Of a stretch of 64,000 bases of DNA, positions 1 to 64,000 are shown one piece after another (positions within the stretch are counted from its first letter, which is position 1; every line of letters begins with the position of its first letter). The stretch is from an uncultured Gammaproteobacteria bacterium (GTDB lineage Bacteria; Patescibacteriota; Microgenomatia; UBA8517), in contig CAZRJH010000002.1 in assembly GCA_964600575.1 (NCBI GenBank), positions 53,627 to 117,626 on the forward strand. Direction: 5' to 3'. The notes under the pieces are model-generated. The model was given only the letters and a program-made list of their open reading frames with translations, searched no databases and had not been told where the DNA came from. The translations under genes were made by a program, and so were the position numbers.

Positions 1-1043
1 ATACCAGGAATAAAGCCTCCGCCTTTTTGCAGATCTTCGGAAATTTTATCCGGATTAAAAACGACGGCGGTATAAAAGTAAGTAAAGCCAAATACCAAGA
101 CGAAATATGTAAGATTGTAAATAACTGATGACGGATTAAACGCAGTAGAGATAGTACGGGCAATATCTGCAACCATGACATTGGGGATATTTGCTAAAGA
201 CTGACCCAAAAGCGAAGGCACCAAAACCAAGGAAACGGCAAAAATTATAGGGATTACTCCAGCCTGGTTGAGTCTTAAAGGTAAATATGAGGTGGCAGCC
301 AGACCGGAATCTGTTCTCCTTTTTGCATAATGGATTGGGATTTGTCTTGCTGCCTCGCTAATAAAGATAACAAGTCCCACAATCACCACTGAAATAGCTA
401 CAAACAAAATCAGCTTGAGAATATCCTGGGATTGCACAGTACTTGCCGATTGCCCCAATATTACTGGCAGTCTTGCAACAATCCCTGTAAAAATAAGAAG
501 CGATACTCCGTTTTTGAATCCGTATTCACTAATTAACTCACCCAGCCATACCGAAAAAACCGTTCCCGCCGTCATGGTAATTACGAGTGAAAGGAGTGCC
601 AAAGGGTCGAGATTTGGTATTACATTTTGACCCTTAAGTAGTGCATACATACCAAAAGCTTGGAGTGCAGCCAAAGGTACAGTTAGAAGTCTTGTGTATT
701 GATTTATTTTTTCCTGGCCGTATTCGCCCTCCTTTTGTAAAGCTTCCAAGGAGGGAATAACATAACCCAAAAGTTGCAAGATAATAGACGCGTTGATATA
801 CGGGTTTAAGCCCAAAGCCAGAACCGAAAAGTTTGCAAGCGTTCCCCCGGAAAAGACATCTAAAAGAGAAAGGAGTGGACTACCCAAAAATAATGCGGTT
901 AAAGTTGACCTGTCGATTCCAGCCGCTGGAATATGTCCTGCTAAACGAAAAACTATCAGAATAATAGCCGTTACTATCAGCTTTTTTCTGATTGCCGGAG
1001 TTGTTACCGCTTTTTTGAAAAAATTAAGAACCGACTGAAACAT
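1..1043 (-). CDS. secY: Preprotein translocase SecY (3' end beyond window start)
   Basis: Reverse-complement from ATG at 1041-1043 reads [44 protein letters not shown]...[17 protein letters not shown]..., matching classic SecY motifs. The ORF track did not list it because it has no stop inside the window. Confidence 0.8.
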
Positions 1044-1094
1044 ATTGAAGTTGAATTATAGCTTAATCATTTTATCAATTCCAGACCTCAAGTG

Positions 1095-1595
1095 CTAATT
1101 TGTTTTTTCCATTACATATTCTATTGCATCTTTTCCGTTACCCATTTTGAAATTTTGTTGACCTTTTACCACAAATCCGAATTTTTTATAAAGATTAACT
1201 GCTGCAATCTGATCTTTGTTAACTGTTAAAGCAACTTTCTTTAAATATTGTTTAGAAGAAAGTTCATCGAGAAGTTTTTGCATTAAAAGTTTAGATATAC
1301 CCCTACCGCGCTCTTCCAAGGGCACATAAACAGAAATAACTGTAGCGGTATCTTTAGACTCTTTTTCCATATAGGCTCCAATCATACCTTTAAGGGTCTT
1401 ATTTTCTTCGGCAAAATAAAGCCAATTTCTATCCGAATTTTCGGCATTTATTAACCTCCTCCTCCATTCTTCTTCGGTATATTTTGCATTATCATCATAC
1501 GAAGCGCCAAAAGCCTGAGGATCTTCTTTTAAAGCTCTGAGTCGTACCTCTTTATACTGCTGCCACCTACTTACAGGAAGTTTTATTATTTCCAT
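1095..1595 (-). CDS. GNAT family N-acetyltransferase
   Basis: 166 aa with a GNAT-like core (…RGRGISKLLMQKLLDEL…VALTVNKDQIAAVNLYKKFGF). Overlaps the upstream ORF by 10 nt, so it is operonic. Confidence 0.55.
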   Translation of the reverse strand: MEIIKLPVSRWQQYKEVRLRALKEDPQAFGASYDDNAKYTEEEWRRRLINAENSDRNWLYFAEENKTLKGMIGAYMEKESKDTATVISVYVPLEERGRGISKLLMQKLLDELSSKQYLKKVALTVNKDQIAAVNLYKKFGFVVKGQQNFKMGNGKDAIEYVMEKTN

Positions 1596-2167
1596 TTCTT
1601 TCCAATCTTTGACTGGGTCAATAGATAAATAGTTGTGTTAAATATTGTCACATAAATCATAAAGCCCGAATTTAGAAAAGTAACTTGCTTAAGCGTTGTT
1701 AAAACTAAAATTTCTCCTATTACGGGCATTAGCCATGGCCAAGCTAGCTCGGTCTCGGGGTGCTTGTATGTTTTAACAAGGGTGGGAATTCCTGCTAAAA
1801 AGTCAGATATGATACTTAGCAATATAGCCAAGTAACCTTCTTTTGTAACCTGCCACAATACAAATCCGCTCAAGGAAAGCGCTCCACAAAGAAAATCGAA
1901 ACCTGTAAGTTTCCAAACCGATTTTTTATTTACAAAAGTTGCCAGGAAAATTAAAAGTGGAAAAAAACCGACACTAAAAGTCATGAGGCTTTCCATTCCG
2001 CCGCCATTTTTGATATTTGCATAAGCAGAAATTAATGGAGGAAGGGCCCACAATATAAAAGAAACTCTATTGGGTTTTATTTTGCCCTTTACAACTTCGA
2101 CTAGATAAACAAACGAACCGACTGCACCAATTAATGTTGCCAGTATAACAATTTTTGAAGCATCCAT
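1586..2167 (-). CDS. Hypothetical polytopic membrane protein
   Basis: 193 aa with several hydrophobic helices and no recognisable motif. Confidence 0.4.
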   Translation of the reverse strand: MDASKIVILATLIGAVGSFVYLVEVVKGKIKPNRVSFILWALPPLISAYANIKNGGGMESLMTFSVGFFPLLIFLATFVNKKSVWKLTGFDFLCGALSLSGFVLWQVTKEGYLAILLSIISDFLAGIPTLVKTYKHPETELAWPWLMPVIGEILVLTTLKQVTFLNSGFMIYVTIFNTTIYLLTQSKIGKKWK

Positions 2168-2183
2168 TTGTTAAAATTATAAC

Positions 2184-3167
2184 TTAGAAGTTAGCAAGTT
2201 CTTCTTCCAATTTTCGTTTAGAATATTTTAATCCTGATATATTTCTTTCCGATCCGTAGTAATCGATTAAATCTATTGAAAGATTGAGTCTGAGTAGGCT
2301 CATCTTTTTGTTAAAATCTCCCGATAATACGGCCTTATTTTGATATCCTTCTAGGAACCATTCCAAAGGAAAAGCTCCTGAATAAAAAAAGTCTAGCCAG
2401 GCAATATCTCTTACAGGGTCTCCTCCTTTGGCGTCTTCGAAATCAATTATCCCCGTTATTACCTTGCCGTCGGTTAAAATATGCTTGGGGCTAAAATCTC
2501 CATGGAGAGTAAAAGGGGTATCAATCTCCATCACACCTCTATTTTTTCTTTGTATATCGAAAGCTTTTTCTAAGACTTCGGGCAAAAGCCCGACAGTTGA
2601 GGCGAAATCAAAAATTCGCGGTTTGTTTTCTTCGAAACGAAATAAAAAATCCGTCCATTTGGAGTAGAAGGCGCTCCTATCCAACGGTCCAAATCTATCT
2701 GTCTCTATGGCGTGAATTTTAGAAAGAATGGCTCCTGAATCGTAAACTATTTTTTTAAGATCTTCCTGAGGTATTGTCTTTAAAATGTCTTTAAGGGGAC
2801 TCCCTTCTATTTTTTCTTCTATACAAAAAGTTAGATCTTCGGTTTCGGTTGAGGCAGATTCTATCAATAAAACTTTAGGGGCAGGCACACCCGCCTGAAG
2901 CGCTAGTCTAATAACCGTTTCTTCCGTTTCAAAATTTTGCGGCCCAAGACGAGAGATTCTAACAATAATATTCTGGGAAGGTGTTTTTGCTTCATATACC
3001 TCGTTTACTTCACCCTGAACTATTTTGCGTAGAGATGAGGCTTCGCTCCCTACCGCTTTAAGAACCATCGAATTAACTAGACTTTCCGGGGTTGTAAAAC
3101 CTTTATGTTTTTCTTCCAAATATTTTTTATATGGGTCTTCCTGATGTGCCACAAACCAGTATAGCAA
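2184..3167 (-). CDS. APH-family phosphotransferase/kinase (aminoglycoside/choline/homoserine-kinase-like fold)
   Basis: 327 aa carrying the Brenner catalytic motif LHGDFSPKHIL and IDFEDAKGGDP (DFG-like), which is the APH/ChoK fold signature. Confidence 0.6.
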   Translation of the reverse strand: MLYWFVAHQEDPYKKYLEEKHKGFTTPESLVNSMVLKAVGSEASSLRKIVQGEVNEVYEAKTPSQNIIVRISRLGPQNFETEETVIRLALQAGVPAPKVLLIESASTETEDLTFCIEEKIEGSPLKDILKTIPQEDLKKIVYDSGAILSKIHAIETDRFGPLDRSAFYSKWTDFLFRFEENKPRIFDFASTVGLLPEVLEKAFDIQRKNRGVMEIDTPFTLHGDFSPKHILTDGKVITGIIDFEDAKGGDPVRDIAWLDFFYSGAFPLEWFLEGYQNKAVLSGDFNKKMSLLRLNLSIDLIDYYGSERNISGLKYSKRKLEEELANF

Positions 3168-3173
3168 TACTTT

Positions 3174-3773
3174 CTATAGTATATTGAGTTCTCGAAGTTG
3201 GTCTCTGAGATTTGAGATTTCGTCACATTTAATTACCGAAAAACCGATACCTTTTGCAGCATCTATATTTGCTTGAGCGTCATCGATAAAAACAACCTCT
3301 TCTGGTTTTACGCCAAGTTTGTCAGAAAAATCCAGAAATGCCTCTTTTGTTGGTTTGGCAAAACCTGTTTCGGCAGATACCAAAATTAGATCTGCAATAT
3401 TTTTGAGATTTCCTTTCTCTCTTATAATTTTTGCTCCTTCTTTTGTGTCGTTGGATAGCACCCCAACTTTGTAACCTTTTGATTTAATCTCCCTGAGTAA
3501 ATCAATCATACCTGTATTAAGTTCTCGGGGAGCATCCACCACACCCATTAGCTGCTCATAGAATTCTGTCTTTTTTAAATCTTTTAGGATAGTTTTCCAA
3601 AAAATCTCTTTGGGCATTTTTCCCGAGTTAAATAACAGGTTGTATTTAAGATAGACCTGTCTAAAATCTGGGTAGGATACACCCAAAACACTGGAGACTT
3701 TTTCGTGAAACTTTTTTGCGGAATCGCCTGATATAACACCCGTATAATCAAAACCGACTGCTTTATATTTCAT
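3174..3773 (-). CDS. HAD-superfamily hydrolase
   Basis: 199 aa with motif I FDYTGV (DxT), motif III K and motif IV VVFIDD, typical of the HAD phosphatase family. Confidence 0.6.
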   Translation of the reverse strand: MKYKAVGFDYTGVISGDSAKKFHEKVSSVLGVSYPDFRQVYLKYNLLFNSGKMPKEIFWKTILKDLKKTEFYEQLMGVVDAPRELNTGMIDLLREIKSKGYKVGVLSNDTKEGAKIIREKGNLKNIADLILVSAETGFAKPTKEAFLDFSDKLGVKPEEVVFIDDAQANIDAAKGIGFSVIKCDEISNLRDQLRELNIL

Positions 3774-3788
3774 AATTGAAGTGTAACA

Positions 3789-4217
3789 CTATATGTTTTG
3801 AAATCTCCCATCTTCATACGGCGGGTAGCAGACTTCAAAAACTGTAAGCGTGGAATCTTCCGAAGCCTTCCATTGCATAGCATCTCCTACTTCTACAACA
3901 ACAGATAAATATTCCGTCGGTTTGTCTTCCACCAAAAACCTTTCTTCTGAACCGTTTTGCCTTAATATCGTTAAAACTCCCGAACCAGAAACATAACCTT
4001 CTATTGTTTTTTCGCCACTCAAGACTCTTTGTAAAGGAGTTTTGCAATCCGGTTCGATTTTTATAATTGCCAAATCCTTCTTTTTATCTGCCCAAAAACT
4101 ATAAACATCACAAGTTACACCTTCGGTAACATTATCAGTTTTTACATAATCCACAGGCAAAATCATTCCTTCAAATTCAAATTTTGTTAAAAAATCGTTT
4201 GGTTTTAGAGTTTCCAT
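3789..4217 (-). CDS. Hypothetical protein, possibly cupin-like beta-barrel
   Basis: 142 aa with beta-rich periodicity (EGYVSGSGVLTI…VVVEVGDAMQWKA) reminiscent of a cupin fold, but no His-motif. The call is tentative. Confidence 0.25.
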   Translation of the reverse strand: METLKPNDFLTKFEFEGMILPVDYVKTDNVTEGVTCDVYSFWADKKKDLAIIKIEPDCKTPLQRVLSGEKTIEGYVSGSGVLTILRQNGSEERFLVEDKPTEYLSVVVEVGDAMQWKASEDSTLTVFEVCYPPYEDGRFQNI

Positions 4218-4218
4218 A

Positions 4219-4695
4219 TTAATGTTTTACATTATCTACCAAAAAACTTCGCAAATGGGTGATTGCACGATCCTTATCTATATTACTTATTCCGTAGGTT
4301 TTTCCGTCCCAATTTATACCAGCCATTGTAGAAAGCGTAGAAACCGATACATCTTCGTTTCCTTGAAAAAATATCGGAACAACACGCTTCTTCTTTTCTA
4401 CTTTTAAAGTTATTGCTTTATAAAGTGCATCTTTCACCGGGCCATCTTCTTTCATTGCAACAGAGGGAATTATTAAAACTGCAGGACAGTTGTCCATTGT
4501 TCTATCAACATCCTCTTCCAAGACACTGCCTTTAATGGAGTCGTTTATATCGATTACAACAAAGCCTTCTTTGGAAAGATCGTCTTTTACACTGGAAGCT
4601 ATCTCCTGCGAGTCTTTAGGGGAGTAAACAAGAAGAAATGCACTTCGCTCTATTTTTTCTTTTTCTTTGCCAACCAGTGTTGGGCTTTCGGTCAT
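4219..4695 (-). CDS. Hypothetical flavodoxin-fold protein, TIR-like/DUF1863-like or nucleoside 2-deoxyribosyltransferase-like
   Basis: 158 aa. The pattern SAFLLVYSPKD…EGFVV(I)D…CPAVLIIPS…KRVVPIFF resembles the TIR beta-alpha layout. The start lies 5 nt after the rplO stop and the stop lies 1 nt before the next ORF. Confidence 0.3.
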   Translation of the reverse strand: MTESPTLVGKEKEKIERSAFLLVYSPKDSQEIASSVKDDLSKEGFVVIDINDSIKGSVLEEDVDRTMDNCPAVLIIPSVAMKEDGPVKDALYKAITLKVEKKKRVVPIFFQGNEDVSVSTLSTMAGINWDGKTYGISNIDKDRAITHLRSFLVDNVKH

Positions 4696-4700
4696 AATGA

Positions 4701-5108
4701 TTATTTAACAACCGATTTGGATGTGGGGACTTTGAATGTAAATTTTTTGGAAGAACTGCCGCCTCCTAAAACTTTTACTCCAAATTTCTTTGCCAAAGTT
4801 GAATCTACTATTTTTTCTTTGATCAAAAGATCTAAAGTGACCTCTGATCCTGTAGGGAGGATGTCTAGATCGGTGAGCGTTAAAAGGACAGGCTTGCCGC
4901 TGCCTTTAAACTTTCCTTTTCCTCTTTGTAGAGGAAGCCGCTTAAGTAAAGATTTTTTAACTTTCATTCCCTCGAAAAGAACACCTATTCCTCCGCGAGA
5001 TTTTTGTCCTTTTTGGCCACGGCTTGATGTGTGACCACCCTTACCTGTTCCAAGGCCTCTTCCGAGTCTTTTTTTTGATTTGGTTACAACTTTTGGTAAT
5101 TTATTCAT
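4701..5108 (-). CDS. rplO: 50S ribosomal protein L15
   Basis: 135 aa, Gly/Lys-rich N-terminus (RLGRGLGTGKGGHTSSRGQKGQKSRGG) typical of L15. Confidence 0.9.
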   Translation of the reverse strand: MNKLPKVVTKSKKRLGRGLGTGKGGHTSSRGQKGQKSRGGIGVLFEGMKVKKSLLKRLPLQRGKGKFKGSGKPVLLTLTDLDILPTGSEVTLDLLIKEKIVDSTLAKKFGVKVLGGGSSSKKFTFKVPTSKSVVK

Positions 5109-5110
5109 GG

Positions 5111-5617
5111 TTATTTAGTTTCTGCCTTTGGTTCTTTTTTCTTCATCTCTACAAGATGTGAGACTTGTTCCAAAGCTTTAAGAGTTGCGTAAACGTTAGA
5201 AATTTTATTTTTGGTTCCCAAAATTTTCCCTACAGCATCTCTTATACCCGCCGCTTCCAAAACAACTCTCATTGGTCCGCCTGCGATAATACCCGATCCC
5301 GGAGGAGCCGGTTTCAAAAGAATTTTTGCTGCTGAATATTTTTCGCTAACCGAATAAGGGATGGTTGTTCCGGTTAAAGGAACATCTATTAGTTTTCTTT
5401 TTGCGGCTTCAATCGACTTTCTAATAGCGTTTCTTACATCGTGAGCTTTAGCCATACCAACCCCTACTCTTCCTTTCCTGTTACCCACAACTATTAATGC
5501 CGAAAACCTCATTGTGTTTCCACCTTTGGTTTTTTTGGAGATCCTATTAATTTGAACAACTGTCTCCTCGTATTCTTTTGGTGCTTGGTTTGCGTAGCTT
5601 TTATTAAAATTTGCCAT
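5111..5617 (-). CDS. rpsE: 30S ribosomal protein S5
   Basis: 168 aa matching S5 (…GGRVMRFSALIVVGNRKGRVGVGMAKA…). It is directly followed by rplO with no L30 gene between. Confidence 0.9.
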   Translation of the reverse strand: MANFNKSYANQAPKEYEETVVQINRISKKTKGGNTMRFSALIVVGNRKGRVGVGMAKAHDVRNAIRKSIEAAKRKLIDVPLTGTTIPYSVSEKYSAAKILLKPAPPGSGIIAGGPMRVVLEAAGIRDAVGKILGTKNKISNVYATLKALEQVSHLVEMKKKEPKAETK

Positions 5618-5621
5618 GTTT

Positions 5622-5981
5622 TTAGAAATCTAATCCCCCTTTTCTGGCACCGTCTGCCAGAGCCTTTATTCTTCCGTGATAAATAAATCCGTTCCTATCA
5701 AAAATTACTTTTTTAACCTTTTTGGCAACCCCCAGCTTTGCCAACTCTTCTCCAACAGATTCTGCAACCTGAGATTTGGTCATTTTATCCGATTTTTTGA
5801 GTTTTAGATCGGAAAAAGATGCCAAAGTAACTGCTTTAATATCATCAATAAGTTGTCCGTAGATGTGTGAATTAGACCTGAACACAGAAAGACGGGGTCT
5901 GTCCGATGTGCCTATAATTTTAGACCTCACACTCGTCTTTCTTCTTTCGTATCTTTTGGATTTAAGTTGAATTATTTTCAT
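5622..5981 (-). CDS. rplR: 50S ribosomal protein L18
   Basis: 119 aa, L18 family (…RPRLSVFRSNSHIYGQLIDD…). Confidence 0.9.
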   Translation of the reverse strand: MKIIQLKSKRYERRKTSVRSKIIGTSDRPRLSVFRSNSHIYGQLIDDIKAVTLASFSDLKLKKSDKMTKSQVAESVGEELAKLGVAKKVKKVIFDRNGFIYHGRIKALADGARKGGLDF

Positions 5982-5996
5982 AGTTTTATTAGCTCT

Positions 5997-6545
5997 TTAT
6001 GCTCCAGTTGTCTTGGCTGCAGCCTTACCAGGCTTTCTTCTTATAACTTCGTCTACATATTTAATTCCTTTTCCTTTATATGGTTCTGGTGGTCTTACAC
6101 CTCTGATGTTGGCTGCAATTTGACCTACTACAACTCTGTCGCAACCTTCTACGGTTACTACCAGCTTTTCTACTTTAAAAGTTATTCCTTCCGGTGCTTC
6201 TATTTTAACCGGGTGTGAATATCCTACAGTTAAGGTTAAGGTTTTACCCGAAACTTCGGCACGGAATCCGGTTCCAACAAGCTCCAGCTGTCTACTCCAA
6301 CCTGTGCTAACTCCTTTAACGCTATTGTTAACTAAAGATCTAATTGTTCCGTGAAGACTGGAATAAAATTTTCCTGTTCCCTTTACATTAACAAGCGCTT
6401 CTCCCTCTTTGACTTCGACACTAACTCCTGCAGGGAGAGCCACGTTCAAAGTTCCCTTTGGTCCAGTTATCTTAACATTAGAAACACTAGGTTCTACTGT
6501 TACACCTTGGGCTATTTTAACCGGTTGTCTTCCAATTTTTGACAT
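5997..6545 (-). CDS. rplF: 50S ribosomal protein L6
   Basis: 182 aa, L6 family (MSKIGRQPVKIAQGVTVE…). Confidence 0.9.
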   Translation of the reverse strand: MSKIGRQPVKIAQGVTVEPSVSNVKITGPKGTLNVALPAGVSVEVKEGEALVNVKGTGKFYSSLHGTIRSLVNNSVKGVSTGWSRQLELVGTGFRAEVSGKTLTLTVGYSHPVKIEAPEGITFKVEKLVVTVEGCDRVVVGQIAANIRGVRPPEPYKGKGIKYVDEVIRRKPGKAAAKTTGA

Positions 6546-6547
6546 AT

Positions 6548-6955
6548 TTACCAGATTTCGGCTATAACTTCTCCGCCAACTCTCTTTTTAACTGCTTCTT
6601 TGGAGGATACAACTCCCAAAGGTGTAGAGATTATAAGTAGTGATGGTCCTTTTTTTGCCGCTATTTCGTCAATGTTCTTATAGACCCTAAGACCCGGCTT
6701 GGAAACTAGTTTTAAATCCATAACAATCGGTCTTTTGTTTTTGTAGGCCAAAGACAAACTAAGATTTAAGCCGTCTTTTTTGACCTCGTCTAGATAACCA
6801 AGTTTCTTGAGAGTTTCGGCTATGGCCATGTTGTGCTTTGTATATCTAGTAACCAAAGACTTATTCTTAGCCATAGAGCAGTTTTTGATTTTGATTAGGA
6901 AGTCGCCTACTCCGTAGTTAACTGTTCCATGTTTGATTATTTCTTGTTTTTTCAT
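6548..6955 (-). CDS. rpsH: 30S ribosomal protein S8
   Basis: The S8 signature DFLIKIKNCSMAKNK aligns to DMLTRIRNA. The track ORF extends to 6997 but the internal Met at 6955 removes the overlap with rpsN. Confidence 0.85.
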   Translation of the reverse strand: MKKQEIIKHGTVNYGVGDFLIKIKNCSMAKNKSLVTRYTKHNMAIAETLKKLGYLDEVKKDGLNLSLSLAYKNKRPIVMDLKLVSKPGLRVYKNIDEIAAKKGPSLLIISTPLGVVSSKEAVKKRVGGEVIAEIW

Positions 6956-6962
6956 ATAAGTA

Positions 6963-7148
6963 TTACCAGCTTGCCTTTCTGACACCAGGAATTTCACCTT
7001 TTAGTGCATGTTCTCTAAAACAGAGTCTGCAGATTCCATATCTTCGCAAGTATCCTCTGCTTCTGCCGCAAATTCGGCACCTGTTGCGGTACCTAATCGC
7101 GTATTTAAGTTTTTTTGTTTCTCTTACTTCCTTTGCTGTTGTTGCCAT
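6963..7148 (-). CDS. rpsN: 30S ribosomal protein S14 type Z (zinc-binding)
   Basis: 61 aa with [20 protein letters not shown], the Cys4 form of S14. Confidence 0.85.
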
Positions 7149-7166
7149 AATATTATTTTTCTAGTT

Positions 7167-7748
7167 TTAGCCTTGCGGTTTTGCAAAAGGCATTCCCATC
7201 AATTCTAAAAGTCTTCTGGATTTTACCACGTTTATGCCCGATTTATCGGCGTGATCTGCCCCGGATACAACAACCGTTACCTCCATACCGTGCGGTTGTG
7301 CACTTTTGGTTGGATCTATTTCGGGAAAAACGGTATGCTCTTGAAATCCTAGTGTGTAATTTCCGGCTTGATCAAAGGATTTATCCGAAACTCCTCTAAA
7401 GTCTCTAAGACGGGGTAGAGTTATTGAGACCAGCCTATCATAAAAAGAGTACATAGAAGCACCTCTGAGGGTTACTGAGAGGCCTACAGGCTGCCCTTCG
7501 CGTAGGGAGAAGCTTGCAATAGACACTTTTGAGTTTCTAACAGATGCGGCTTGCCCTGTCATTGAGGCTAAATCCTTTTTGAGAGCATCCATCTGAGCCT
7601 GATTCTTTGAAAGTTTTCCGACACCCATATTCACAACAATTTTGGCTATTTTAGGCACTGCCAAATCGTGTTTGATTCCAAACTCCTTTTTGAGCGCGTC
7701 TTTGACCTCTTTTTCGTATTTAACTTGTAATCTTTGTTTGTTTTCCAT
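7167..7748 (-). CDS. rplE: 50S ribosomal protein L5
   Basis: L5 family. The likely start is MENKQRLQVKYEKEV at 7748, since the track start at 7793 would overlap rplX. Confidence 0.9.
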   Translation of the reverse strand: MENKQRLQVKYEKEVKDALKKEFGIKHDLAVPKIAKIVVNMGVGKLSKNQAQMDALKKDLASMTGQAASVRNSKVSIASFSLREGQPVGLSVTLRGASMYSFYDRLVSITLPRLRDFRGVSDKSFDQAGNYTLGFQEHTVFPEIDPTKSAQPHGMEVTVVVSGADHADKSGINVVKSRRLLELMGMPFAKPQG

Positions 7749-7756
7749 TTTTAGAA

Positions 7757-8071
7757 TTATTTGTTGTCTATTTCTTTTCCGCATTTTCGGCAAACTCTCA
7801 CTTTATCTTTACCTGCAAATTTAAAACCAACTCTGGTAATCTTTTTGCATTTTGGACAAACCAAGGCTATTTTACCAAAGCCTAAAGCTCTCGGAATTTC
7901 GTAAATTCCGCCTTTTACATCTCCAAAACCTTTAACGTGTTTTTTGTACAAGTTGACTCCAGGCACGACGGCTTTGGATTCTTCGGGATAGATTTTTTCG
8001 ATCTTTCCCTCGCGGCCTTTGTCTTTACCTGCTGTTATTTTGACTGTGTCTCCTAGTTTTAATTTGAGCAT
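7757..8071 (-). CDS. rplX: 50S ribosomal protein L24
   Basis: 104 aa with a KOW motif (KLGDTVKITAGKDKGREGKI). Confidence 0.9.
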   Translation of the reverse strand: MLKLKLGDTVKITAGKDKGREGKIEKIYPEESKAVVPGVNLYKKHVKGFGDVKGGIYEIPRALGFGKIALVCPKCKKITRVGFKFAGKDKVRVCRKCGKEIDNK

Positions 8072-8077
8072 ATTTTT

Positions 8078-8443
8078 TTAGATAACCTCTCTGGCTAAAG
8101 ATGCGATCTTATTGTAACCTGCGTCTTTAACTTCACGGGCAACGGGACCTAAAATTCTAGTACCTCTTGGGAGTCCTTGTTTATCGATTACTACTCCCGC
8201 GTTATCGTCGAATCTTACATAACTACCGTCTTTTCTTCCTACTTCTTTTCTGGTTCTGACTATTAGAACCTTAACTTTCTCATGATCTTGGACCACTCCC
8301 GTAGGATCTGCGCCCTTGACTACACAAAGCACAACATCTCCCAGGGTGGCAACTTTACCAACTCTGCCCGGGACACCAATAATTTGGAGTCTTTTTGCTC
8401 CGCTGTTATCTGCAGGGTTAAGCATGGTTCTAAGCTGTACCAT
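8078..8443 (-). CDS. rplN: 50S ribosomal protein L14
   Basis: 121 aa, L14 (MVQLRTMLNPADNSGAKRLQIIGV…). Confidence 0.9.
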   Translation of the reverse strand: MVQLRTMLNPADNSGAKRLQIIGVPGRVGKVATLGDVVLCVVKGADPTGVVQDHEKVKVLIVRTRKEVGRKDGSYVRFDDNAGVVIDKQGLPRGTRILGPVAREVKDAGYNKIASLAREVI

Positions 8444-8689
8444 TTACTTTTTTCCCCCTTTCTCTTTAACCACTTCTAACACTTTCCATTTTTTGGATTT
8501 TGAGTAGGGCTTACTTGCCGTAAATTTAACCATGTCTCCTACTTGGACATTAAGTTCATCGTGCACTTGATATTTTGTGTCACGCCTAAATCTTTTTTGG
8601 TATAAAGGATGAACTATTACTCTTTCTACAGCTATTGTTGCCGTGTTTGTCATTTTTTTGCCGATTACTTTTCCTTTAAAAATTTTCAT
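8444..8689 (-). CDS. rpsQ: 30S ribosomal protein S17
   Basis: 81 aa, S17 OB-fold (…GKVIGKKMTNTATIAVERVIVHPLYQK…). Confidence 0.85.
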   Translation of the reverse strand: MKIFKGKVIGKKMTNTATIAVERVIVHPLYQKRFRRDTKYQVHDELNVQVGDMVKFTASKPYSKSKKWKVLEVVKEKGGKK

Positions 8690-8691
8690 AA

Positions 8692-8919
8692 TTATTTGGT
8701 TCCAACCTCCTTCAAAGCTTCCACTATCTCTTTTTGTTTAACCAATGTCAAAATTTGTGCAATATCACGTCGTAGATTTGCGACTACTTTAAGATTCTTT
8801 TCTTTTCCTCCTGCAATTTCCATCTGTTTTTTAGCAGCTTCGTTAGTTTTGGCGGAAACCATCTTAAGCAAATCTTTAACTGATTTTGATTTTAAATCTG
8901 TGTAATCTTTCTTTTTCAT
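8692..8919 (-). CDS. rpmC: 50S ribosomal protein L29
   Basis: 75 aa helical Lys-rich protein, sitting in the canonical rplP-rpmC-rpsQ order. Confidence 0.8.
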   Translation of the reverse strand: MKKKDYTDLKSKSVKDLLKMVSAKTNEAAKKQMEIAGGKEKNLKVVANLRRDIAQILTLVKQKEIVEALKEVGTK

Positions 8920-8920
8920 A

Positions 8921-9331
8921 TTAGTCTTCTCTTGTTACAATCTTTACGTCTATGGGCAACTTTGCTGATGCTCTTTTGAAAGCTGTTCTGACAATTTCTT
9001 CTGCTGCTCCTGCTACTTCGAAAAGAATCATTCCAGGTTTAACAACTGCAACATAAGTTGAAATATCTCCCTTTCCTCCACCCATTCTTTTTCCTGCCGG
9101 CCTGCTTGTGATGGGCTTGTCCGGAAAAATTCTAATCCAAACACGGCCACCTCTTTTAAGGTTGTGGGTTATGCTTCTTCTGGCTGCTTCTATTTGGGCC
9201 GATGTTATCCAAGAAACCTCCTGTGCCTTTAGTGCAAACTCGCCAAAAGCCATTTTGGCACCTCGGGTTGCAAGACCTCGCCTTCGACCTCTAAATTCTT
9301 TAACAAATTTTCTTCTTTTTGGTTGCATCAT
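8921..9331 (-). CDS. rplP: 50S ribosomal protein L16
   Basis: 136 aa, L16 (MMQPKRRKFVKEFRGRRRG…). Confidence 0.9.
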   Translation of the reverse strand: MMQPKRRKFVKEFRGRRRGLATRGAKMAFGEFALKAQEVSWITSAQIEAARRSITHNLKRGGRVWIRIFPDKPITSRPAGKRMGGGKGDISTYVAVVKPGMILFEVAGAAEEIVRTAFKRASAKLPIDVKIVTRED

Positions 9332-9336
9332 AATTA

Positions 9337-9993
9337 TTAGTTATTTTCTTGTTTTTTATGAATCCAAACTTTTACTCCTACGTAACCTCTCTTTAAAGAG
9401 GCGGGCATTTGTGCATAGTCAACTGTTTCTCTAAGTGTTTGCGTTGGGACTGATCCTACATGAAACTTTTCGACTCTGCTGATTTCCGCTCCGTTAATAC
9501 GACCTGCCAAAACAACCTTGGCACCTAAAGCTCCCGCAGACATGACTCTTTCCAAAGCCTTCTGAACCGCGCGTCTGTGGGGTATTCTTCTCTCCATTTC
9601 CCCTACAATTCTGCCGGCCACCAAATGTGCAGACAATTCGGCATTTTTGACTTCGTTAATCCTTATATCTATTTTGAGATCCTTAACTTTCTTATTTCTG
9701 ACTTCGTTGATTATAGACATTACAAATTTTTTGACGTCTTCTATCCCCGTTCCTCCGCGGCCGATAACTACACCCGGCCTACTTACGGTTATTCCGATAA
9801 CCATACTTTTGGGCAATCTTTCGATTTCTACTGTTGTTACCCCCGCAAGTTTGAGTCTATCCATTAGACCCTTGCGGATTTTGATATCCTCCACCAAAAA
9901 GTCTTTTAGACTTTTGTTATCGGCAAACCACCTTGATTTCCAAGGAAGGAAACTACCGATTCTTATACCGATTGGATTAACCTTTTGTCCCAT
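9337..9993 (-). CDS. rpsC: 30S ribosomal protein S3
   Basis: 218 aa, S3 with a KH domain (MGQKVNPIGIRIG…). Confidence 0.9.
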   Translation of the reverse strand: MGQKVNPIGIRIGSFLPWKSRWFADNKSLKDFLVEDIKIRKGLMDRLKLAGVTTVEIERLPKSMVIGITVSRPGVVIGRGGTGIEDVKKFVMSIINEVRNKKVKDLKIDIRINEVKNAELSAHLVAGRIVGEMERRIPHRRAVQKALERVMSAGALGAKVVLAGRINGAEISRVEKFHVGSVPTQTLRETVDYAQMPASLKRGYVGVKVWIHKKQENN

Positions 9994-10444
9994 TTTTCTT
10001 TTCAGCCTTTTTGGCTACAACTTTTTTAACTGTTTCTTTAACAACTTCTGCTTTAACTTCTTTTTTATCTTCCGTCTTTGCAACTTCGGCTTCGGCTAAC
10101 TTTACAGTCTTTCCGCTCACAAGAACCACTCTGATGTGCGACATTCTGTGTTTAAACGGGTGCCACCTACCCCGACTTGCCGCTCTTCCTCTTTTTAATC
10201 TGGGTCCTTCGCCAACCTGGATTTCCTTAAAAATCAAATCTACATCACTTGCACCTTGGTTTCTGGCATTTGCCAAAGCACTTTTGATAACTTTTGCTAC
10301 TGCTTCTCCTGCTCTTTTTTGAACAAAAGGAAGCTTTTCTACTGCATCAACAGGTTTCATTTTTTTAATAAGATCAGTAACTAATCTGATTTTTCTCGGA
10401 CTCATAATCAAATATTTTTGAGTTGATGTGTATGTTTTTTCCAT
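9977..10444 (-). CDS. rplV: 50S ribosomal protein L22 (Lys-rich C-terminal extension)
   Basis: 155 aa. …SPRKIRLVTDLIKKMKPVDAVEKL… matches the L22 N-terminus, and there is a K/E-rich tail. Confidence 0.85.
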   Translation of the reverse strand: MEKTYTSTQKYLIMSPRKIRLVTDLIKKMKPVDAVEKLPFVQKRAGEAVAKVIKSALANARNQGASDVDLIFKEIQVGEGPRLKRGRAASRGRWHPFKHRMSHIRVVLVSGKTVKLAEAEVAKTEDKKEVKAEVVKETVKKVVAKKAEKKNGTKG

Positions 10445-10479
10445 ATTTTTAAGTTTTTACGTCCGTAGGACGAAGACGT

Positions 10480-10761
10480 TTACGTCTTATCCATTGTTCT
10501 CTTAACGATCTCTCCATGGCCTCTGAATGTTCTTGTAGGTGAAAATTCACCAAGCCTGTGACCAACCATATCTTCGGTAACAAAAACATCTATAAAGACT
10601 CTGCCGTTGTGAACTTGGAAATATTTGCCTACAAAGTCAGGGGCTATCTGGCATCTTCGGGACCACGTTTTGATAGGAGACTCTTTTGTCCCCATTCCTT
10701 TTTCTAACTTTTTGACTAGTATCGGGTCTACATATGGACCCTTTTTAGAACTTCGTGACAT
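10480..10761 (-). CDS. rpsS: 30S ribosomal protein S19
   Basis: 93 aa, S19 ([15 protein letters not shown]…HNGR…). Confidence 0.9.
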
Positions 10762-10767
10762 ATTTTA

Positions 10768-11520
10768 TTAACCCAGTAAGGCTTTGCCTCCTTTTCTTTG
10801 AACTATCAGTCTATCAGAGTATTTTCTTTTTAGCCTTGTTTTTCCTACTGCACTTCTACCATAGAAAGTTTTGGGACGTTTTAAACCTATACCACTTCTT
10901 CCCTCTCCTCCTCCGTGAGGATGTGCGTTAGGATGCATTGCAACTCCACGAACGGAAGGGCGAACTCCCATATGCCTTACTCTTCCGGCTTTGCCCATTA
11001 TCTCGTTTTTGGCATCTACATTACCAACCTGGCCGATAGTTGCGAGGCATTCCGGATCGAATCTCCTGATTTCTCCCGAAGGAAGTTTAACCAATATCCA
11101 AGCTTCTTCTCTCCCGAAAATTATAGCTGCGCTTCCCGCGCCTTTGACCATTTGTCCACCTTTGCCTTTGGTTATTTCGATATTATGAACTTGTGCACCT
11201 ACCGGAATCGACTTCAAAGGAAGGGTATTTCCAGGCTCTATTGGGGCTGATTCGGAACTGATAACTTTCATTCCAGCTTTTAGCCCAACCGGAGACAAAA
11301 TATACCCTCTGATTCCGTTTTCGTAAAGAACTAAAGCAATTTCGGAATTTCTATTTGGATCGTACTCAATTTTTTCTACAACTCCCCAAACATCTTTATT
11401 ATCTCTTTTAAAGTCGATTGCCCTTAGAAATCTTTTGTTTCTTCCGCCTTGATGCCTAACGACGACCGTTCCAAATGCTCGACCTGATTTTTTAGGTAGT
11501 AATGATTTTAGTCTTTTCAT
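10768..11520 (-). CDS. rplB: 50S ribosomal protein L2
   Basis: 250 aa, L2 (…HPHGGGEGR…). Confidence 0.9.
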   Translation of the reverse strand: MKRLKSLLPKKSGRAFGTVVVRHQGGRNKRFLRAIDFKRDNKDVWGVVEKIEYDPNRNSEIALVLYENGIRGYILSPVGLKAGMKVISSESAPIEPGNTLPLKSIPVGAQVHNIEITKGKGGQMVKGAGSAAIIFGREEAWILVKLPSGEIRRFDPECLATIGQVGNVDAKNEIMGKAGRVRHMGVRPSVRGVAMHPNAHPHGGGEGRSGIGLKRPKTFYGRSAVGKTRLKRKYSDRLIVQRKGGKALLG

Positions 11521-11792
11521 TTCTTTGTTTCTTCAAAAATATCTATCTTTTCGTTATCTTTGAGTGTCACGACTGCCTTTTTGGAAGGAAGAATATTAAT
11601 TTTCTTTCCGCGCACACTTCTTTTAGCCTCCCCGGGAACAGTAATTGTCTTGATTGTTAAAACATGTACACCAAACATCTTGGCAATTTCTGCCTTGAGT
11701 GCGGGTTTTGCTGCATTTTTAGCTACCCAAAAAGTATATTTACCTTGTCGGGCCAGTGTTAAACTTTTTTCTGTAAATACGGGTTTGATCAT
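11517..11792 (-). CDS. rplW: 50S ribosomal protein L23
   Basis: 91 aa, L23 (MIKPVFTEKSLTLARQGKYTFWV…). Confidence 0.85.
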   Translation of the reverse strand: MIKPVFTEKSLTLARQGKYTFWVAKNAAKPALKAEIAKMFGVHVLTIKTITVPGEAKRSVRGKKINILPSKKAVVTLKDNEKIDIFEETKK

Positions 11793-11797
11793 GTTAG

Positions 11798-12451
11798 TTA
11801 TTTCTTTGCCTCAGCTTTTTTGGTTGTTTTTTCCGACTTTTTTTCTGTTTCAAAAATATCTGCATCCATTACAACCATTCCGCCGCGTGCTACATCGAAA
11901 GCATTTGCGTCTTTAAAAGAAACGGGGACAGCGTTGCCTAAATTTCTAATAAACTTTCTTGCCGCAATATTCTTGTCTGCAAGAAGAAAAGTGAACCTTT
12001 CGCTTTTGGTTTCTGCCGTGAGTTTTTTAAGAAATTCTCCTGCAACTTTTGTCTTATCTATTTTGGAAAGTCCTTCTACCGCAACCAAAGACTTTTCTCC
12101 TGCTTTATAAACAAAAGCTGTCATCTTTGCCAAGGATTTTAAGGCAGAGGTTAGATTTACTATTCTTCTTTCCGGTCTAGGACCAAAAGTAATTCCACCA
12201 CCTACGAACACATTGGCTCTTCTACTTCCATGCCTGGCTCCACCCGTTCCTTTTTGCTTGTAGATCTTTTTTGTAGTTCTATTTACCTCTGATCTTGTTT
12301 TTGTGTTCCTGAGACCCACATGAGATCTTTCCTCATAGACTCTGACTGCTTGCGCCAAAAGAGGAAGGTTGAGCTTGACATCAAATTCCTTAGGAAGTGT
12401 TGTCTCGCCCTTTTTTTCTCCTTTAAGTGTGTATATATTAATTTTTAACAT
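11798..12451 (-). CDS. rplD: 50S ribosomal protein L4
   Basis: 217 aa, L4 family. Confidence 0.9.
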   Translation of the reverse strand: MLKINIYTLKGEKKGETTLPKEFDVKLNLPLLAQAVRVYEERSHVGLRNTKTRSEVNRTTKKIYKQKGTGGARHGSRRANVFVGGGITFGPRPERRIVNLTSALKSLAKMTAFVYKAGEKSLVAVEGLSKIDKTKVAGEFLKKLTAETKSERFTFLLADKNIAARKFIRNLGNAVPVSFKDANAFDVARGGMVVMDADIFETEKKSEKTTKKAEAKK

Positions 12452-12456
12452 TCTAA

Positions 12457-13182
12457 TTATTCCGTTTTAGGAGCGGATCCTGCTGTTTTTGCTCCTTCGC
12501 CTTCGGTAACTTGCGCAACTGTTTCGTGTTCCAAATCTTTAAGGCTTCCTGCTTTGATTTTTTTAATAGAAAGAAGTGTTCCGGTACTTCCGGGCACCTG
12601 ACCAGAAATTTCTACCTCGCCTGAATCCGCATTAACGGAAACTACATGCAAGTTTTTGACTGTAACCTGATCTCCACCCATTCTTCCTGCCATTCTTTTA
12701 CCTCTGTAAACTCTACCAGGAGTAGTGGTTTGTCCGATTGAACCCGGAGCACGCTCTCTATCGGATTGTCCGTGTGTTCTTGGACCACCTCTAAACCCGT
12801 GCTTTTTGACAACTCCAGCGAAACCTTTGCCCTTAGAAACTCCTGTAACCGCTACAACATCCCCAGGAGAAAAAATATCGGCGACCTTTATAGTGTCGCC
12901 TACTTTAAACTCCGGTTCGCTGTCTAATCTAATTTCTCTGAGATGTCTTGGGAAGGAATTTTCTTTTGAACTTGATTTGAGGTGTCCTTGGAGTGCTTTG
13001 GAGGTTACTTTTGTGCGTCTTGTACCAAATCCGATTTGTACTGCCCAGTAACCGTCTTTGTCCATCTTCTTAATTTGGGTCACGGTACAGGGGCCCGCTA
13101 TTACCTTGGTAACGGGAATTCTAAAACCTTCTATAAAGGTCTGACTATTTTTCAGCTTTGAACCTAATATTGTATTAATCAT
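12457..13182 (-). CDS. rplC: 50S ribosomal protein L3
   Basis: 241 aa, L3 (…GFAGVVKKHGFRGGPRTHGQSDRERAPGSIG…) with a C-terminal extension. Confidence 0.9.
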   Translation of the reverse strand: MINTILGSKLKNSQTFIEGFRIPVTKVIAGPCTVTQIKKMDKDGYWAVQIGFGTRRTKVTSKALQGHLKSSSKENSFPRHLREIRLDSEPEFKVGDTIKVADIFSPGDVVAVTGVSKGKGFAGVVKKHGFRGGPRTHGQSDRERAPGSIGQTTTPGRVYRGKRMAGRMGGDQVTVKNLHVVSVNADSGEVEISGQVPGSTGTLLSIKKIKAGSLKDLEHETVAQVTEGEGAKTAGSAPKTE

Positions 13183-13229
13183 ATTTGTTTTGGACCCGTT
13201 CGACTCCTACGTCGCTCAGGGCATTAAAC

Positions 13230-13254
13230 AAAAAAAAGCGCCTCTCGCGGCGCC
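13230..13254 (-). terminator. Intrinsic-terminator-like hairpin in the rplC leader (possible attenuator)
   Basis: All-GC 5-bp stem GCGCC/GGCGC (13238-13242 and 13249-13253) with a 6-nt loop. It is followed on the minus strand by U8 (plus-strand A-run 13230-13237), 47 nt upstream of the rplC start. Confidence 0.35.
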
Positions 13255-13322
13255 TATGAGGCACTGCCAAAGACTAGCTTTGTGGTTGAGCAAAATTCAT
13301 AACCACCATATTGTTACTCGGA

Positions 13323-13351
13323 ATTATATCAGATAGGGCCCTGCCCCGCAA
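13323..13351 (-). promoter_or_regulatory. Putative sigma70-type promoter facing rplC (TTGCGG-17-TATAAT)
   Basis: On the minus strand, -10 TATAAT sits at plus 13323-13328 and -35 TTGCGG at 13346-13351, with a 17-nt spacer. The predicted transcript would traverse the 13230-13254 hairpin. Confidence 0.25.
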
Positions 13352-13368
13352 GCACGGGGGAAGGGAAC

Positions 13369-13400
13369 AAAAAAGGCCCAAACCTAGAAAGATTTGGGCC
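13369..13400 (-). terminator. Rho-independent terminator after the 123-aa ORF
   Basis: 8-bp stem GGCCCAAA/TTTGGGCC (13375-13382 and 13393-13400) with a 10-nt loop, followed on the minus strand by UUUUUUGUU (plus A-run 13369-13374). It lies 22 nt after the ORF stop at 13422. Confidence 0.55.
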
Positions 13401-13421
13401 GAAGGCCTGTTGATTTATTGC

Positions 13422-13793
13422 TTAGCTTTTCAAGATGACCTTGACGCGCCGCCAGGTGAGCAAGATCGGGTTTTCTTTCTGGAAAGCGATCTTTCCATAA
13501 ACCGACTCGAAGGCGTCACGGATCAGTGGTGAAAGCTCATCCCAGCTGTGAGTGGCGAGTTTGTAAACCCGTAATTCACCTTTTGAGATTCGAACGCTAT
13601 TCACGCCGTGGATGCCCATGACCAGAACAGCGAGTTGTGAGCCTTTCTCACCAACCTCTTTTTGCTCTTTCTCGTCCAACGGGGCAGTGCGAACATAACT
13701 CCCGTGCGAGAGATCAAAATCCGTCAAAAACTGTTTTCCGGGATTGAGGTCGGAAAGTTCCCATTCATTTACGCGTGGTAAACCGTTTGTCAT
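13422..13793 (-). CDS. Hypothetical protein (123 aa), compositionally foreign
   Basis: The ORF is intact and its GC is visibly higher (~50%) than the ~40% host background. It has its own strong terminator and no recognisable motif. Confidence 0.45.
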   Translation of the reverse strand: MTNGLPRVNEWELSDLNPGKQFLTDFDLSHGSYVRTAPLDEKEQKEVGEKGSQLAVLVMGIHGVNSVRISKGELRVYKLATHSWDELSPLIRDAFESVYGKIAFQKENPILLTWRRVKVILKS

Positions 13794-13840
13794 TCTTGCC
13801 TCTTTTCGTTAATTCATTAATTAGATTCTACCGAACGAGG

Positions 13841-13890
13841 TTGTTGGTAGTTTTCCAACCATTGTTTCTTGGTCAGAAAACTACCAACAA
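13841..13890. repeat. Perfect 15-bp inverted repeat TTGTTGGTAGTTTTC-N20-GAAAACTACCAACAA
   Basis: The two arms (13841-13855 and 13876-13890) are exact reverse complements. The repeat lies 48-97 nt upstream (minus sense) of the 123-aa ORF start, and no U-tract follows it on either strand. Confidence 0.6.
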
Positions 13891-13968
13891 AGCATTTAAA
13901 GTACTAAACAACCTTACGAGAAGGTATTTTAACACAATTTGTTGTCGATATCAAACTATAGGTTTATG

Positions 13969-13977
13969 TGTTACAAT
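13969..13977 (+). promoter_or_regulatory. Extended -10 element TGtTACAAT on the plus strand
   Basis: TGnTACAAT at 13969-13977, about 5 nt upstream of an ATG at 13983. It may drive a leaderless small ORF convergent on the 142-aa gene. Confidence 0.2.
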
Positions 13978-13982
13978 CACCC

Positions 13983-14159
13983 ATGACCGTAGAAAGAATT
14001 TATATAGTTACCAGGAAAAATACTGCGGGGGTGGAAGAGATCATTCAGATACCCGAAAGCCAAATGGCAGCCTACAGGGCTAGTCTGGTAGAAAAAATTG
14101 AAACTGACAGACAAGCTGACTCTGAGGCCAAAACAGTACCACCAGCCGAAATAGTATAA
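13983..14159 (+). CDS. Possible small protein (58 aa from the internal Met; the track ORF starts at GTG 13968)
   Basis: MTVERIYIVTRKNTAGVEEIIQIPESQMAAYRASLVEKIE…. It is convergent with and abuts the 142-aa ORF, and could be spurious. Confidence 0.15.
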   Translation: MTVERIYIVTRKNTAGVEEIIQIPESQMAAYRASLVEKIETDRQADSEAKTVPPAEIV

Positions 14160-14162
14160 AAA

Positions 14163-14591
14163 CTAGCGTATTTTTACGCCCGAAGTGTCAATATCGGCAA
14201 TAGTAAAGCTAAACAACCTGGTCATATTCTTATCCGCAACCAAGAAACTTCCCCTACCCGACAAAATGTCCAAGTGAGTTCTTTCCTCGGTATTAATACT
14301 TCCGCCAACACTAGTGGTTGCATATTTAGCACCTTCTACTTTGCTTAGATGCCTGGCGGCCTTAAGGACGAGAACAGGATCTTCCGTTTCTATACGGAGA
14401 GTAGTTAGGGGTAGTTTAACAATCCAATTCATTTCCAAGGCAGTCTTAATTGCTTTCTCTGTTTGTTTTCCGTATTCAGTAGCATCCGCATCACGATTTT
14501 CGCTTGCAGCTTTTTGCCAATTTTCCAATGAAGAAACTAATTCTACTTCAAGTTTGTCTATATCTACTTCACTTTTTGTAGTCTCTGTCAT
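14163..14591 (-). CDS. Hypothetical protein (142 aa) translationally coupled to rpsJ
   Basis: Its ATG lies 3 nt after the S10 stop codon (TAA-agt-ATG) and its GC is host-like. Weak nucleotidyltransferase-like motif VGGSx9DIL with the second acidic residue missing; no confident family assignment. Confidence 0.5.
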   Translation of the reverse strand: MTETTKSEVDIDKLEVELVSSLENWQKAASENRDADATEYGKQTEKAIKTALEMNWIVKLPLTTLRIETEDPVLVLKAARHLSKVEGAKYATTSVGGSINTEERTHLDILSGRGSFLVADKNMTRLFSFTIADIDTSGVKIR

Positions 14592-14594
14592 ACT

Positions 14595-14900
14595 TTACAT
14601 CTTAATCTCGATAGAAACTCCCGCGGGGAGATCCAGATTGCCCAAAGAATCTACAGTTCTTGGGGTTGGGTCAATAATATCTATAAGTCTTTTGTGCGTT
14701 AGAACTTCAAAATGTTCTTGGGCATCTTTGTCCGTAAAAGGAGATTCTTTGATTGCCATTACGGAGCGGTTTGTGGGAAGAGGAATAGGACCGACAATTT
14801 TTGCACCTGAAGATAGCGCGGTATCTATAATTTTACCGGCTGCCTCATCTAAGACCCTGTGGTCATAACTTTTAAGTTTGACTCTTAGTCTAATTGCCAT
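14595..14900 (-). CDS. rpsJ: 30S ribosomal protein S10
   Basis: 101 aa, S10 ([24 protein letters not shown]…). Confidence 0.9.
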
Positions 14901-14939
14901 ATTCCTATGAAAGAGCTAGAAGCGTAAAGCTTTTAGCGG

Positions 14940-16130
14940 TTATACAAGTACCTTGGTGATAACTCCTGCACCTACTGTGTGTCCGCCTTCTCTGATTGCA
15001 AATCTAAGACCCTCCTCGAGCGCTACCGGTTGAATAAGTTTAACTTTCATTTTTGCGTTGTCTCCAGGCATAACCATTTCGATTCCTTCTGGTAGAGTTG
15101 CTTCTCCTGTTACATCTGCAGTTCTAATATAGAACTGGGGTTTGTAACCTGTGAAGAAAGGTGTGTGTCTTCCACCTTCTTCTTTGGAAAGAATATAAAC
15201 TTCTGCTTCGAATTCTGTGTGAGGGGTAACGCTGCCTGATTTAGCAAGAACTTGACCTCTTTCGACTTGATCTTTTTCGACACCTCTAAGAAGAACTCCT
15301 ACGTTATCTCCTGCCATAGCTTCATCAAGTGTCTTTCTAAACATTTCAAGACCTGTGACTATAGATTTTGCTGTGTCTTTAATACCGACAATTTCGATTT
15401 CTTCGTTAACTTTGATAACTCCGCGCTCTACTCTACCTGTGACTACTGTTCCGCGTCCAGAAATTGTGAATACGTCTTCGACAGGCATTAAGAAAGGTTT
15501 GTCTGTTTGTCTTACGGGATCGGGAATGTAGTTATCAACTGCATCCATAAGTTCTGTAATTTTCTTTTCTGCTTCTGCGTCACCTTCTACAGCTTTTAGA
15601 GCGGATCCTCTGATTACAGGAACTTCGTCTCCCGGATATTCATATTTCTTAAGAAGTTCTCTTACATCTGCTTCGACCAAATCAATGATTTCGGGGTCAT
15701 CTACCGTGTCACATTTGTTGAGGAAAACTACGAGTGCAGGAACATTAACTTGTCTTGCCAAAATAACGTGCTCTCTAGTTTGAGGCATAGGTCCGTCTGC
15801 TGCGGAAACTACCAAAATAGCTCCGTCCATTTGAGCTGCACCGGTAATCATGTTCTTGATGTAGTCAGCATGACCAGGAGCATCGATGTGTGCATAATGT
15901 CTTTTTGCTGTTTGATATTCTTGATGAGAAAGATTAATTGTAACTCCTCTTTCTTTTTCTTCGGGAGCGGAATCGATGTCTTCGTATTTCTTAGCTGTGG
16001 CGAGTCCTTGCTTGGCAAGAACCATGGTAATTGCGGAGGTTAGAGTTGTCTTTCCGTGATCAACGTGACCAATAGTACCAATGTTTACATGGGGTTTGCT
16101 GCGATCAAATTTTTGTTTTGCGTCTGCCAT
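14940..16130 (-). CDS. tuf: Elongation factor Tu
   Basis: 396 aa with [10 protein letters not shown] and the DAPGHADY G-domain motifs. Confidence 0.95.
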
Positions 16131-16153
16131 TTTATTAATTTTGCCGAAAGGCT

Positions 16154-16182
16154 AGTATAAATAACTGTCTTTCAAAAAACAA
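16154..16182 (-). promoter_or_regulatory. Putative promoter for tuf (TTGTTT-17-TATACT)
   Basis: On the minus strand, -35 TTGTTT (plus 16177-16182) and -10 TATACT (plus 16154-16159) with a 17-nt spacer. The -10 ends about 24 nt upstream of the tuf ATG. Confidence 0.35.
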
Positions 16183-16250
16183 GAGGCACATTCAGCCTCG
16201 ATTAGTTGTAATTATAATCGAGCCTATTTAAGGCTGTCAATAGGTATATT

Positions 16251-17048
16251 CTACTTTTTAGTCGAACTGGCTGAAAAATTCACGGCCGTAACAATTAAAG
16301 CCACTATTGTAAAAGTGAACGGGAAAGCTTTCCAACCAACATAAGTATTCAAAGCTTCTAGAATTAAAGGAAGTGTCATGGAAAAGACCGCAACTTTGTA
16401 GGACTCTTTGTAGGTTAGGCTTTTTTTAAGTACTTTTGCCAAAAGCAAAACCAAAAGTGCCAGGAAAAATCCGTACACTAGCCTGAAAGATTGCAGTATA
16501 TAAAGGGTTACCAAGGCAAACACCATTATTAACGGACCAAGATATGGTATCCAGGGAGAAATCTTTGAACCAAAACTGTTAACCAGCTCTTTGTTAATCG
16601 TCATATCTTTCATTTGATAGAAACTCTGGCTTTTAATGGCCCCTCCGCTTTCTTCGCTAAAAACCGAATCTTTAGTCACCCAAACCGGCACCCCGTATTT
16701 TTTGAACTGTTCTACTGAATACGGAGTCTTTGTATCTATAACTGCAAATTTATTATTTGTTTTATCCGCTAAGAAATATGGCTCTTTTACGTTTGTAGAC
16801 AAATTGCCCGACTTGAAAGTAAGTACGAGATTGTTGGGATATGTGTCTATAAGTTCAACAACCGTGGTTCTTATTTTTCCTGAAAATGCGAATAAAAATT
16901 CCGGCATACTTTTGCCAAACATCAGAAGTTCAACTAAAAGCAAAAGCAAGAAAAAATATCCCAAAACTGGGCCTATCGTCATCTTTGGAATCTGTGAATA
17001 AAAGGCCGGTGAATAAATGCTTGCAGCAATTTTCTTGAAGAAATTCAT
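16251..17048 (-). CDS. Hypothetical membrane protein (265 aa) inserted between fusA and tuf
   Basis: TM helices at the N- and C-termini with a large middle domain and no motif. It starts 41 nt after the fusA stop. Confidence 0.5.
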   Translation of the reverse strand: MNFFKKIAASIYSPAFYSQIPKMTIGPVLGYFFLLLLLVELLMFGKSMPEFLFAFSGKIRTTVVELIDTYPNNLVLTFKSGNLSTNVKEPYFLADKTNNKFAVIDTKTPYSVEQFKKYGVPVWVTKDSVFSEESGGAIKSQSFYQMKDMTINKELVNSFGSKISPWIPYLGPLIMVFALVTLYILQSFRLVYGFFLALLVLLLAKVLKKSLTYKESYKVAVFSMTLPLILEALNTYVGWKAFPFTFTIVALIVTAVNFSASSTKK

Positions 17049-17089
17049 ATATTTTTAAGTTAGCACCGTGGGGGTTTTAAGTCAACAGA

Positions 17090-19258
17090 TTAGCCTCTGG
17101 CCATAGTAACCTTGCCTGCTTTTTCGATAATTTGAGCCGCAATGTGGGAAGGCACCTCGTCGTAATGGGAGGGCTCGACATATGCTCTGGCACGACCTTG
17201 AGTAAGTGACCTAAGCTTTGTTGCATAACCTGAAAGCTCTGCAAGTGGTACGCTTCCGTAAATAACCGTTTCCCCTGCCTTTTCTTCGGATCCCGAAATT
17301 TGAGCGCGCTTACTGGAAAGGTCCCCAATTACGTCACCCATGAATTCCCCTGGGGTAAAGACCTCGATCTTCATTATCGGCTCCAAAAGTCCCGGTTCAC
17401 ATTTTTTGAATGTGTCTTCCAGGGCCATAGAACCTGCGATCTTAAAGGCCATTTCGCTGGAGTCTACTTCGTGGAAAGATCCGTCAAAAACAACAACTCT
17501 CATATCTACCATTGGAAAACCCGCCAATACTCCATTTTCCATCTTTTCTTTGACACCTTTTTCGATGGGGCCAATATATTCTTGGGGAATAGCTCCACCT
17601 TTGATTTCGCTTTTGAATTCAAACCCTTCACCCCTGCCCAAGGGTTCAATGCGCAACAAACAGTGTCCGTATTGTCCGCGGCCTCCGGTTTGTCTGATGT
17701 ACTTACCTTCGCCTTCGCCGATCTTTTTAACTGTTTCTTTGTAAGCAACTTGTGGTGCACCTGTATTGGCGACAACATTAAACTCTCTCTTCATACGATC
17801 TACCAAGACTTCCAGTTGCAACTCTCCCATTCCCGAAATAATTGTTTGTCCTGTTTCGGCATTGCTTTTGATACGGAATGTAGGGTCTTCGTCTGAAAGT
17901 TTAGAAAGTGCAATTCCCATCTTTTCTTGATCGGATTTGGTTGCAGGTTCGATAGCAAGAGATATAACCGGTTCCGGGAACGAAATAGATTCTAGTGTCA
18001 AAGGATGATCCGAATCACAAACTGTGTCACCTGTGGAGGTGTCTTTAACTCCAACGACTGCTACAATTTCCCCTGCAAAAGCCTCTTCTATAAGCTCCCT
18101 TTGGTCGGCGTGCAACAAAACCAGTTTCCCGATTCTTTCGTATTTTTGTTTTGTGGTGTTATAAACTTCTTGACCTGTTTTAATGGAACCCGAATAAACT
18201 CTCATATAAACCAAGCGTCCGACATGGGGATCGGTAATCACTTTGAAAGCCAAAGCCGATAGCGGAGCTTCGTTCTTTCTTTCTCTTGTTTCGTGTTCTC
18301 CTGTTTTGAGATTTGTTCCTGTAACAGGAGGGAGATCTATCGGGGAAGGCAAGAACTCCACTACTCCATCTAATAGAAGTTGAGATTCAGCTGTTCTGTT
18401 GTCTCCACCAAATACGGGGAAGAACTTACCTGCAATAACACCTTTTCTGATTGCTCTTTTAAGCGTTATTTCATCCGGCTCCTTGCCTTCGAGGAACATA
18501 TTCAAAGCTTCGTCGTCGAACTCTGAAACTTTTTCTATAAGCTCGGCTCGATATTTGTTGGCCATATCTGCAACTTCTGCAGGAATCTCACCCTCTGTGA
18601 GTTCGTGATCTTCGATTGCCTTGAATGTTAAAGCTTTCATTGTTATCAAATTAACAACACCTCTGTGGTCATGTTCCTGACCAATAGGTACAACAACAGG
18701 GGATGCATTGGCTCTAAGTCTTTCCCTGATTGATTTAATCGAGGATTCGAAGTCTGCACCAATAAGATTTAATTTATTAAGAACACAGATTCTCGGTACA
18801 TTATATTTATCTGCCTGTCTCCACACTGTTTCCGACTGGGATTCTACCCCTGTTCTACCGTCGAAGACCATTAATGCGCCGTCTAAAACCCTCAAGCTTC
18901 TTTCTACCTCGGCCGTAAAGTCAATGTGACCCGGTGTGTCTATAAGGTTGATTCTGTAATGGCCTGCCTCGACAGAGGAATCTTTTTTGAGATCCCAGAA
19001 GGCTGTGATTGCAGCGGAAACAATGGTAATTCCACGCTCTCTTTCTTGGGCCATCCAGTCTGTGACTGTTGTTCCGTCATCAACACTTCCCAACTTATAT
19101 GTTCTACCAGTCTCGTAAAGAAGTCTTTCGGTGGTTGTAGTTTTGCCTGCATCAATATGAGCAATAATCCCTATATTTCTGATTTTCTCATAGGAAACAA
19201 CACGGTCTTTGGTGGCCGTGACAACAATACTAGCTTTTTTCTTTGCAACTTCTGCCAT
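17090..19258 (-). CDS. fusA: Elongation factor G
   Basis: 722 aa with AHIDAGKTTTTE and DTPGHIDF motifs plus EF-G domains IV and V. Confidence 0.95.
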   Translation of the reverse strand: MAEVAKKKASIVVTATKDRVVSYEKIRNIGIIAHIDAGKTTTTERLLYETGRTYKLGSVDDGTTVTDWMAQERERGITIVSAAITAFWDLKKDSSVEAGHYRINLIDTPGHIDFTAEVERSLRVLDGALMVFDGRTGVESQSETVWRQADKYNVPRICVLNKLNLIGADFESSIKSIRERLRANASPVVVPIGQEHDHRGVVNLITMKALTFKAIEDHELTEGEIPAEVADMANKYRAELIEKVSEFDDEALNMFLEGKEPDEITLKRAIRKGVIAGKFFPVFGGDNRTAESQLLLDGVVEFLPSPIDLPPVTGTNLKTGEHETRERKNEAPLSALAFKVITDPHVGRLVYMRVYSGSIKTGQEVYNTTKQKYERIGKLVLLHADQRELIEEAFAGEIVAVVGVKDTSTGDTVCDSDHPLTLESISFPEPVISLAIEPATKSDQEKMGIALSKLSDEDPTFRIKSNAETGQTIISGMGELQLEVLVDRMKREFNVVANTGAPQVAYKETVKKIGEGEGKYIRQTGGRGQYGHCLLRIEPLGRGEGFEFKSEIKGGAIPQEYIGPIEKGVKEKMENGVLAGFPMVDMRVVVFDGSFHEVDSSEMAFKIAGSMALEDTFKKCEPGLLEPIMKIEVFTPGEFMGDVIGDLSSKRAQISGSEEKAGETVIYGSVPLAELSGYATKLRSLTQGRARAYVEPSHYDEVPSHIAAQIIEKAGKVTMARG

Positions 19259-19347
19259 TTAAGTAGATCCAAACAAAAAACTCCCTTGTGGAAGTAAAAG
19301 AGATTTTACCAACAAAAAGATCAAAGCTCAATATGATCTGGGTAGTA

Positions 19348-20127
19348 TCACCATGACTCAAGAGGTGTGCTTGCAACCACCCTTGACCCAACGTGAATCT
19401 GGTGTTCAAAAAACTCTAATTGCTTTTTACTTAGTTTGATTTTAGCTTCGGCATTTGCATTTGAAAGGTTAGTCTTTAGTTGTTCTTCCAGACTATCTGA
19501 AACATTGTTCCAGGTGGACCTGAGGTTTGCTTGCTCCTGAAGCGTAAATTTATATCCCTTATCAAATTTTTTGTGATGAAGATCCCTTAAAGACTCTCTA
19601 AGTTCTTTTGATATTTTTAGGCATTCCTGACCTTCCAAAGCCTCTTTTTGAGACGATAATATTTGGAGGAGGGATTCAAAAAAGGGCCTGTTTTTCGGGT
19701 TTTTGAGAGCTTCGGCTATTGTAAAATCCTGTGTTTCCGAAGGATCGCCTTTATCTGGTAGTAAATTCCAAACAGTGTTTGACACATCGGAAACATCTGA
19801 CCTCCATAGGTTAAATATGTCACGATCCATTATTATTGGTTGACCATAAGCAGCATGTGCCTTGTTTGCTTGTTCTTTTAGATGCGGCTCGATAAAAGAA
19901 CCGGGGAGTTGAGATGTTACAAAATCACTCCATAACAAATTACCCGCAAGCGCCTGTTCCAAAGCAGCATGGGTTGTAATCAGGCGTTTTACAATCCACA
20001 TTTGCGGATAGTGAGAATTTGCCCAATAATCGGCTTTCATTACTTTTTCTAAAGGAGTTTCGATACGAGCGTTCCCTTCTTTTACCAAAGCTGGGTCTGC
20101 ACTGAATGGAGAGTCCGGTCCGGACAT
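19348..20127 (-). CDS. Hypothetical soluble protein (259 aa) inserted between rpsG and fusA
   Basis: Intact ORF starting 11 nt after the rpsG stop. No TM helix and no known motif. Confidence 0.45.
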   Translation of the reverse strand: MSGPDSPFSADPALVKEGNARIETPLEKVMKADYWANSHYPQMWIVKRLITTHAALEQALAGNLLWSDFVTSQLPGSFIEPHLKEQANKAHAAYGQPIIMDRDIFNLWRSDVSDVSNTVWNLLPDKGDPSETQDFTIAEALKNPKNRPFFESLLQILSSQKEALEGQECLKISKELRESLRDLHHKKFDKGYKFTLQEQANLRSTWNNVSDSLEEQLKTNLSNANAEAKIKLSKKQLEFFEHQIHVGSRVVASTPLESW

Positions 20128-20138
20128 ATGAAACTATA

Positions 20139-20618
20139 TTACCACCTAAAATGGCTAAAGGCTTTATTGGCTTCGGCCACTCTTTCGACATCTTGTCTCT
20201 TTTTGACTGAAGCTCCTTCGCCTTTGGCTGCATCCATAATTTCGCGGGCCATTTTTTCTGCAAAAGTCTTAAATTCCGAATTGGATTTTGAGTTTGCGGC
20301 TGCCACCAACCATCTGATTGCCAATGATTCACGTCTGTCTCCCCTAACCTGTTGAGGAACCTGATAGGCAGCTCCACCGACTCTTCTGGGTCTAACTTCC
20401 ATAACAGGCTTAATATTTTCCATTGCTCTGTCAAAAACTTTGACAGGATCTTCGCCGGCTTTTTCGCGAATGAGCTCCATTGCCGCGTAAATTTCTTTTC
20501 TAGCAACTGATTTCTTGCCGTCATACATCGCCCTGTTTATGAGTTTTGATATAAGAAAACTCCCGTAAATCGGATCCGGCTGTGCTTTTATTTTTCTGAA
20601 TTGACCTTTTCGTGACAT
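20139..20618 (-). CDS. rpsG: 30S ribosomal protein S7
   Basis: 159 aa, S7 (…RVGGAAYQVP…). Confidence 0.9.
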   Translation of the reverse strand: MSRKGQFRKIKAQPDPIYGSFLISKLINRAMYDGKKSVARKEIYAAMELIREKAGEDPVKVFDRAMENIKPVMEVRPRRVGGAAYQVPQQVRGDRRESLAIRWLVAAANSKSNSEFKTFAEKMAREIMDAAKGEGASVKKRQDVERVAEANKAFSHFRW

Positions 20619-20624
20619 ATTTTT

Positions 20625-21050
20625 TTATTTTGCAGCAACTTTTTGGTTCATCTTGGCACCATATTTGCTTCTTCCGTTAATTCTACCTGTTACACCGGTT
20701 GTATCAAACTTTCCGCGAACAACATGATATTTAACTCCAGGAAGATCTTTAACACGACCACCCCTTACCATTACTATGGAATGTTCCGCAAGCTCGTGGC
20801 CTTCGCCTGGAATATAGGCAGTGACCTCCTGTTTGTTGGAAAGTCTTACCCTTGCAACTTTACGCAAGGCAGAATTAGGTTTTTTGGGTGTCATTGTACG
20901 AACAGCCAAAACCACTCCTCTTTTAAACGAAGAGGAGCTTTCTTTAAAAAGCCTATCTTTAGCGTTAAACCACTTTTTGAGAGCGGTTGTTTTAGTCTTT
21001 TTAATTATTCTCTTTCTACCTTTTCTGGTTAATTGATTAATTGTCGGCAT
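20625..21050 (-). CDS. rpsL: 30S ribosomal protein S12
   Basis: 141 aa, S12 (MPTINQL…[16 protein letters not shown]…). Confidence 0.9.
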
Positions 21051-21118
21051 GTTGGTAAAGTCTTAGACTTTAAAATAATCTAGATTTAGAAATCCAAGGC
21101 TGTATTGTATCATTCGGA

Positions 21119-24100
21119 TCACTCCTGAGGCAAGGCTGCGCGCTCCGGGGAAACCGGAATGAGTCTTCCGATGATGACATTCTCCTTGAGTCCTACAAGT
21201 CTATCTTCGCGGCCAAGAAGTGACGCTTCTGTAAGAACATCTGTTGTCTGTTCGAACGATGCTGCTGACAGCCAACTGTCTGTATAAAGTGCGCGTCTTG
21301 TGATACCCAATACAACTTGCTGAGCGCTTGCAGGTTCACCACCGGCTGCCAAAACTTTCTCGTTTTCTTCTTCGAATACGGCACGGCTTGTGAGTTCTCC
21401 GGGCAAGAAAGGTGTATCACCAGTTGTTACAATCCTAACTTCGTCGCTCATCTTTCTTACGATAACTTCAAAGTGCTTGTCGTTAATAGGAATTCCTTGG
21501 GACTCATAGACTCTTTGAATCTCGTTGACCAGGTATTCCTGAGCGGCACGAAGTCCTTTGATGGAAAGAACATCTTTGATATCCAATGGTCCTTTGGCAA
21601 GAGGTGTTCCTGAATCGATAAGATCTCCGTCGCTTACTGCAAGCTCCAAGGTCTTGGGAATAATATATGACTTTTCTTCTTTTGGTGTGCCTTTGCTTAC
21701 AACAGTTACAGTCCAACCTTCTTCGGCTTCTCCGACTCTTACTTTTCCTGCAATTTCGGAAAGTGCGGAAACTACCTTAGGAATTCTGCTTTCAACCAAT
21801 TCCTCCACTCTGGGAAGTCCTTGGGTAACGTCTACTCCAACCACACCGGCTGCATGCTTTGTACGAAGTGTGAGCTGTGTTCCGGGCTCTCCAATGGATT
21901 GGGCTGCAACAACTCCAACCGGCATTCCGATATCTACAACCTTTTTGGTTCCCAAATCCCACCCGTAACACTTTGCACACATTCCGTATCGTGCCTTACA
22001 TTCAAGAGGGGACCTAACGGTAAGCTCTTCGATCCCGCTTTCGTCGATCATCTTTGCTTTTTCTTCGTCTATAAGCTCACCCGCTGCAACCATCACTTTC
22101 TTGCCGTCTTTGCCCAATACATCTTTAGCTGCGAATCTGCCTAAAATTCTTGCGAAGAATGCGGGGGTTCTGATTTCGCGTTTGATAATAAGTCCTTCTT
22201 TGGCATTACAGTCTTCGAGTCTAACAATAACATCGTGAGCAACGTCTACCAAACGGCGTGTTAGGTATCCTGCATCAGCTGTTTTAATAGCCGTATCTGT
22301 AAGTCCCTTTCTGGAACCTCTGGACGAAGTAACATACTCAAATATTGAAAGTCCTTCTCTAAAGTTAGATTTGATAGGAAGTTCGACTATCTTTCCTAGC
22401 GGATCGACGACAAGTCCACGAATAGCAGCTAGCTGTTTAACTTGGTCTTTGCTGGCACGTCCTACTTTTGCGTCGATAACAACACGGATAGGATTGGTTG
22501 GCTCCATTTCGTTCCAGGTTTTGTCTGCCAAATCTTCGGAGACATCGATCCAGACTTCCTGAGTAAGGCGTTTCTTTTCTTCGGCGGTAATAAGCCCTTG
22601 ATCAAAGTTATCTTCGATCTCTGCAACTTTGGCATCTGCTTCTTTAAGAACATCCGCTTTCCCGGGGTAAACTTTTGCGTCAAAAACTCCAAATGAAATT
22701 CCGGACATAGTTCCTCCCAAAAATCCGAGGTCTTTTATATCATCAACCATCTGCACAACTCTATCCTTGGAGACTGTTGCATAAGCCTTAACAAAGAGTC
22801 CTTTAATAAGGGATGATGTTGCGGCTTCGTTAACATAGTCAAAGTTCTCGGGTAGAACTTCGTTAAAGAGTATTCTGCCGACTGTGGTTTGTATAATTTT
22901 ACCGCCCATGTAGACATTGATTCTTTGTCTAACTTCGATTCTGGAACATTGATAAGCATAAATAGCCTCATCTTTGTCAGCAAATACAACCTCTGTTACA
23001 GGAATTCTGTCATCGTCGCTAGTAAGGTAATAGGCTCCAAGCGCAATTTCTTTGGAAGAAGGAGTTGCAACAGGTGAACCGTCCGCAGGGCGGAGTAAGT
23101 TATTGGAAGGAAGCATCAAGCTTCTGGCTTCCTCTATTGCCTTTTCGGAAAGAGGTACGTGTACAGCCATTTGGTCTCCGTCGAAGTCGGCGTTAAATCC
23201 GCTACAAACTGCCGGATGGAGTCTGATAGCACTTCCTTCGATCAAAACAGGGTAGAAAGCCTGTATAGAAAGTTTGTGCAAAGTAGGTGCACGGTTCAAG
23301 AGAACAGGATGATCTTTTGTAATTTCTTCCAAAATATCGAATACCTCGGGAGGTCGTCTTTCGAGCATGTTTTTAGCACTTTTAACATTAGGTGCAATTC
23401 CTCTGGCAATCATTTCGCGCAAAACAAAAGGTTTAAACATCTCAAGGGCCATATCTTTGGGAAGTCCACACTGAGTAAGCTTGAGTTCTGGACCTACGAT
23501 AATGACGCTTCTTCCTGAATAATCGACACGCTTACCCAAAAGATTCTGTCTAAATCTACCTTGTTTTCCTCTAAGCATGTCAGAAAGTGATCTTAATGGC
23601 TGTCTTCCTCTGGACTTTCTCGTTGCCTTTCTTTGTGAAGCGTCGATCAAAGAATCAACAGCTTCCTGCAACATTCTTTTTTCGTTTCTAAGAATGATTT
23701 CGGGTGCACCAAGACTAATAAGGTGCTTTAAGCGATTGTTTCTGTTAATAACTCTTCTGTATAAATCGTTAAGGTCGCTGGTTGCAAAACGTCCGCCTGA
23801 AAGTTGAACCATAGGTCTCAAGTCCGGAGGTAAAACAGGAAGAACCTTAAGAACCATCCAGGAGGGGTTAACTTTGGCTCTTTTAAGTCCTTCGATGAGC
23901 TTAAGTCTTTTGACAAGTTTTACATATTTGCTGCTCCCGCCTTTTATAGCATTTATCTCTTCTCTTAGGGGTTTAACAATTTCTTCCAAGTTGAGTTTGG
24001 AAACTGCCTCTAAAACAGCATCTGCCCCCATTTTGGCTGTAAAGAAATCAGCTGCATCATGTTGGTAAAGCTCGTCGTATTCTTCTTCGGAAAGAATGCT

Positions 24101-24838
24101 AAGAGGTTTAAGACTTTTAATAACCAAGTTAAGGTTTTCGAAAAGCTGTTCGGTCTTTGTAACTGTTCCTTTTTCTTCCTCGCCTACGGCTGCCTCTTTC
24201 TTTCTGAGCGAAAGTTCGATTTCGCTGATTGCAAGTGCTGCCTGTTCCTTATCTTTGATTTTGGCCGAGATCTTTTCTTTTGCTTCTTTTTCTTCCTGCT
24301 TAAGAGCATCTTTTCTGGACTTAAAGCTTTCTATAATTTCGTCAACTCTTTCGGTTTTTGCCTTTTCTATATTTTTGACGGCATCTTTTTTCTTTTCGTC
24401 GTCAACTTCTGTTACCAGATATCTGGCAAAGTAAACAACTTGTTCGATCCCCCTAGGGGCAACGCCTAAAAGAAGAGATATCTTAGAAGGAGCACCTTTA
24501 AAGAACCAGACATGTGCAACCGGCGAAGCTAAGGTAATGTGTCCCATTCTTTCGCGTCTGACTCTGGATTGGGTTACTTCTACTCCACATTTATCACAAA
24601 TAACACCCTTATATCTGATTCTCTTGTATTTTCCACAGTAACACTCCCAGTCTTTTGTAGGACCAAAAATCCTTTCGTCAAAAAGTCCGTCTTTTTCCGG
24701 TTTAAGAGTTCTGTAGTTAATCGTCTCAGGTTTTGTGATTTCGCCACGACTCCAGGCCCTGATTTCCTCCGGGGAGGCAAAACGAACCAAGAGACTCTTA
24801 AAGTCTGCTAAGTTTTTTAAATCTGACATTTGTTCCAT
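21119..24838 (-). CDS. rpoC: DNA-directed RNA polymerase subunit beta'
   Basis: 1239 aa with the NADFDGDQM catalytic motif, zinc-binding cysteines near the N-terminus and a lineage-specific K/E-rich insertion. Confidence 0.95.
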   Translation of the reverse strand: MEQMSDLKNLADFKSLLVRFASPEEIRAWSRGEITKPETINYRTLKPEKDGLFDERIFGPTKDWECYCGKYKRIRYKGVICDKCGVEVTQSRVRRERMGHITLASPVAHVWFFKGAPSKISLLLGVAPRGIEQVVYFARYLVTEVDDEKKKDAVKNIEKAKTERVDEIIESFKSRKDALKQEEKEAKEKISAKIKDKEQAALAISEIELSLRKKEAAVGEEEKGTVTKTEQLFENLNLVIKSLKPLSILSEEEYDELYQHDAADFFTAKMGADAVLEAVSKLNLEEIVKPLREEINAIKGGSSKYVKLVKRLKLIEGLKRAKVNPSWMVLKVLPVLPPDLRPMVQLSGGRFATSDLNDLYRRVINRNNRLKHLISLGAPEIILRNEKRMLQEAVDSLIDASQRKATRKSRGRQPLRSLSDMLRGKQGRFRQNLLGKRVDYSGRSVIIVGPELKLTQCGLPKDMALEMFKPFVLREMIARGIAPNVKSAKNMLERRPPEVFDILEEITKDHPVLLNRAPTLHKLSIQAFYPVLIEGSAIRLHPAVCSGFNADFDGDQMAVHVPLSEKAIEEARSLMLPSNNLLRPADGSPVATPSSKEIALGAYYLTSDDDRIPVTEVVFADKDEAIYAYQCSRIEVRQRINVYMGGKIIQTTVGRILFNEVLPENFDYVNEAATSSLIKGLFVKAYATVSKDRVVQMVDDIKDLGFLGGTMSGISFGVFDAKVYPGKADVLKEADAKVAEIEDNFDQGLITAEEKKRLTQEVWIDVSEDLADKTWNEMEPTNPIRVVIDAKVGRASKDQVKQLAAIRGLVVDPLGKIVELPIKSNFREGLSIFEYVTSSRGSRKGLTDTAIKTADAGYLTRRLVDVAHDVIVRLEDCNAKEGLIIKREIRTPAFFARILGRFAAKDVLGKDGKKVMVAAGELIDEEKAKMIDESGIEELTVRSPLECKARYGMCAKCYGWDLGTKKVVDIGMPVGVVAAQSIGEPGTQLTLRTKHAAGVVGVDVTQGLPRVEELVESRIPKVVSALSEIAGKVRVGEAEEGWTVTVVSKGTPKEEKSYIIPKTLELAVSDGDLIDSGTPLAKGPLDIKDVLSIKGLRAAQEYLVNEIQRVYESQGIPINDKHFEVIVRKMSDEVRIVTTGDTPFLPGELTSRAVFEEENEKVLAAGGEPASAQQVVLGITRRALYTDSWLSAASFEQTTDVLTEASLLGREDRLVGLKENVIIGRLIPVSPERAALPQE

Positions 24839-24889
24839 AATTTTAGGTATTTTACCAAATTTTTAGCCTTGGTTAAGCTTCAATTTTAT

Positions 24890-28279
<3,390 letters not shown>

Positions 28280-28378
28280 TAAATTCCCGCTACAAAGAAG
28301 CGGGACTGGCGTACCAATCTATGTACGCCTAATGGGGATTATATTAGAAAATAAGGCTATGTCAACAGGTAAATATAT

Positions 28379-29350
28379 CTACTTTCCTAAATATTTAGCT
28401 ATGTTTTGGTTATGCTCTTCTAGAGTCTTCGCATAATGAATAATTCCGGAGTTATCGTGAATATAATACCAATAGTCGGAGTCTTGCGGGTTATATGCTG
28501 CTTCTATTGCGGACAATCCAGGATTTGCAATCGGAGAAGGCGGAAGCCCCGGGAATTTGTAGGTATTAAAGGGAGAATCTATCGCAAGATCGTCCCTAGT
28601 TAGGATTGGCCACCAGTTATTTGTCTGCTTACCTGCAAATCTGGCAGAAGCTACTGCATATTGAACCGCCGCATCAACCTGAAGAGGCCACCCCGAGTTC
28701 ATTCGTTTTATGAGTATTCCGGCAACAATTGATCTTTCGTTTCCTTTTTTTGTTTCTCGTTCGATAATTGATGCCAAAGTTAAAAGCTGATTTTTATCCA
28801 AACTTCCGTTTTCTGATAGGTTTTGGGTTTTAGAGTTGAAAGTGCCGGTTAGTTTTTTGACTATCGCAGTTGCACTGGCCTCCTTTGAAAAAAGATAGGT
28901 GTCTGGAAACAACACACCTTCTTTATCTTTTGTAAGATCCAAAAAATCATTTGTGAAAGTTTGATCTTTTTCAAGAATTGTTACAAATTTTGCGGCGATT
29001 TCCTCTCTTCTTAACCCTTCCGGAATGGTTACCCAGATTTCGAGCGGTCCTTTTTGCAGAGCTTCTACTGTCTCAAAAAGCGACAAGCCGGGCGAGAGTC
29101 TAAACTCTCCTGCCTGGATATTGCCTGATTGATTTGTAAATTGAATATAAACTTTAAAAGCCAAAGCACTTTTTATAATTCCGGCTTTTTCGAGTCTATT
29201 GGCCACCTGCCCTGCAGATTGACCTTTAGTTATTACAAAGGTAGTAAACTCTTTTTTAACAGCAACGGGTTTAACCACCGAATAAAACCAGATAGATAGC
29301 CCGGCGATAACCAAGAAAAATACAAGGGGAATATACAACAATTTTTTCAT
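28379..29350 (-). CDS. mltG: Endolytic murein transglycosylase MltG/YceG-like
   Basis: 323 aa with an N-terminal TM helix and the YceG core, including the GLPPSPIANPG motif. Confidence 0.7.
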   Translation of the reverse strand: MKKLLYIPLVFFLVIAGLSIWFYSVVKPVAVKKEFTTFVITKGQSAGQVANRLEKAGIIKSALAFKVYIQFTNQSGNIQAGEFRLSPGLSLFETVEALQKGPLEIWVTIPEGLRREEIAAKFVTILEKDQTFTNDFLDLTKDKEGVLFPDTYLFSKEASATAIVKKLTGTFNSKTQNLSENGSLDKNQLLTLASIIERETKKGNERSIVAGILIKRMNSGWPLQVDAAVQYAVASARFAGKQTNNWWPILTRDDLAIDSPFNTYKFPGLPPSPIANPGLSAIEAAYNPQDSDYWYYIHDNSGIIHYAKTLEEHNQNIAKYLGK

Positions 29351-29369
29351 ATTGAACTCTACTTATTTA

Positions 29370-29564
29370 TCAAACTTCTTCAAGAAGTGCTCTGCGGTAC
29401 TTTCCTTCTTTCTTAATAAAAATCCTACCGCATTTTTTGCAGGTTATTTGTTCGCCGAACTTTGTATTTTTGCTTGTACCTTCGGATAGTTCTGTTCCAC
29501 AGCCGACACATCTTCCCTGCGACAAAAGCCAAGCCTGAATTGGAGCAATTACAGTTTTAAACAT
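29370..29564 (-). CDS. Small zinc-ribbon protein
   Basis: 64 aa with CVGCG…CKKCG, i.e. two CxxC pairs. Confidence 0.4.
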   Translation of the reverse strand: MFKTVIAPIQAWLLSQGRCVGCGTELSEGTSKNTKFGEQITCKKCGRIFIKKEGKYRRALLEEV

Positions 29565-29606
29565 TGAGTACTAAAAGTATAGCATGAAGGAGCCCCTGTC
29601 AACCTT

Positions 29607-29655
29607 AAAAAACAAAAACCTCCTTGGCATCGAAACTTCGATTTTACCAAGGAGG
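29607..29655 (-). terminator. Rho-independent terminator after ORF 29666-30343
   Basis: 9-bp stem CCTCCTTGG/CCAAGGAGG (29619-29627 and 29647-29655) with a nested inner palindrome. It is followed on the minus strand by UUUUUGUUUUUU (plus A-run 29607-29618) and begins 11 nt after the ORF stop. Confidence 0.55.
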
Positions 29656-29665
29656 TAAACTTCAT

Positions 29666-30343
29666 TTACACACCCATGTGTCGTGCGAGCTGGTAGGCTT
29701 CCAGTTCTTTCTTGGTTACATCCCAGGTGCCAAGGATTGCATAAACATCTCCGGCGATGCGCTTAAGAAGGAATGGGTCCACCTCGCGCCGTACTGGTTT
29801 CCATTCTGCAACTTCGTAGAGAAGATAAACATCTTGGGATGTTTTCTGCCTCAAAGTAAGCGGAACAAGGGGCACGGGCGATTCAGCCGTTAAGGGATAG
29901 GCTAAGGATGCGAGAAAACCGACCTCCGGCAAGGTGCCCTGAGGAAGTTTTATTTCCCATCCCCATTCACTACGAATTTCTCGGTTGAATCGGCCGGAGA
30001 AGGTAACTTCGCCGTTTGAATTGACTTGAACCTGACAAGGGGTGTCACAGATACTTGAATCGTAATGCGCGACAGCAAGATTAGGATATCCGTCAGGCCG
30101 CACACCTCCAACTCTGATAGCCATACTCAAATTGATCAGGGGCAAGGCCGTCCTTGAGGCCCGTGCAATTTTCAAGATCGATTTTTCGCTCTCGCTTCGC
30201 AAAGCTGGTTTGGTGCTTTTTATTTCTTCCGCAAGATCTCCGATAGAGCCGAAGCTGGTTCGAATCTCATCAACAGAAACTTCTACAACCTCGTGCAAAA
30301 GGTTTTTAGTAGTCATGTTTCCTCTTTTCAAATAAAGGTTCAA
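29666..30343 (-). CDS. Hypothetical protein (225 aa), higher GC than surroundings
   Basis: Intact ORF at ~48-50% GC against a ~40% background, with a strong terminator immediately downstream. No known motif. Confidence 0.45.
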   Translation of the reverse strand: MNLYLKRGNMTTKNLLHEVVEVSVDEIRTSFGSIGDLAEEIKSTKPALRSESEKSILKIARASRTALPLINLSMAIRVGGVRPDGYPNLAVAHYDSSICDTPCQVQVNSNGEVTFSGRFNREIRSEWGWEIKLPQGTLPEVGFLASLAYPLTAESPVPLVPLTLRQKTSQDVYLLYEVAEWKPVRREVDPFLLKRIAGDVYAILGTWDVTKKELEAYQLARHMGV

Positions 30344-30413
30344 AATGTCTAGCTAAACTTAGCCAGAAAGTGATAATAGCCGAATGCGGGAATAATTGCA
30401 AATTATGGGATAA

Positions 30414-30806
30414 TTATTTTTGAAGAGAATGCAGGTAATTTTGAAGCATTACCGTGGCCGCGTAAGCATCTTCCTTTTCTTTAAGTTTCTTTCTTCCTAT
30501 ACCAACCTCCCTTGCTGCGGTTTGGGCATCCTGCGTTGAGAGGGTCTCATCAAAAAGGTCTATTTGTAAACCGTTTGTAATTTCGGCCAGGTCATCTGCA
30601 AAATCCTCAATTTCTTTAGCCATTTTACCTTCAGAAATTCCCACAACTATTTTTTCCGGGTTTTCTATGCTTATTAATTCGGCGAGTCTGTCTAAACATT
30701 CTTTATAACTAGGCGCTCTGATAACCTTGAAGGGTTCTACAAAACCGTTAACAGAAACAGAAACACCAACCTTACTTCTTCCGTAGTCGATTCCAATTAT
30801 TTTCAT
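30414..30806 (-). CDS. ruvX: Holliday-junction resolvase-like RuvX/YqgF
   Basis: MKIIGIDYGRSKVGVSVS… is the RuvX RNase H-like N-terminus. The track ORF extends to 30824. Confidence 0.75.
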   Translation of the reverse strand: MKIIGIDYGRSKVGVSVSVNGFVEPFKVIRAPSYKECLDRLAELISIENPEKIVVGISEGKMAKEIEDFADDLAEITNGLQIDLFDETLSTQDAQTAAREVGIGRKKLKEKEDAYAATVMLQNYLHSLQK

Positions 30807-30879
30807 AATTATCAAATTATACAAAATTCATCCATTGGTGAACTTTGTTCACACAAAATTATTAGTAGAATTTTATATG

Positions 30880-31569
30880 CTAAGTAGGCGGCACAACTCT
30901 CGCTCTTACAACGAGTCTCTTTGGCTTACCCGGGTCCCCGGGCGGAACGCAAGTAACCAAAGTTAAAAAAGAGTCTGAAGAATCCTGATCTAACACTTGT
31001 ATATCTGTTGGCAACACTTCGAACATTGACTCGACCCTGTAAACATAAGATATACCGTCGTAACTGACATTTATATCATCTCCCTTTTTAAGGGTAGGGA
31101 GTAATGAAAAAATTGATAAGTAGTTTTTTGGGTCGTAAAAAATCGGCAAAATCGAGTGTCCAAAAATAGCCGCATTTCCCCTTTTTCCCGGCAGAGCCGT
31201 TCCCGGATATTGAATAAGGTGACTACTTAGGTCTTCTCCACCGATTGCAACAGTTGCGGATTCTATTTTTAACCTAGGAATAGATATTGTATAAAACTCA
31301 ACCTTAGAAGAAATAAAGTCGTTTTTTGTTATATCGCCACCCTGGAACCAATTGCTGGCCTGTGTGTAGTCTATGCTTTGAGAACTATTTGCAGACTCAA
31401 CAACAGGGTTGGCAGAATTTTCTTCTGAAACAGGAGAAAGAAATTGTGGAATTTTATCGGAATAGATTTTGTTATAAGAAAGGATTGGGTAAAAAACCCC
31501 TGCAAGAATCACAAGGCCCGATATTCCGGATATTAAGGCTGATATTCTGAGAATTGTTCTTTGATCCAT
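30880..31569 (-). CDS. Sortase family transpeptidase
   Basis: 229 aa with an N-terminal TM helix, a catalytic His in IFGHS, an LTLVTCVPPG (TLxTC) motif and a C-terminal Arg. Confidence 0.6.
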   Translation of the reverse strand: MDQRTILRISALISGISGLVILAGVFYPILSYNKIYSDKIPQFLSPVSEENSANPVVESANSSQSIDYTQASNWFQGGDITKNDFISSKVEFYTISIPRLKIESATVAIGGEDLSSHLIQYPGTALPGKRGNAAIFGHSILPIFYDPKNYLSIFSLLPTLKKGDDINVSYDGISYVYRVESMFEVLPTDIQVLDQDSSDSFLTLVTCVPPGDPGKPKRLVVRARVVPPT

Positions 31570-31607
31570 CCCATCAATATATCTAAAAATTGTAAAGAAG
31601 TTAAGGT

Positions 31608-33845
31608 TTAATCGTCAGATCCAGAAACTATCTCTATATGATCTAACACTCTGGGAAGTGTTTTGAAAATTATTGGGTAAGGAGGGTTGATGTTCATATG
31701 GACATCAACAAACCCTGCAACATGACTACCAAGATAACTTCTTACTGCCGTTTGGCTTTTTCCTGCTATATCGCGTTTAATTTTAGGTTCATCTAAATTT
31801 GGCAGGAAGTTTCCGGTTACCTTAACCTGGTATTTATAATTATTGTCAGTTTGTTCTATGAAACCAAACTCAAACTTTATTTGAGCATCCCTTAGAACAA
31901 ACCCGTTTGGCGTTTTGTCTTTAAGTAGGTTTTTTGCAAATTCAAAAAGTTTTAATTTATCTGCAGCCAAAGTGTTTGCACTAAGTTCCATATTTAAGGT
32001 CACATTATCAGCTTCCTCACCAAGCTTGTGATCAAAATTTGCTTGGGAAACCTCGCTTGATACAAAGTCTGATACCAATATTTGACTTTCCTCAACTTTA
32101 ACCAACAAGCTATCTTTTGCTTTAGATGAAAGTTCCTCTTTAAGTTGTGTCTCCAAAGTTTCAATATCAACCTTACTTACCGCAGAAATTTGCCTAGAAC
32201 TTCCACCAGCAAAGTCTGATATTGATGTGGCATCAACTTCTGCCTTTGGATAGTTACCGACTTTAAAAACTTCACTTTTAGCCAAGTTGTATTCGGCTCC
32301 AATTGAATTGGCCGTTACCGCAAGACTCGCCGTTCCTGGTGAAGTTGGGGAAAGTGCTGCAGAAACAGAAGCCGCCTGATCCAAATCAAACTTAAGATTA
32401 CCCGAAGAAATCAAAATCGTCCCTGCAGTAAGATTTATTGGAAAAGCAGTTCCGTTTTGGATTTGAACTGTTCCTTTTGCTTTATCACCTATCAACTTAC
32501 TTCCTGTGGCAGCTTTAGTCTTCCCGCCGCTAACTTTTGATTCAATCATCTTTGCTGCCACAATGCCTGTAGACAAATCTGTTTGTCCGTCGGTATTAAA
32601 TACCACCTCAGCCTCCTCCTGGAATGTCTGGGGCTTGATAGTGATATTAACTTTAGCGGTTGGAACAAACCACCAATACACTCCCCCTCCGATAAACAAA
32701 AGTACTATGGCAATCAAAATAGCAGGCTTTGGACCTTTTGTATGGGATGTGTTGACCTTTAAAGAGAATGTTAGCCTTTTAAGTGTTGATCCGATTTTTG
32801 TTTTAAACCTTAGAAAACTTTCTTTAAAATTAAACTTTTGCCTAGGGTGGGCGATTGGTACAACCTTGGGAGGTTGGTGAGTTGGTAAAGCTCCTTGCAT
32901 ATTTACAGGGGGTTTTTCGAATTCTTTTACAATGTTAACTTCCTCTTTTTTGTTTAAACTTACATCAGTATCAATAGAAAAACCCAAATCTTCCGGAGTT
33001 ACTTCGTTAACCTCCCTTAAGTTGTCATCTTCCGGTACAAAGGCTAAGGGGGTGGGTAATTCTTCCGCTTTCTCTTCATATTTAGCAACTTTAAGCACGT
33101 CTCCAATTTCATTTGCACCTGCAAGCGAAGTTGCCAAAACCTTGCGTTCGGAAATAAGTATTTCCGCTTTTGGCGTATGCAAAAACTTTACCTTGTCGTT
33201 TGTATCCCAATTGTGTTTAAGAAGCTGATCTTTTGCTTCTTCCAACTCTCCACCTTTACCGTCGAAAAGAATAAATCTGGAAGGCAAAGGGTTTGCACCT
33301 TCGAATCTGGATAAACCTTCCGAAACATCGTCAACCAAGGAAACACTCCTGGCCACCTGAGTTGTACCTACTAAATTTCCTAAAGAAAATACCGATATTT
33401 CCAGATTATCTTTGGATAAGCCCATTATTATTGCATTAACGGGAGTTCCTTCTTCTGATTTATACAAATGTGCGACTGCTTCCGGTAAGACCACAAAACC
33501 AACAGGTGTCAACGAAAGGTCTACACAAAGCTTTTTAATAATCTTAAGGTGATCCTCGTTTATCTCACCGTTTTTTACCCAAGACGAAGGGACACCAAAA
33601 ACTGTTTTGTTTGGCTCCGGATAATCTTCCGGTATTTTTTGAACTGCAGTAGAAAGGGCTGTATCAGTTGCACCAACCAGCTCATCTTGTGTTTCCCATG
33701 CAGTGGCGTGCGAGGTACCGACAACATTTGCCACAGAAGAATCAATATACCAAATACCCGCCTGAACCCAACCTTCTTCTAAAACCAAAGACCAATAAAG
33801 TTCTGGCGGTTTACCTTTGTTGGACAAAAAATCTTTTAAATTCAT
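31608..33845 (-). CDS. Membrane protein with an N-terminal FtsA/PilM-like (degenerate actin-fold) cytoplasmic domain, one TM helix and a ~340-aa ectodomain
   Basis: 745 aa. The N-terminal ~380 aa aligns by eye to FtsA/PilM (SLVLEEGWVQAGIWYI ~ GLDIGTSKI…; AIIMGLSKDNLEISVFS ~ vVDIGGGTTDiav) but with degenerate phosphate loops. TM helix at PAILIAIVLLFIGGGVYWWFV. Confidence 0.3.
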   Translation of the reverse strand: MNLKDFLSNKGKPPELYWSLVLEEGWVQAGIWYIDSSVANVVGTSHATAWETQDELVGATDTALSTAVQKIPEDYPEPNKTVFGVPSSWVKNGEINEDHLKIIKKLCVDLSLTPVGFVVLPEAVAHLYKSEEGTPVNAIIMGLSKDNLEISVFSLGNLVGTTQVARSVSLVDDVSEGLSRFEGANPLPSRFILFDGKGGELEEAKDQLLKHNWDTNDKVKFLHTPKAEILISERKVLATSLAGANEIGDVLKVAKYEEKAEELPTPLAFVPEDDNLREVNEVTPEDLGFSIDTDVSLNKKEEVNIVKEFEKPPVNMQGALPTHQPPKVVPIAHPRQKFNFKESFLRFKTKIGSTLKRLTFSLKVNTSHTKGPKPAILIAIVLLFIGGGVYWWFVPTAKVNITIKPQTFQEEAEVVFNTDGQTDLSTGIVAAKMIESKVSGGKTKAATGSKLIGDKAKGTVQIQNGTAFPINLTAGTILISSGNLKFDLDQAASVSAALSPTSPGTASLAVTANSIGAEYNLAKSEVFKVGNYPKAEVDATSISDFAGGSSRQISAVSKVDIETLETQLKEELSSKAKDSLLVKVEESQILVSDFVSSEVSQANFDHKLGEEADNVTLNMELSANTLAADKLKLFEFAKNLLKDKTPNGFVLRDAQIKFEFGFIEQTDNNYKYQVKVTGNFLPNLDEPKIKRDIAGKSQTAVRSYLGSHVAGFVDVHMNINPPYPIIFKTLPRVLDHIEIVSGSDD

Positions 33846-33871
33846 ATTAGCTGGGCAGCCCTATTAATATA

Positions 33872-35683
33872 TCAGGTTAATGACGCATATATCCTGATTA
33901 TTCCGGAACCAATACTCTCCTGCTTAATTATACTCACTCCTCCAATCTCACCAGTGTGGGTTACGTGCGGGCCGCCGCAAATTTCTTTAGAAAAAAAGTT
34001 ACCATTTGGATCACCAACAGTATAAACTTTTACCTCTTTGCCATATCTTTCCGCAAAAAAGTGAAGTGCACCTTCTTTAATGGCATTTTCTAAAGATTTT
34101 ATTTCAAAAGTCATAGGCAGATCTTTTTTGATTTGTTGATTAATCAAATCCTCCACCCCTTTCAACTGCTCAGGTGTTAACTTTGATGTGTGAGAAAAAT
34201 CAAATCGCAATCTTTCTTTAGTAATATGGCTTCCTTTCTGGGAAACATGTTCGCCTAAAATCTTTCGGAGTGCTGCGTGCAAAAGATGAGTTGCCGTATG
34301 GAGTTTTGTGATATCGACATCGGACTTATTTTCGAGCCCACCCTTAAATATTCCCGAGGATGTCGTCCTTGAAAGCTCTTTGTGCTTTGCAAACTCCGAT
34401 TCAAACTTATTCTTCTCCTCATCTGTAAAACTCATGCCGTTTTGGCGAAGTATCTCCAGTGTTAATTCCAAAGGGAACCCTTCTGTTTGATATAAGTCAA
34501 AAGCAAAGCTTCCGTTAATTTCTGTATTTTTGGAAACGGCTGCAGTTAACTTGGCAAGACCACGCTTAAGTGCTGATTCAAATTTACCGGCTTCAGTATT
34601 TAGGTTTTCCTCTATAAACTGCCAGTTTTTATCTATGTTGGGATAAAACTGTTTAAGATCTTCCGCAACATGGGAAACACTTCCACCCGAAATACCGCTT
34701 CCCAACAAATGGAAGTGAAACATGGCGCGTCTTATGAGTCTTCTTAGTGCATATCCTTGAAGTTTGTTAGATGGGATAACACCTTCTGCAAGTAAGTTTG
34801 CAGAGGCTCTAAGGTGGTCTGCAATTATCCTTATGCTTTTATCTTTACTACTGTCTCCGCCATAGTTTATCCCCGCTTCTGCTTCTATTTTTTTGATAAT
34901 CCCCCGGAAAATATCAATTTTAAAAACATCCGGATCATTATTTAGCGCCGCAGATATTCTTTCTAGGCCACCTCCAAAGTCGACATTCTTTTGGGGAAGT
35001 TCTTCTAAGCTTCCGTCAGACAATTTTTTGTACTGCATAAAAACAGAATTTCCTATTTCCAAAAACTTTCCGCAATCACAGTTGGGATGACAAAACTTAC
35101 CAAATTCGGAAGAGTGACTCACCGATTCAAATTCAAAAAAAACTTCCGAATCAGGGCCTCCTATTTCACCGTCAGGCATTTTTTCCGGGGCACCCGCTCT
35201 ACTCCACCAGTTTTTGTCGGTTCCATAAAAGTGTATATGGCTTTCTTCTACTCCGAGACTCCTCCATATCGAAAAAGATTCTTCGTCCTTTGGAACACTG
35301 TCTATTCCAGCAAAAACCGTTACATGAAGTTTTTCTTTGGGAAGTCTAATCTCCTCGGTAAAAAAATTCCAAATCCAGGAAAGCTGCTCTTTTTTAAAAT
35401 AATCACCAAACGACCAGTTACCTAACATTTCAAAAAAAGTTGTATGGCGATTATCCCCAACTTCTTCTAAATCTTGAAGTCTAAGCGAAGGTTGAGAGTC
35501 GACAACTCTTTTACCTTCAGGGTGCGTTTCTCCTTTTAGGTAGGGTACAAGTTGTTGCATTCCCGAAGAAGTAAAAAGTGTCGTCGGGTCGTTTTCCAAA
35601 ACCAAAGGAGAGGGTGAAATAATTTTGTGATTTTGTTTTTTATAAAAGGCAAGATATTTTTCGCGAACTTCCGTCGTTGTCAT
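33872..35683 (-). CDS. alaS: Alanine--tRNA ligase (short form lacking the C-terminal domain)
   Basis: RHTTFFEMLGNWSFGDYFK class II core plus the editing-domain HxxxH motif (HTATHLLHAAL). About 600 aa versus ~870 typical. The likely start is the Met at 35683. Confidence 0.85.
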   Translation of the reverse strand: MTTTEVREKYLAFYKKQNHKIISPSPLVLENDPTTLFTSSGMQQLVPYLKGETHPEGKRVVDSQPSLRLQDLEEVGDNRHTTFFEMLGNWSFGDYFKKEQLSWIWNFFTEEIRLPKEKLHVTVFAGIDSVPKDEESFSIWRSLGVEESHIHFYGTDKNWWSRAGAPEKMPDGEIGGPDSEVFFEFESVSHSSEFGKFCHPNCDCGKFLEIGNSVFMQYKKLSDGSLEELPQKNVDFGGGLERISAALNNDPDVFKIDIFRGIIKKIEAEAGINYGGDSSKDKSIRIIADHLRASANLLAEGVIPSNKLQGYALRRLIRRAMFHFHLLGSGISGGSVSHVAEDLKQFYPNIDKNWQFIEENLNTEAGKFESALKRGLAKLTAAVSKNTEINGSFAFDLYQTEGFPLELTLEILRQNGMSFTDEEKNKFESEFAKHKELSRTTSSGIFKGGLENKSDVDITKLHTATHLLHAALRKILGEHVSQKGSHITKERLRFDFSHTSKLTPEQLKGVEDLINQQIKKDLPMTFEIKSLENAIKEGALHFFAERYGKEVKVYTVGDPNGNFFSKEICGGPHVTHTGEIGGVSIIKQESIGSGIIRIYASLT

Positions 35684-35707
35684 GCGTAAATTATATAGCA
35701 TTTAGGC

Positions 35708-35746
35708 AAAAAAAATAACCGCGGCGGTGTTTTTGTCGTCGCGGTT
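35708..35746 (-). terminator. Rho-independent terminator after the 115-aa membrane ORF
   Basis: 7-bp stem AACCGCG/CGCGGTT (35717-35723 and 35740-35746), followed on the minus strand by AUUUUUUUUG (plus A-run 35708-35715). Confidence 0.45.
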
Positions 35747-35756
35747 AGCTGATTCG

Positions 35757-36104
35757 TTACCTATCCAATAGGGCGGCAAAGTTCGGAATTGCTGTAATGG
35801 CTAAAACCGAAAGGCCTTTCAGGTAAATAATCATATACTCAAAATTGACGGATGTAATCAGGGTTGCAAAAGCTCCGCATACGGCAAAGACAAGCATCAT
35901 AATTCCAACTCCCAACAGTCCGTATTTGAACTGGAAGAAGGAGAAAACGAGTCCTACCCCACCCATGATCAAAATCATAGCCTCAACCCCACCCAAATCA
36001 GTGCTTGGGTTGCCTGCGAGATAGTTGAAGTTATTGACCGCCAAAAGGACCAGAATCACGATCCAGCAAATTCCGGAAATCCAGTATGGAAACTTAATGT
36101 TCAA
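35757..36104 (-). CDS. Small membrane protein (115 aa, 3-4 TM helices)
   Basis: Hydrophobic throughout, with no motif. Confidence 0.4.
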   Translation of the reverse strand: MNIKFPYWISGICWIVILVLLAVNNFNYLAGNPSTDLGGVEAMILIMGGVGLVFSFFQFKYGLLGVGIMMLVFAVCGAFATLITSVNFEYMIIYLKGLSVLAITAIPNFAALLDR

Positions 36105-36151
36105 GGCTGACTCCTTAATTAAGAACTAATATGCTATGGGGATTATAACAT

Positions 36152-36385
36152 TCAACCACCGTGGGTCTCAATTTTTTTGTTTTTACGAAGAATTTCCATA
36201 ACAGAGGTAAGCTTCTCCGGCCTAATAAGACCTCCTCCTAAAATTGAATCTTCCAAGATACTGTTTAGCCTTTTAATAGCCTTTCTTAGATCAAAGATAA
36301 CCAAAACTACCTGAACACCGACTATAACCAAAAGAAGAGTAAGACTTATTACAACCACAACCAAAAGTGTTTGAACTGAATCCAT
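36152..36385 (-). CDS. Small membrane protein (77 aa)
   Basis: A single N-terminal TM helix. Confidence 0.35.
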   Translation of the reverse strand: MDSVQTLLVVVVISLTLLLVIVGVQVVLVIFDLRKAIKRLNSILEDSILGGGLIRPEKLTSVMEILRKNKKIETHGG

Positions 36386-36386
36386 A

Positions 36387-37010
36387 TTAGTTAACTATTA
36401 TTTTACGCGAAACAGTACTCTCTTTACCAGAGCGTGATACTGCTTTCACCTTAACTTCGCCGGTCAACTTATCAATCCCTAACTCAACTTTAAATTTGCC
36501 GTTATCTTCAACCAACACAGGTTGATTATTAATTGTAATTTTGGCATCGATATCAGTAGTTCCAAAAACCAAAACCGTGTTTCCTATAATGCTTTGGTTT
36601 TCTTTTGGACTATCTAAAATTATTTTCGGGGGTGCTGTGAATTTGTAATATTGAAAACCCAAATAACCAATAATGAAAAGGGCAGCAATTCCCACACCAA
36701 AAACAAAAGTTGTTTTAGGCCCCCAAACCAACTTCCTATTAGCAACATCCGGTTTGGGATTAATTGCCAGTTTTTTAGGAGGATAATCTCTTTTTAAAAC
36801 AGCAACAGTTGTAACTTCATCTAATCCTAGAGCGCCGGACATACTTTTTACAAAACCCAAAACAACCGGGAAGGCAGGTAGATCGTTCCAGGACTCGGAT
36901 TCTATAGACTTCAAAAAACTTACTTTTATTTTTGTAGTTTCTTCCATATCAGCAATGGAAAGTTTTTTTTCGACACGGGCATTTTTTAATATCTCGCCGA
37001 TTGTTTTCAT
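36387..37010 (-). CDS. RodZ-like protein (HTH domain, TM helix, C-terminal domain)
   Basis: N-terminal XRE-type HTH (IGEILKNARVEKKLSIADMEETTKI), a central TM helix and a C-terminal beta domain. Confidence 0.5.
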   Translation of the reverse strand: MKTIGEILKNARVEKKLSIADMEETTKIKVSFLKSIESESWNDLPAFPVVLGFVKSMSGALGLDEVTTVAVLKRDYPPKKLAINPKPDVANRKLVWGPKTTFVFGVGIAALFIIGYLGFQYYKFTAPPKIILDSPKENQSIIGNTVLVFGTTDIDAKITINNQPVLVEDNGKFKVELGIDKLTGEVKVKAVSRSGKESTVSRKIIVN

Positions 37011-37092
37011 AATGTTCTACATTGTACAAAATTCATCCTTGGAGATTCTTTGAATCGTTTAATCCCTCAACAGAATTTTGTATAGGTTATTC

Positions 37093-39219
37093 TTACTGCT
37101 GTGCGGGCGGTTGTCCGAATGAGGCAAGGAATTCTTCTGCATTTTGGACCAAAACATCTCTGGGTTTGCTTCCACCGTCACTGGGGCTTATTACCCCTGC
37201 AGCCTCCAGTTGATCAATTACCCTTGCAGCCCTTGAATAACCAATAGAAAGTCTTCTTTGCAACAACGAAGCACTTGCCCTTTCGTACTGGCACACAACT
37301 CTCACAGCTTCTTTAAACATGTCATCAACAGCTCCCTCTACGCCGGGAACTGTAACAGCGCCTGGTTTTGCACTTGTAGTTACTTCTTCTGTGTACTGAG
37401 GCGTAATTCCCTGATTTTTAATAAAAGACACAAGACTGTTTATCTCTTTGTCGTTTACAAAAGCTCCTTGGATTCTGAGAGGCTTGGCTTGTTCAGGGGG
37501 TAAATAAAGCATATCTCCTTTACCCAATAGTTTCTCGGCACCTTGTGTATCCAAAATAACCCTAGAATCTATCTGTGAAGAAACGGCAAATGCAATTCGG
37601 GACGGAACATTGGCTTTGATAAGACCAGTGATAACATCAACCGACGGCCTTTGAGTTGCAAGAACCATGTGTATTCCGGTTGCACGACTCATTTGGGCAA
37701 TTCTTGTAATTGCATCTTCCACCTGAACAGGCGAGAAAAGCATAATATCCGCAAGTTCGTCTATAACAACAACAATATAAGGAAGTGCCTGAAACCCTGA
37801 CATCTCGTTGTATGCTTCTATGTTTCTAGCTCCTGCTTGGGCAAATTGTTTATAACGCCTGTCCATTTCGTTCATGACCCAATTTAGAGCGTTTATAACT
37901 TTTTCCGGTTCGACAATTACCGGAGTTAAAAGATGTGGTATTCCGTTGTAACCCGTCATTTCTACCCGTTTTGGGTCAACCAAAATAAGCTTAACCTCAG
38001 TGGGCGCAGCCCTGAATAAAATTGATGCCAAAAAAGTGTTAATACAAACAGACTTACCAGATCCTGTTTGTCCCGCGATCAAAACATGAGGCATTCTGGC
38101 AACATCAGCAACAATAGCTTTGCCTGAAACATCAAAACCCAAAGCAACGGCAAGTTTTGATTTATGGCCCAACATCTCATCAGATGTCATCATCTTTCTT
38201 AGGCTTACAAATTCAGCGGATCTATTTGGAAGTTCTATACCTACAAGGTTGCGTCCGGGGATCGGGGCCTCGATTCTTATTGTTCCTGTAGGGGCCGAAA
38301 GAGCCAACGCTAAATCTCTTTCTAGAGATGTAATCTTGGAAAGTTTTGTTCCTAACGCAACCTCCAGGGCATACTGCGTAACCGCCGGTCCAAGATTAAC
38401 TTCCACTACATGAGCTGTTATTCCAAAAGACTCCAGGGTCCTTTCGATTGTGTCGGCATTACCCTTAATATCTCCTCTTTCTGCTTTTCCGTTTTCTGCC
38501 TCACTTAAAAGATTTACCGGTGGATACTTCCAAATCATTTCTTCTCCGGGAACATTGCTAACCAATTTTTGCTCCAAGGGTTCGTGTGGAGTCGAAGCAG
38601 GAACTGCCGCTTTGACAGGTGCAGGTGAATGAGAGTTTATTGTTGGGTTAGAGCCCCCTCCCATAACTTTAATAGGACCACTACTCATGGGTTTGCCGCT
38701 TCCTCCAATTTTGATTTGGTTGTCACTTTTTACATAGCCCCCCGCAGTTTTGAAAAAGCCCTGTAAATACTTCATAACAACATCTATCGAGGTGTTAAAA
38801 AGTACAATAAGTCCTACAAAAGCAGACCCTAAAAAGACGATCGCAGCACCGACTCCTGTGATTAGTGCGGATATTGCTTCCCAAATTCCAATACCAAAAA
38901 CGCCGGCTCTCCCCATTGCCATTACAGACACAAAAAACAGAAGCCCGCCCACAATAACATTGGGTTGCCCCAACGGAAACTTAAATTTAGAAACTAAAAA
39001 TGCAAAAGATAATGCTATAAAAGGCAAAAATATTGAAGACCATCCGAAATATGTTGACAATAAATCGTTAAATCCGCGCAAAATAGCTCCTTGTTTGGAA
39101 AAAGAGATAAGAATAAGGGCGGCTAGTCCGAAAAAAAACACCTGGGCAATAGAAAAAGTAGTTTCTTTTTTGAGTTTTAGCTTGAATCCTCTCTTCGTAA
39201 ATCTTTTTCTTTGCTTCAT
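37093..39219 (-). CDS. ftsK: DNA translocase FtsK/SpoIIIE
   Basis: 708 aa with N-terminal TM helices, Walker A GQTGSGKSV and FtsK alpha/beta/gamma-like regions. Confidence 0.85.
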   Translation of the reverse strand: MKQRKRFTKRGFKLKLKKETTFSIAQVFFFGLAALILISFSKQGAILRGFNDLLSTYFGWSSIFLPFIALSFAFLVSKFKFPLGQPNVIVGGLLFFVSVMAMGRAGVFGIGIWEAISALITGVGAAIVFLGSAFVGLIVLFNTSIDVVMKYLQGFFKTAGGYVKSDNQIKIGGSGKPMSSGPIKVMGGGSNPTINSHSPAPVKAAVPASTPHEPLEQKLVSNVPGEEMIWKYPPVNLLSEAENGKAERGDIKGNADTIERTLESFGITAHVVEVNLGPAVTQYALEVALGTKLSKITSLERDLALALSAPTGTIRIEAPIPGRNLVGIELPNRSAEFVSLRKMMTSDEMLGHKSKLAVALGFDVSGKAIVADVARMPHVLIAGQTGSGKSVCINTFLASILFRAAPTEVKLILVDPKRVEMTGYNGIPHLLTPVIVEPEKVINALNWVMNEMDRRYKQFAQAGARNIEAYNEMSGFQALPYIVVVIDELADIMLFSPVQVEDAITRIAQMSRATGIHMVLATQRPSVDVITGLIKANVPSRIAFAVSSQIDSRVILDTQGAEKLLGKGDMLYLPPEQAKPLRIQGAFVNDKEINSLVSFIKNQGITPQYTEEVTTSAKPGAVTVPGVEGAVDDMFKEAVRVVCQYERASASLLQRRLSIGYSRAARVIDQLEAAGVISPSDGGSKPRDVLVQNAEEFLASFGQPPAQQ

Positions 39220-39294
39220 ATCAGAGTCTGCAGTGTAAATGCATTGTACAGCTTACAAAAAGTTCTTCAAAGCTTCAAGCCTGTAATATTTTGG

Positions 39295-41022
39295 TCAAGT
39301 TTCTACAACCAAAGGAAGGATCATCGGGCGTCTGCCTGTTTTTTGGAAGAAATACTTTTCCAGAAAATCAATTGTGGTATTCCTTATAAAAAGTGTGTTG
39401 ACTGCTTTCTTTCGATCGAGTACCTTTGCCAAATCACGAGCGGCGTCGTCTAAAAGACCTCCGTATTTTTGTTCGAAAACAAAGCCTCTACTAATTATTT
39501 CTGGCATAGCACTTAATACACCCTCGTTTCTGTCAAACTGACACATAGCTATAACCACCCCTTCTTTAGATAAAATATGTCTATCTCTTAAAACTGTGTT
39601 GCCAACATCGCCAATCCCAAGGCCGTCAACTAAAACTTCTTTTACCGTAATCTTTCCGAATTTTCTTGCAACCCCGCCAACAAATTCAACAATATCACCA
39701 GGTAAAAGAGCTAATATTTCTTTTTCTTCGGCACCCATACTTTGGGCTATAAGACCATAGGCTCTATTATGCCTGACAGTTCCACCAATCGGAATAAAAT
39801 ACTTAGGTCTAACTAACGCAAAAAGCATCTCGATATCCTTGATGCAACCATGTCCTGAAACGTGTAAATCTTCCTGCATGTCGTAATAATGAACGTCAAC
39901 GTCCGATTCGATAAGTTTATCAACTAAAAAGTCTACATTGGCTTTACTCCCGGGAGGGGCCGGGTCGGCCGAAAAAATTACAACATCACCTTTGCCGATG
40001 GATAAAAAGTCATGATCTCCCAAACACAATCTATAAAGCGCACTTCCGGGCTGGCCGTAACTACCCGAGATTATGTACAAAACTTTATTTGCTGGAAGTC
40101 TTGCAGCCTGTTTTGGCTGAACAATTATATCTTTTGCTTGTGACATAAAACCCAAGTCTCTTGCTATTTCGGATTTTCTGACAATTGAACGGCCAATAAA
40201 ACAAACTTTTCTTCCTGTTTTTGCAGCAACATTCAAAGTTTGCTGCATTCTACTTATGTTTGAAGAAATTGTGGTTAGATAGACTTTACCTTTAGCATCC
40301 CTAACAATAGGCTCTATTCTTCCTTCAATTTCTTTTTCGCTTTCAGTGTATCCCGGAGAGGTTGAACCCAACGCGTCCGAAGCAAGTGCAAGTGCCCCAC
40401 CTGAAGCCAACACAGAAAGCTTTGCTACATCAAATGGACGTCCGTCAACGGGGGTCCAATCAAACTTATAATCAGGAACATGGAACATTTTTCCTTCGGG
40501 CGTATCGATACAAAATCCAACTCCGTCGGGAACCGAATGTGCAACTCTAAAAGGTGTTACTTTAAAAACTCCTAAAGTTAAAACATCGCGTTCCGGATCA
40601 AACACTTTAAGACTACCCTGAACCTCCGCATCATCTAGTTTTTCCTGGATAAAACCGGCGACCAACTTACTTGCATAAACCGTAGTTTTTACATCTTTTA
40701 AAAGGAAGGGCAGACCACCTATGTGATCTTCGTGTCCATGAGAAATTAAAATGCCGCGAAGTTTGTGAATGTTTTGTTTTATGTAAGAAAAATCAGGAAT
40801 AACCAAATCCACACCAAACATTTCGGATTCGGGAAAACCCACGCCACAATCAACGACAATCATGTCGTTGCCATATTCATACACATACAGGTTTTCGGTA
40901 ACCCCAGTTGTTCCCGAAAGTGCCACAAACTTAACACCCCCCGTTACTTTTGTAGTAACAGTGGCGTTTGCAACTTTTACATTTTCATTCTTCATATTTT
41001 TGTTTTGCGAAGAGATTTTCAT
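39295..41022 (-). CDS. rnj: Ribonuclease J (metallo-beta-lactamase/beta-CASP)
   Basis: HGHEDHIGGLPFLL motif with beta-CASP features. The likely start is MKISSQNK at 41022; the track ORF extends to 41169. Confidence 0.85.
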   Translation of the reverse strand: MKISSQNKNMKNENVKVANATVTTKVTGGVKFVALSGTTGVTENLYVYEYGNDMIVVDCGVGFPESEMFGVDLVIPDFSYIKQNIHKLRGILISHGHEDHIGGLPFLLKDVKTTVYASKLVAGFIQEKLDDAEVQGSLKVFDPERDVLTLGVFKVTPFRVAHSVPDGVGFCIDTPEGKMFHVPDYKFDWTPVDGRPFDVAKLSVLASGGALALASDALGSTSPGYTESEKEIEGRIEPIVRDAKGKVYLTTISSNISRMQQTLNVAAKTGRKVCFIGRSIVRKSEIARDLGFMSQAKDIIVQPKQAARLPANKVLYIISGSYGQPGSALYRLCLGDHDFLSIGKGDVVIFSADPAPPGSKANVDFLVDKLIESDVDVHYYDMQEDLHVSGHGCIKDIEMLFALVRPKYFIPIGGTVRHNRAYGLIAQSMGAEEKEILALLPGDIVEFVGGVARKFGKITVKEVLVDGLGIGDVGNTVLRDRHILSKEGVVIAMCQFDRNEGVLSAMPEIISRGFVFEQKYGGLLDDAARDLAKVLDRKKAVNTLFIRNTTIDFLEKYFFQKTGRRPMILPLVVET

Positions 41023-41056
41023 ATTCGAAGCATCTATATTGTAACCAATAATCGAT

Positions 41057-41647
41057 TTAATTGGAATCCCGCAATAATTTTGACAGTTCAATAAAATCTT
41101 TTTTCTCCGCCTCAAGCACATTTCCGTTTCTAAGACTTGCGGCAGGATGATACATTGGGACCACCACAACTTTTCTATTATTAAATTCTACTTCGTACTT
41201 TTTGCCGTGTACCTGAGAAATGAATACATCCTGTAAAAATTTTCCCATAGAAAATCTTCCTAATGTAATAATTATTTTTGGATCGATTATTTTTATAATT
41301 TCATCCAGATACTTTCCGTATGCCGCTATTTCTTCTGGTAAAGGGTCTCTGTTTTCGGGCGGTCTATGGTGAACAACGTTTGTGATAAAAACTTTTTTTC
41401 TTTCGAGCCCTGCCAAAACTAAAAGTTTATCCAACAACTTACCCGCCTGTCCCACAAATGGTATCCCCTCCCTATCTTCATTAAAACCGGGACCTTCACC
41501 AATACACAAAATCTTTGCTTCGGTATTACCCGTTCCAAAAACAAGACATGTTGCCCCTTTTTTAAGAGGAAGAGTTTCGTCTTTCTCCATATCATTTTTT
41601 AGTTTGTGGAGTTTTTCGTATTTTTCGTGAACTTTACCCTTATTCAT
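41057..41647 (-). CDS. Uracil-DNA glycosylase, family 4
   Basis: 196 aa with GEGPG and HPAA motifs. Confidence 0.8.
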   Translation of the reverse strand: MNKGKVHEKYEKLHKLKNDMEKDETLPLKKGATCLVFGTGNTEAKILCIGEGPGFNEDREGIPFVGQAGKLLDKLLVLAGLERKKVFITNVVHHRPPENRDPLPEEIAAYGKYLDEIIKIIDPKIIITLGRFSMGKFLQDVFISQVHGKKYEVEFNNRKVVVVPMYHPAASLRNGNVLEAEKKDFIELSKLLRDSN

Positions 41648-42116
41648 CTTCTATAAATTCTACCAACCCGTTTTCGGTATCATAAACAGCAAAATTATTG
41701 CCGTTAGTTATTGCACCAGGTCTAACTATCCTAATTCCATTTAGGATAGTATCGTCTTTGGAATGTCTGTGACCACAAAAGACGATATCGGTATCTATAT
41801 TTTCAAAAAATTTTTTGACATCCCGAGGCCTATGAGTTATGCCTATATTTTTACCTTCAATATTTTCTAATAAGTATTCTGTTCCAAATTTTTTTGAATT
41901 AAGTTTTAGATTTTGTTCCAGGGTGGAATCTATGTCTGCGTTTCCTAAAACGGCATAAAGTGGAATACCAAAAGAGGTAACTTTATTTGCAGATTCCAAA
42001 TTATTCCAATCACCGCAATGAATAATTAGACCGGCTTTTATTTTTTGTGCAAAACCCATTACATGGTTTAGATTTGTAATGTTTCCATGAGAGTCTGACA
42101 TAATCAAAATTTTCAT
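41640..42116 (-). CDS. Metallophosphoesterase (YfcE/MJ0936-like)
   Basis: MKILIMSDSHGN…GDW…GHRH calcineurin-like motifs. Confidence 0.7.
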   Translation of the reverse strand: MKILIMSDSHGNITNLNHVMGFAQKIKAGLIIHCGDWNNLESANKVTSFGIPLYAVLGNADIDSTLEQNLKLNSKKFGTEYLLENIEGKNIGITHRPRDVKKFFENIDTDIVFCGHRHSKDDTILNGIRIVRPGAITNGNNFAVYDTENGLVEFIEDE

Positions 42117-42161
42117 CTATGCATTTTAGCATTGCCACAACACATTGAATTAACTATGCCG

Positions 42162-43208
42162 TCACTGAGGCATAAACTGTTTAACATTTTGGGGGGTAAC
42201 ACTAACCTGGGTTGCTTTACCTTCTACCATAAGTCTGGCAACTTTTCGTACAACACCGTCTATATTTCTTTCCAGTGTACGAATACCTGCATCAAACCCT
42301 AGCGGTCTAACTATGTTTATCCAAACTTCGTCATCAATTGTAAGTGAGCCTTCGGGTAAACCTGATGCCTTGAGGGCATGGGGCAAAATATATTTTTTGG
42401 CAATAACAATTTTTTCCTGATCGGAATACGAAGGCATAGAAATAGGCTCAATACGATCCATAACGGCTGTAGCAATATTTGTAGTGTTATTGGCCGTTGC
42501 AATAAACAAAGCTTCCGATAAATCCACGGGGAAATCTATATAGTGGTCGGTGAACGCCTTATTCTGTTTGGGATCCAAAAGTTCCACCAAAACACCCATT
42601 ATCGAGGCCCTGCCTTGTTCGGTAACACGGTCAATTTCGTCCAAAAGAATAACAGGATTTTTTGATTGGCAATCTCTTAGTGCTTTAATAATTTTTCCGG
42701 GTTCTGCTTCGGGATGCATTCTGGACTGTCCGCGAAGGTCTAAAGGATCTCCCATTCCTCCGAAAGGAATACGGGCAATAGGTCGACCCAAAGCCTCGGC
42801 AATAGAATATGCAATAGTTGTTTTACCTGTACCCACAAGTCCCACAAAACACAAAATTGGAGCTCTGTAGATATCTGCACTCTCGCCGCGTTCGGTTTTG
42901 AGTTTCATGACACTCATATATTCCAAAACCCTTTCTTTTAACTCGGCCAGTCCATAGTGGTGTTGCTCCAAAATTGTTGCAGCATTTGCTAAGTCCAAAA
43001 TATCTTTAGTCCTTTTATTCCAGGGCATTATAGTTACCCAATCTATATATTTAACCATTGAGTCAAACTCGGGAAGAAAGGAGGGTGAATTAGTTAATTT
43101 AGCAAGTTGTCCTAGTCTGACAAGCACTCGCTCTCTAAGTTGATCGGGCATGTCAGATGCCTTAACTTTTTCTACTAAAACTGTTATTTCTTGTGCGGCA
43201 GTATCCAT
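42162..43208 (-). CDS. Lon-like AAA+ ATPase module lacking both the N-terminal LON domain and the C-terminal S16 peptidase domain
   Basis: 348 aa that aligns to Lon residues ~250-590: HYGLAELKERVLEYMSV, Walker A GLVGTGKTT, Walker B ILLDEID, sensor region and alpha-domain ending …TVTPQNVKQF. No Ser-Lys dyad region is present. Confidence 0.7.
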   Translation of the reverse strand: MDTAAQEITVLVEKVKASDMPDQLRERVLVRLGQLAKLTNSPSFLPEFDSMVKYIDWVTIMPWNKRTKDILDLANAATILEQHHYGLAELKERVLEYMSVMKLKTERGESADIYRAPILCFVGLVGTGKTTIAYSIAEALGRPIARIPFGGMGDPLDLRGQSRMHPEAEPGKIIKALRDCQSKNPVILLDEIDRVTEQGRASIMGVLVELLDPKQNKAFTDHYIDFPVDLSEALFIATANNTTNIATAVMDRIEPISMPSYSDQEKIVIAKKYILPHALKASGLPEGSLTIDDEVWINIVRPLGFDAGIRTLERNIDGVVRKVARLMVEGKATQVSVTPQNVKQFMPQ

Positions 43209-43369
43209 AAAAAATCAATCTTAAATTCTATTCAGTGTAGCACTTAAAAACTTTCTAATGAAGATTTATTCTAGAACCTAAGAACCTCAATTGTTAGCAA
43301 TTGAGATGAATTAGATTCTGGAATGGCATACTCCAACAATAAGAAGTTCTACTTGCCACAAGGAGAATG

Positions 43370-45718
43370 TCATCTTCCGAAGTCACTACCACCACTCGAA
43401 TTATTGTCTCCCATTAGTCTCGATGCCGGAAAATGAGGTCCCCCACTCGCGCCCCTGTCGGCCCTGTCAAAACTTCTTCCCCGTTGGAATCCGCCTCTAC
43501 CACCACCGAATCCGCCTCTACCACCACCGCGTCCGCCACCAAATCCGCCTCTACCTCCACCGAATCCGCCTCGTCCGCCACCTCTTCCGCCTCTGTCACC
43601 AAATTTAGCTTGTCTTTCGGCTTTGATTTTTTCGTCCATTGCCGGATCCATATTCATACTAAGGTTTATTCTTCCCATATCGTCTACCTCTTTAACTCTA
43701 ACCTGAACTTTTTGTCCAATACTCACCACATCTCCTGCGTCTTTAACAAAACCTTCCTGACCCATATCGGAAACATGGACCATTCCGTCTTTGCCGGGAA
43801 GAATATTCACAAAAGCTCCAAAAGACATAAGTCTTACTACCTCACCCTCGTAAATCTCTCCGGGTTGAACAACTTTGGCAAACCCCTCTACAAAGCTTAC
43901 TGCTTGCTGCATCTTATCCGGATCAACTCCTGAAACCGCAACACTTCCGTCATCCTCTACATCTATCTGACAACCTGTGTCAGCCATAAGTTTTTTGATA
44001 TTCTTACCAGAAGGACCGATAAATTCTCCAATCTTTTCGACAGGAATCTTAACAACTTTAATCTTAGGGGCAAACTGAGAAACGGCTGTTCTTGGGGAAG
44101 ATAGAGTGTCTGTAATTGCTTTCATCACTTGCCCTCTCGCGTCTTTTGATTGTTCGAGCGCTTTTTCCAAAATCTCTTTAGTTAAGTTGAGAGTTTTAAC
44201 ATCAAGCTGAAGTGCTGTGATACCTGCTTCTGTTCCTGCAACTTTAAAGTCCATGTCGCCGTTAAAGTCCTCTATTCCCATAATGTCTGAAAGGACTGCA
44301 AATTCTTTTTCGCTTTCGATAATAAGTCCCATGGCAATTCCGGCAACCGGAGCTTTTATGGGAACTCCAGCGTCCATCAAAGAAAGAGTAGAGCCTACGA
44401 CCGATGCCATAGAGGTAGAGCCGTTGGAACTCATAACTTCTGAAACAACTCTTATTGTGTAAGGAAATTCGTCTTGTGAGGGAATTACAGGAACAAGTGC
44501 GCGTTCTGCAAGTGCACCGTGTCCGATTTCTCGTCTTCCGGGGTTTCCAAATCTTCCTGTTTCTCCACTGGCATAAGGAGGCATTGAATATTGATGCATA
44601 TATCTCTTTTCTACCTCACCCTCGGCGGATTCCAAAAGAAGCCCCATTGATTGGGCTCCGAGTGTGGCAACTGACAAAACGTGTGTCTGACCTCTCTTGA
44701 AAAGAGCTGATCCGTGAACTCTGGGTAAGTAACCCACTTCTCCCGAGAGTTTTCTAACTTCTGTAAGTTTTCTGCCGTCCGGTCTTACACCTTTTTTAAG
44801 AATTTGTTCCCTTATGTAGTCTTTCTTCATATGGTCCAAAATCTCGGGAATCCACTTTGCATCTTCTTCTGTAACGTTGGCGATTACCGCATCAATAAGA
44901 TCCTGCATTTCCGTGGATCTTCCGTTTTCTACATGGACCAAACTTTCTACAACTCCGGAGATTTTGTCTCCCGCTAATTTTTTAACTTGTTTTTCAAGTT
45001 CTGCACTCGGGCCTTCTACAACATAAGTCTCTCTTTCGCGCCCTGCTTCTTTAGAAAGATCTTCGATTAGTTTGAGTACTGCTTTTGATTCTTTCTGAGC
45101 AAACTCAACACCTTTTACTATTTGCTCTTCTGTAACTTCATTTGCTCCCGCCTCGATCATAAGCACTGCTTCCTTTGTTGAAGAAACTGTTAGATCCATC
45201 AAAGATTTTGCCATATCCTCGGTTGTAGGATTTACTTTGTATTCACCATCTACAAGACCAACGGACAAAGGAGCAACAGGACCTTTCCAAGGAAGCGAAG
45301 ATACATGAACCGCTGCCGAAGCTGCGATGGCACCTAGAATTACCGGGTCGTTAACCATATCTACGGCCAAAACAGTAACAATTACCTGAACTTCTTTTTT
45401 GTAAGTTTTGGGGAAAAGAGGCCTAATAGATCTGTCTATAAGTCTTGCAGAGAGAATCTCTTCGTCTGTTGGCCTACCTTCTTTTTTGACCCACTTACTG
45501 CCCTTGATTCTTCCTCCTGCATAGAGTCTTTCCAGATATTCTACGGAGAGTGGAAAATAATCAAGCTCCATCTTAAGAGGTGCCGAAGCAACAGTCGCCA
45601 AAACAACTGTTTCGCCCATTCTGGCCAAAACAGCACCGGCTGCTTGTTCTGCAAGTTCACCTGTAGTTAGCGTTAGAGTTCTTCCTCCGAGATCTAGTGT
45701 TTTTGTAATCTTCTTCAT
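43370..45718 (-). CDS. pnp: Polyribonucleotide nucleotidyltransferase (PNPase) with an RGG-repeat C-terminal tail
   Basis: 782 aa with two RNase PH domains, KH and S1 domains, then ~75 aa of RGGRGGGRGGFGGG… repeats. Confidence 0.9.
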   Translation of the reverse strand: MKKITKTLDLGGRTLTLTTGELAEQAAGAVLARMGETVVLATVASAPLKMELDYFPLSVEYLERLYAGGRIKGSKWVKKEGRPTDEEILSARLIDRSIRPLFPKTYKKEVQVIVTVLAVDMVNDPVILGAIAASAAVHVSSLPWKGPVAPLSVGLVDGEYKVNPTTEDMAKSLMDLTVSSTKEAVLMIEAGANEVTEEQIVKGVEFAQKESKAVLKLIEDLSKEAGRERETYVVEGPSAELEKQVKKLAGDKISGVVESLVHVENGRSTEMQDLIDAVIANVTEEDAKWIPEILDHMKKDYIREQILKKGVRPDGRKLTEVRKLSGEVGYLPRVHGSALFKRGQTHVLSVATLGAQSMGLLLESAEGEVEKRYMHQYSMPPYASGETGRFGNPGRREIGHGALAERALVPVIPSQDEFPYTIRVVSEVMSSNGSTSMASVVGSTLSLMDAGVPIKAPVAGIAMGLIIESEKEFAVLSDIMGIEDFNGDMDFKVAGTEAGITALQLDVKTLNLTKEILEKALEQSKDARGQVMKAITDTLSSPRTAVSQFAPKIKVVKIPVEKIGEFIGPSGKNIKKLMADTGCQIDVEDDGSVAVSGVDPDKMQQAVSFVEGFAKVVQPGEIYEGEVVRLMSFGAFVNILPGKDGMVHVSDMGQEGFVKDAGDVVSIGQKVQVRVKEVDDMGRINLSMNMDPAMDEKIKAERQAKFGDRGGRGGGRGGFGGGRGGFGGGRGGGRGGFGGGRGGFQRGRSFDRADRGASGGPHFPASRLMGDNNSSGGSDFGR
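43440..43600. repeat. Low-complexity tandem repeats encoding the RGG/FGG tail of PNPase
   Basis: Repeated ccgcctctaccaccaccgaatccgcc-like units on the plus strand, which is the antisense of (RGG)n codons. Confidence 0.6.
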
Positions 45719-45774
45719 TTATTTTTATAAACAAGCTTTGCTTATTTGGGGTAAGCTGGAGATTGTATTCTGAA

Positions 45775-45792
45775 GTCCCGCCGTTGCGGGAC
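45775..45792 (-). terminator. rpsO-pnp intergenic hairpin (terminator/processing-site-like)
   Basis: GTCCCGC-cgtt-GCGGGAC: a 7-bp GC-rich stem with a tetraloop, 33 nt downstream of rpsO, with a weak U-tract. Placement by analogy to the E. coli rpsO-pnp attenuator/RNase III site. Confidence 0.35.
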
Positions 45793-45825
45793 ACCATCTT
45801 CAACCTCTAACCTACAGTTTATATT

Positions 45826-46095
45826 TTACTTCTCTAATTTTAATTCCTCAATAAGCTTTTTGTATCTTTCTTCGTCTCTTCTTCTTAGATAGTTCAAAAG
45901 TCTTCTCCTTTTGGCAACCATGGAAAGCAAACCACGCCTTGAATGAACGTCCTTTTTGTGCTCCTTAAGATGTCCGACTAGCTTCTCTATTTGGATAGTA
46001 AGAAGCGCAACCTGAACCTCGGGCGAACCAGTGTCGCCTTTTTCGCGGGAGAACTTTTTGATAATGTCTTGTTTGTGATCTTTGGCTAGTGCCAT
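45826..46095 (-). CDS. rpsO: 30S ribosomal protein S15
   Basis: 89 aa, S15 (…[34 protein letters not shown]…). Confidence 0.9.
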
Positions 46096-46210
46096 AGGTG
46101 TCTTTAAGACTAATCTGTCATGATATTCAAAGTAGGCTTATTTCAAAGCTAACCTTGAGTACATCTTGGGTATTTTAACACAGATCACGCTCAGATTCAA
46201 AGAGGATATT

Positions 46211-46864
46211 TTACCGGCCATTTACCACAGTCTGAAAAGCATTAATTAGGGGTTGTATTTTTTCTTTCATAACATTAAATCTACCTTTGGAATAGTCGTG
46301 CCTGGAATCAAAAGTCGACAAATCTACTCTAAAATCTTCCATGTCACGAGTTCCATATTCAACTGTGGAAATAGACATCGCTCTAGGCAAAGATCTTTCA
46401 TTTGGTATAGAAGACATTACCTTGTTGCTGTCGATAAAAGCAATACTCGCTAATTTACCATTTACAGGGTCAAATCCAACTCTTACGAGATCTCCTTCAA
46501 CCTGTGCAAAGGGTATTTCTTTTATTTGTTCTGCATCAATTCCATCTTTTAACTGTCCCATTTCTATAAAAAACGGGTTTGCAGAAGTTCCGGTTGCTCG
46601 AAAAAAATATTCTTTTCCGTTTACATTAACGGCCTCGCAGCCGCCGTTGTACGGACCTTTTTCTTTGAAATTAGCAGCTATTTTACTTCTTATAGCAGTT
46701 AGGGCGTTTTCCAAATTTGGCATTAGAGCTCTGTCGGCAGCTCTTTCTGCCGCTTCTTTCTCTAACGCAGCTTGTTCCGCTTTATCTCTTTTTTCTTGTT
46801 CGTCTCTTATTGGTCTAACAGCTTTGCTAAGTCTTTCTGCCATTACATCAAAACTTTCGGTCAT
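46211..46864 (-). CDS. Hypothetical protein (217 aa)
   Basis: Intact ORF with a charged helical N-terminus and no motif. Confidence 0.4.
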   Translation of the reverse strand: MTESFDVMAERLSKAVRPIRDEQEKRDKAEQAALEKEAAERAADRALMPNLENALTAIRSKIAANFKEKGPYNGGCEAVNVNGKEYFFRATGTSANPFFIEMGQLKDGIDAEQIKEIPFAQVEGDLVRVGFDPVNGKLASIAFIDSNKVMSSIPNERSLPRAMSISTVEYGTRDMEDFRVDLSTFDSRHDYSKGRFNVMKEKIQPLINAFQTVVNGR

Positions 46865-46898
46865 ACTATATCTTAGCGTAAATTATGAAGGAGGTTCC

Positions 46899-47858
46899 TT
46901 AACCTTTGTTTTCCGAGAAAGATTCGGGCTGATTAGAGGTTGAACCTTTAAAAACTTTTGGCTGCAGCCAGTCGTCGGGGGGAGTGATATCAGCCTCACT
47001 TTCATTTGTTCCTTCAAGGTCTACCGAGTCGTTTTCGTCAAAAACCGGCGGCATGGGCGGCATTTGTTGCATCTTTGGAAGTTTAATTCCGGGCATTATT
47101 GGCATTCCGGGAATTGCACCGGGCGGGAAATTCATAGGGCTAAGTTTATTCTTGGGCATCCTTCTACCTCCGCTTCTTAGCAAAAAGGCAAATGTTTCAA
47201 AGGTTTCTGCGCGAACTTCCGAGCTTTCAAAATGAGAGCTACCTTCTTCTATTCCCATTATTAAGTTTGTTGCTATGTCGGGGTCTATTGTAAACTCATT
47301 TGTTTTAACCAAGTCTGCAACTATTTCGCTGGTTGAAGACCCGGGTTTTGATAACGAAATCACATCCTTTGCAGATGATAAGACTCTGGTTCCAATGTGA
47401 ACGATTTTGCTTACGTTAAAGTCAGGTGCAGTTAGAATCGGAAAATGTGTTTCGTTTGCTCCACCTATCAAAATAACTAAGTCAGCAGACATTCCTGAAT
47501 AATTAAGATTCAAATTTTCTTTTTGGGGAGCACCAAATCCGACTTTAGGAACCACCGTTAGTTTAAACTCTCCGTTTTCTATATCGTAGCTTACTTTTTC
47601 TATATTGGTTGCGTCGTACCCGGCAAACCGAATAGTCAGGTTTTTATTGCCGATTTCGGAGACTATTTTATTGACACCTATTAGTCTATTGAATCCGACA
47701 GTCATGGGACTGGGGCAAACTATAGCGGTTTCTTTTTTATCTCTCATCGAAAGATACAAAGAAAGTCCTGCCGCAACTTGGTCAAAATACGGTTTTGTAG
47801 GCAAAATAACGAGTACGGAAGAAGACGATTCAATAAGCTGAGAGAGTGTATTATCCAT
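46899..47858 (-). CDS. DHH/DHHA1-like (NrnA-like) protein with degenerate catalytic motifs, plus a Pro/Met-rich C-terminal tail
   Basis: N-terminal VLVILPTKPYFDQVAAGLSL resembles DHH motif I but lacks the DxD/DHH residues. The position after infB matches nrnA-like genes in some lineages. Confidence 0.35.
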   Translation of the reverse strand: MDNTLSQLIESSSSVLVILPTKPYFDQVAAGLSLYLSMRDKKETAIVCPSPMTVGFNRLIGVNKIVSEIGNKNLTIRFAGYDATNIEKVSYDIENGEFKLTVVPKVGFGAPQKENLNLNYSGMSADLVILIGGANETHFPILTAPDFNVSKIVHIGTRVLSSAKDVISLSKPGSSTSEIVADLVKTNEFTIDPDIATNLIMGIEEGSSHFESSEVRAETFETFAFLLRSGGRRMPKNKLSPMNFPPGAIPGMPIMPGIKLPKMQQMPPMPPVFDENDSVDLEGTNESEADITPPDDWLQPKVFKGSTSNQPESFSENKG

Positions 47859-47875
47859 TAAAAAATTGGGGCAGA

Positions 47876-49291
47876 TTACTTGGCAACGGATACTAACACG
47901 TCGCCTATGGCAAAATCAAGCTGTGGTTCGAGTATTACTCCAAACTCCTCACTCTGACCAACAGAAGAAATTTCTTGTTTTCCCTTGCGAACGGAGACAG
48001 CTTTAGCCTTGCCTACTTCTTTATCTCCTCTTGTAACTATGATCTGATCGCCTTTATTGATTCTTCCGTTTATCACTTTGGATCCGGCTACTTTTTTATT
48101 GTCGAAGGGGAAGATTGCCAATATTTCTGCTTTTCCTGTCTCTACAACCTTACCCCGTTTCATAATATCTTCGAGTTCTTTAAGAAGCTCATAGATAATA
48201 TCAAACTTGGATATTGTTATTTTTTCGGCCTCCGCCAACTTTATGATACTACCCGGTATTTTTAAACCAAACGAAAATACATAGGCATTACCTGTTTTGG
48301 CATTAATAATGTCAGATGAAGTTATTTCTCCCACACCGCTATCAACAACTACAACTTTATCGGGCAAAGACGCAATTATTGCCTCCAATGAACCTGCGTT
48401 GTCTGCTTTTAGAATTAAAGGAATTTCATCGTCTTTAAGACGTCTTAAATCGAAAATGCCTTTTGTCTTTACCTGTTCAACCGCTTCACTTTTTTGAGAG
48501 TTGTTGCCGATCTTGGAACCGACTTGTGGGACTTTTGTAAATCCAAATACCCTAGCCGGGAATCCAGGACCAACTTCTTTTATGTTAGATCCTTTGTCAT
48601 CTATCAAAGCCCTTACTTTTGCCTCGTCCTGATCAGCAAAAATTGTTGATCCCACCTTTATATTTCCGTTTCTTACGACAACTGTCGCAAATGAACCCAT
48701 ATTATCTTTTCCAGATTCAATGACAACCCCCTCTATCGGTGAGTTTGCATCTCCTTTTATTTCCGACACTTCGGCCATAAGAGTAAGCATGTCTATAATT
48801 TCATCTACACCCTGTCCGTTTCTGGCCGACACAGAAACAAAGGGGATGTCCCCGCCTCTACCTTCAAAATAAACCTCCTCTTTTTCAAGTTGTCCTTTAA
48901 GAGCTTCGGCACTCACACCCGCAACATCTGCTTTGGTTCCTGCAACAACAAACGGAATCCCAGCGTCTCTAATAATTTGCAATGCTTCTTTAGTTTGCGG
49001 AGCAACGCCATCATCCTGAGCTACAACCAAAACGGCAATATCTGCAACTTTGGCACCTCTTCCTCTCATTTTGGTAAAAGCCGCATGGCCCGGAGTATCT
49101 ATAAAAGTAATCTTTTTACCTTCTTTGGTTTCTATTACCGAGGCTCCAATTGCCTGAGTAATTCCTCCCGCTTCACGAGAAGCCACATTTGTTTTTCTTA
49201 ATGTGTCCAAAAGTGTTGTTTTTCCATGATCAACATGCCCCAAAACAACTACAATAGGGGGTCTTTGAGTAATTTCTTTTTTTGCTTCCAT
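47876..49291 (-). CDS. infB: Translation initiation factor IF-2 (short form)
   Basis: 471 aa with G-domain motifs GHVDHGKTT and DTPGH. The long N-terminal region is absent. Confidence 0.9.
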   Translation of the reverse strand: MEAKKEITQRPPIVVVLGHVDHGKTTLLDTLRKTNVASREAGGITQAIGASVIETKEGKKITFIDTPGHAAFTKMRGRGAKVADIAVLVVAQDDGVAPQTKEALQIIRDAGIPFVVAGTKADVAGVSAEALKGQLEKEEVYFEGRGGDIPFVSVSARNGQGVDEIIDMLTLMAEVSEIKGDANSPIEGVVIESGKDNMGSFATVVVRNGNIKVGSTIFADQDEAKVRALIDDKGSNIKEVGPGFPARVFGFTKVPQVGSKIGNNSQKSEAVEQVKTKGIFDLRRLKDDEIPLILKADNAGSLEAIIASLPDKVVVVDSGVGEITSSDIINAKTGNAYVFSFGLKIPGSIIKLAEAEKITISKFDIIYELLKELEDIMKRGKVVETGKAEILAIFPFDNKKVAGSKVINGRINKGDQIIVTRGDKEVGKAKAVSVRKGKQEISSVGQSEEFGVILEPQLDFAIGDVLVSVAK

Positions 49292-49357
49292 ATGTTTTTT
49301 CCAAAACGGAAGCCGGAGAATCTAATTTAGTTAGAAGAAGAATTGAAAGTTTTCATT

Positions 49358-50545
49358 TTATTTTTCTTCAACTGTATCCGCACTTCCACTATCCTCGGAT
49401 TTTTGATCCGACTGGGCATTTTCACTAACAGCTTCTTTTTTCTCGGCTTTTTCAAGTTCCGATTCGGCCACTTTTTCTTCTGCTTTTGGCTCCTCTTCTT
49501 TATCTTCTTTTGCATCCTCGTTAGCCGCAGGGCTTTGTCCGTTACTTTCTACTTCTATTCTGTAACCCGTAAGTTTGGCCGTAAGTCTAACATTTTGGCC
49601 GTCTTTACCGATAGCCATAGAGAGTTGATCTTCGGGAGCCTTTACTTTGGCAATTTTCTTATCGCTATCAAGACTTACTTCCAAATTTTCTGCCGGAGAA
49701 AGTGATGCTTTAATAAGCTCACTAAGATCGTCACTCCAAGAAATTACATCCACTCTTTCGCCGCCAATTTCGTTTGTTACAGCCTGCACTCTAACTCCTT
49801 TTTGGCCTACACAAGAACCAACCGGATCAACACCTGTTTGGCTGGAGAAAACCGCAATTTTGGTTCTGACACCCGATTCTCTGGCAATGGCTTTTATTTC
49901 GACAGATTTGGAAGAAATTTCCGGAACTTCTCTGGCAAAAAGTTTCTGAACAAAATCAGGATCGGCTCTGGAAAGAATAACTTCTCTTCCTCTTGGGGTT
50001 TCGGTTATAGATTTAATAAGGAATGAGAGTCTTTGATTAAGGTTTAATCTTTCGTTGGGAATTCTCTCATCAACAGGCATTATGGCCTCGGTTCTACCCA
50101 AGTCGACTCTAACATTGGGACCGTCAAATCTTAGAATAAGCCCGGAAACGAGTGATCCAACTCTTTCTTCGAATTCTTCCATAATTGCACCCTTTTCAGC
50201 TTCTCTGATTTTTTGGTGAATAACTTGTTTGGCAGTTTGGGCTGCGATTCTACCGAATCCGGGAGGGGTAACATCCTTTCTTTCTTTTTTGGCTTTGGAA
50301 ATATCCTCCGGCGTCGCATCTTCAGCAGGAAGGGGCCAAGCAAAGACTCTTGTTTCGCCGCTAACAGGGTCAATCACAGCTTCGTAGTCAAACGAGTCAA
50401 CATCCTGACCCATTTCTTTGGCATCACGCCTGTAAGCGGCGATGATTGCCTGTTGAATTGTTTCTAATATAACATCAGGATCCAAGCCTCTTTCGGAAGC
50501 TATTGCCTTTAATGCTTGTGAGAATTCTGTTCTTGGCGTATTCAT
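49358..50545 (-). CDS. nusA: Transcription termination/antitermination factor NusA
   Basis: 395 aa with S1 and KH domains and an acidic C-terminal tail. Confidence 0.9.
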   Translation of the reverse strand: MNTPRTEFSQALKAIASERGLDPDVILETIQQAIIAAYRRDAKEMGQDVDSFDYEAVIDPVSGETRVFAWPLPAEDATPEDISKAKKERKDVTPPGFGRIAAQTAKQVIHQKIREAEKGAIMEEFEERVGSLVSGLILRFDGPNVRVDLGRTEAIMPVDERIPNERLNLNQRLSFLIKSITETPRGREVILSRADPDFVQKLFAREVPEISSKSVEIKAIARESGVRTKIAVFSSQTGVDPVGSCVGQKGVRVQAVTNEIGGERVDVISWSDDLSELIKASLSPAENLEVSLDSDKKIAKVKAPEDQLSMAIGKDGQNVRLTAKLTGYRIEVESNGQSPAANEDAKEDKEEEPKAEEKVAESELEKAEKKEAVSENAQSDQKSEDSGSADTVEEK

Positions 50546-50714
50546 ATTTTTATATTTCGCTTCAAGCTTTGCTTAAAGCTCATGCTCTCTCCGCTTTGCG
50601 GATCGCGTAAAAAAAATGGCGGGACCAAGCCCACCAAATCCCAAAATCTAAATCCGATGCTAATTTTATCCTAAACCAGCCTCTGAAGTCAACCCAGGTT
50701 CAAATCACAACTCG

Positions 50715-52946
50715 TTGAAAACAACGCAACAAAATGCCAAAATGGAATCTATGAAGAGTGATCTTAAAAAAGCAATATTCGCTTTTATTGGAATAGCTCT
50801 TTTGGCTGCGGGAACGATATTTGGAGTTATAGCTACCCAAAATAAAGTAATTTTCACTCAAAAGGCCGCGCCCACAACTGCCGAGAGAATCGCAGAGATT
50901 GCCAAAAGCCTTGGTGAAAATCAAATCCAATATACGGAATCTTATTCATCTACAAACTTAGGTTATAGCTTAAATTTTAATAAAAATTATTGGAGCGCAG
51001 CCAAAGGAACAGACTTGGGAAATAGAGATCTTAAAAATTTAAGTTTCAATATGAACTCAGGAACAGGACTCGCCAAAGTTGACTTCCAAACCTTTGGAAG
51101 CGATGACTTGGCAAAAAAGATTACTTTGGGTAAAACAAAAGTTTCAGCCAATGCAGACAATCTTGATGCTTTAGCCTCGGGCATTGCAATGTCTAATCCC
51201 CCCACATCCAAACTGAGAATACGAAGAAACGGTAAAGATTATTACAAATTTACATACAACACCACATTTTTAAACCAAAGAATCACCTACTATACATATG
51301 TAACGATAAACGGAGCCAGTTACTATTCTTTTACAGCAAAATATCCTAGTTTTGGAGAAGGGTCTGCAATGGCCGAAAACTTTATAGATTCTTTTACATT
51401 TTTACCGGACAAAGCCGATGTAAAAGGTGCAAGCGCCACAGCTTTCCCCACATCCGCTTTGGATGAGTCAAAGATAGTTGAGTTGACAAAACCCTCTGTT
51501 GTAGAAATTGCTCACATTTACTGCAACAACATTAATATCAGCGACACCAGCGGACTTCGCTTTTTGAAACCAGCTTATAAATACTGCGATGGGGCACTCG
51601 GTAGCGGATTTGTAATCAACAAAGACGGTTTTATAGGTACCAACGGACATGTAGCCGTTCAATACCCGGATGCCTCACTTGTCCAAGGGCTTTTAGATCA
51701 AAACCCTTTAAGTGAAAGTTTCTTCATAGATCTTGTTAGGGAGCTTGTTCTTTTACAAAACGGTCAAGAAATTTCGGAAGATCAAGCTAAAGTCCTTCTC
51801 ACCCAGGCTTCAAGCGACCCAACATACTTTGAAGCGTTTGTGACTTTGGTTTATAAAATGATTCAGCAAAAAGTTATGGCAGTAAGTGTTGGTTCAGAAA
51901 AACACTTTGTAAAACTGGCAAACGACCCCATTGTTATAGACGGATCAAAAGCAAAGACCGATTTTATGTCGGTGATAACACCAAGTGAAACTGTTAAAGA
52001 AGCCAAACTCATTTCGTTTAACTATCCTAATCAATTATCAATGGAAACAGTACTTAACAACAAGAAAGAAACGGGGTCTGATGTCGCAATTATAAAAATC
52101 ACAGACCCTGGCAAGCTTGTTTTTCCCTCCGTTACCTTGGGAACTTCTGAAGGTTTAAAGGAAGGCTCGGAAGTAATTGTAATAGGCTATCCGGGACTCG
52201 TTTCCGGTAATTCATCGGATTCTTTGGTTAATAAAAAATCTTCCGCCACACCAACTGTTACCAAAGGAGTAATTTCTGCAATCAAAAACGATCAAGGGGG
52301 ATTAAAACTAATTCAAGTTGATGCATCAATTGATCATGGTAATAGCGGCGGTCCGGCATTTGACAACAAAGGTAACGTAATCGGTATTGCAACATATGGC
52401 ATTGGTAGTCAGAGCGGAAACTACAACTTTTTAAGAGATATCGAAGATCTTAAAAAACTTGCTACAGACAACTCTGTTGCAACGGACCCTTCTCCAACAT
52501 ACATAGCTTGGGCCGAAGGATTGGGATATTTTTGGAGAGAGCACTATAAACAAGCGGTGGCGCCATTTGACAAGGTTGAGGCAAGTTACCCGATTCACCC
52601 GCTTGCAGCAAATTATGTAACAGACTCCCAAGAGGCAATTAAAAAAGGTCAGGATAAAAGTGATTTTACTTTTCTTCTTACCCACGACAGCCGAACTCAA
52701 ATAATATTTGTGGGGTCGATATTTGGAGTTGTCGGGTTGGGGTTTGCTGTATTCACCATTATCAAAAAGCGAAAGGCATCAACATCAACACCCACCACGG
52801 TTAATCAAAATCAGCAGCAAATACAAACTGAACAAACACCGGCCCCTACTATGCAAACACAGGCGGTTTCGCAACAACCGATAGCGCCCACACAACCTGT
52901 TTATAATCCACCTGTAGAAAAGGCTCCGTACAAAAATACGGTTTAG
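50715..52946 (+). CDS. Membrane-anchored trypsin-like (S1/HtrA-type) serine protease with a large N-terminal ectodomain and a C-terminal TM helix plus Q/P/T-rich tail
   Basis: Catalytic triad context: GTNGHV (His), DVAIIKI (Asp), GNSGGPAF (Ser). TM helices near aa 20-40 and 665-690. Confidence 0.7.
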   Translation: MKTTQQNAKMESMKSDLKKAIFAFIGIALLAAGTIFGVIATQNKVIFTQKAAPTTAERIAEIAKSLGENQIQYTESYSSTNLGYSLNFNKNYWSAAKGTDLGNRDLKNLSFNMNSGTGLAKVDFQTFGSDDLAKKITLGKTKVSANADNLDALASGIAMSNPPTSKLRIRRNGKDYYKFTYNTTFLNQRITYYTYVTINGASYYSFTAKYPSFGEGSAMAENFIDSFTFLPDKADVKGASATAFPTSALDESKIVELTKPSVVEIAHIYCNNINISDTSGLRFLKPAYKYCDGALGSGFVINKDGFIGTNGHVAVQYPDASLVQGLLDQNPLSESFFIDLVRELVLLQNGQEISEDQAKVLLTQASSDPTYFEAFVTLVYKMIQQKVMAVSVGSEKHFVKLANDPIVIDGSKAKTDFMSVITPSETVKEAKLISFNYPNQLSMETVLNNKKETGSDVAIIKITDPGKLVFPSVTLGTSEGLKEGSEVIVIGYPGLVSGNSSDSLVNKKSSATPTVTKGVISAIKNDQGGLKLIQVDASIDHGNSGGPAFDNKGNVIGIATYGIGSQSGNYNFLRDIEDLKKLATDNSVATDPSPTYIAWAEGLGYFWREHYKQAVAPFDKVEASYPIHPLAANYVTDSQEAIKKGQDKSDFTFLLTHDSRTQIIFVGSIFGVVGLGFAVFTIIKKRKASTSTPTTVNQNQQQIQTEQTPAPTMQTQAVSQQPIAPTQPVYNPPVEKAPYKNTV

Positions 52947-52947
52947 T

Positions 52948-53823
52948 TTAAAGCCCTGAAGCCTCAAGATCTTCTATTAACTTTTTCTGATTTCTGTCCA
53001 ATTTCTCCGGAACCATAACATTGATTTTTATATACTGATCACCCTTTCCTCTTCCTTGCAAACGAGGTACACCATGTTCCCGAAGCCTCATGGTTGTTCC
53101 GGACTGAGTTCCTGCTCTCACTCTTATTTTTACATCACCATCAATTGTAGGAACTTTAATTTCTCCGCCAAGCACGGCCAAACTAAAAGGAACTGCAACC
53201 GCCACATAGACATCGTCATTCTGCCTTTCGAAGACATCGCTTGGTTTGACACTAACCGACAAGTTAAAGTCTCCAAAGTTTATTCTTGCGCCGTCGTATA
53301 TACCCGCAGGAATTTTTATCTTCCTTTTTTTGCCGTTTATTGAAACTTCTTTACTAACACCTTTGGCAGCTTCCATAAAATCTATTGTTATGGAATATCT
53401 AGGAACCTGACGTGCTCTTCCGCCAAACGGGCTTGCCCCCCCAAAAAAACTTTCGAAAATATCAAATGGATCACCAAATCCCCCTTCACCAAAAGGGTTT
53501 GCCCCACCTTGTGAATATGTGTAGGTGAACGGACCATACTGTCCGCCATTAGCTCCTCCAAAAGGATTTCCCCCTCTAAAACCTCCTCCGGGGGAGAAGG
53601 CATCGCTACCATATTGGTCGTAAGCTTGTTTCTTTTGGGGGTCCGACAAGACCTGATAAGCCTCGTTGATTTCTTTAAACTTTTTTTCTGCAGGAGCTTT
53701 GTTGTCTTTGTGCCTGTCCGGATGCCATTCCAAAGCCTGTTTTCTGTAAGCTTTTTTAATCTCATCTGCAGATGCGGTTTTATCCACACCCAAAGTTTTA
53801 TAGTAATCGGTGTTAGCAGCCAT
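52948..53823 (-). CDS. dnaJ: DnaJ/CbpA-type J-domain co-chaperone (no Cys-rich zinc-finger region)
   Basis: J-domain with the HPD motif ([14 protein letters not shown]), a G/F-rich region and a C-terminal substrate-binding domain. Confidence 0.8.
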
Positions 53824-53830
53824 ATATTTA

Positions 53831-53867
53831 TAGTGCTAATTATAGTATAAAAAATCTATTCTTTGAA
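53831..53867 (-). promoter_or_regulatory. Putative dnaJ promoter (TTCAAA-17-TATAAT) overlapping a CIRCE-like half-site TTAGCACTA
   Basis: On the minus strand, -35 at plus 53862-53867 and -10 at plus 53839-53844. TTAGCACTA (plus 53831-53839) matches 8/9 of the CIRCE left arm, and the right arm GGCAGCTAA overlaps the dnaJ start codon. Confidence 0.3.
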
Positions 53868-53868
53868 G

Positions 53869-54153
53869 TTAGTTGCTTCTAATTTCCTTGGGCACAATGC
53901 TTGTCTTTTCGACAGCCTCTACAAGTCTATTGAATTTATTAAAAGCAGCTCTTGCTCCTACGACAGTGTCCAAAAGCTCCTCGACCAGCGCATTCTCATC
54001 CTCCGTGGTCATGTCTAAACCTTCTGTAATAGAGTCGTATTCTTCGTAGAACATATCCAAGGAAGTTTTTTCTTCCGGAGTAAGTTTATCTTCCGCAAAT
54101 TGATGGAAAATCATCTCGCGTCCTAAAGATTGCCAAAATTTTTCTTCGTTCAT
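53869..54153 (-). CDS. Hypothetical protein (94 aa)
   Basis: Intact acidic helical ORF between dnaK and dnaJ. Confidence 0.35.
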   Translation of the reverse strand: MNEEKFWQSLGREMIFHQFAEDKLTPEEKTSLDMFYEEYDSITEGLDMTTEDENALVEELLDTVVGARAAFNKFNRLVEAVEKTSIVPKEIRSN

Positions 54154-54155
54154 TG

Positions 54156-54419
54156 TTAAGATTGTGGTCTATTTAAAAGTCTGGCTAAATTAAAATCCGT
54201 CAATTGATCTAGAAGCTGATATGCTTCGTAAGCTCCCTCTACCTGTTCCATCGTCTGGTAATAAACACTTTCACCTTCTCTGGAGTGAGGCTCAACATCA
54301 CCTAGTGTATCAAGATAAATTTCCTGGTGCCTTTCTATTAAAAATCTTTGATGCTCGGTAAGAGTTAACTCGGCGGCACTTACTGCTATAACCATATCTT
54401 CCGCCAAGAATTCTTTCAT
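54156..54419 (-). CDS. Hypothetical protein (87 aa)
   Basis: Intact ORF, acidic and helical. Confidence 0.35.
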   Translation of the reverse strand: MKEFLAEDMVIAVSAAELTLTEHQRFLIERHQEIYLDTLGDVEPHSREGESVYYQTMEQVEGAYEAYQLLDQLTDFNLARLLNRPQS

Positions 54420-54468
54420 AGGGGTATTCTATCACTTCGGATACTTTCTAAAATGTCGATGGTATAAT

Positions 54469-54816
54469 TTGAGTATGGAACCGGAAGAACTAAGTGAAGT
54501 TCTAAAAGCCTCCAAGGGGTCTTTTAAAACCCAAAAGATGACACTTCAAAAGTCTGTTGATATGGGAGAATACAACCCGGACTACTTGTCCACTTTTCCG
54601 GAATGGCATGAGCTTAGTAAACATATTCAATTTCAGTTCATTCAAAATGCCATGGAAAACAGGAGGCACCAACTTCTTTCCCAATACGCATCAATTAGTA
54701 ATGTCCTCGACTTTAGACTTAAACCCGAACTTAAACAGACTTTGGAAAACATTCACAAGCAGCTTAAAAAAATTGATGACGACTTCGAAGAAATCTCTAT
54801 GGAGTATTTTAAATAA
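54469..54816 (+). CDS. Hypothetical protein (115 aa)
   Basis: Plus-strand ORF convergent on dnaK, with a 2-nt gap between their stop codons. Confidence 0.35.
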   Translation: MSMEPEELSEVLKASKGSFKTQKMTLQKSVDMGEYNPDYLSTFPEWHELSKHIQFQFIQNAMENRRHQLLSQYASISNVLDFRLKPELKQTLENIHKQLKKIDDDFEEISMEYFK

Positions 54817-54818
54817 AA

Positions 54819-56732
54819 TTAGCTAACAACCTCGCCCTCTTCTACTTTCTCGTTCTTTTTGTCACCATCTTCACTTGAAGCGTCCTCTTTAGATTCACCA
54901 GATGATTCCTGTCCCCCCTGCGATGAATCTTTAGAACCATACATAGCCTGGCCAACTTGGCTTAGGGTGTCACTTAAATCTTTTGTGACCTCTTCTATTT
55001 GTTCTTTAGTTGAGTCTTCCTTTGCGGAGATTTCTTTAACATTTTTAAGTTTTTCTTCTACTTTTTCTTTGACATCGGCCGGAACTTTGTCTCCTGCATC
55101 TTTTAGGGCCTTTTCTGCTGTTGCAACCATTCCGTCCGCACTATTTTTTGCTTTAATGATGTCCGCTTTCTTTTCGTCCTCTTCTTTGTGCTTCTCCGCT
55201 TCTTCCTGCATTCTTTTAATCTCGTCATCGGACAATCCCACAGCACCTGTAATCTTTATGTTCTGGGTTTTGTTGGTAGCTTTATCTTTTGCCGTAACTG
55301 TTAGTATTCCGCTTGCGTCCATATCAAAAATAACTTCTACTTGTGGAACTCCTCTGGGGGAAGGCGGAATACCATCTAGAATAAAGGTTCCCAATGTTTT
55401 ATTGTCGGCACTCATCGGGCGCTCACCTTGAGTAACAACGATCTGTACTTGCGTTTGATTGTCTGCAGCCGTTGAAAAGACCTCTGTTTTGCTTGTTGGA
55501 ACAGTTGTGTTTCTGGGAATCATTGGAGTTGCAACGCCACCCAAAGTTTCGATTGCTAAAGTTAGAGGAGTAACATCGAGTAAAAGTATATCTTTAACTT
55601 CGCCACCTAAAACTCCTCCTTGGATTGCCGCACCAACAGCTACTACTTCATCGGGGTTTACTGATTGGTTGGGATCCTTTCCAAAAAAGTTTTTTACTTT
55701 TTCTACGACTTTGGGCATACGGGTCATGCCTCCGACCATAACTACTTCATTAATATCGTGTGCATCAAGCTTGGCATCTTTAAGTGCGGCCTGGACAGGT
55801 TTGATTGTTTTTTCTATAAGCTCCTCAACCAGACTCTCCATTTTGGCGCGCGTAAGCTTCATCGTTAAATGAAGAGGTTGTCCGTCTTTTTGTGTAATAT
55901 ACGGTTGGTTAACTTCTACTTCGTTTGCTGCAGAAAGTTCGATCTTTGCCTTTTCTGCCGCATCTCTAACTCTTTGGTACGCTTGTGTATCGGCCTTAAG
56001 ATCCACACCATTTTCTTTTTTGAACTCGGAAACTATATAGTCAACAATTTTGGCATCAAAATCATCTCCACCTAGATGCGTATCTCCGTTTGTAGATTTG
56101 ACTTCAATAACACCGTCGCCAATTTCTAAAATCGAGATATCAAAAGTTCCTCCGCCAAGATCGTAAACCGCAATTTTTTCTGCATTCTTTTTATCTAAAC
56201 CATAAGCTAAAGCAGCTGCAGTTGGCTCGTTGATGATTCTTTCTACTTTTAGCCCTGCAATTTCTCCTGCTTGTTTTGTTGCCTGACGCTGCGCATCATC
56301 AAAATATGCAGGAACTGTAATAACTGCCTGTGTTACCTCTTCTCCAAGATATTTTTCGGCATCTTTTTTGAGTTTCATAAGAACTCTGGCACCAATTTCT
56401 TGAGGAGTATAGGTTTTACCCTCTACATCGATATCCGCCATTCCGCCCTTGCCGCTTATTATTTTGTAAGGAACCATATCAACGGTTCTTTTGACTTCGC
56501 CATCGGTAAACCTGCGACCCATAAGACGTTTTGCAGAATAAACAGTGTTTTTGGCGTTTAGAATCATTTGTCTCTTGGCAACATCCCCAACCAGGTTTTT
56601 GACAGGTTCGACAATAGAAGGGGTGGTGTTTCGCCCTGTATCGCCTGCAGATATAACCACGGGTCTTCCGCCTTCCATAACAGCAAGGCAAGAATTTGTT
56701 GTTCCTAAATCTATTCCAATAATTTTTCCCAT
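54819..56732 (-). CDS. dnaK: Chaperone DnaK (Hsp70)
   Basis: 637 aa with [10 protein letters not shown] and DLGGGTFD motifs. Confidence 0.95.
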
Positions 56733-56740
56733 AATTTCTT

Positions 56741-57232
56741 TTAGTTGTTCATTTTAGACACTTTTACTTTGGCATGTCTAACAACCGTTCCGTCTTCGAA
56801 CTTCCACCCTTTCATGGCAACTTCCGAAACTTTAGCGGTACCCCCACTATTATCGCTCGACTCAGCTACCACTTCAATAACCTCCATATCGTTTTCGTCA
56901 AAGTCACTTCCTACACCGGGATTAATTTCTTTTAATCCTTCCTCCGTCATTACTCTTTTAAATTCTCCCAAGCTTATAGCCAAACCTTGATCATTTAAAT
57001 GGCTTTGAGCACTTTCCAGGCCATCATATACTGTCAAAAGTTTTAAAATAAGCCTCAAAGATACAACTTTTTCTACAGTTTGCCTGTCCCTTTCTACTCG
57101 TTTAACCAAGTTGTCGTAATCTGCAAGAGTTCTTGCAAGTTGCGACTTAAGTTCTAACAGTTGATTTTGCAAAAGACCGGATTCGTTATTTATCTCTACT
57201 TTGTCTTGTGCCGTTTTTTTTACTTTTGCCAT
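56741..57232 (-). CDS. grpE: Nucleotide exchange factor GrpE
   Basis: 163 aa with a coiled-coil N-terminus and the GrpE core, in the hrcA-grpE-dnaK context. Confidence 0.85.
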
Positions 57233-57261
57233 CTTATTTTATTTTATATACAAAACTCTGT

Positions 57262-58014
57262 CTATTGATTTGCAACTTCTTGAATTAAGTTTCCAAAATA
57301 TCTAAGTACAGGAATGACCGATGCATAGTTTGCCCTAGCAGGACCGATAACTCCAAGCGCTCCCGGTCTGCCGCGAACAGTAAAATGTGTGGAAACAATA
57401 CCTGTCGGCGCTAGTCCTGGAATGCCAAGTTCTTCTCCAAACAAAACCTCCAGAGGGGATGCTGATTGGAATCCAAAAAAAAGCCTATCAAGTTTGTCCA
57501 TCTCGTTCATTATCGAAAACAGATCTTGGCAAGCCTGAATATCGGAAAATTCAGGATTTTGAAAAACATAACTGTGCCCTGCTTGCCAAAATCTTTCTTT
57601 TTTACCCCTTTGAGCGGAAGGGTCTTTTAGAGCAGCAACCGCAAGCGATCTTGTTCTCGACGCTAATGCCTTGGTTGCCTCGTCCATCAATTCGTCAACA
57701 TCGTCTCTGGAATCCCAAACTTCTTCTTTTGCCTTAACTTCGTCGACTAAGCTCATTTGTTTTTCTTCCATAAGTTGATTGATGTAGAATTTCATTGCAG
57801 AAGGGGAAGGAATTCTACCTGCCGAAGTGTGGGGTTGCCTAAGATATCCCGAACGGGTGAGAGCAACCATTTCGTTTCTGATTGTTGCAGGTGAGATCCC
57901 TAAATTATATTTTTTATCAAGCGCTTCACTACCGACAGGTTCTGCTGTTTCTATATATTCATCAATAATAGTTTTAAGAATTTGTGTTTGTCTGGAAGTT
58001 AGTCCGTCTGTCAT
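57262..58014 (-). CDS. hrcA: Heat-inducible transcription repressor HrcA (short form)
   Basis: N-terminal winged-helix LTSRQTQILKTIIDEYIETAEPVGSEAL. The track ORF starts at a TTG at 58053 inside the operator, so the ATG at 58012-58014 is the likelier start. Confidence 0.8.
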   Translation of the reverse strand: MTDGLTSRQTQILKTIIDEYIETAEPVGSEALDKKYNLGISPATIRNEMVALTRSGYLRQPHTSAGRIPSPSAMKFYINQLMEEKQMSLVDEVKAKEEVWDSRDDVDELMDEATKALASRTRSLAVAALKDPSAQRGKKERFWQAGHSYVFQNPEFSDIQACQDLFSIMNEMDKLDRLFFGFQSASPLEVLFGEELGIPGLAPTGIVSTHFTVRGRPGALGVIGPARANYASVIPVLRYFGNLIQEVANQ

Positions 58015-58016
58015 AC

Positions 58017-58043
58017 TTAGCAGTATATTAAAGCGAGTGCTAA
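58017..58043 (-). promoter_or_regulatory. CIRCE operator (HrcA-binding inverted repeat), with a TTGACA -35 box at 58048-58053
   Basis: On the minus strand, TTGACA-accg-TTAGCACTC-gctttaata-TACTGCTAA-gt-ATG. The left arm is a perfect TTAGCACTC, the spacer is 9 nt, and the right arm matches GAGTGCTAA at 7/9. Confidence 0.75.
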
Positions 58044-58079
58044 CGGTTGTCAAGTACTTATTTTAAGGCTAAAAATAGG

Positions 58080-59804
58080 CTATTGCTCTTGGGTATCACC
58101 CGTTAGCGGACTGACAGGTTCTTCTTCTTTTGGCATTCCGGGCAAAATTCTCTGAACTAGGAATTTTTTGACAAGATTTAGAAAATATTTGGTTTCTTCC
58201 ACTCTTAGAAGCAAGGATGTTCCTATATAAACCAATGCCCCCGCCACAAAAGTTAGAAGTGTTAGAACCGTCAAATTAACCGTATACCGTGTATCTAGAA
58301 CAAATCTTTCAAAAGGAAATGTTGAGGTTACATCTATTCCGCTCAAAAAAGAAAGTCGTTTGATCCAAACCGACTTATCAAAAATCCTAATCAAGAAGTA
58401 CATCACCCCTCCGGATATTAAAGCACTCGACATTATTTTAGCTAAATGCAAAAAGAAACTTCTGGTTAGGATAAGGCCAATTCTTTTATTAATTAAAACT
58501 AAAAGTATTATTGATTCGACTATCGTACTAAAAGAAAAGGCTGCCGCAAGCCCCCAAACGGGTAGTCCTATACCTTTTATTAAGAAGATATCCCCGACGA
58601 TCAAAAGCCCCAATCCTAAAAATGATATTTTAACCGGTGTTTTTGTGTCGTGGAGGGCAAAAAAAGCTCTTGCCAAAATTGACATTAGAGTTTGAGAAGC
58701 AACCCCCATTGCGTACACAGAAAGCACCACGCCCGTTTGAACTGTTGCTTCCCAGTCAAAAATTTTCGTTCCGTAAACCAACCTAACAATTGGAATCCTT
58801 AAAGTGATTAAGGCAGCGCTGATTGGGAGCGTAAAAAAAAGTGCTTGGTAAATGGCAGTTGTCAAAACTCTCCTAAACTCTTTTGTATCGCCGTCCACTC
58901 TGGACAAAAGAGGTAAAACCGCCTTGGCCAGAGAGGTTCCAAAAAGTGTAACCGGTAAAAGTTGGAGAGTGTTTGCAAATATATAATAGGTGTAAGAAGC
59001 CTGAGAAATTATTGAAGATAAGAAAAGTTCAGTAGTCTTACCAATCTGATCAAAGGCTAAATCGATAACTCTAGGGAGGGCAAGCTGAGAAACTTTTACC
59101 ACCCCTTCGTCCTTTTTAAAGTCCCAAACAAAGCGGAATCCAAGTTTCCTCGACAAAGGGTATTGAATCAAAAAGTGGGCAAGGGCTCCTATAACTACAC
59201 CGATAGCAGGGGCTTCGAGTCCAAAATATGGCTTTAGAAAAACAGTACCTAAAATTATTCCCAAATTGTAAAAGAGAGGAGCCAACGCAGGTACCAGAAA
59301 ACGCCTTAAAGACTCCAAAACACCGGTAAGAACATAGCTTATTACAAAAAACCCTTGTGCGGCGAAAAGAATCCTGGCCAAAATCGATATTTGCGAAATC
59401 TCAGAACTGTCAAAACCGGGAGCTATAAAAGTATAAATTTGTGGAGCCCATATTCCCAAAATCGTAGCCAATACTAAAAACAGCGAAAGCCCTATTGTTA
59501 CAACTCTACCTGCAATCTCCCAGGCACGTCTGGGTCCATCTTTTAGGGCTTTTGTGAAAACAGGAATGAATGCGCTGGAAAAAGTACCAAAAACCAAGAC
59601 TTCAAAGATAGTATCCGGCAATCTAAATGCGGCAAAAAACAGCGATAAATCTTCAGGAGTAAAAAAATTAGCCAAAACTCTCTGTCTAACAAGGCCCAAA
59701 AGGCGCGAGGCGACTATCATAATCATTATCAAGGAGGCGGCAGAAAGAACATTATTCTGCTGGGAGTTCAGAATTTTTTTTCCTTTAGCAATGAGGTCGT
59801 TCAT
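58080..59804 (-). CDS. murJ: Lipid II flippase MurJ/MviN
   Basis: 574 aa polytopic membrane protein of the MurJ family (…RLLGLVRQRVLANFF…). Confidence 0.8.
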   Translation of the reverse strand: MNDLIAKGKKILNSQQNNVLSAASLIMIMIVASRLLGLVRQRVLANFFTPEDLSLFFAAFRLPDTIFEVLVFGTFSSAFIPVFTKALKDGPRRAWEIAGRVVTIGLSLFLVLATILGIWAPQIYTFIAPGFDSSEISQISILARILFAAQGFFVISYVLTGVLESLRRFLVPALAPLFYNLGIILGTVFLKPYFGLEAPAIGVVIGALAHFLIQYPLSRKLGFRFVWDFKKDEGVVKVSQLALPRVIDLAFDQIGKTTELFLSSIISQASYTYYIFANTLQLLPVTLFGTSLAKAVLPLLSRVDGDTKEFRRVLTTAIYQALFFTLPISAALITLRIPIVRLVYGTKIFDWEATVQTGVVLSVYAMGVASQTLMSILARAFFALHDTKTPVKISFLGLGLLIVGDIFLIKGIGLPVWGLAAAFSFSTIVESIILLVLINKRIGLILTRSFFLHLAKIMSSALISGGVMYFLIRIFDKSVWIKRLSFLSGIDVTSTFPFERFVLDTRYTVNLTVLTLLTFVAGALVYIGTSLLLRVEETKYFLNLVKKFLVQRILPGMPKEEEPVSPLTGDTQEQ

Positions 59805-59854
59805 TTATTGTAAACTATAGTATTTTAATATCAGGCCTTTTCCCTGTTCCAGCA

Positions 59855-59883
59855 TTGATATTTTAGCTTCTTTAGCTTATACT
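59855..59883 (+). promoter_or_regulatory. Putative sigma70-type promoter for rpsT (TTGATA-17-TATACT)
   Basis: -35 TTGATA at 59855-59860 and -10 TATACT at 59878-59883 with an exact 17-nt spacer, 18 nt upstream of the rpsT ATG. Confidence 0.4.
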
Positions 59884-59900
59884 CACAATCGTAAAATAAT

Positions 59901-60197
59901 ATGCCGGTAACAAAAACAGCCAGAAGAGCCTTAAGGGGTTCTAAAAATAAAGCGTCAGTAAACAAAGCAATAATCAACAGACTTGAGGTGGCTATTCGCA
60001 TGGCTAAAACCTCAAAGACCGTTCAAAAGGTTGTTGCTGCAGTTTCGTTGGCAGACAGAGCGGCAAAAAAGAGAGTAATTCATAAAAATAAAGCCTCCAG
60101 AATTAAGTCACAACTCTCAAAAATAGTTGACGGCAAAAAAACAGAAAAGTCTGTAGCTAAAACTTCTTCAAAAACCAAAGCAAAAAAAGCAAAATAA
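59901..60197 (+). CDS. rpsT: 30S ribosomal protein S20
   Basis: 98 aa, S20 (MPVTKTARRALRGSKNKASVNKA…) with a Lys-rich tail. Confidence 0.85.
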   Translation: MPVTKTARRALRGSKNKASVNKAIINRLEVAIRMAKTSKTVQKVVAAVSLADRAAKKRVIHKNKASRIKSQLSKIVDGKKTEKSVAKTSSKTKAKKAK

Positions 60198-60319
60198 ATC
60201 TTCTTTTTTAGACAGTTAATATCATTTCACCTCGACATTTCATATGCTATATTGAAGTGTGAGTTATTGTATTCAGACTCAAGCTAAGTGTTTTGAGTCT
60301 AGGTTACGTTTAAATAAAT

Positions 60320-60853
60320 ATGCCCAAAAGTAAACAAATAAATCTTATCCCTACAGAGGAATTCGAGTCTTCAATAGTAGGGCGTGTTCTCAAATGGGCA
60401 ATGTCCACTTTTAGAATAATAGTTATTATTACCGAGATGGTTGTTATGGGAGCATTCTTATCCAGATTTTGGTTAGACGCACAAAATTCCGATCTTTCAG
60501 AAACAGTAAAAATCAGAACTGCACAGATTGAATCACAAAAAGATACGGAAGATACATTCCGAGATATACAAAACAAATTAAATGTTTTTAAAACTATAGC
60601 TACAGCTCCCAAACCTACTTCTAAAATCGAACTCATATCGTCCCAGGTGCCGCAAGATGTATTTCTTACAAACGTATCTATTTTGGACGACACAGCGTCT
60701 ATTAAAGGGAAGTCAAATTCGGAGGTAGGAATCGCACAATTTATAGCAAATCTTAAAACTGAAAAGACATTCAAAAAGGTGGGCTTAGGATCGGTAAACT
60801 CGGCTGAAGATAACGCGAATATTACGGTTTTTAATATAAAAATATCATTCTAA
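60320..60853 (+). CDS. pilN: PilN-like type IV pilus assembly protein
   Basis: An N-terminal INLIP motif, then a TM helix and a periplasmic coiled-coil domain. Confidence 0.5.
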   Translation: MPKSKQINLIPTEEFESSIVGRVLKWAMSTFRIIVIITEMVVMGAFLSRFWLDAQNSDLSETVKIRTAQIESQKDTEDTFRDIQNKLNVFKTIATAPKPTSKIELISSQVPQDVFLTNVSILDDTASIKGKSNSEVGIAQFIANLKTEKTFKKVGLGSVNSAEDNANITVFNIKISF

Positions 60854-60857
60854 CAAT

Positions 60858-61517
60858 ATGGCACTAGGCTGGAGAGGATCATACGTAAGATACAGAAGTT
60901 TCTTTTTGAATATTTTTGAACTATACAAAAAGAAAGCTGATTTGAGAGCGTTTCTGGAAGTAATGCTATCTCTTACTACCGTAATTGTTTTTATTTCGTT
61001 TGCTCTAAAACCCACAGTTTTAACTATAATAAGTCTTACAAAAGAAATAGCGGAAAAGAAAAAAATAGTAGCGGATTTGACACTTAAAGTTAACAACTTG
61101 GAAGTTGCTAGTAATCTTCTCAACCAGAATGCCGATGTTATTCCGGATATTAACATCGCAGTTTCAACAAAACCCAGTCCTGATGTAATTTCTAAACAAA
61201 TTCAGGGGGTAGCCGCAAGAAATTCTGTTTCTCTTTTAGGGCTCTCGGTAGGACAAGTAACACTCGCTGGAAAAGAAACAGCGGCCACCAAAAAAAATCC
61301 CGACTTAAAACCCATGGGCTCTAGCGGTGAAATGCCTATATCGATCAGCATAAAAGGAAACTTTGCTTCGATAATGGCTTTTGCTAAAAACATTGAAGAA
61401 TCAAGGGTGGCTGTTAAGATTGATTCGCTCGGAATAAACTCATCAAGCACAGAGGTGGGGCAAGTTATGGTTGCAGTAGTATCAGGAAGAGTGCCTTTTA
61501 CATCACAAACTAAATGA
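60858..61517 (+). CDS. pilO: PilO-like pilus assembly protein
   Basis: TM helix plus coiled-coil plus C-terminal domain, located downstream of the pilN-like gene. Confidence 0.4.
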   Translation: MALGWRGSYVRYRSFFLNIFELYKKKADLRAFLEVMLSLTTVIVFISFALKPTVLTIISLTKEIAEKKKIVADLTLKVNNLEVASNLLNQNADVIPDINIAVSTKPSPDVISKQIQGVAARNSVSLLGLSVGQVTLAGKETAATKKNPDLKPMGSSGEMPISISIKGNFASIMAFAKNIEESRVAVKIDSLGINSSSTEVGQVMVAVVSGRVPFTSQTK

Positions 61518-61858
61518 AAAAAATTAAATTACCAAATGCTGTTGCGATACTTGTTCTAACATTAATTACGGTAGTTATGTGGGTTTCGTTTAGTATCTAT
61601 AATGCCTTTGATAAAAAGCCCAGCTTTCAAGTCCCGAGTGAAGTTTCTAAACCGCTTACACCTACGCTTGATATAGAAACAATAAACTTAATTGAGTCTA
61701 GAGATTTTGTAGACGATTCACAAATACCACAAAACATAGTTACAGGGCCCATTCCTTTGGGTGGTAGTGAAAAATCTGTCGCAACCCCCGTACCCGAAAC
61801 AACAACTCTACCACCAGAAGGATCTGCCCCAGATACGGGAGGAGCAACCGTTCCTTAA
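61514..61858 (+). CDS. Membrane-anchored Pro/Thr-rich small protein (PilP-like position)
   Basis: N-terminal TM helix and a disordered P/T-rich C-terminus. Overlaps the pilO-like gene by 4 nt. Confidence 0.35.
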   Translation: MKKIKLPNAVAILVLTLITVVMWVSFSIYNAFDKKPSFQVPSEVSKPLTPTLDIETINLIESRDFVDDSQIPQNIVTGPIPLGGSEKSVATPVPETTTLPPEGSAPDTGGATVP

Positions 61859-61863
61859 GAAAC

Positions 61864-63204
61864 ATGATTAAGCAAAAAAACATTCCAACACTTTTAGGTA
61901 TAGCTATGCTGGTTGTTGGTACTTTTGCAGGGGTGTTTTTCTTGGGAATGAAGCAAGTATTTAGAATTGGGGCTGATACCTCGGTACAACCTACTGACAT
62001 TAGAGTAAGTAACGTTACCGATAATTCAACAACTGTCTCCTGGACGACAGACAAACCAAGTGCGGATTTTTTAATTTGGGGAGAGTCTGAGGGTTCTGCA
62101 AGCAGGATCGAAAAAGAAGGTGACGGAGTGCAGAAATATTCTACACATTCGATAACATTGTCGGGATTAAAACCTAATACCAAATACTTTTATAAAATTA
62201 ATTCGGACGGAGAAACTTTTGACAACAAAGGTATACCGTGGGAATTTTCAACAGGAAATTCGCTTTCTATAACAGGAAACAGCTCTTTGATTTCAGGTTC
62301 TATCCTAACCGCATCTGGCACCCCTGTGTCTCGAGCTTTGGTCTATGCAAACATAAACGGCTATCTTTTATCCACCATGACTTCGGATACTGGGGTCTTC
62401 GTTTTTCAATTATCAGCCGCAAGAAATCAAGATTTAAGCGATTATCAACAAATAAACGATGGCCAAACACTCGTCCAAATTTCGGTAGTAGCAGGACTTG
62501 ACGGAAACTCATCGGCACAAATCTTTCCTCAGTCTGCAAAACCCATGCCCCCCATTATTTTGAATCAAGTTTATGACTTTAGAAATTTGCCGCCTTCTCC
62601 TGACTCTCAAAATCCCTCTGCAATAATAAATTTACCAGGAAACAACACCAGAGAATCTAAATTTTCTCTACCTGTGGTTACTGGAACACCAACCCCAACG
62701 AGCGTCATTTTAGAAAGCCTTAAAGAGGGCGAAATAGTAACGAGCGACAAACCAGCTTTTTTTGGCAGAGGCCCGGGCGGCGAAAAAATAACCATTACCG
62801 TGCAATCAAATACAATAACCGACACGATAACAATTGAGAGCAACGGCACTTGGACATGGTCTCCTCCTTCTAACCTTGAATCGGGTGCGCATTCTATTAC
62901 TATTTCTTGGATAGACGGAAGCGGTATAACGAGGAATCTAACCAGATCGTTTGTTGTTCAAGCGGGAGAAGTTCCGTCGTTCGAAGCTACACCATCTCAA
63001 ACACTTGAGCCGTCGACAACACCTACACCAAGTGGAACTCCCGCGGCAACACCAATACCCACACCCACCCCAGTACCGACCCCGATAGCAACACCTGCTC
63101 CTGTTCCTGTGACAGGAAGCCTTCTACCTACTATATTAATGTTTGCACTTGGAACTCTAATAACAATTTTTGGACTAACTGTCTGGAGATATTCTGATAA
63201 TTGA
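61864..63204 (+). CDS. Cell-surface protein with a fibronectin-III domain, a CarboxypepD_reg-like domain, a Pro/Thr linker and a C-terminal membrane anchor
   Basis: FN3/PAP-N-like block IRVSNVTDNSTTVSWTT…YFYKI and a CarboxypepD_reg-like block ISGSILTASGTPVSRALVYANINGYL…TDTGVFVF. The C-terminus is PVTGS + hydrophobic helix + RYSDN. Confidence 0.5.
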   Translation: MIKQKNIPTLLGIAMLVVGTFAGVFFLGMKQVFRIGADTSVQPTDIRVSNVTDNSTTVSWTTDKPSADFLIWGESEGSASRIEKEGDGVQKYSTHSITLSGLKPNTKYFYKINSDGETFDNKGIPWEFSTGNSLSITGNSSLISGSILTASGTPVSRALVYANINGYLLSTMTSDTGVFVFQLSAARNQDLSDYQQINDGQTLVQISVVAGLDGNSSAQIFPQSAKPMPPIILNQVYDFRNLPPSPDSQNPSAIINLPGNNTRESKFSLPVVTGTPTPTSVILESLKEGEIVTSDKPAFFGRGPGGEKITITVQSNTITDTITIESNGTWTWSPPSNLESGAHSITISWIDGSGITRNLTRSFVVQAGEVPSFEATPSQTLEPSTTPTPSGTPAATPIPTPTPVPTPIATPAPVPVTGSLLPTILMFALGTLITIFGLTVWRYSDN

Positions 63205-63288
63205 ATATAAACAACTTGTAGATTTTTTATTTTCATACCATTAGAATGAATTTGTGTATTATTTGTTGTAGTATGTTATTAAAACAAA

Positions 63289-64000
63289 ATGCCTGACCCA
63301 AATCAAAATAATAATCAAAATAGTTCAGGGGTAAACCCTCCTTTACCTTTTGGTGACACACCACCACTCCCTCCAGATTTTCAGAACGCCGAACAAGCAT
63401 CGGCTCAACCCGCCCCTCAGGTTTCTCAGAGTAGTACTCCGGCTATAACGGCACCCGCGGCGGACGTCTCTGCACCGCAGCAAACTAATAGCGGGTCTGC
63501 AGCACCCAACGATTTACCACCCTTAGTTACACCTCCAAAAAAGAAATTCGGCGGAGGCAGAATCATTGCAACTATATTGGGTTTATTTCTTTTAGTCGGC
63601 GGCATAGGAGCAGGTATAGTTTTAACCAGCCAACAACAACTTTTCGAGCAAAAAGCAAGTACGGGTGTAACGTACTGTACACCGGAGAATGCAGTTAACG
63701 GATACTGCACTCCTCCACCTAATGGTGGAAGAGGCTGCCTTGATACAGGCTGTAGTTCTACCCAATACTGTCACTGCCAAGGCGGTCAACCGTGTAATTA
63801 CGGTGTTTGTGTACCAAAAGATTATTTCGAAACAGCATGTAGGGGTGATGGGAGAGAAGTATGTAACAACTCCGAAAACCCACAAGCAAAAACATGTTGT
63901 GCGGCAGGGTATGTTTGTGGAGGTTCTGGAGGGTGTGTGCCTGGCAATCGTTCGAATCCACCAGGAAGCGGTACACCTCGCCCAACAGGAACACCTCCCA
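63289..64000 (+). CDS. Cys-rich membrane-anchored protein (partial, continues past the window end)
   Basis: The ORF is open from the ATG at 63289 to the window edge: a P/Q/S-rich N-terminus, a TM helix (IIATILGLFLLVGGIGAGIVL) and an extracellular region with many spaced Cys residues. Confidence 0.45.
   Translation, partial: MPDPNQNNNQNSSGVNPPLPFGDTPPLPPDFQNAEQASAQPAPQVSQSSTPAITAPAADVSAPQQTNSGSAAPNDLPPLVTPPKKKFGGGRIIATILGLFLLVGGIGAGIVLTSQQQLFEQKASTGVTYCTPENAVNGYCTPPPNGGRGCLDTGCSSTQYCHCQGGQPCNYGVCVPKDYFETACRGDGREVCNNSENPQAKTCCAAGYVCGGSGGCVPGNRSNPPGSGTPRPTGTPP

Follow-up and report, generated by a model that had tools for sequence, protein, structure and literature searches.

We found that the junction between rplO and secY, ordinarily left undisturbed, is a fast-changing accessory-gene hotspot across one clade of Candidatus Woesebacteria (Microgenomates, CPR), and that the six-gene block in our window, the whole 64,000-nucleotide stretch of DNA analysed, is one version of it. 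Woesebacteria are tiny, uncultured CPR bacteria, and the source organism is one of them. The explanation that we favor, and regard as likely overall, is a clade-wide hotspot with a promoter-like element at secY, in which turnover is driven by recombination, the window's block is inherited and the cargo consists of independent enzymes.

Under this explanation, the spc operon would have been opened between rplO and secY at the base of the clade, and secY would have gained, or uncovered, a conserved promoter-like element of its own. Freeing secY from rplO read-through would have turned the gap into a permissive site, where accessory genes could be gained, lost, inverted and exchanged without mobile-element machinery, mainly through homologous recombination, with the strongly conserved flanks as anchors. 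The ancestor probably had the order TIR-cupin-HAD-NUDIX-APH-transporter-GNAT, with NUDIX lost in the window, and the non-catalytic TIR-like first gene would have been maintained as deeply divergent alleles swapped among close relatives. Of these elements, the anatomy, distribution, turnover, selection, recombination breakpoints and folds are observed; activity of the promoter-like element, expression by read-through and the biochemical roles are inferred.

Layout of the interrupted spc operon

A first-pass annotation had placed six non-ribosomal genes of the TIR, cupin, HAD, APH, membrane and GNAT families between rplO and secY on one strand, starting 5 nt after the rplO stop, with gaps of 1-16 nt and one 10-nt overlap. 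Our ORF coordinates, spacing, and Pfam and fold assignments all agree, and we confirm that a TIR_2 protein, a His-less cupin, a HAD, an APH-family kinase, a 7-TM SWEET/PQ-loop-fold protein and a GNAT are six genuine genes splitting rplO from secY:

5111-5617, minus strand: rpsE (S5), ORF 2 nt upstream of rplO
4701-5108, minus strand: rplO (ribosomal protein L15), left hotspot anchor; ORF with a weak Ribosomal_L27A match
4219-4695, minus strand: ORF1, TIR_2-domain protein, 158 aa (Pfam TIR_2)
3789-4217, minus strand: ORF2, cupin-fold protein, 142 aa, of a Patescibacteria-restricted family without His metal ligands
3174-3773, minus strand: ORF3, HAD-IA family hydrolase, 199 aa (PF00702, TIGR01509)
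2184-3167, minus strand: ORF4, APH-family small-molecule kinase, 322-327 aa (PF01636)
1586-2167, minus strand: ORF5, 7-TM membrane protein with a SWEET/PQ-loop (cystinosin-like) fold
1095-1595, minus strand: ORF6, GNAT N-acetyltransferase, 166 aa (PF00583)
1044-1094, minus strand: spacer with the conserved secY-proximal promoter-like element, TATAAT at 1055-1060
1-1043, minus strand: secY, N-terminal 347 codons, right hotspot anchor (PF00344, E 2.6e-82), continuing past the window edge

The six genes are intact, tightly packed and on the same strand as rplO. ORF1 lies 5 nt from rplO, the gaps from ORF1 to ORF5 are successively 1, 15, 6 (or 21) and 16 nt, the GNAT start falls within the end of the membrane-protein gene (10-nt overlap), and ORF6 is 51 nt from secY; ORF4 starts at a TTG at 3167 or at a GTG at 3152, which a gene caller favored. 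The ORFs can be taken as real genes because orthologue pairs have dN/dS values of 0.03-0.16, which indicates purifying selection. An identical arrangement is present in the Logan assembly of run SRR16481186, which may share raw data with the window, and the block occupies the same place on contigs from six other samples (L003, L091, L092, L094, L095 and L096). An assembly artefact was rejected on this recurrence.

Around the block, the window's L15 is 60-86% identical to its counterparts in more than 70 Woesebacteria loci, where rpsE always precedes it, and the L001 contig carries a full-length secY followed by adk-map-infA-rpsM-rpsK-rpsD-rpoA-rplQ. We did not find rpmD (L30) between rpsE and rplO, which are only 2 nt apart, as the first-pass annotation had seen. 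Loss of L30 is known throughout the CPR (bioRxiv 10.1101/2022.01.07.475337) and has nothing to do with the six-gene block.

Accessory-gene turnover across the clade

The hotspot clade was monophyletic in 99 of 100 bootstraps in a tree of 23 genomes. Counting gaps of >300 nt as expanded, we found that rplO and secY are pushed apart in 18 of the 22 clade genomes with a measurable gap, compared with only 2 of 52 other Woesebacteria. Gap size within the clade ranges from 64 nt to 9.2 kb, and among the 12 consecutive junctions compared from L6 to L17, L15-SecY (median 2.1 kb) is the sole expanded one; the 11 control junctions are expanded in 0-2 of the 22 genomes. The same two core genes bound the interval in more than 70 loci, while its content differs even among near-identical genomes: L017 has a gap of 1857 nt and L019 one of 135 nt between flanks that are 93-96% identical, and L016 has 530 nt where L008 has 104 nt.

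The block had been taken for one fixed module, a description that does not hold for a locus that is hypervariable clade-wide, with at least 68 gene families (46 of them singletons) among 111 proteins from 22 genomes, all of the relatives being MAGs with ORFs called as longest ORFs. The families include NUDIX, GNAT, SNase, TPR, MazG, Ham1, HD, DHH and cytidine deaminase, together with nucleoside deoxyribosyltransferase-like proteins, glyoxalase, hydrolases and methyltransferases, and about one-third of the scanned cargo proteins lack a Pfam match and may conceal mobility or defence functions. The interval has the marks of a plasticity hotspot, namely fixed core-gene bounds, fast turnover relative to its neighbours and, in one clear case, flank recombination. 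Part of the turnover may be intragenomic relocation and not acquisition, because some cargo looks housekeeping (peptide deformylase, Ham1 and rRNA adenine dimethylase).

Cargo enzymes and a possible salvage operon

The cargo most likely comprises independent small enzymes and one transporter, with predicted roles in small-molecule modification, nucleotide and sugar-phosphate housekeeping, and salvage. The cupin has a double-stranded beta-helix fold; the HxH...E / H metal-binding motifs are absent, with no invariant His among 35 family members, and the residues conserved in these members are Y39, Q63, E73, E128 and R138. Its closest structural matches are CapF and the phosphomannose and phosphoglucose isomerases. 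The HAD belongs to subfamily IA (PF00702, 76 bits; TIGR01509, 47 bits against a cut-off of 29.4) and retains the four motifs (D9, S107, K140 and D164-D165), with Thr replacing the usual Asp+2 in motif I (DYTGV); its top PDB matches are beta-phosphoglucomutases (~1e-10). ORF5 has the 3+1+3 arrangement of a 7-TM SWEET/PQ-loop fold and is probably a small-solute transporter. Unlike SWEET/PQ-loop (cystinosin) transporters, to which its sequence identity is only 6-13%, it lacks a Pfam match at E<=0.1 and falls outside the MtN3_slv and PQ-loop sequence families. Its family, bacterial and unannotated, comprises more than 600 clusters, and the protein is 54-62% identical to proteins of Chloroflexota, Bacteroidales and Amesbacteria. 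A serine recombinase lies near one Amesbacteria homologue.

The tight packing, the 10-nt overlap and a gene order kept in five lineages could alternatively mark one functional operon. As a coherent salvage pathway, which we consider unlikely, the transporter would import a sugar, amino sugar or nucleoside, the APH kinase would trap it by phosphorylation, HAD and/or NUDIX would act on its phosphorylated or nucleotide-linked derivative, the cupin would isomerise or epimerise it, and the GNAT would N-acetylate it. Consistent with this, gaps are 1-16 nt with one overlap, all members are under purifying selection, the cupin's structural matches are sugar or nucleotide-sugar enzymes and the HAD's top matches are sugar-phosphate enzymes; moreover, the anomeric sugar kinases NahK and AmgK are APH-family members, and CPR bacteria depend on salvage. 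However, the same families occur singly elsewhere in the clade with other neighbours, such as a cupin with GNATs and MazG in L013, an APH with NTP_transf_6 in L020 and a lone GNAT adjoining secY in L012. Transporter and cupin homologues found elsewhere keep no fixed partner, HAD and NUDIX can replace one another or be missing, and no specific equivalog model was reached, all of which argues against a single operon.

A promoter-like element upstream of secY

We found that an element of the form CTG-N19-TATAAT (mostly TTAGGATC-N4-TTGGGATATAAT) ends 10-11 nt before the secY ATG in every member of the hotspot clade; in the window, the TATAAT at 1055-1060 lies 11 nt before it. Of 24 fuzzy matches in 1.69 Mb, 16 fall exactly at the secY-proximal position, and the element is missing in L026 and L027, where rplO and secY overlap. 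No convincing -35 hexamer accompanies it. Since the TATAAT-containing element is conserved clade-wide before its ATG, secY is probably transcribed independently, and the distance of 10-11 nt would give a near-leaderless secY mRNA. In many instances cargo on the opposite strand adjoins secY, which must therefore be served by a separate promoter in those genomes.

The block had been thought to hitch-hike on the spc operon. Because secY has its own conserved promoter-like element, the block appears instead to sit at a de facto operon boundary and not within an obligate transcription unit. Read-through expression of the block from rplO is plausible, since ORF1 starts 5 nt past the rplO stop and there is no convincing terminator between the two; the window cargo is probably co-transcribed with rplO.

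A more far-reaching version, which we think quite unlikely, is that the gap is a selected, integrase-free "expression dock", enabled by a leaderless-type promoter of secY, whose first slot holds a non-catalytic TIR-like protein under balancing selection, acting in conflict or sensing and co-expressed with the ribosome. If true, two ultra-conserved recombination anchors and strong upstream transcription of r-protein genes would allow a symbiont with a reduced genome to capture foreign or relocated genes and express them immediately.

Kinase, acetyltransferase and a possible role in antibiotic resistance

Like APH(4)-Ia and APH(2''), ORF4 has an APH fold (PF01636, 81.5 bits, above the gathering score) with conserved HxD and DFE-type motifs, including the Mg-binding D; HGDFSPKH and IDFED are kept in four orthologues, with D to E in L020. 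Its top similarity among solved structures is to these enzymes (APH(4)-Ia, 3.6e-14; APH(2'')-Id, ~5e-9). Unlike them, it scores an order of magnitude under the curated NCBIfam resistance cut-offs (38.3 against 725 for APH(4), 35.9 against 600 for APH(2'') and 25 against 205 for APH(3')). ORF6 matches PF00583 at 63 bits, and its top NCBIfam model, the S18 alanine N-acetyltransferase RimI, is likewise below its cut-off (52.7 against 86.4 bits), so that by sequence ORF6 is a generic GNAT only. Its orthologue adjoins secY in L003, L094 and L012.

These two genes invite the reading of the hotspot as a resistance island against ribosome-targeting antibiotics, co-expressed with the ribosome, in which APH and GNAT would modify aminoglycoside-like drugs. 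The kinase's nearest solved relatives are genuine aminoglycoside kinases, and the GNAT weakly matches AAC(3)-I and streptothricin acetyltransferases. Relatives' cargo also includes RrnaAD (rRNA adenine dimethylase), NTP_transf_6 (nucleotidyltransferase), glyoxalase/bleomycin-resistance, an extra peptide deformylase and an EamA exporter, and in other phyla transporter homologues have genes for beta-lactamase and erythromycin esterase close by. On the other hand, the resistance models all score far under their cut-offs, the GNAT's top model is RimI, itself missed, RrnaAD could be nothing more than the housekeeping KsgA, and most of the cargo (NUDIX, SNase, TPR, MazG and Ham1) is unconnected with antibiotics. 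We regard this reading as improbable.

The TIR gene and its divergent alleles

The TIR gene occupies the block's first position, which is hypervariable. Its product exceeds the gathering score of TIR_2 (PF13676; 38 bits against 28; E 2.8e-9), as TIR NADases and signal synthases such as SARM1 and Thoeris ThsB would, and its rapid allelic diversification resembles that of immune genes. Unlike these proteins, it appears, with moderate confidence, to lack the canonical catalytic Glu of the WxxxE-type motif and to have Ala instead: in weak alignments, E642 of SARM1 falls on the invariant A94 by profile alignment, and the catalytic Glu of canonical TIR_2 proteins falls on A90 with MAFFT. The family is also tiny: 5.8 billion proteins yield just 5 clusters, each confined to the rplO-secY locus.

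Deeply divergent TIR alleles have been exchanged by homologous recombination between near-identical backgrounds. Between L094 and L092, DNA identity is 100% in rpsE and 93-100% in rplO, drops to 52-65% in the TIR gene, and climbs back to 97-100% at ~150 nt inside the cupin gene; one breakpoint falls ~40 nt inside the TIR gene, shortly after rplO, and the other within the cupin gene. Direct evidence of the recombination mechanism comes only from this allele swap and one indel pair.

Such divergence and swapping are typical of conflict genes and would fit a TIR-type (Thoeris-like) anti-phage or conflict system in a defence island, formed by the first gene at least, if not by the whole block. A weak match to a retron-TIR model, an R-M system (L077) and HEPN and PIN genes located at this junction in other genomes, and a NUDIX in L003 that matches the PADLOC candidate PDC-S07 point the same way. 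Yet PADLOC returned no match for three TIR alleles or for the window proteins, except for a marginal GNAT match (E 0.0019), an invariant Ala apparently replaces the catalytic Glu, an effector partner, ThsA-like or otherwise, is absent, and the TIR gene's five neighbours in the block are slow-evolving enzymes of metabolic type. A defence role is, in our judgment, just as improbable as resistance.

Inheritance and composition of the window's block

When relatives were compared for the same block as normal synteny, five lineages proved to carry it as a stable syntenic feature, but without housekeeping annotations. HAD and NUDIX vary by presence and absence among them, with HAD only in the window and L096 and NUDIX at that place in sister lineages. 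Compared with the window's block, the relatives' synonymous sites are saturated or close to it. The block is vertically inherited, its version being fixed in one sublineage, with the first gene as the exception. Its GC (0.34-0.385) and GC3 (0.26-0.32) are indistinguishable from those of the flanking r-protein genes (0.39 and 0.29-0.30). The window block contains no integrase, transposase or tRNA, the relatives' scanned cargo contains no integrase or transposase, and we found neither flanking repeats nor an Rfam match; the integrase or transposase, att sites or repeats, and tRNA target of an integrative mobile element or integron were thus not found there.

Of the suggestion that the block is horizontally acquired or lineage-specific, the second half stands, and we saw no sign of a recent acquisition. 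A recently integrated mobile element or foreign island is largely refuted and retains almost no credence: transporter similarity across phyla suggests past transfer of that gene, and a recombinase lies near one homologue, but the block has native composition, lacks mobility features and has co-diverged across five lineages.

Comparison with known systems

Hotspots of horizontal transfer that are free of mobile elements, with recombination in the flanking core genes, have been described (Oliveira, Touchon, Cury & Rocha 2017, PMC5635113). As in those hotspots, accessory genes turn over preferentially in an interval flanked by two core genes, recognisable mobile-element genes are not present, and the flanks recombine homologously, here in the TIR allele swap. 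The same study found that new genes rarely integrate within operons, whereas the Woesebacteria hotspot lies inside the normally single spc operon of r-protein genes, is associated with a new and conserved promoter-like element of the essential gene downstream, and plays out between species of an uncultured CPR clade and not within a species pangenome.

The locus also resembles cases in a study of insertions among translation genes, in which a few unrelated genes lie between otherwise collinear translation genes and were later lost in some descendants. Most insertions analysed there in detail fell between operons, and departure of secY from spc occurred in a single species. In Woesebacteria, by contrast, the break falls between rplO and secY clade-wide, without disconnection, and its content is hypervariable where that study saw a single insertion event.

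In Mycobacterium tuberculosis, several non-ribosomal genes, including a GNAT, presumably interrupt the rplO-secY adjacency as well; we take this insert, as a lead only, to be a fixed gene set, in contrast to the hypervariable content in Woesebacteria.

Six genes lie between rplO and secY in the window

The first-pass annotation, read from the sequence alone, had described a six-gene accessory block riding the spc operon between rplO and secY, had assigned each product to a family and had noted the absence of L30. Our coordinates and gaps agree with that description and all six family guesses hold, four of them placed by Pfam/NCBIfam.

Features of the rplO-secY junction
5111-5617, minus strand: rpsE
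4701-5108, minus strand: rplO, 2 nt after rpsE
4219-4695, minus strand: ORF1, TIR_2 protein, Pfam/NCBIfam match above family threshold
3789-4217, minus strand: ORF2, cupin, without Pfam match
3174-3773, minus strand: ORF3, HAD-IA protein, Pfam/NCBIfam match above family threshold
2184-3167, minus strand: ORF4, APH kinase, Pfam/NCBIfam match above family threshold
1586-2167, minus strand: ORF5, 7-TM membrane protein, probably a small-solute transporter, without Pfam match
1095-1595, minus strand: ORF6, GNAT, Pfam/NCBIfam match above family threshold
start at 1043, continuing past the window edge, minus strand: secY

From rplO to ORF6, the intergenic gaps are 5, 1, 15, 6 and 16 nt followed by a 10-nt overlap, and 51 nt separate ORF6 from secY. 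Since rpsE and rplO are only 2 nt apart, rpmD (L30) is indeed absent, a loss already known as a CPR trait (bioRxiv 10.1101/2022.01.07.475337). An identical arrangement is found in the Logan assembly of run SRR16481186, where the order beyond the block is secY-adk-map-infA-rpsM-rpsK-rpsD-rpoA-rplQ. Since this run may share the window's raw data, contigs from other samples are the stronger check; with the same arrangement in six other samples as well as in the Logan assembly, an assembly chimera is ruled out.

The block is an inherited feature of its sublineage

In 5.8 billion proteins, the TIR family amounts to no more than five clusters, and every one of them sits at the same place, in the order rplO-TIR-cupin-[HAD]-[NUDIX]-APH-transporter-GNAT-secY. 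The third position holds HAD only in the window, NUDIX only in the related loci L003, L091/L092 and L094, and both HAD and NUDIX in L096; this distribution across lineages indicates that the ancestral block probably had seven genes. The window's cargo is under purifying selection; pairwise dN/dS is 0.03-0.16 for the cupin, NUDIX, APH, transporter and GNAT genes, and the GC and GC3 of the block equal those of the adjacent r-protein genes. Together with the recurrence of the block in the sublineage, these values indicate, as judged from sequence, that it is native, inherited and functional. Composition gave no signal of recent horizontal transfer. Of the two origins first proposed for the module, lineage-specific or horizontally acquired, the former is supported and recent acquisition is not. 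The first-pass annotation had also considered that relatives might carry the same six genes in normal synteny with housekeeping annotations; the genes are syntenic, and the housekeeping identity was not borne out.

Two of the proteins have unusual features. Motif I of the HAD protein reads DYTGV (residues 9-13; window 3747-3761, equal to HAD codons 5-9), with Thr rather than Asp two positions past the nucleophile, and this Thr is conserved in the L096 orthologue. Asp at that position is the general acid/base of HAD phosphatases, and DYTGV resembles the DKTGT of P-type ATPases. At least 643 clusters make up the unannotated family of the 7-TM SWEET-fold protein (1586-2167). Apart from its closest relatives, the members listed share 54-62% identity with the window protein; source names, available for few of them, are Chloroflexota, Bacteroidales and CPR. 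Genes of this family often have a beta-lactamase, alpha/beta-hydrolase, glyoxalase or erythromycin-esterase gene as a neighbour. A PnuC-type transporter is unsupported, the best structural matches being cystinosin and SWEET.

Expansion of the junction is clade-wide and specific to rplO-secY

A SecY scan with one genome per species yielded 80 loci (SecY identity 56-89%), the relatives all being MAGs. Every locus with a specific taxonomic name is assigned to Candidatus Woesebacteria or Microgenomates, and the remainder have MAG titles that are generic or evidently wrong. We located rpsE, rplO and secY at each locus, then measured the gap, and built a neighbour-joining tree from eight concatenated flanking proteins (1953 columns, 75 taxa), which recovered one 23-genome clade in 99/100 bootstraps. 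The shortest rplO-secY gap in this hotspot clade is 64 nt and the longest 9.2 kb; at L029, a locus outside the tree sampling, the gap exceeds 10 kb. As a control, 12 consecutive junctions from rplF to rplQ were compared, with expansion defined as over 300 nt. The comparison of rplO-secY spacing across relatives, which the first-pass annotation had called for, revealed a clade-wide expansion, present in 18/22 hotspot-clade genomes (median 2.1 kb) versus 2/52 other Woesebacteria. Each of the 11 other junctions was expanded in 0-2/22 genomes of the clade and in 0-6 of about 50 other Woesebacteria. The rplO-secY junction opened once, at the base of the clade. One of the two expanded loci outside it, L077 from a distant Woesebacterium, has both components of a type II restriction-modification system in its gap (7953-9948), namely an EcoO109I-like endonuclease together with a C5 cytosine methyltransferase fused to MerR.

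Cargo turns over rapidly without mobile-element genes

The expanded gaps encode 111 proteins in 68 families, 46 of them singletons, with ORFs in relatives taken as longest-ORF calls. Recurrent families are NUDIX, GNAT, staphylococcal-nuclease-like, TPR, MazG-like, DUF5680 and Trp-repressor-like HTH proteins. Further cargo includes Ham1/ITPase, HD, DHH-DHHA2, cytidine deaminase and nucleoside 2-deoxyribosyltransferase-like proteins; GDSL and alpha/beta hydrolases, glyoxalase, SAM methyltransferases and rRNA adenine dimethylase; and NTP_transf_6, peptide deformylase, peptidase S51, EamA transporter, PIN and HEPN proteins. About a third of the scanned cargo proteins lack a Pfam match, and cargo genes commonly lie on the opposite strand, including some directly adjoining rplO or secY.

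Near-identical genomes capture the turnover, with recombination breakpoints in the conserved flanks. The gap measures 1857 nt in L017 versus 135 nt in L019, whose flanks are 93-96% identical, and the indel begins ~45 nt short of the rplO stop and ends ~95 nt short of secY; L016 and L008 differ in the same manner. Cargo families common to several species are 50-80% identical and shift in position and orientation, consistent with a shared pool being rearranged through gain, loss and inversion. We detected no integrase or transposase in the roughly 60 cargo proteins scanned, and the window contains no tRNA, Rfam family or boundary repeats; an integrative element is rejected on these grounds. Within the 9.2-kb version of the hotspot (L023), a HEPN-domain ORF adjoins a same-strand 130-aa unannotated ORF (5012-5828), and the two may form a HEPN-MNT toxin-antitoxin pair.

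A conserved element upstream of secY

Every clade member carries a conserved element in the 30 nt upstream of secY, usually CTGTnTTTAGGATCAnnTTTGGGATATAAT, whose end lies 10-11 nt from the ATG. In the window and its sisters, CTG and TATAAT (1055-1060) are retained at the same spacing around a diverged middle. When 1.69 Mb of loci were searched with fuzzy matching, 16/24 element matches lay upstream of secY, i.e., almost only there, and the window has no second copy elsewhere, which rules out a general promoter consensus. The element is absent where rplO and secY overlap (L026 and L027) and present in two genomes outside the clade with a slightly opened junction (L030 and L033). Since a convergent gene lies directly upstream of secY in several genomes, secY must be transcribed from the element region in those genomes. 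We infer that the element is a promoter from which the secY mRNA would be almost leaderless. Upstream of secY we recognise no -35 hexamer, and no Shine-Dalgarno sequence is visible at any gene start in 1000-5700, those of secY and the ribosomal genes included. At several gene starts in this interval a TATAAT-like hexamer precedes the start codon by 8-14 nt, for example TTATAAT 8 nt ahead of the transporter ATG (2168-2183) and TATAAT 11 nt ahead of that of secY (1044-1094). Such hexamers without Shine-Dalgarno sequences hint at leaderless-type starts, or may be due to chance in AT-rich DNA.

Our findings suggest that an independent secY promoter made a break at this junction tolerable. With such a promoter, the gap would become a de facto operon edge, and since new genes seldom integrate inside operons (PMC5635113), this edge would be a place where they are tolerated. 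The conserved flanks would act as recombination anchors, as in MGE-free hotspots (PMC5635113). The window block, which is co-directional and lacks a convincing terminator, would be read through from rplO.

Possible functions of the block

The block combines families of small-molecule kinases, phosphatases, pyrophosphatases and acetyltransferases with a small-solute transporter. A set of this kind could form a single salvage operon; block families are found singly with other partners in relatives, and transporter and cupin homologues elsewhere occupy mixed accessory neighbourhoods with no constant partner, which favours independent genes over one pathway and makes a single operon unlikely. A methionine-salvage reading (MtnK / MtnC / ARD) was dropped, as the cupin has neither His ligands nor an ARD match. 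An antibiotic-resistance island, for which the APH kinase and GNAT might be cited, is very unlikely. We therefore favour, from gene content and context, a block of independent housekeeping, salvage or detoxification genes. PDB sequence searches with the membrane, cupin and TIR proteins returned nothing informative.

The first slot holds a recombining TIR-like gene

Between the near-identical loci L094 and L092, protein identity is 100% for L15 and 96-97% for the cupin, NUDIX and transporter. It is just 55% for the TIR proteins, whose genes show saturated synonymous differences. In sliding windows, DNA identity is 100% in rpsE and 93-100% in rplO, falls abruptly to 52-65% across the TIR gene and returns to 97-100% ~150 nt into the cupin gene. 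The drop, confined to the TIR gene, marks an allele replacement by homologous recombination, and the pair shows deeply divergent TIR alleles circulating in the clade.

Two weak alignments agree that no acidic residue occupies the catalytic position: SARM1 E642 falls on the invariant Ala94 in a profile alignment, and the catalytic Glu position corresponds to Ala90 in alignment with canonical TIR_2 proteins. On these weak alignments, the protein probably lacks the catalytic glutamate of TIR NADases. A TIR-based conflict system, suggested by the domain itself, is very unlikely; no PADLOC model matches the TIR protein, and PADLOC finds no known defence system in the locus save a marginal GNAT match and a NUDIX candidate match in L003. 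Remote TIR-like relatives number 43 in 1.8 billion representatives. The nearest (P0190, P0195, P0197, P0202, P0214 and P0226) are ~210 aa long and join an N-terminal four-cysteine zinc-ribbon-like segment (CxxC...CxxC) to the same glutamate-less TIR-like domain; the one context obtained, the 1.3-kb contig encoding P0190, has no r-protein neighbour.

Relation to known hotspots

R-protein operon order, rplO-secY included, is regarded as nearly immutable; in M. tuberculosis, too, other genes separate rplO from secY. Genes inserted into the r-protein super-cluster have been described before; in Gammaproteobacteria and Bacilli most of the closely studied cases fall between operons, and in only one of the species examined had secY departed from spc (PMC8046335). 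Also already known are hotspots that lie between core genes, lack mobile elements and show recombination in their flanks (PMC5635113). In the literature, we found no description of a persistent, clade-wide, hypervariable rplO-secY hotspot with a secY-specific promoter-like element and a recombining TIR-like first slot. In the present case the junction has become the local accessory-gene hotspot of an entire bacterial clade, an exception to the rule with a suggested mechanism. To our knowledge, little is known of plasticity and recombination in CPR bacteria, and the locus offers a tractable handle on their genome plasticity, on a contig already used for binning and phylogenomics. The widespread unannotated 7-TM SWEET-fold family, the His-less Patescibacteria cupin and the hypervariable glutamate-less TIR-like protein are worth characterising. 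A contig of this kind should not be taken for a chimera in annotation pipelines or in synteny checks on marker genes.

Other interrupted junctions in the window

Two non-ribosomal minus-strand ORFs, 13422-13793 (123 aa, weak Nfu_N match) and 14163-14591 (142 aa, no Pfam match), lie between rpsJ (14595-14900) and rplC (12457-13182), normally a tight junction. In other Woesebacteria loci the S10-L3 gap can be as short as about 70 nt or exceed 1.3 kb, and it may be a second, older variable junction. The str operon is interrupted by a DUF1189 protein (16251-17048, minus strand) between fusA (17090-19258) and tuf (14940-16130), and a 259-aa protein without Pfam match (19348-20127, minus strand) lies between rpsG (20139-20618) and fusA. 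Among the ORFs scanned upstream of rpoB (24890-28279), a set that left out a 136-aa ORF at 30414-30824, no rplJ-rplL was recognised. That minus-strand region contains a YceG-like gene (28379-29350), then a 225-aa protein without Pfam match (29666-30343) and, farther upstream, the 136-aa ORF and a sortase (30880-31569).

Follow-up and report, generated by a model that had tools for sequence, protein, structure and literature searches.

A probable flexible genomic islet at the rpsJ-rplC junction in a Microgenomates-type lineage

The rpsJ-rplC interval (positions 13183-14594) of the 64,000-nucleotide stretch of DNA analyzed here (the window) is probably a flexible genomic islet, situated at a pre-existing operon boundary and holding three mutually independent small genes, ORF142, ORF58 and ORF123. 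No gene order in bacteria is regarded as more stable than that of ribosomal-protein clusters, which serve as anchors for phylogeny and binning. Our literature search found no papers on rpsJ/rplC in Patescibacteria or on the S10 operon in the Candidate Phyla Radiation. All the features described for the interval in an initial annotation are present at the coordinates given below, with the genes on the minus strand except for ORF58, which is on the plus strand. Two sequencing runs (SRR16481186 and SRR16481187) yield the identical locus in their Logan assemblies, which excludes an assembly artefact in a single sample. No paralogs of the islet genes and no further copies of the long hairpin were found in the window. 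The features are as follows.

16211-16240, minus strand: putative sigma-70-type promoter of the tuf-rpsJ-ORF142 unit, TTGACA-18-TATAAT, matching the consensus at 12/12 positions; present also in L003, L004 and L007
16199-16183, minus strand: hairpin and U-run downstream of the tuf promoter, predicted from sequence
14595-14900, minus strand: rpsJ (ribosomal protein S10), Pfam Ribosomal_S10
14163-14591, minus strand: ORF142, 142 aa, orphan; ATG 3 nt past the S10 stop codon (TAA-agt-ATG)
14165-14180, minus strand: weak terminator-like hairpin across the ORF142 stop codon, 6-bp stem, then AGTTTTTATA
13983-14159, plus strand: ORF58, orphan small ORF convergent with ORF142, 58 aa (63 aa if the GTG at 13968 is used)
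13969-13977, plus strand: putative extended -10 TGTTACAAT upstream of ORF58, ending 5 nt ahead of its ATG
13926-13954, minus strand: promoter-like site of the ORF123 unit, TTGATA-17-TAAAAT with TG
13841-13890, minus strand: RNA hairpin in the ORF123 5' UTR, arms 13841-13861/13870-13890, 21 bp, conserved
13422-13793, minus strand: ORF123, 123 aa, high GC3; predicted stand-alone Nfu_N-fold protein without cysteine
13365-13400, minus strand: putative intrinsic terminator of the ORF123 unit, 11-bp stem (13400-13375) and T-run; kept in L003
13323-13351, minus strand: putative rplC promoter, TTGCGG-17-TATAAT with TG extension; extended -10 TGATATAAT at 13331-13323
13223-13322, minus strand: rplC leader, with hairpin GGTGGTT..AACCAC (13307-13282), then a GC-rich hairpin and U8 (13255-13228)
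12457-13182, minus strand: rplC (ribosomal protein L3)

The initial annotation took rpsJ and rplC to be universally adjacent, and the interval to be an insertion that breaks the S10 operon. Adjacency is not universal: among 74 related loci having both genes, the gap exceeds 400 nt in 16 and 1 kb in 12. An insertion is real relative to some relatives, since the gap is 191 nt in L004 and 317 nt in L005, without any gene in either. The operon, however, does not seem to have been broken by it, for the rplC promoter and leader exist also in two relatives that lack the insertion, and the gap in genomes that have them ranges from 191 nt to 4.2 kb. Because this promoter and leader are found whatever the gap size, and because tuf has a consensus promoter of its own, the rpsJ|rplC break is, judging from these sequences, an operon boundary that is older than the insertion and ancestral in this Microgenomates-type lineage. 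The upstream unit would run from the consensus promoter into tuf-rpsJ. The downstream unit, rplC and the following ribosomal genes, would run from the promoter and leader immediately ahead of rplC, in line with the annotation's view that rplC is separately promoted.

The promoter, the GGTGGTT..AACCAC hairpin and a terminator-like hairpin stand ahead of rplC in eight genomes (the window, L003-L007, L090 and L091). In these eight the terminator hairpin has a predicted energy of -11.7 to -14.8 kcal/mol and at least 6 U (the window copy is at 13255-13236, followed by its U-run); the GGTGGTT..AACCAC hairpin is conserved in sequence and has no compensatory changes. There is thus a structured 5' UTR conserved across species before a ribosomal-protein operon, as is looked for in autoregulatory leaders; a search of Rfam, whether by gathering or by E-value threshold, matched no family to it. 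The E. coli S10 leader (L4-mediated attenuation), which also precedes an operon encoding L3 and L4, is likewise promoter-proximal and structured and has a terminator-like hairpin, as has the L4-Archaeoglobi leader upstream of rplC (PMC7247131). Unlike the E. coli leader, that of the window is ahead of rplC, not rpsJ. In the same clade tuf shows a similar promoter and hairpin/U-run layout. Because of this the design may perhaps be generic in the clade, and caution is called for in reading the rplC leader as autoregulatory.

The gap itself is where relatives diverge. Between the window and the nearest genome (L003), nucleotide homology of 94% ends precisely at the S10 stop codon and restarts at the ORF123 stop codon. 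Gap content differs among L003, L006, L007, L020, L026, L062, L083, L087 and L090-L095; in L006 it includes a VapBC-like pair (recognized by sequence inspection) and in L020 a ParE toxin. The same slot between core genes therefore holds different content in close relatives, which is what characterizes flexible (replacement-type) genomic islands. Further points of likeness are the atypical composition and a near-identical cassette common to divergent backgrounds (see below). The islet differs from such islands in being very small (1.2-4 kb), in having neither recombinase nor tRNA target, and in lying within a ribosomal gene cluster (str-S10) that is normally contiguous. Both flanks, tuf-rpsJ and the rplC leader with rplC, are strongly conserved, and we infer that homologous recombination is anchored in them; a fast turnover of content between conserved flanks among relatives would follow from this. 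The exchange mechanism is itself inferred: in the window there is no recombinase near the islet and no direct repeats flank it.

Against Pfam Nfu_N (PF08712), ORF123 scores 20.4 bits, below the curated (gathering) cut-off of 27 bits. Two members of its family carry precomputed PF08712 matches, and a tandem Nfu_N paralog in L087 passes the cut-off with 34.2 bits and aligns with the ORF123 family at an hhalign probability of 97% (E 6.7e-11). The AlphaFold2 model of ORF123 has a pLDDT of 86.9, and its top five Foldseek matches in the PDB (2LTL, 2FFM, 2K1H, 2LTM and 1PQX) are all Nfu_N domains, at probabilities of 0.98-1.00. These are Staphylococcus aureus SAV1430 (1PQX, 2FFM), S. epidermidis SeR13 (2K1H) and the NFU1 N-domain (2LTM, 2LTL). 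As modeled, then, ORF123 is a stand-alone Nfu_N alpha/beta fold. It has no cysteine and no second domain, and hence neither the C-terminal NifU domain nor the CxxC ligands of a NifU/Nfu Fe-S scaffold. Like SAV1430 it is small and single-domain, and like the NFU1 N-domain it is without CxxC cluster ligands. The role of the NFU1 N-domain has been described as unknown, possibly that of a modulator (PMC10388178). By analogy with this domain, ORF123 may serve as a module for protein binding, non-catalytic and without an Fe-S cluster. It departs from known Nfu_N proteins in its additional N-terminal beta-hairpin and basic C-terminal helix, and in that its family is found in a single Microgenomates clade, where it always sits between rpsJ and rplC and behind a conserved 5'-UTR hairpin. 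The family has nine members, and all eight loci with informative flanks place it in the S10-L3 gap; a metagenome scan gave one locus, which was already known. ORF102 of L003 was considered as another Nfu_N-like protein and rejected, its hhalign probability being a weak 41%.

The hairpin was at first described as a palindromic, operator-like site. The inverted repeat (13841-13861/13870-13890) has 21-nt arms that are 90% complementary and contain the perfect 15-bp core, and a 21-bp hairpin precedes the gene in all nine distinct loci with ORF123 homologs that were examined. In the alignment of these hairpins 89.9% of cells are paired, a value reached in none of 500 shuffles, and eight pairs show compensatory changes. 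The sense strand scores 53.8 bits versus 33.3 bits for the antisense strand, and G.U pairs are present. Because of the covariation, the G.U pairs and the strand asymmetry, the repeat is best read as a strand-specific RNA hairpin of the ORF123 5' UTR; it bears little resemblance to a DNA operator. Its action would most likely be post-transcriptional, on mRNA stability, processing or translation. An integron attC hairpin was considered and rejected because by inspection the arms (TTGTTGGTAG.. / ..CTACCAACAA; consensus CGCTGGTAGC../..GCTGCCAACG) do not fit the RYYYAAC/GTTRRRY boxes and no integron integrase was found in the window flanks or in related loci. The only Rfam matches to the long hairpin were to miRNA models, a generic-hairpin artefact.

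With its promoter-like site, structured 5' UTR, gene and terminator, ORF123 would form a self-contained cassette. Promoter-like sequences comparable to that of ORF123 occur upstream of its homologs. The initial annotation had pointed to its own terminator and to its higher GC, and the composition bears the latter out: ORF123 has a GC of 0.496 and a GC3 of 0.569, whereas the 32 long ORFs of the window have a GC of 0.413 and a GC3 of 0.341 +/- 0.037 (maximum 0.472). Is this cassette exchanged between genomes or inherited vertically? The gene tree of ORF123 is incongruent with the host. It has two clear subfamilies, and the nearest genome, L003, carries the other one. The incongruence could be explained by differential loss of old tandem paralogs in a vertically inherited, clade-specific resident, and the tandem Nfu_N paralogs in L087 and L089, the two subfamilies and the constant position beside the rplC leader all accord with this. 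We nevertheless regard vertical residence as unlikely. The cassettes of L094 and L095 are 99.7% identical whereas the 3' ends of their S10 genes are 79% identical, although these are short Logan contigs in which strain chimeras are possible; the GC3 of ORF123 is about 6 SD above that of host genes; and no gene occupies the gaps of L004 and L005. The near-identity of cassettes in backgrounds differing by about 21% in S10 points instead, on the evidence of these short metagenome contigs, to ORF123 being exchangeable DNA. High GC3 in islet genes does not require foreign origin, as it could result in part from low expression.

ORF142 presents a different problem. It is an acidic protein (pI 5.3) of 15.7 kDa whose proposed tight coupling to S10 is consistent with the 3 nt that part the two reading frames. 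A word-index search returned only the query itself, and a full HMMER scan of 1.84 billion representative proteins gave one true homolog, P0003, with 41% identity; its gene likewise follows rpsJ directly, overlapping it at TAATG. A second candidate, P0004 (an 817-aa SprB-repeat protein), was rejected since its score was inflated by 10 identical repeats. ORF142 had no match in Pfam (E up to 10), NCBIfam, PADLOC or PHROGs, no PDB profile match below E 0.02, and no homolog in the metagenome scan. Its AlphaFold2 model is poor (pLDDT 43.8) and had no Foldseek match below E 0.25. In the tuf-rpsJ unit ORF142 would come last, its translation following that of S10 by termination-reinitiation, and its most likely role is that of an accessory protein, restricted to the lineage and expressed together with S10.

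Could it be more than an accessory? An unrecognized lineage-specific partner of S10 (NusE) or the ribosome, its synthesis tied to that of S10 by translational coupling, would account for a coupled position after rpsJ that is kept in both family members despite a mere 41% identity, and for a host-like codon usage that resembles that of ribosomal genes. We think this improbable, because the distribution of ORF142 is patchy: it is absent from L003, the closest genome (94% nucleotide identity in tuf-rpsJ), and from L087, L092 and L095, and such ready loss is unexpected for an essential partner of S10. Nor does this acidic protein have detectable similarity to RNA-binding or ribosomal proteins. A combined reading is equally improbable in our judgment. 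Here ORF142 would represent a new, fast-evolving family, stoichiometric with S10 by coupling in some bacteria of the Candidate Phyla Radiation and acting on S10/NusE or the small subunit, and the Nfu_N cassettes and RNA hairpin would be a separate accessory module, exchanged by recombination and specific to the ribosomal-operon slot.

ORF58, between the two larger genes, is an orphan small ORF whose reality is uncertain. Its codon score of 0.297 is above those of all 48 shadow ORFs and its codon usage is host-like; tblastx against related loci found no homolog, and PHROGs gave nothing meaningful. Given the extended -10 that ends 5 nt before its ATG, its mRNA may be leaderless.

A mobile element (prophage, integrative element or insertion sequence) that had integrated here and then decayed would fit the variability of the region and the foreign-like GC3 of ORF123. 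In a distant relative (L038), an IS30-like transposase, identified by sequence inspection, adjoins rpsJ. The window, however, has no integrase, transposase, target-site duplication or flanking repeat; among 2.9 million viral contigs there was no relative of ORF142 or ORF123, and PHROGs gave nothing meaningful; and the codon usage of ORF142 and ORF58 is host-like. We therefore hold a mobile-element remnant to be very unlikely.

The initial annotation also likened ORF142 and ORF123 to a toxin-antitoxin or abortive-infection cassette, with the palindrome as operator, and suggested a two-gene system. Both proteins are indeed small, as in type II toxin-antitoxin modules, a palindrome near a promoter and a dedicated terminator are present, and real modules do occur in the same gap elsewhere (those of L006 and L020 above). 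Adjacency, co-transcription, co-occurrence and family matches, however, all appear to be lacking. The genes are 369 nt apart, with the convergent ORF58, the promoter-like site and the 5' UTR in between, and ORF123 would have its own promoter. No toxin, antitoxin or defense family was matched in Pfam, NCBIfam, PADLOC or PHROGs, and the predicted fold of ORF123 is that of Nfu_N. The two proteins are unrelated to each other by hhalign (probability 0.07%). A survey of related genomes for the same pair found ORF123 homologs without an ORF142 homolog in at least eight loci (L003, L087, L090-L092 and L094-L096), and ORF142 has its single homolog among the 1.84 billion representatives. The palindrome, finally, would act as a sense-strand RNA hairpin. 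The toxin-antitoxin or abortive-infection reading is thus largely refuted, and we give it scarcely any credence. As to whether both proteins are conserved housekeeping genes in this position across the lineage, which the annotation had named as grounds for abandoning its proposal, both do have positional homologs, but their patchy distribution is not housekeeping-like.

If the interval is a flexible islet, as we favor, then in one clade of the Candidate Phyla Radiation the rpsJ|rplC junction is an operon boundary at which genes can turn over rapidly. The locus yields an S10-coupled orphan protein, a clade-specific family of proteins that lack cysteine, have a predicted Nfu_N fold and are preceded by a covarying 5'-UTR hairpin, and an undescribed rplC leader. 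Although none of these three objects is likely to change prevailing ideas, each offers a concrete way into the biology of organisms in which hardly any regulatory elements are known.

All relevant genes in the window except one micro-ORF lie on the minus strand, and two sequencing runs independently assembled the identical locus. The features are as follows, in order of transcription along that strand:

17090-19258 (-), fusA, the first in transcription order
16251-17048 (-), gene for a DUF1189 membrane protein, between fusA and tuf
14940-16130 (-), tuf, upstream of rpsJ
14595-14900 (-), rpsJ, encoding S10
14163-14591 (-), ORF142, a 142-aa ORF directly 3' of rpsJ
13983-14159 (+), ORF58, a micro-ORF on the opposite strand, convergent with ORF142
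13422-13793 (-), ORF123, a 123-aa ORF between ORF58 and rplC
13400-13375 (-), strong terminator 3' of ORF123
13223-13351 (-), rplC promoter and leader, of conserved layout
12457-13182 (-), rplC, encoding L3 and followed by rplD, rplW and rplB

Every element listed in the initial annotation was found: the TAA-agt-ATG junction between S10 and ORF142, the convergent micro-ORF, the higher GC and the terminator of ORF123, the extended -10 and terminator-like hairpin ahead of rplC, and an inverted repeat whose perfect 15-bp core extends to 21 bp. There is no tRNA in the window and no Rfam match at gathering thresholds. With the DUF1189 gene the usual order of the str operon is interrupted a second time; this gene is kept in the nearest genome, L003 (77% identity).

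Adjacency of rpsJ and rplC, taken at first to be universal, is common but not universal: of 74 related loci that have both, 16 show more than 400 nt between S10 and L3, and in 12 the distance is longer than 1 kb. In other Patescibacteria the long gaps contain, for instance, Maf, a VapBC-like pair (3311-3975, adjoining rpsJ) and a Nudix-like ORF in L006, an FtsJ-type methyltransferase in L007, a ParE toxin (Pfam) next to a ribbon-helix-helix-like ORF in L020 (5317-5900), a Nudix-like ORF in L026, and a P-type-ATPase-like ORF in L062 (all but the methyltransferase and ParE named by sequence inspection). A Sphingobacteriales block has about 2.2 kb of apparent membrane-protein genes in the gap, again by inspection. 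Bacteroidota insertions of 1.2-2.3 kb occur in L050, L056, L067, L078 and L079 (Pedobacter/Sphingobacteriales), L063 (Hymenobacter) and L064 (Bacteroidales), the ORFs in L067 looking membrane-protein-like by inspection, so that interruption of the junction is not confined to the candidate phyla radiation. In L038 an ORF between tuf and rpsJ (4106-5050) is IS30-transposase-like by inspection; mobile and toxin-antitoxin genes adjoin rpsJ in other Patescibacteria (L038, L020, L006). The S10 ORFs of the Patescibacteria L020 (4106-4537), L038 (5121-5594) and L043 (5102-5515) read with lysine/alanine-rich N-terminal extensions of 40-55 aa. By L3, the nearest relatives are uncultured genomes of the Patescibacteria/Microgenomates type, among them one (L005) named Candidatus Woesebacteria. 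Several of the closest records (L003, L006, L007 and others) are titled 'uncultured Gammaproteobacteria'; these labels are probably wrong, since their L3, L4, S10 and EF-Tu genes group with the Microgenomates-type clade.

Does the insertion break the S10 operon, as first proposed? The boundary appears to have been there already. The same layout precedes rplC in eight related genomes: the window, L003 (5849-5957), L004 (5844-5950), L005 (1528-1624), L006 (5849-5952), L007 (5815-5920), L090 (2235-2334) and L091 (2945-3054). All eight have a promoter of the form TTGCGN/TTGACG-17-TATAAT with a TG extension and a sequence-conserved first hairpin (GGTGGTT..AACCAC). A GC-rich second hairpin (-11.7 to -14.8 kcal/mol) is followed by at least six U, and rplC starts 45-60 nt past the U-run (about 90 nt in L091); in none of the eight does an obvious Shine-Dalgarno sequence stand close to the rplC ATG. 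The tuf gene has its own promoter (16240-16211, minus strand; TTGACA-18-TATAAT, 12/12 consensus). Because L004 and L005, whose gaps measure 191 and 317 nt, have the leader and no inserted genes, and because of this tuf promoter, rpsJ is predicted to be the tail of a tuf unit in this clade, with rplC heading a separate one. The rplC leader matches no Rfam family and is a candidate new ribosomal-protein leader or attenuator; the sole one described ahead of this gene comes from archaea, L4-Archaeoglobi (PMC7247131). An L4-type attenuator role is possible but calls for caution, as tuf has a similar design: its promoter has a hairpin and U-run no more than about 12 nt further on (region 16183-16240, minus strand), an arrangement kept in L003, L004 and L007 that may be a general leader design of the clade.

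What, then, are the inserted genes? A toxin-antitoxin or abortive-infection cassette, one of the readings initially proposed, fails in every testable respect (adjacency, co-transcription, co-occurrence and family membership).

ORF123 belongs to a family of nine members, with 37-58% identity to it in a profile search, and all eight family loci whose flanks are informative map to the gap between rpsJ and rplC. Its AlphaFold2 model is confident (pLDDT 86.9), and Nfu_N domains make up all five top PDB matches (SAV1430, SeR13 and the N-domains of yeast and human NFU1). Against Pfam Nfu_N, whose cut-off is 27 bits, ORF123 itself falls short at 20.4, and a tandem paralogue from L087 that aligns to the family at 97% probability passes at 34.2. 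We therefore predict an Nfu_N fold. ORF123 is cysteine-free and so cannot ligate an Fe-S cluster in the manner of the NifU C-domain; the role of the NFU1 N-domain is described as unknown, possibly that of a modulator of cluster transfer (PMC10388178). An ORF of 130-136 aa lies directly 3' of ORF123 homologues in L090 (1703-2095), L091 (2117-2509), L096 (616-1008) and L094 (1573-1983), suggesting a two-gene operon in several genomes; the window lacks it. BLAST shows homology between the L090 and L091 copies, to whose loci the regions in L094 and L096 can be aligned as DNA; Pfam scans of the L090 and L094 copies gave no match.

The palindrome, initially read as an operator-like site, is better regarded as an RNA hairpin. 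It precedes the gene in all nine distinct ORF123-homologue loci examined, always between the promoter-like site and the ribosome-binding site. In the alignment of its 21 pairs, pairing holds in 89.9% of cells and drops to 31-51% when the partner columns are slid, and eight pairs show compensatory changes; no shuffle of 500 reached the observed values. Several of the sense-strand pairs are U.G or G.U, which on the other strand would be mismatches. A covariance model rates sense far above antisense (53.8 and 33.3 bits in the window), finding exactly one copy per locus and none elsewhere. Covariation, G.U pairs and strand bias together indicate an RNA-level element of ORF123-family mRNA, for which we infer a role in stability, processing or translation.

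Is the cassette (promoter, hairpin, gene and terminator) foreign? Set against 32 host ORFs, ORF123 lies about 6 SD higher in GC3 (0.569) and has a codon score lower than any of them, a bias shared by the relatives' islet genes. The family comprises two subfamilies, and L003 has the other one. L094 (977-1913) and L095 (1093-2030) share a stretch containing promoter, hairpin, gene and next gene that is 99.7% identical over 938 nt, whereas the adjoining S10 3' ends are 79% identical and the upstream neighbors differ; these contigs are short metagenome assemblies, and the identity stems from horizontal exchange or else from chimeric assembly of strains. Direct repeats of about 75 nt, terminator included, stand on both sides of the L090 cassette. 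Taken together, this evidence points to exchange of the cassette among related genomes, although part of the incongruence in the ORF123 tree could come from the sorting of old paralogues. The earlier idea of a mobile-element remnant of foreign GC holds in part, for this cassette; the islet has no recombinase and, in viral scans, no viral relative. The terminator element CCCTGAAC..GTTCAGGG plus T7 is near-identical on both sides of the L090 cassette (1047-1075 and 2132-2160) and recurs in L091 (2551), L092 (1488) and L094 (920); such repeats are possible recombination substrates.

ORF142 differs in character, with genome-typical GC3 (0.338) and codon usage and a frame scoring far above the other five. 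A word-index search returned only the query. An exhaustive HMMER scan of 1.84 billion representatives gave a single genuine homologue, the 139-aa P0003 (full-length identity 41%, E 4e-21), from a genome whose S10 and EF-Tu are 97% and 96% identical to those of the window. As the P0003 gene also sits directly 3' of rpsJ, with a TAATG stop/start overlap, the S10-coupled position is a conserved property of the family and ORF142 is a real gene. It is absent from L003 and from the other relatives having sequence next to rpsJ. The protein is acidic (pI 5.3), has no match in Pfam, NCBIfam, PADLOC, PHROGs or PDB sequences, and gave an unreliable model (pLDDT 43.8); a match to a multi-repeat SprB-repeat protein was discarded as a repeat-summation artefact. 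A role as partner of S10 or of the ribosome, specific to this lineage, seems improbable.

ORF58 is uncertain as a gene. Its codon usage is host-like, its codon score exceeds those of all 48 shadow ORFs and gene callers call it; the collections searched gave no homologue. An extended -10 ends 5 nt upstream of its ATG, so its mRNA might be leaderless.

Comparison with L003 (EF-Tu and S10 99% identical, L3 91%) shows how the islet turns over. The 94% nucleotide homology breaks off precisely at the stop codon of S10 (14595) and resumes at that of ORF123 (13426), from which the non-coding stretch to the first rplC codons is 87% identical. Between these points L003 has 3.0 kb of different DNA, with ORFs of 102, 382 and 167 aa and then a 125-aa ORF123 homologue of only 43% identity, and further relatives have yet other gene combinations. 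Three genomes (L003 3328-4476, L083 1956-2336, L091 25-1239) share in this islet a family of 382-404-aa proteins that have a CxxC..CxxC zinc-ribbon-like motif and match no Pfam family significantly. The region is best described as a flexible genomic islet, small in size and set at an operon boundary between very conserved genes; in it are an orphan gene coupled to S10, a micro-ORF of doubtful status and an exchangeable cassette of the Nfu_N type.
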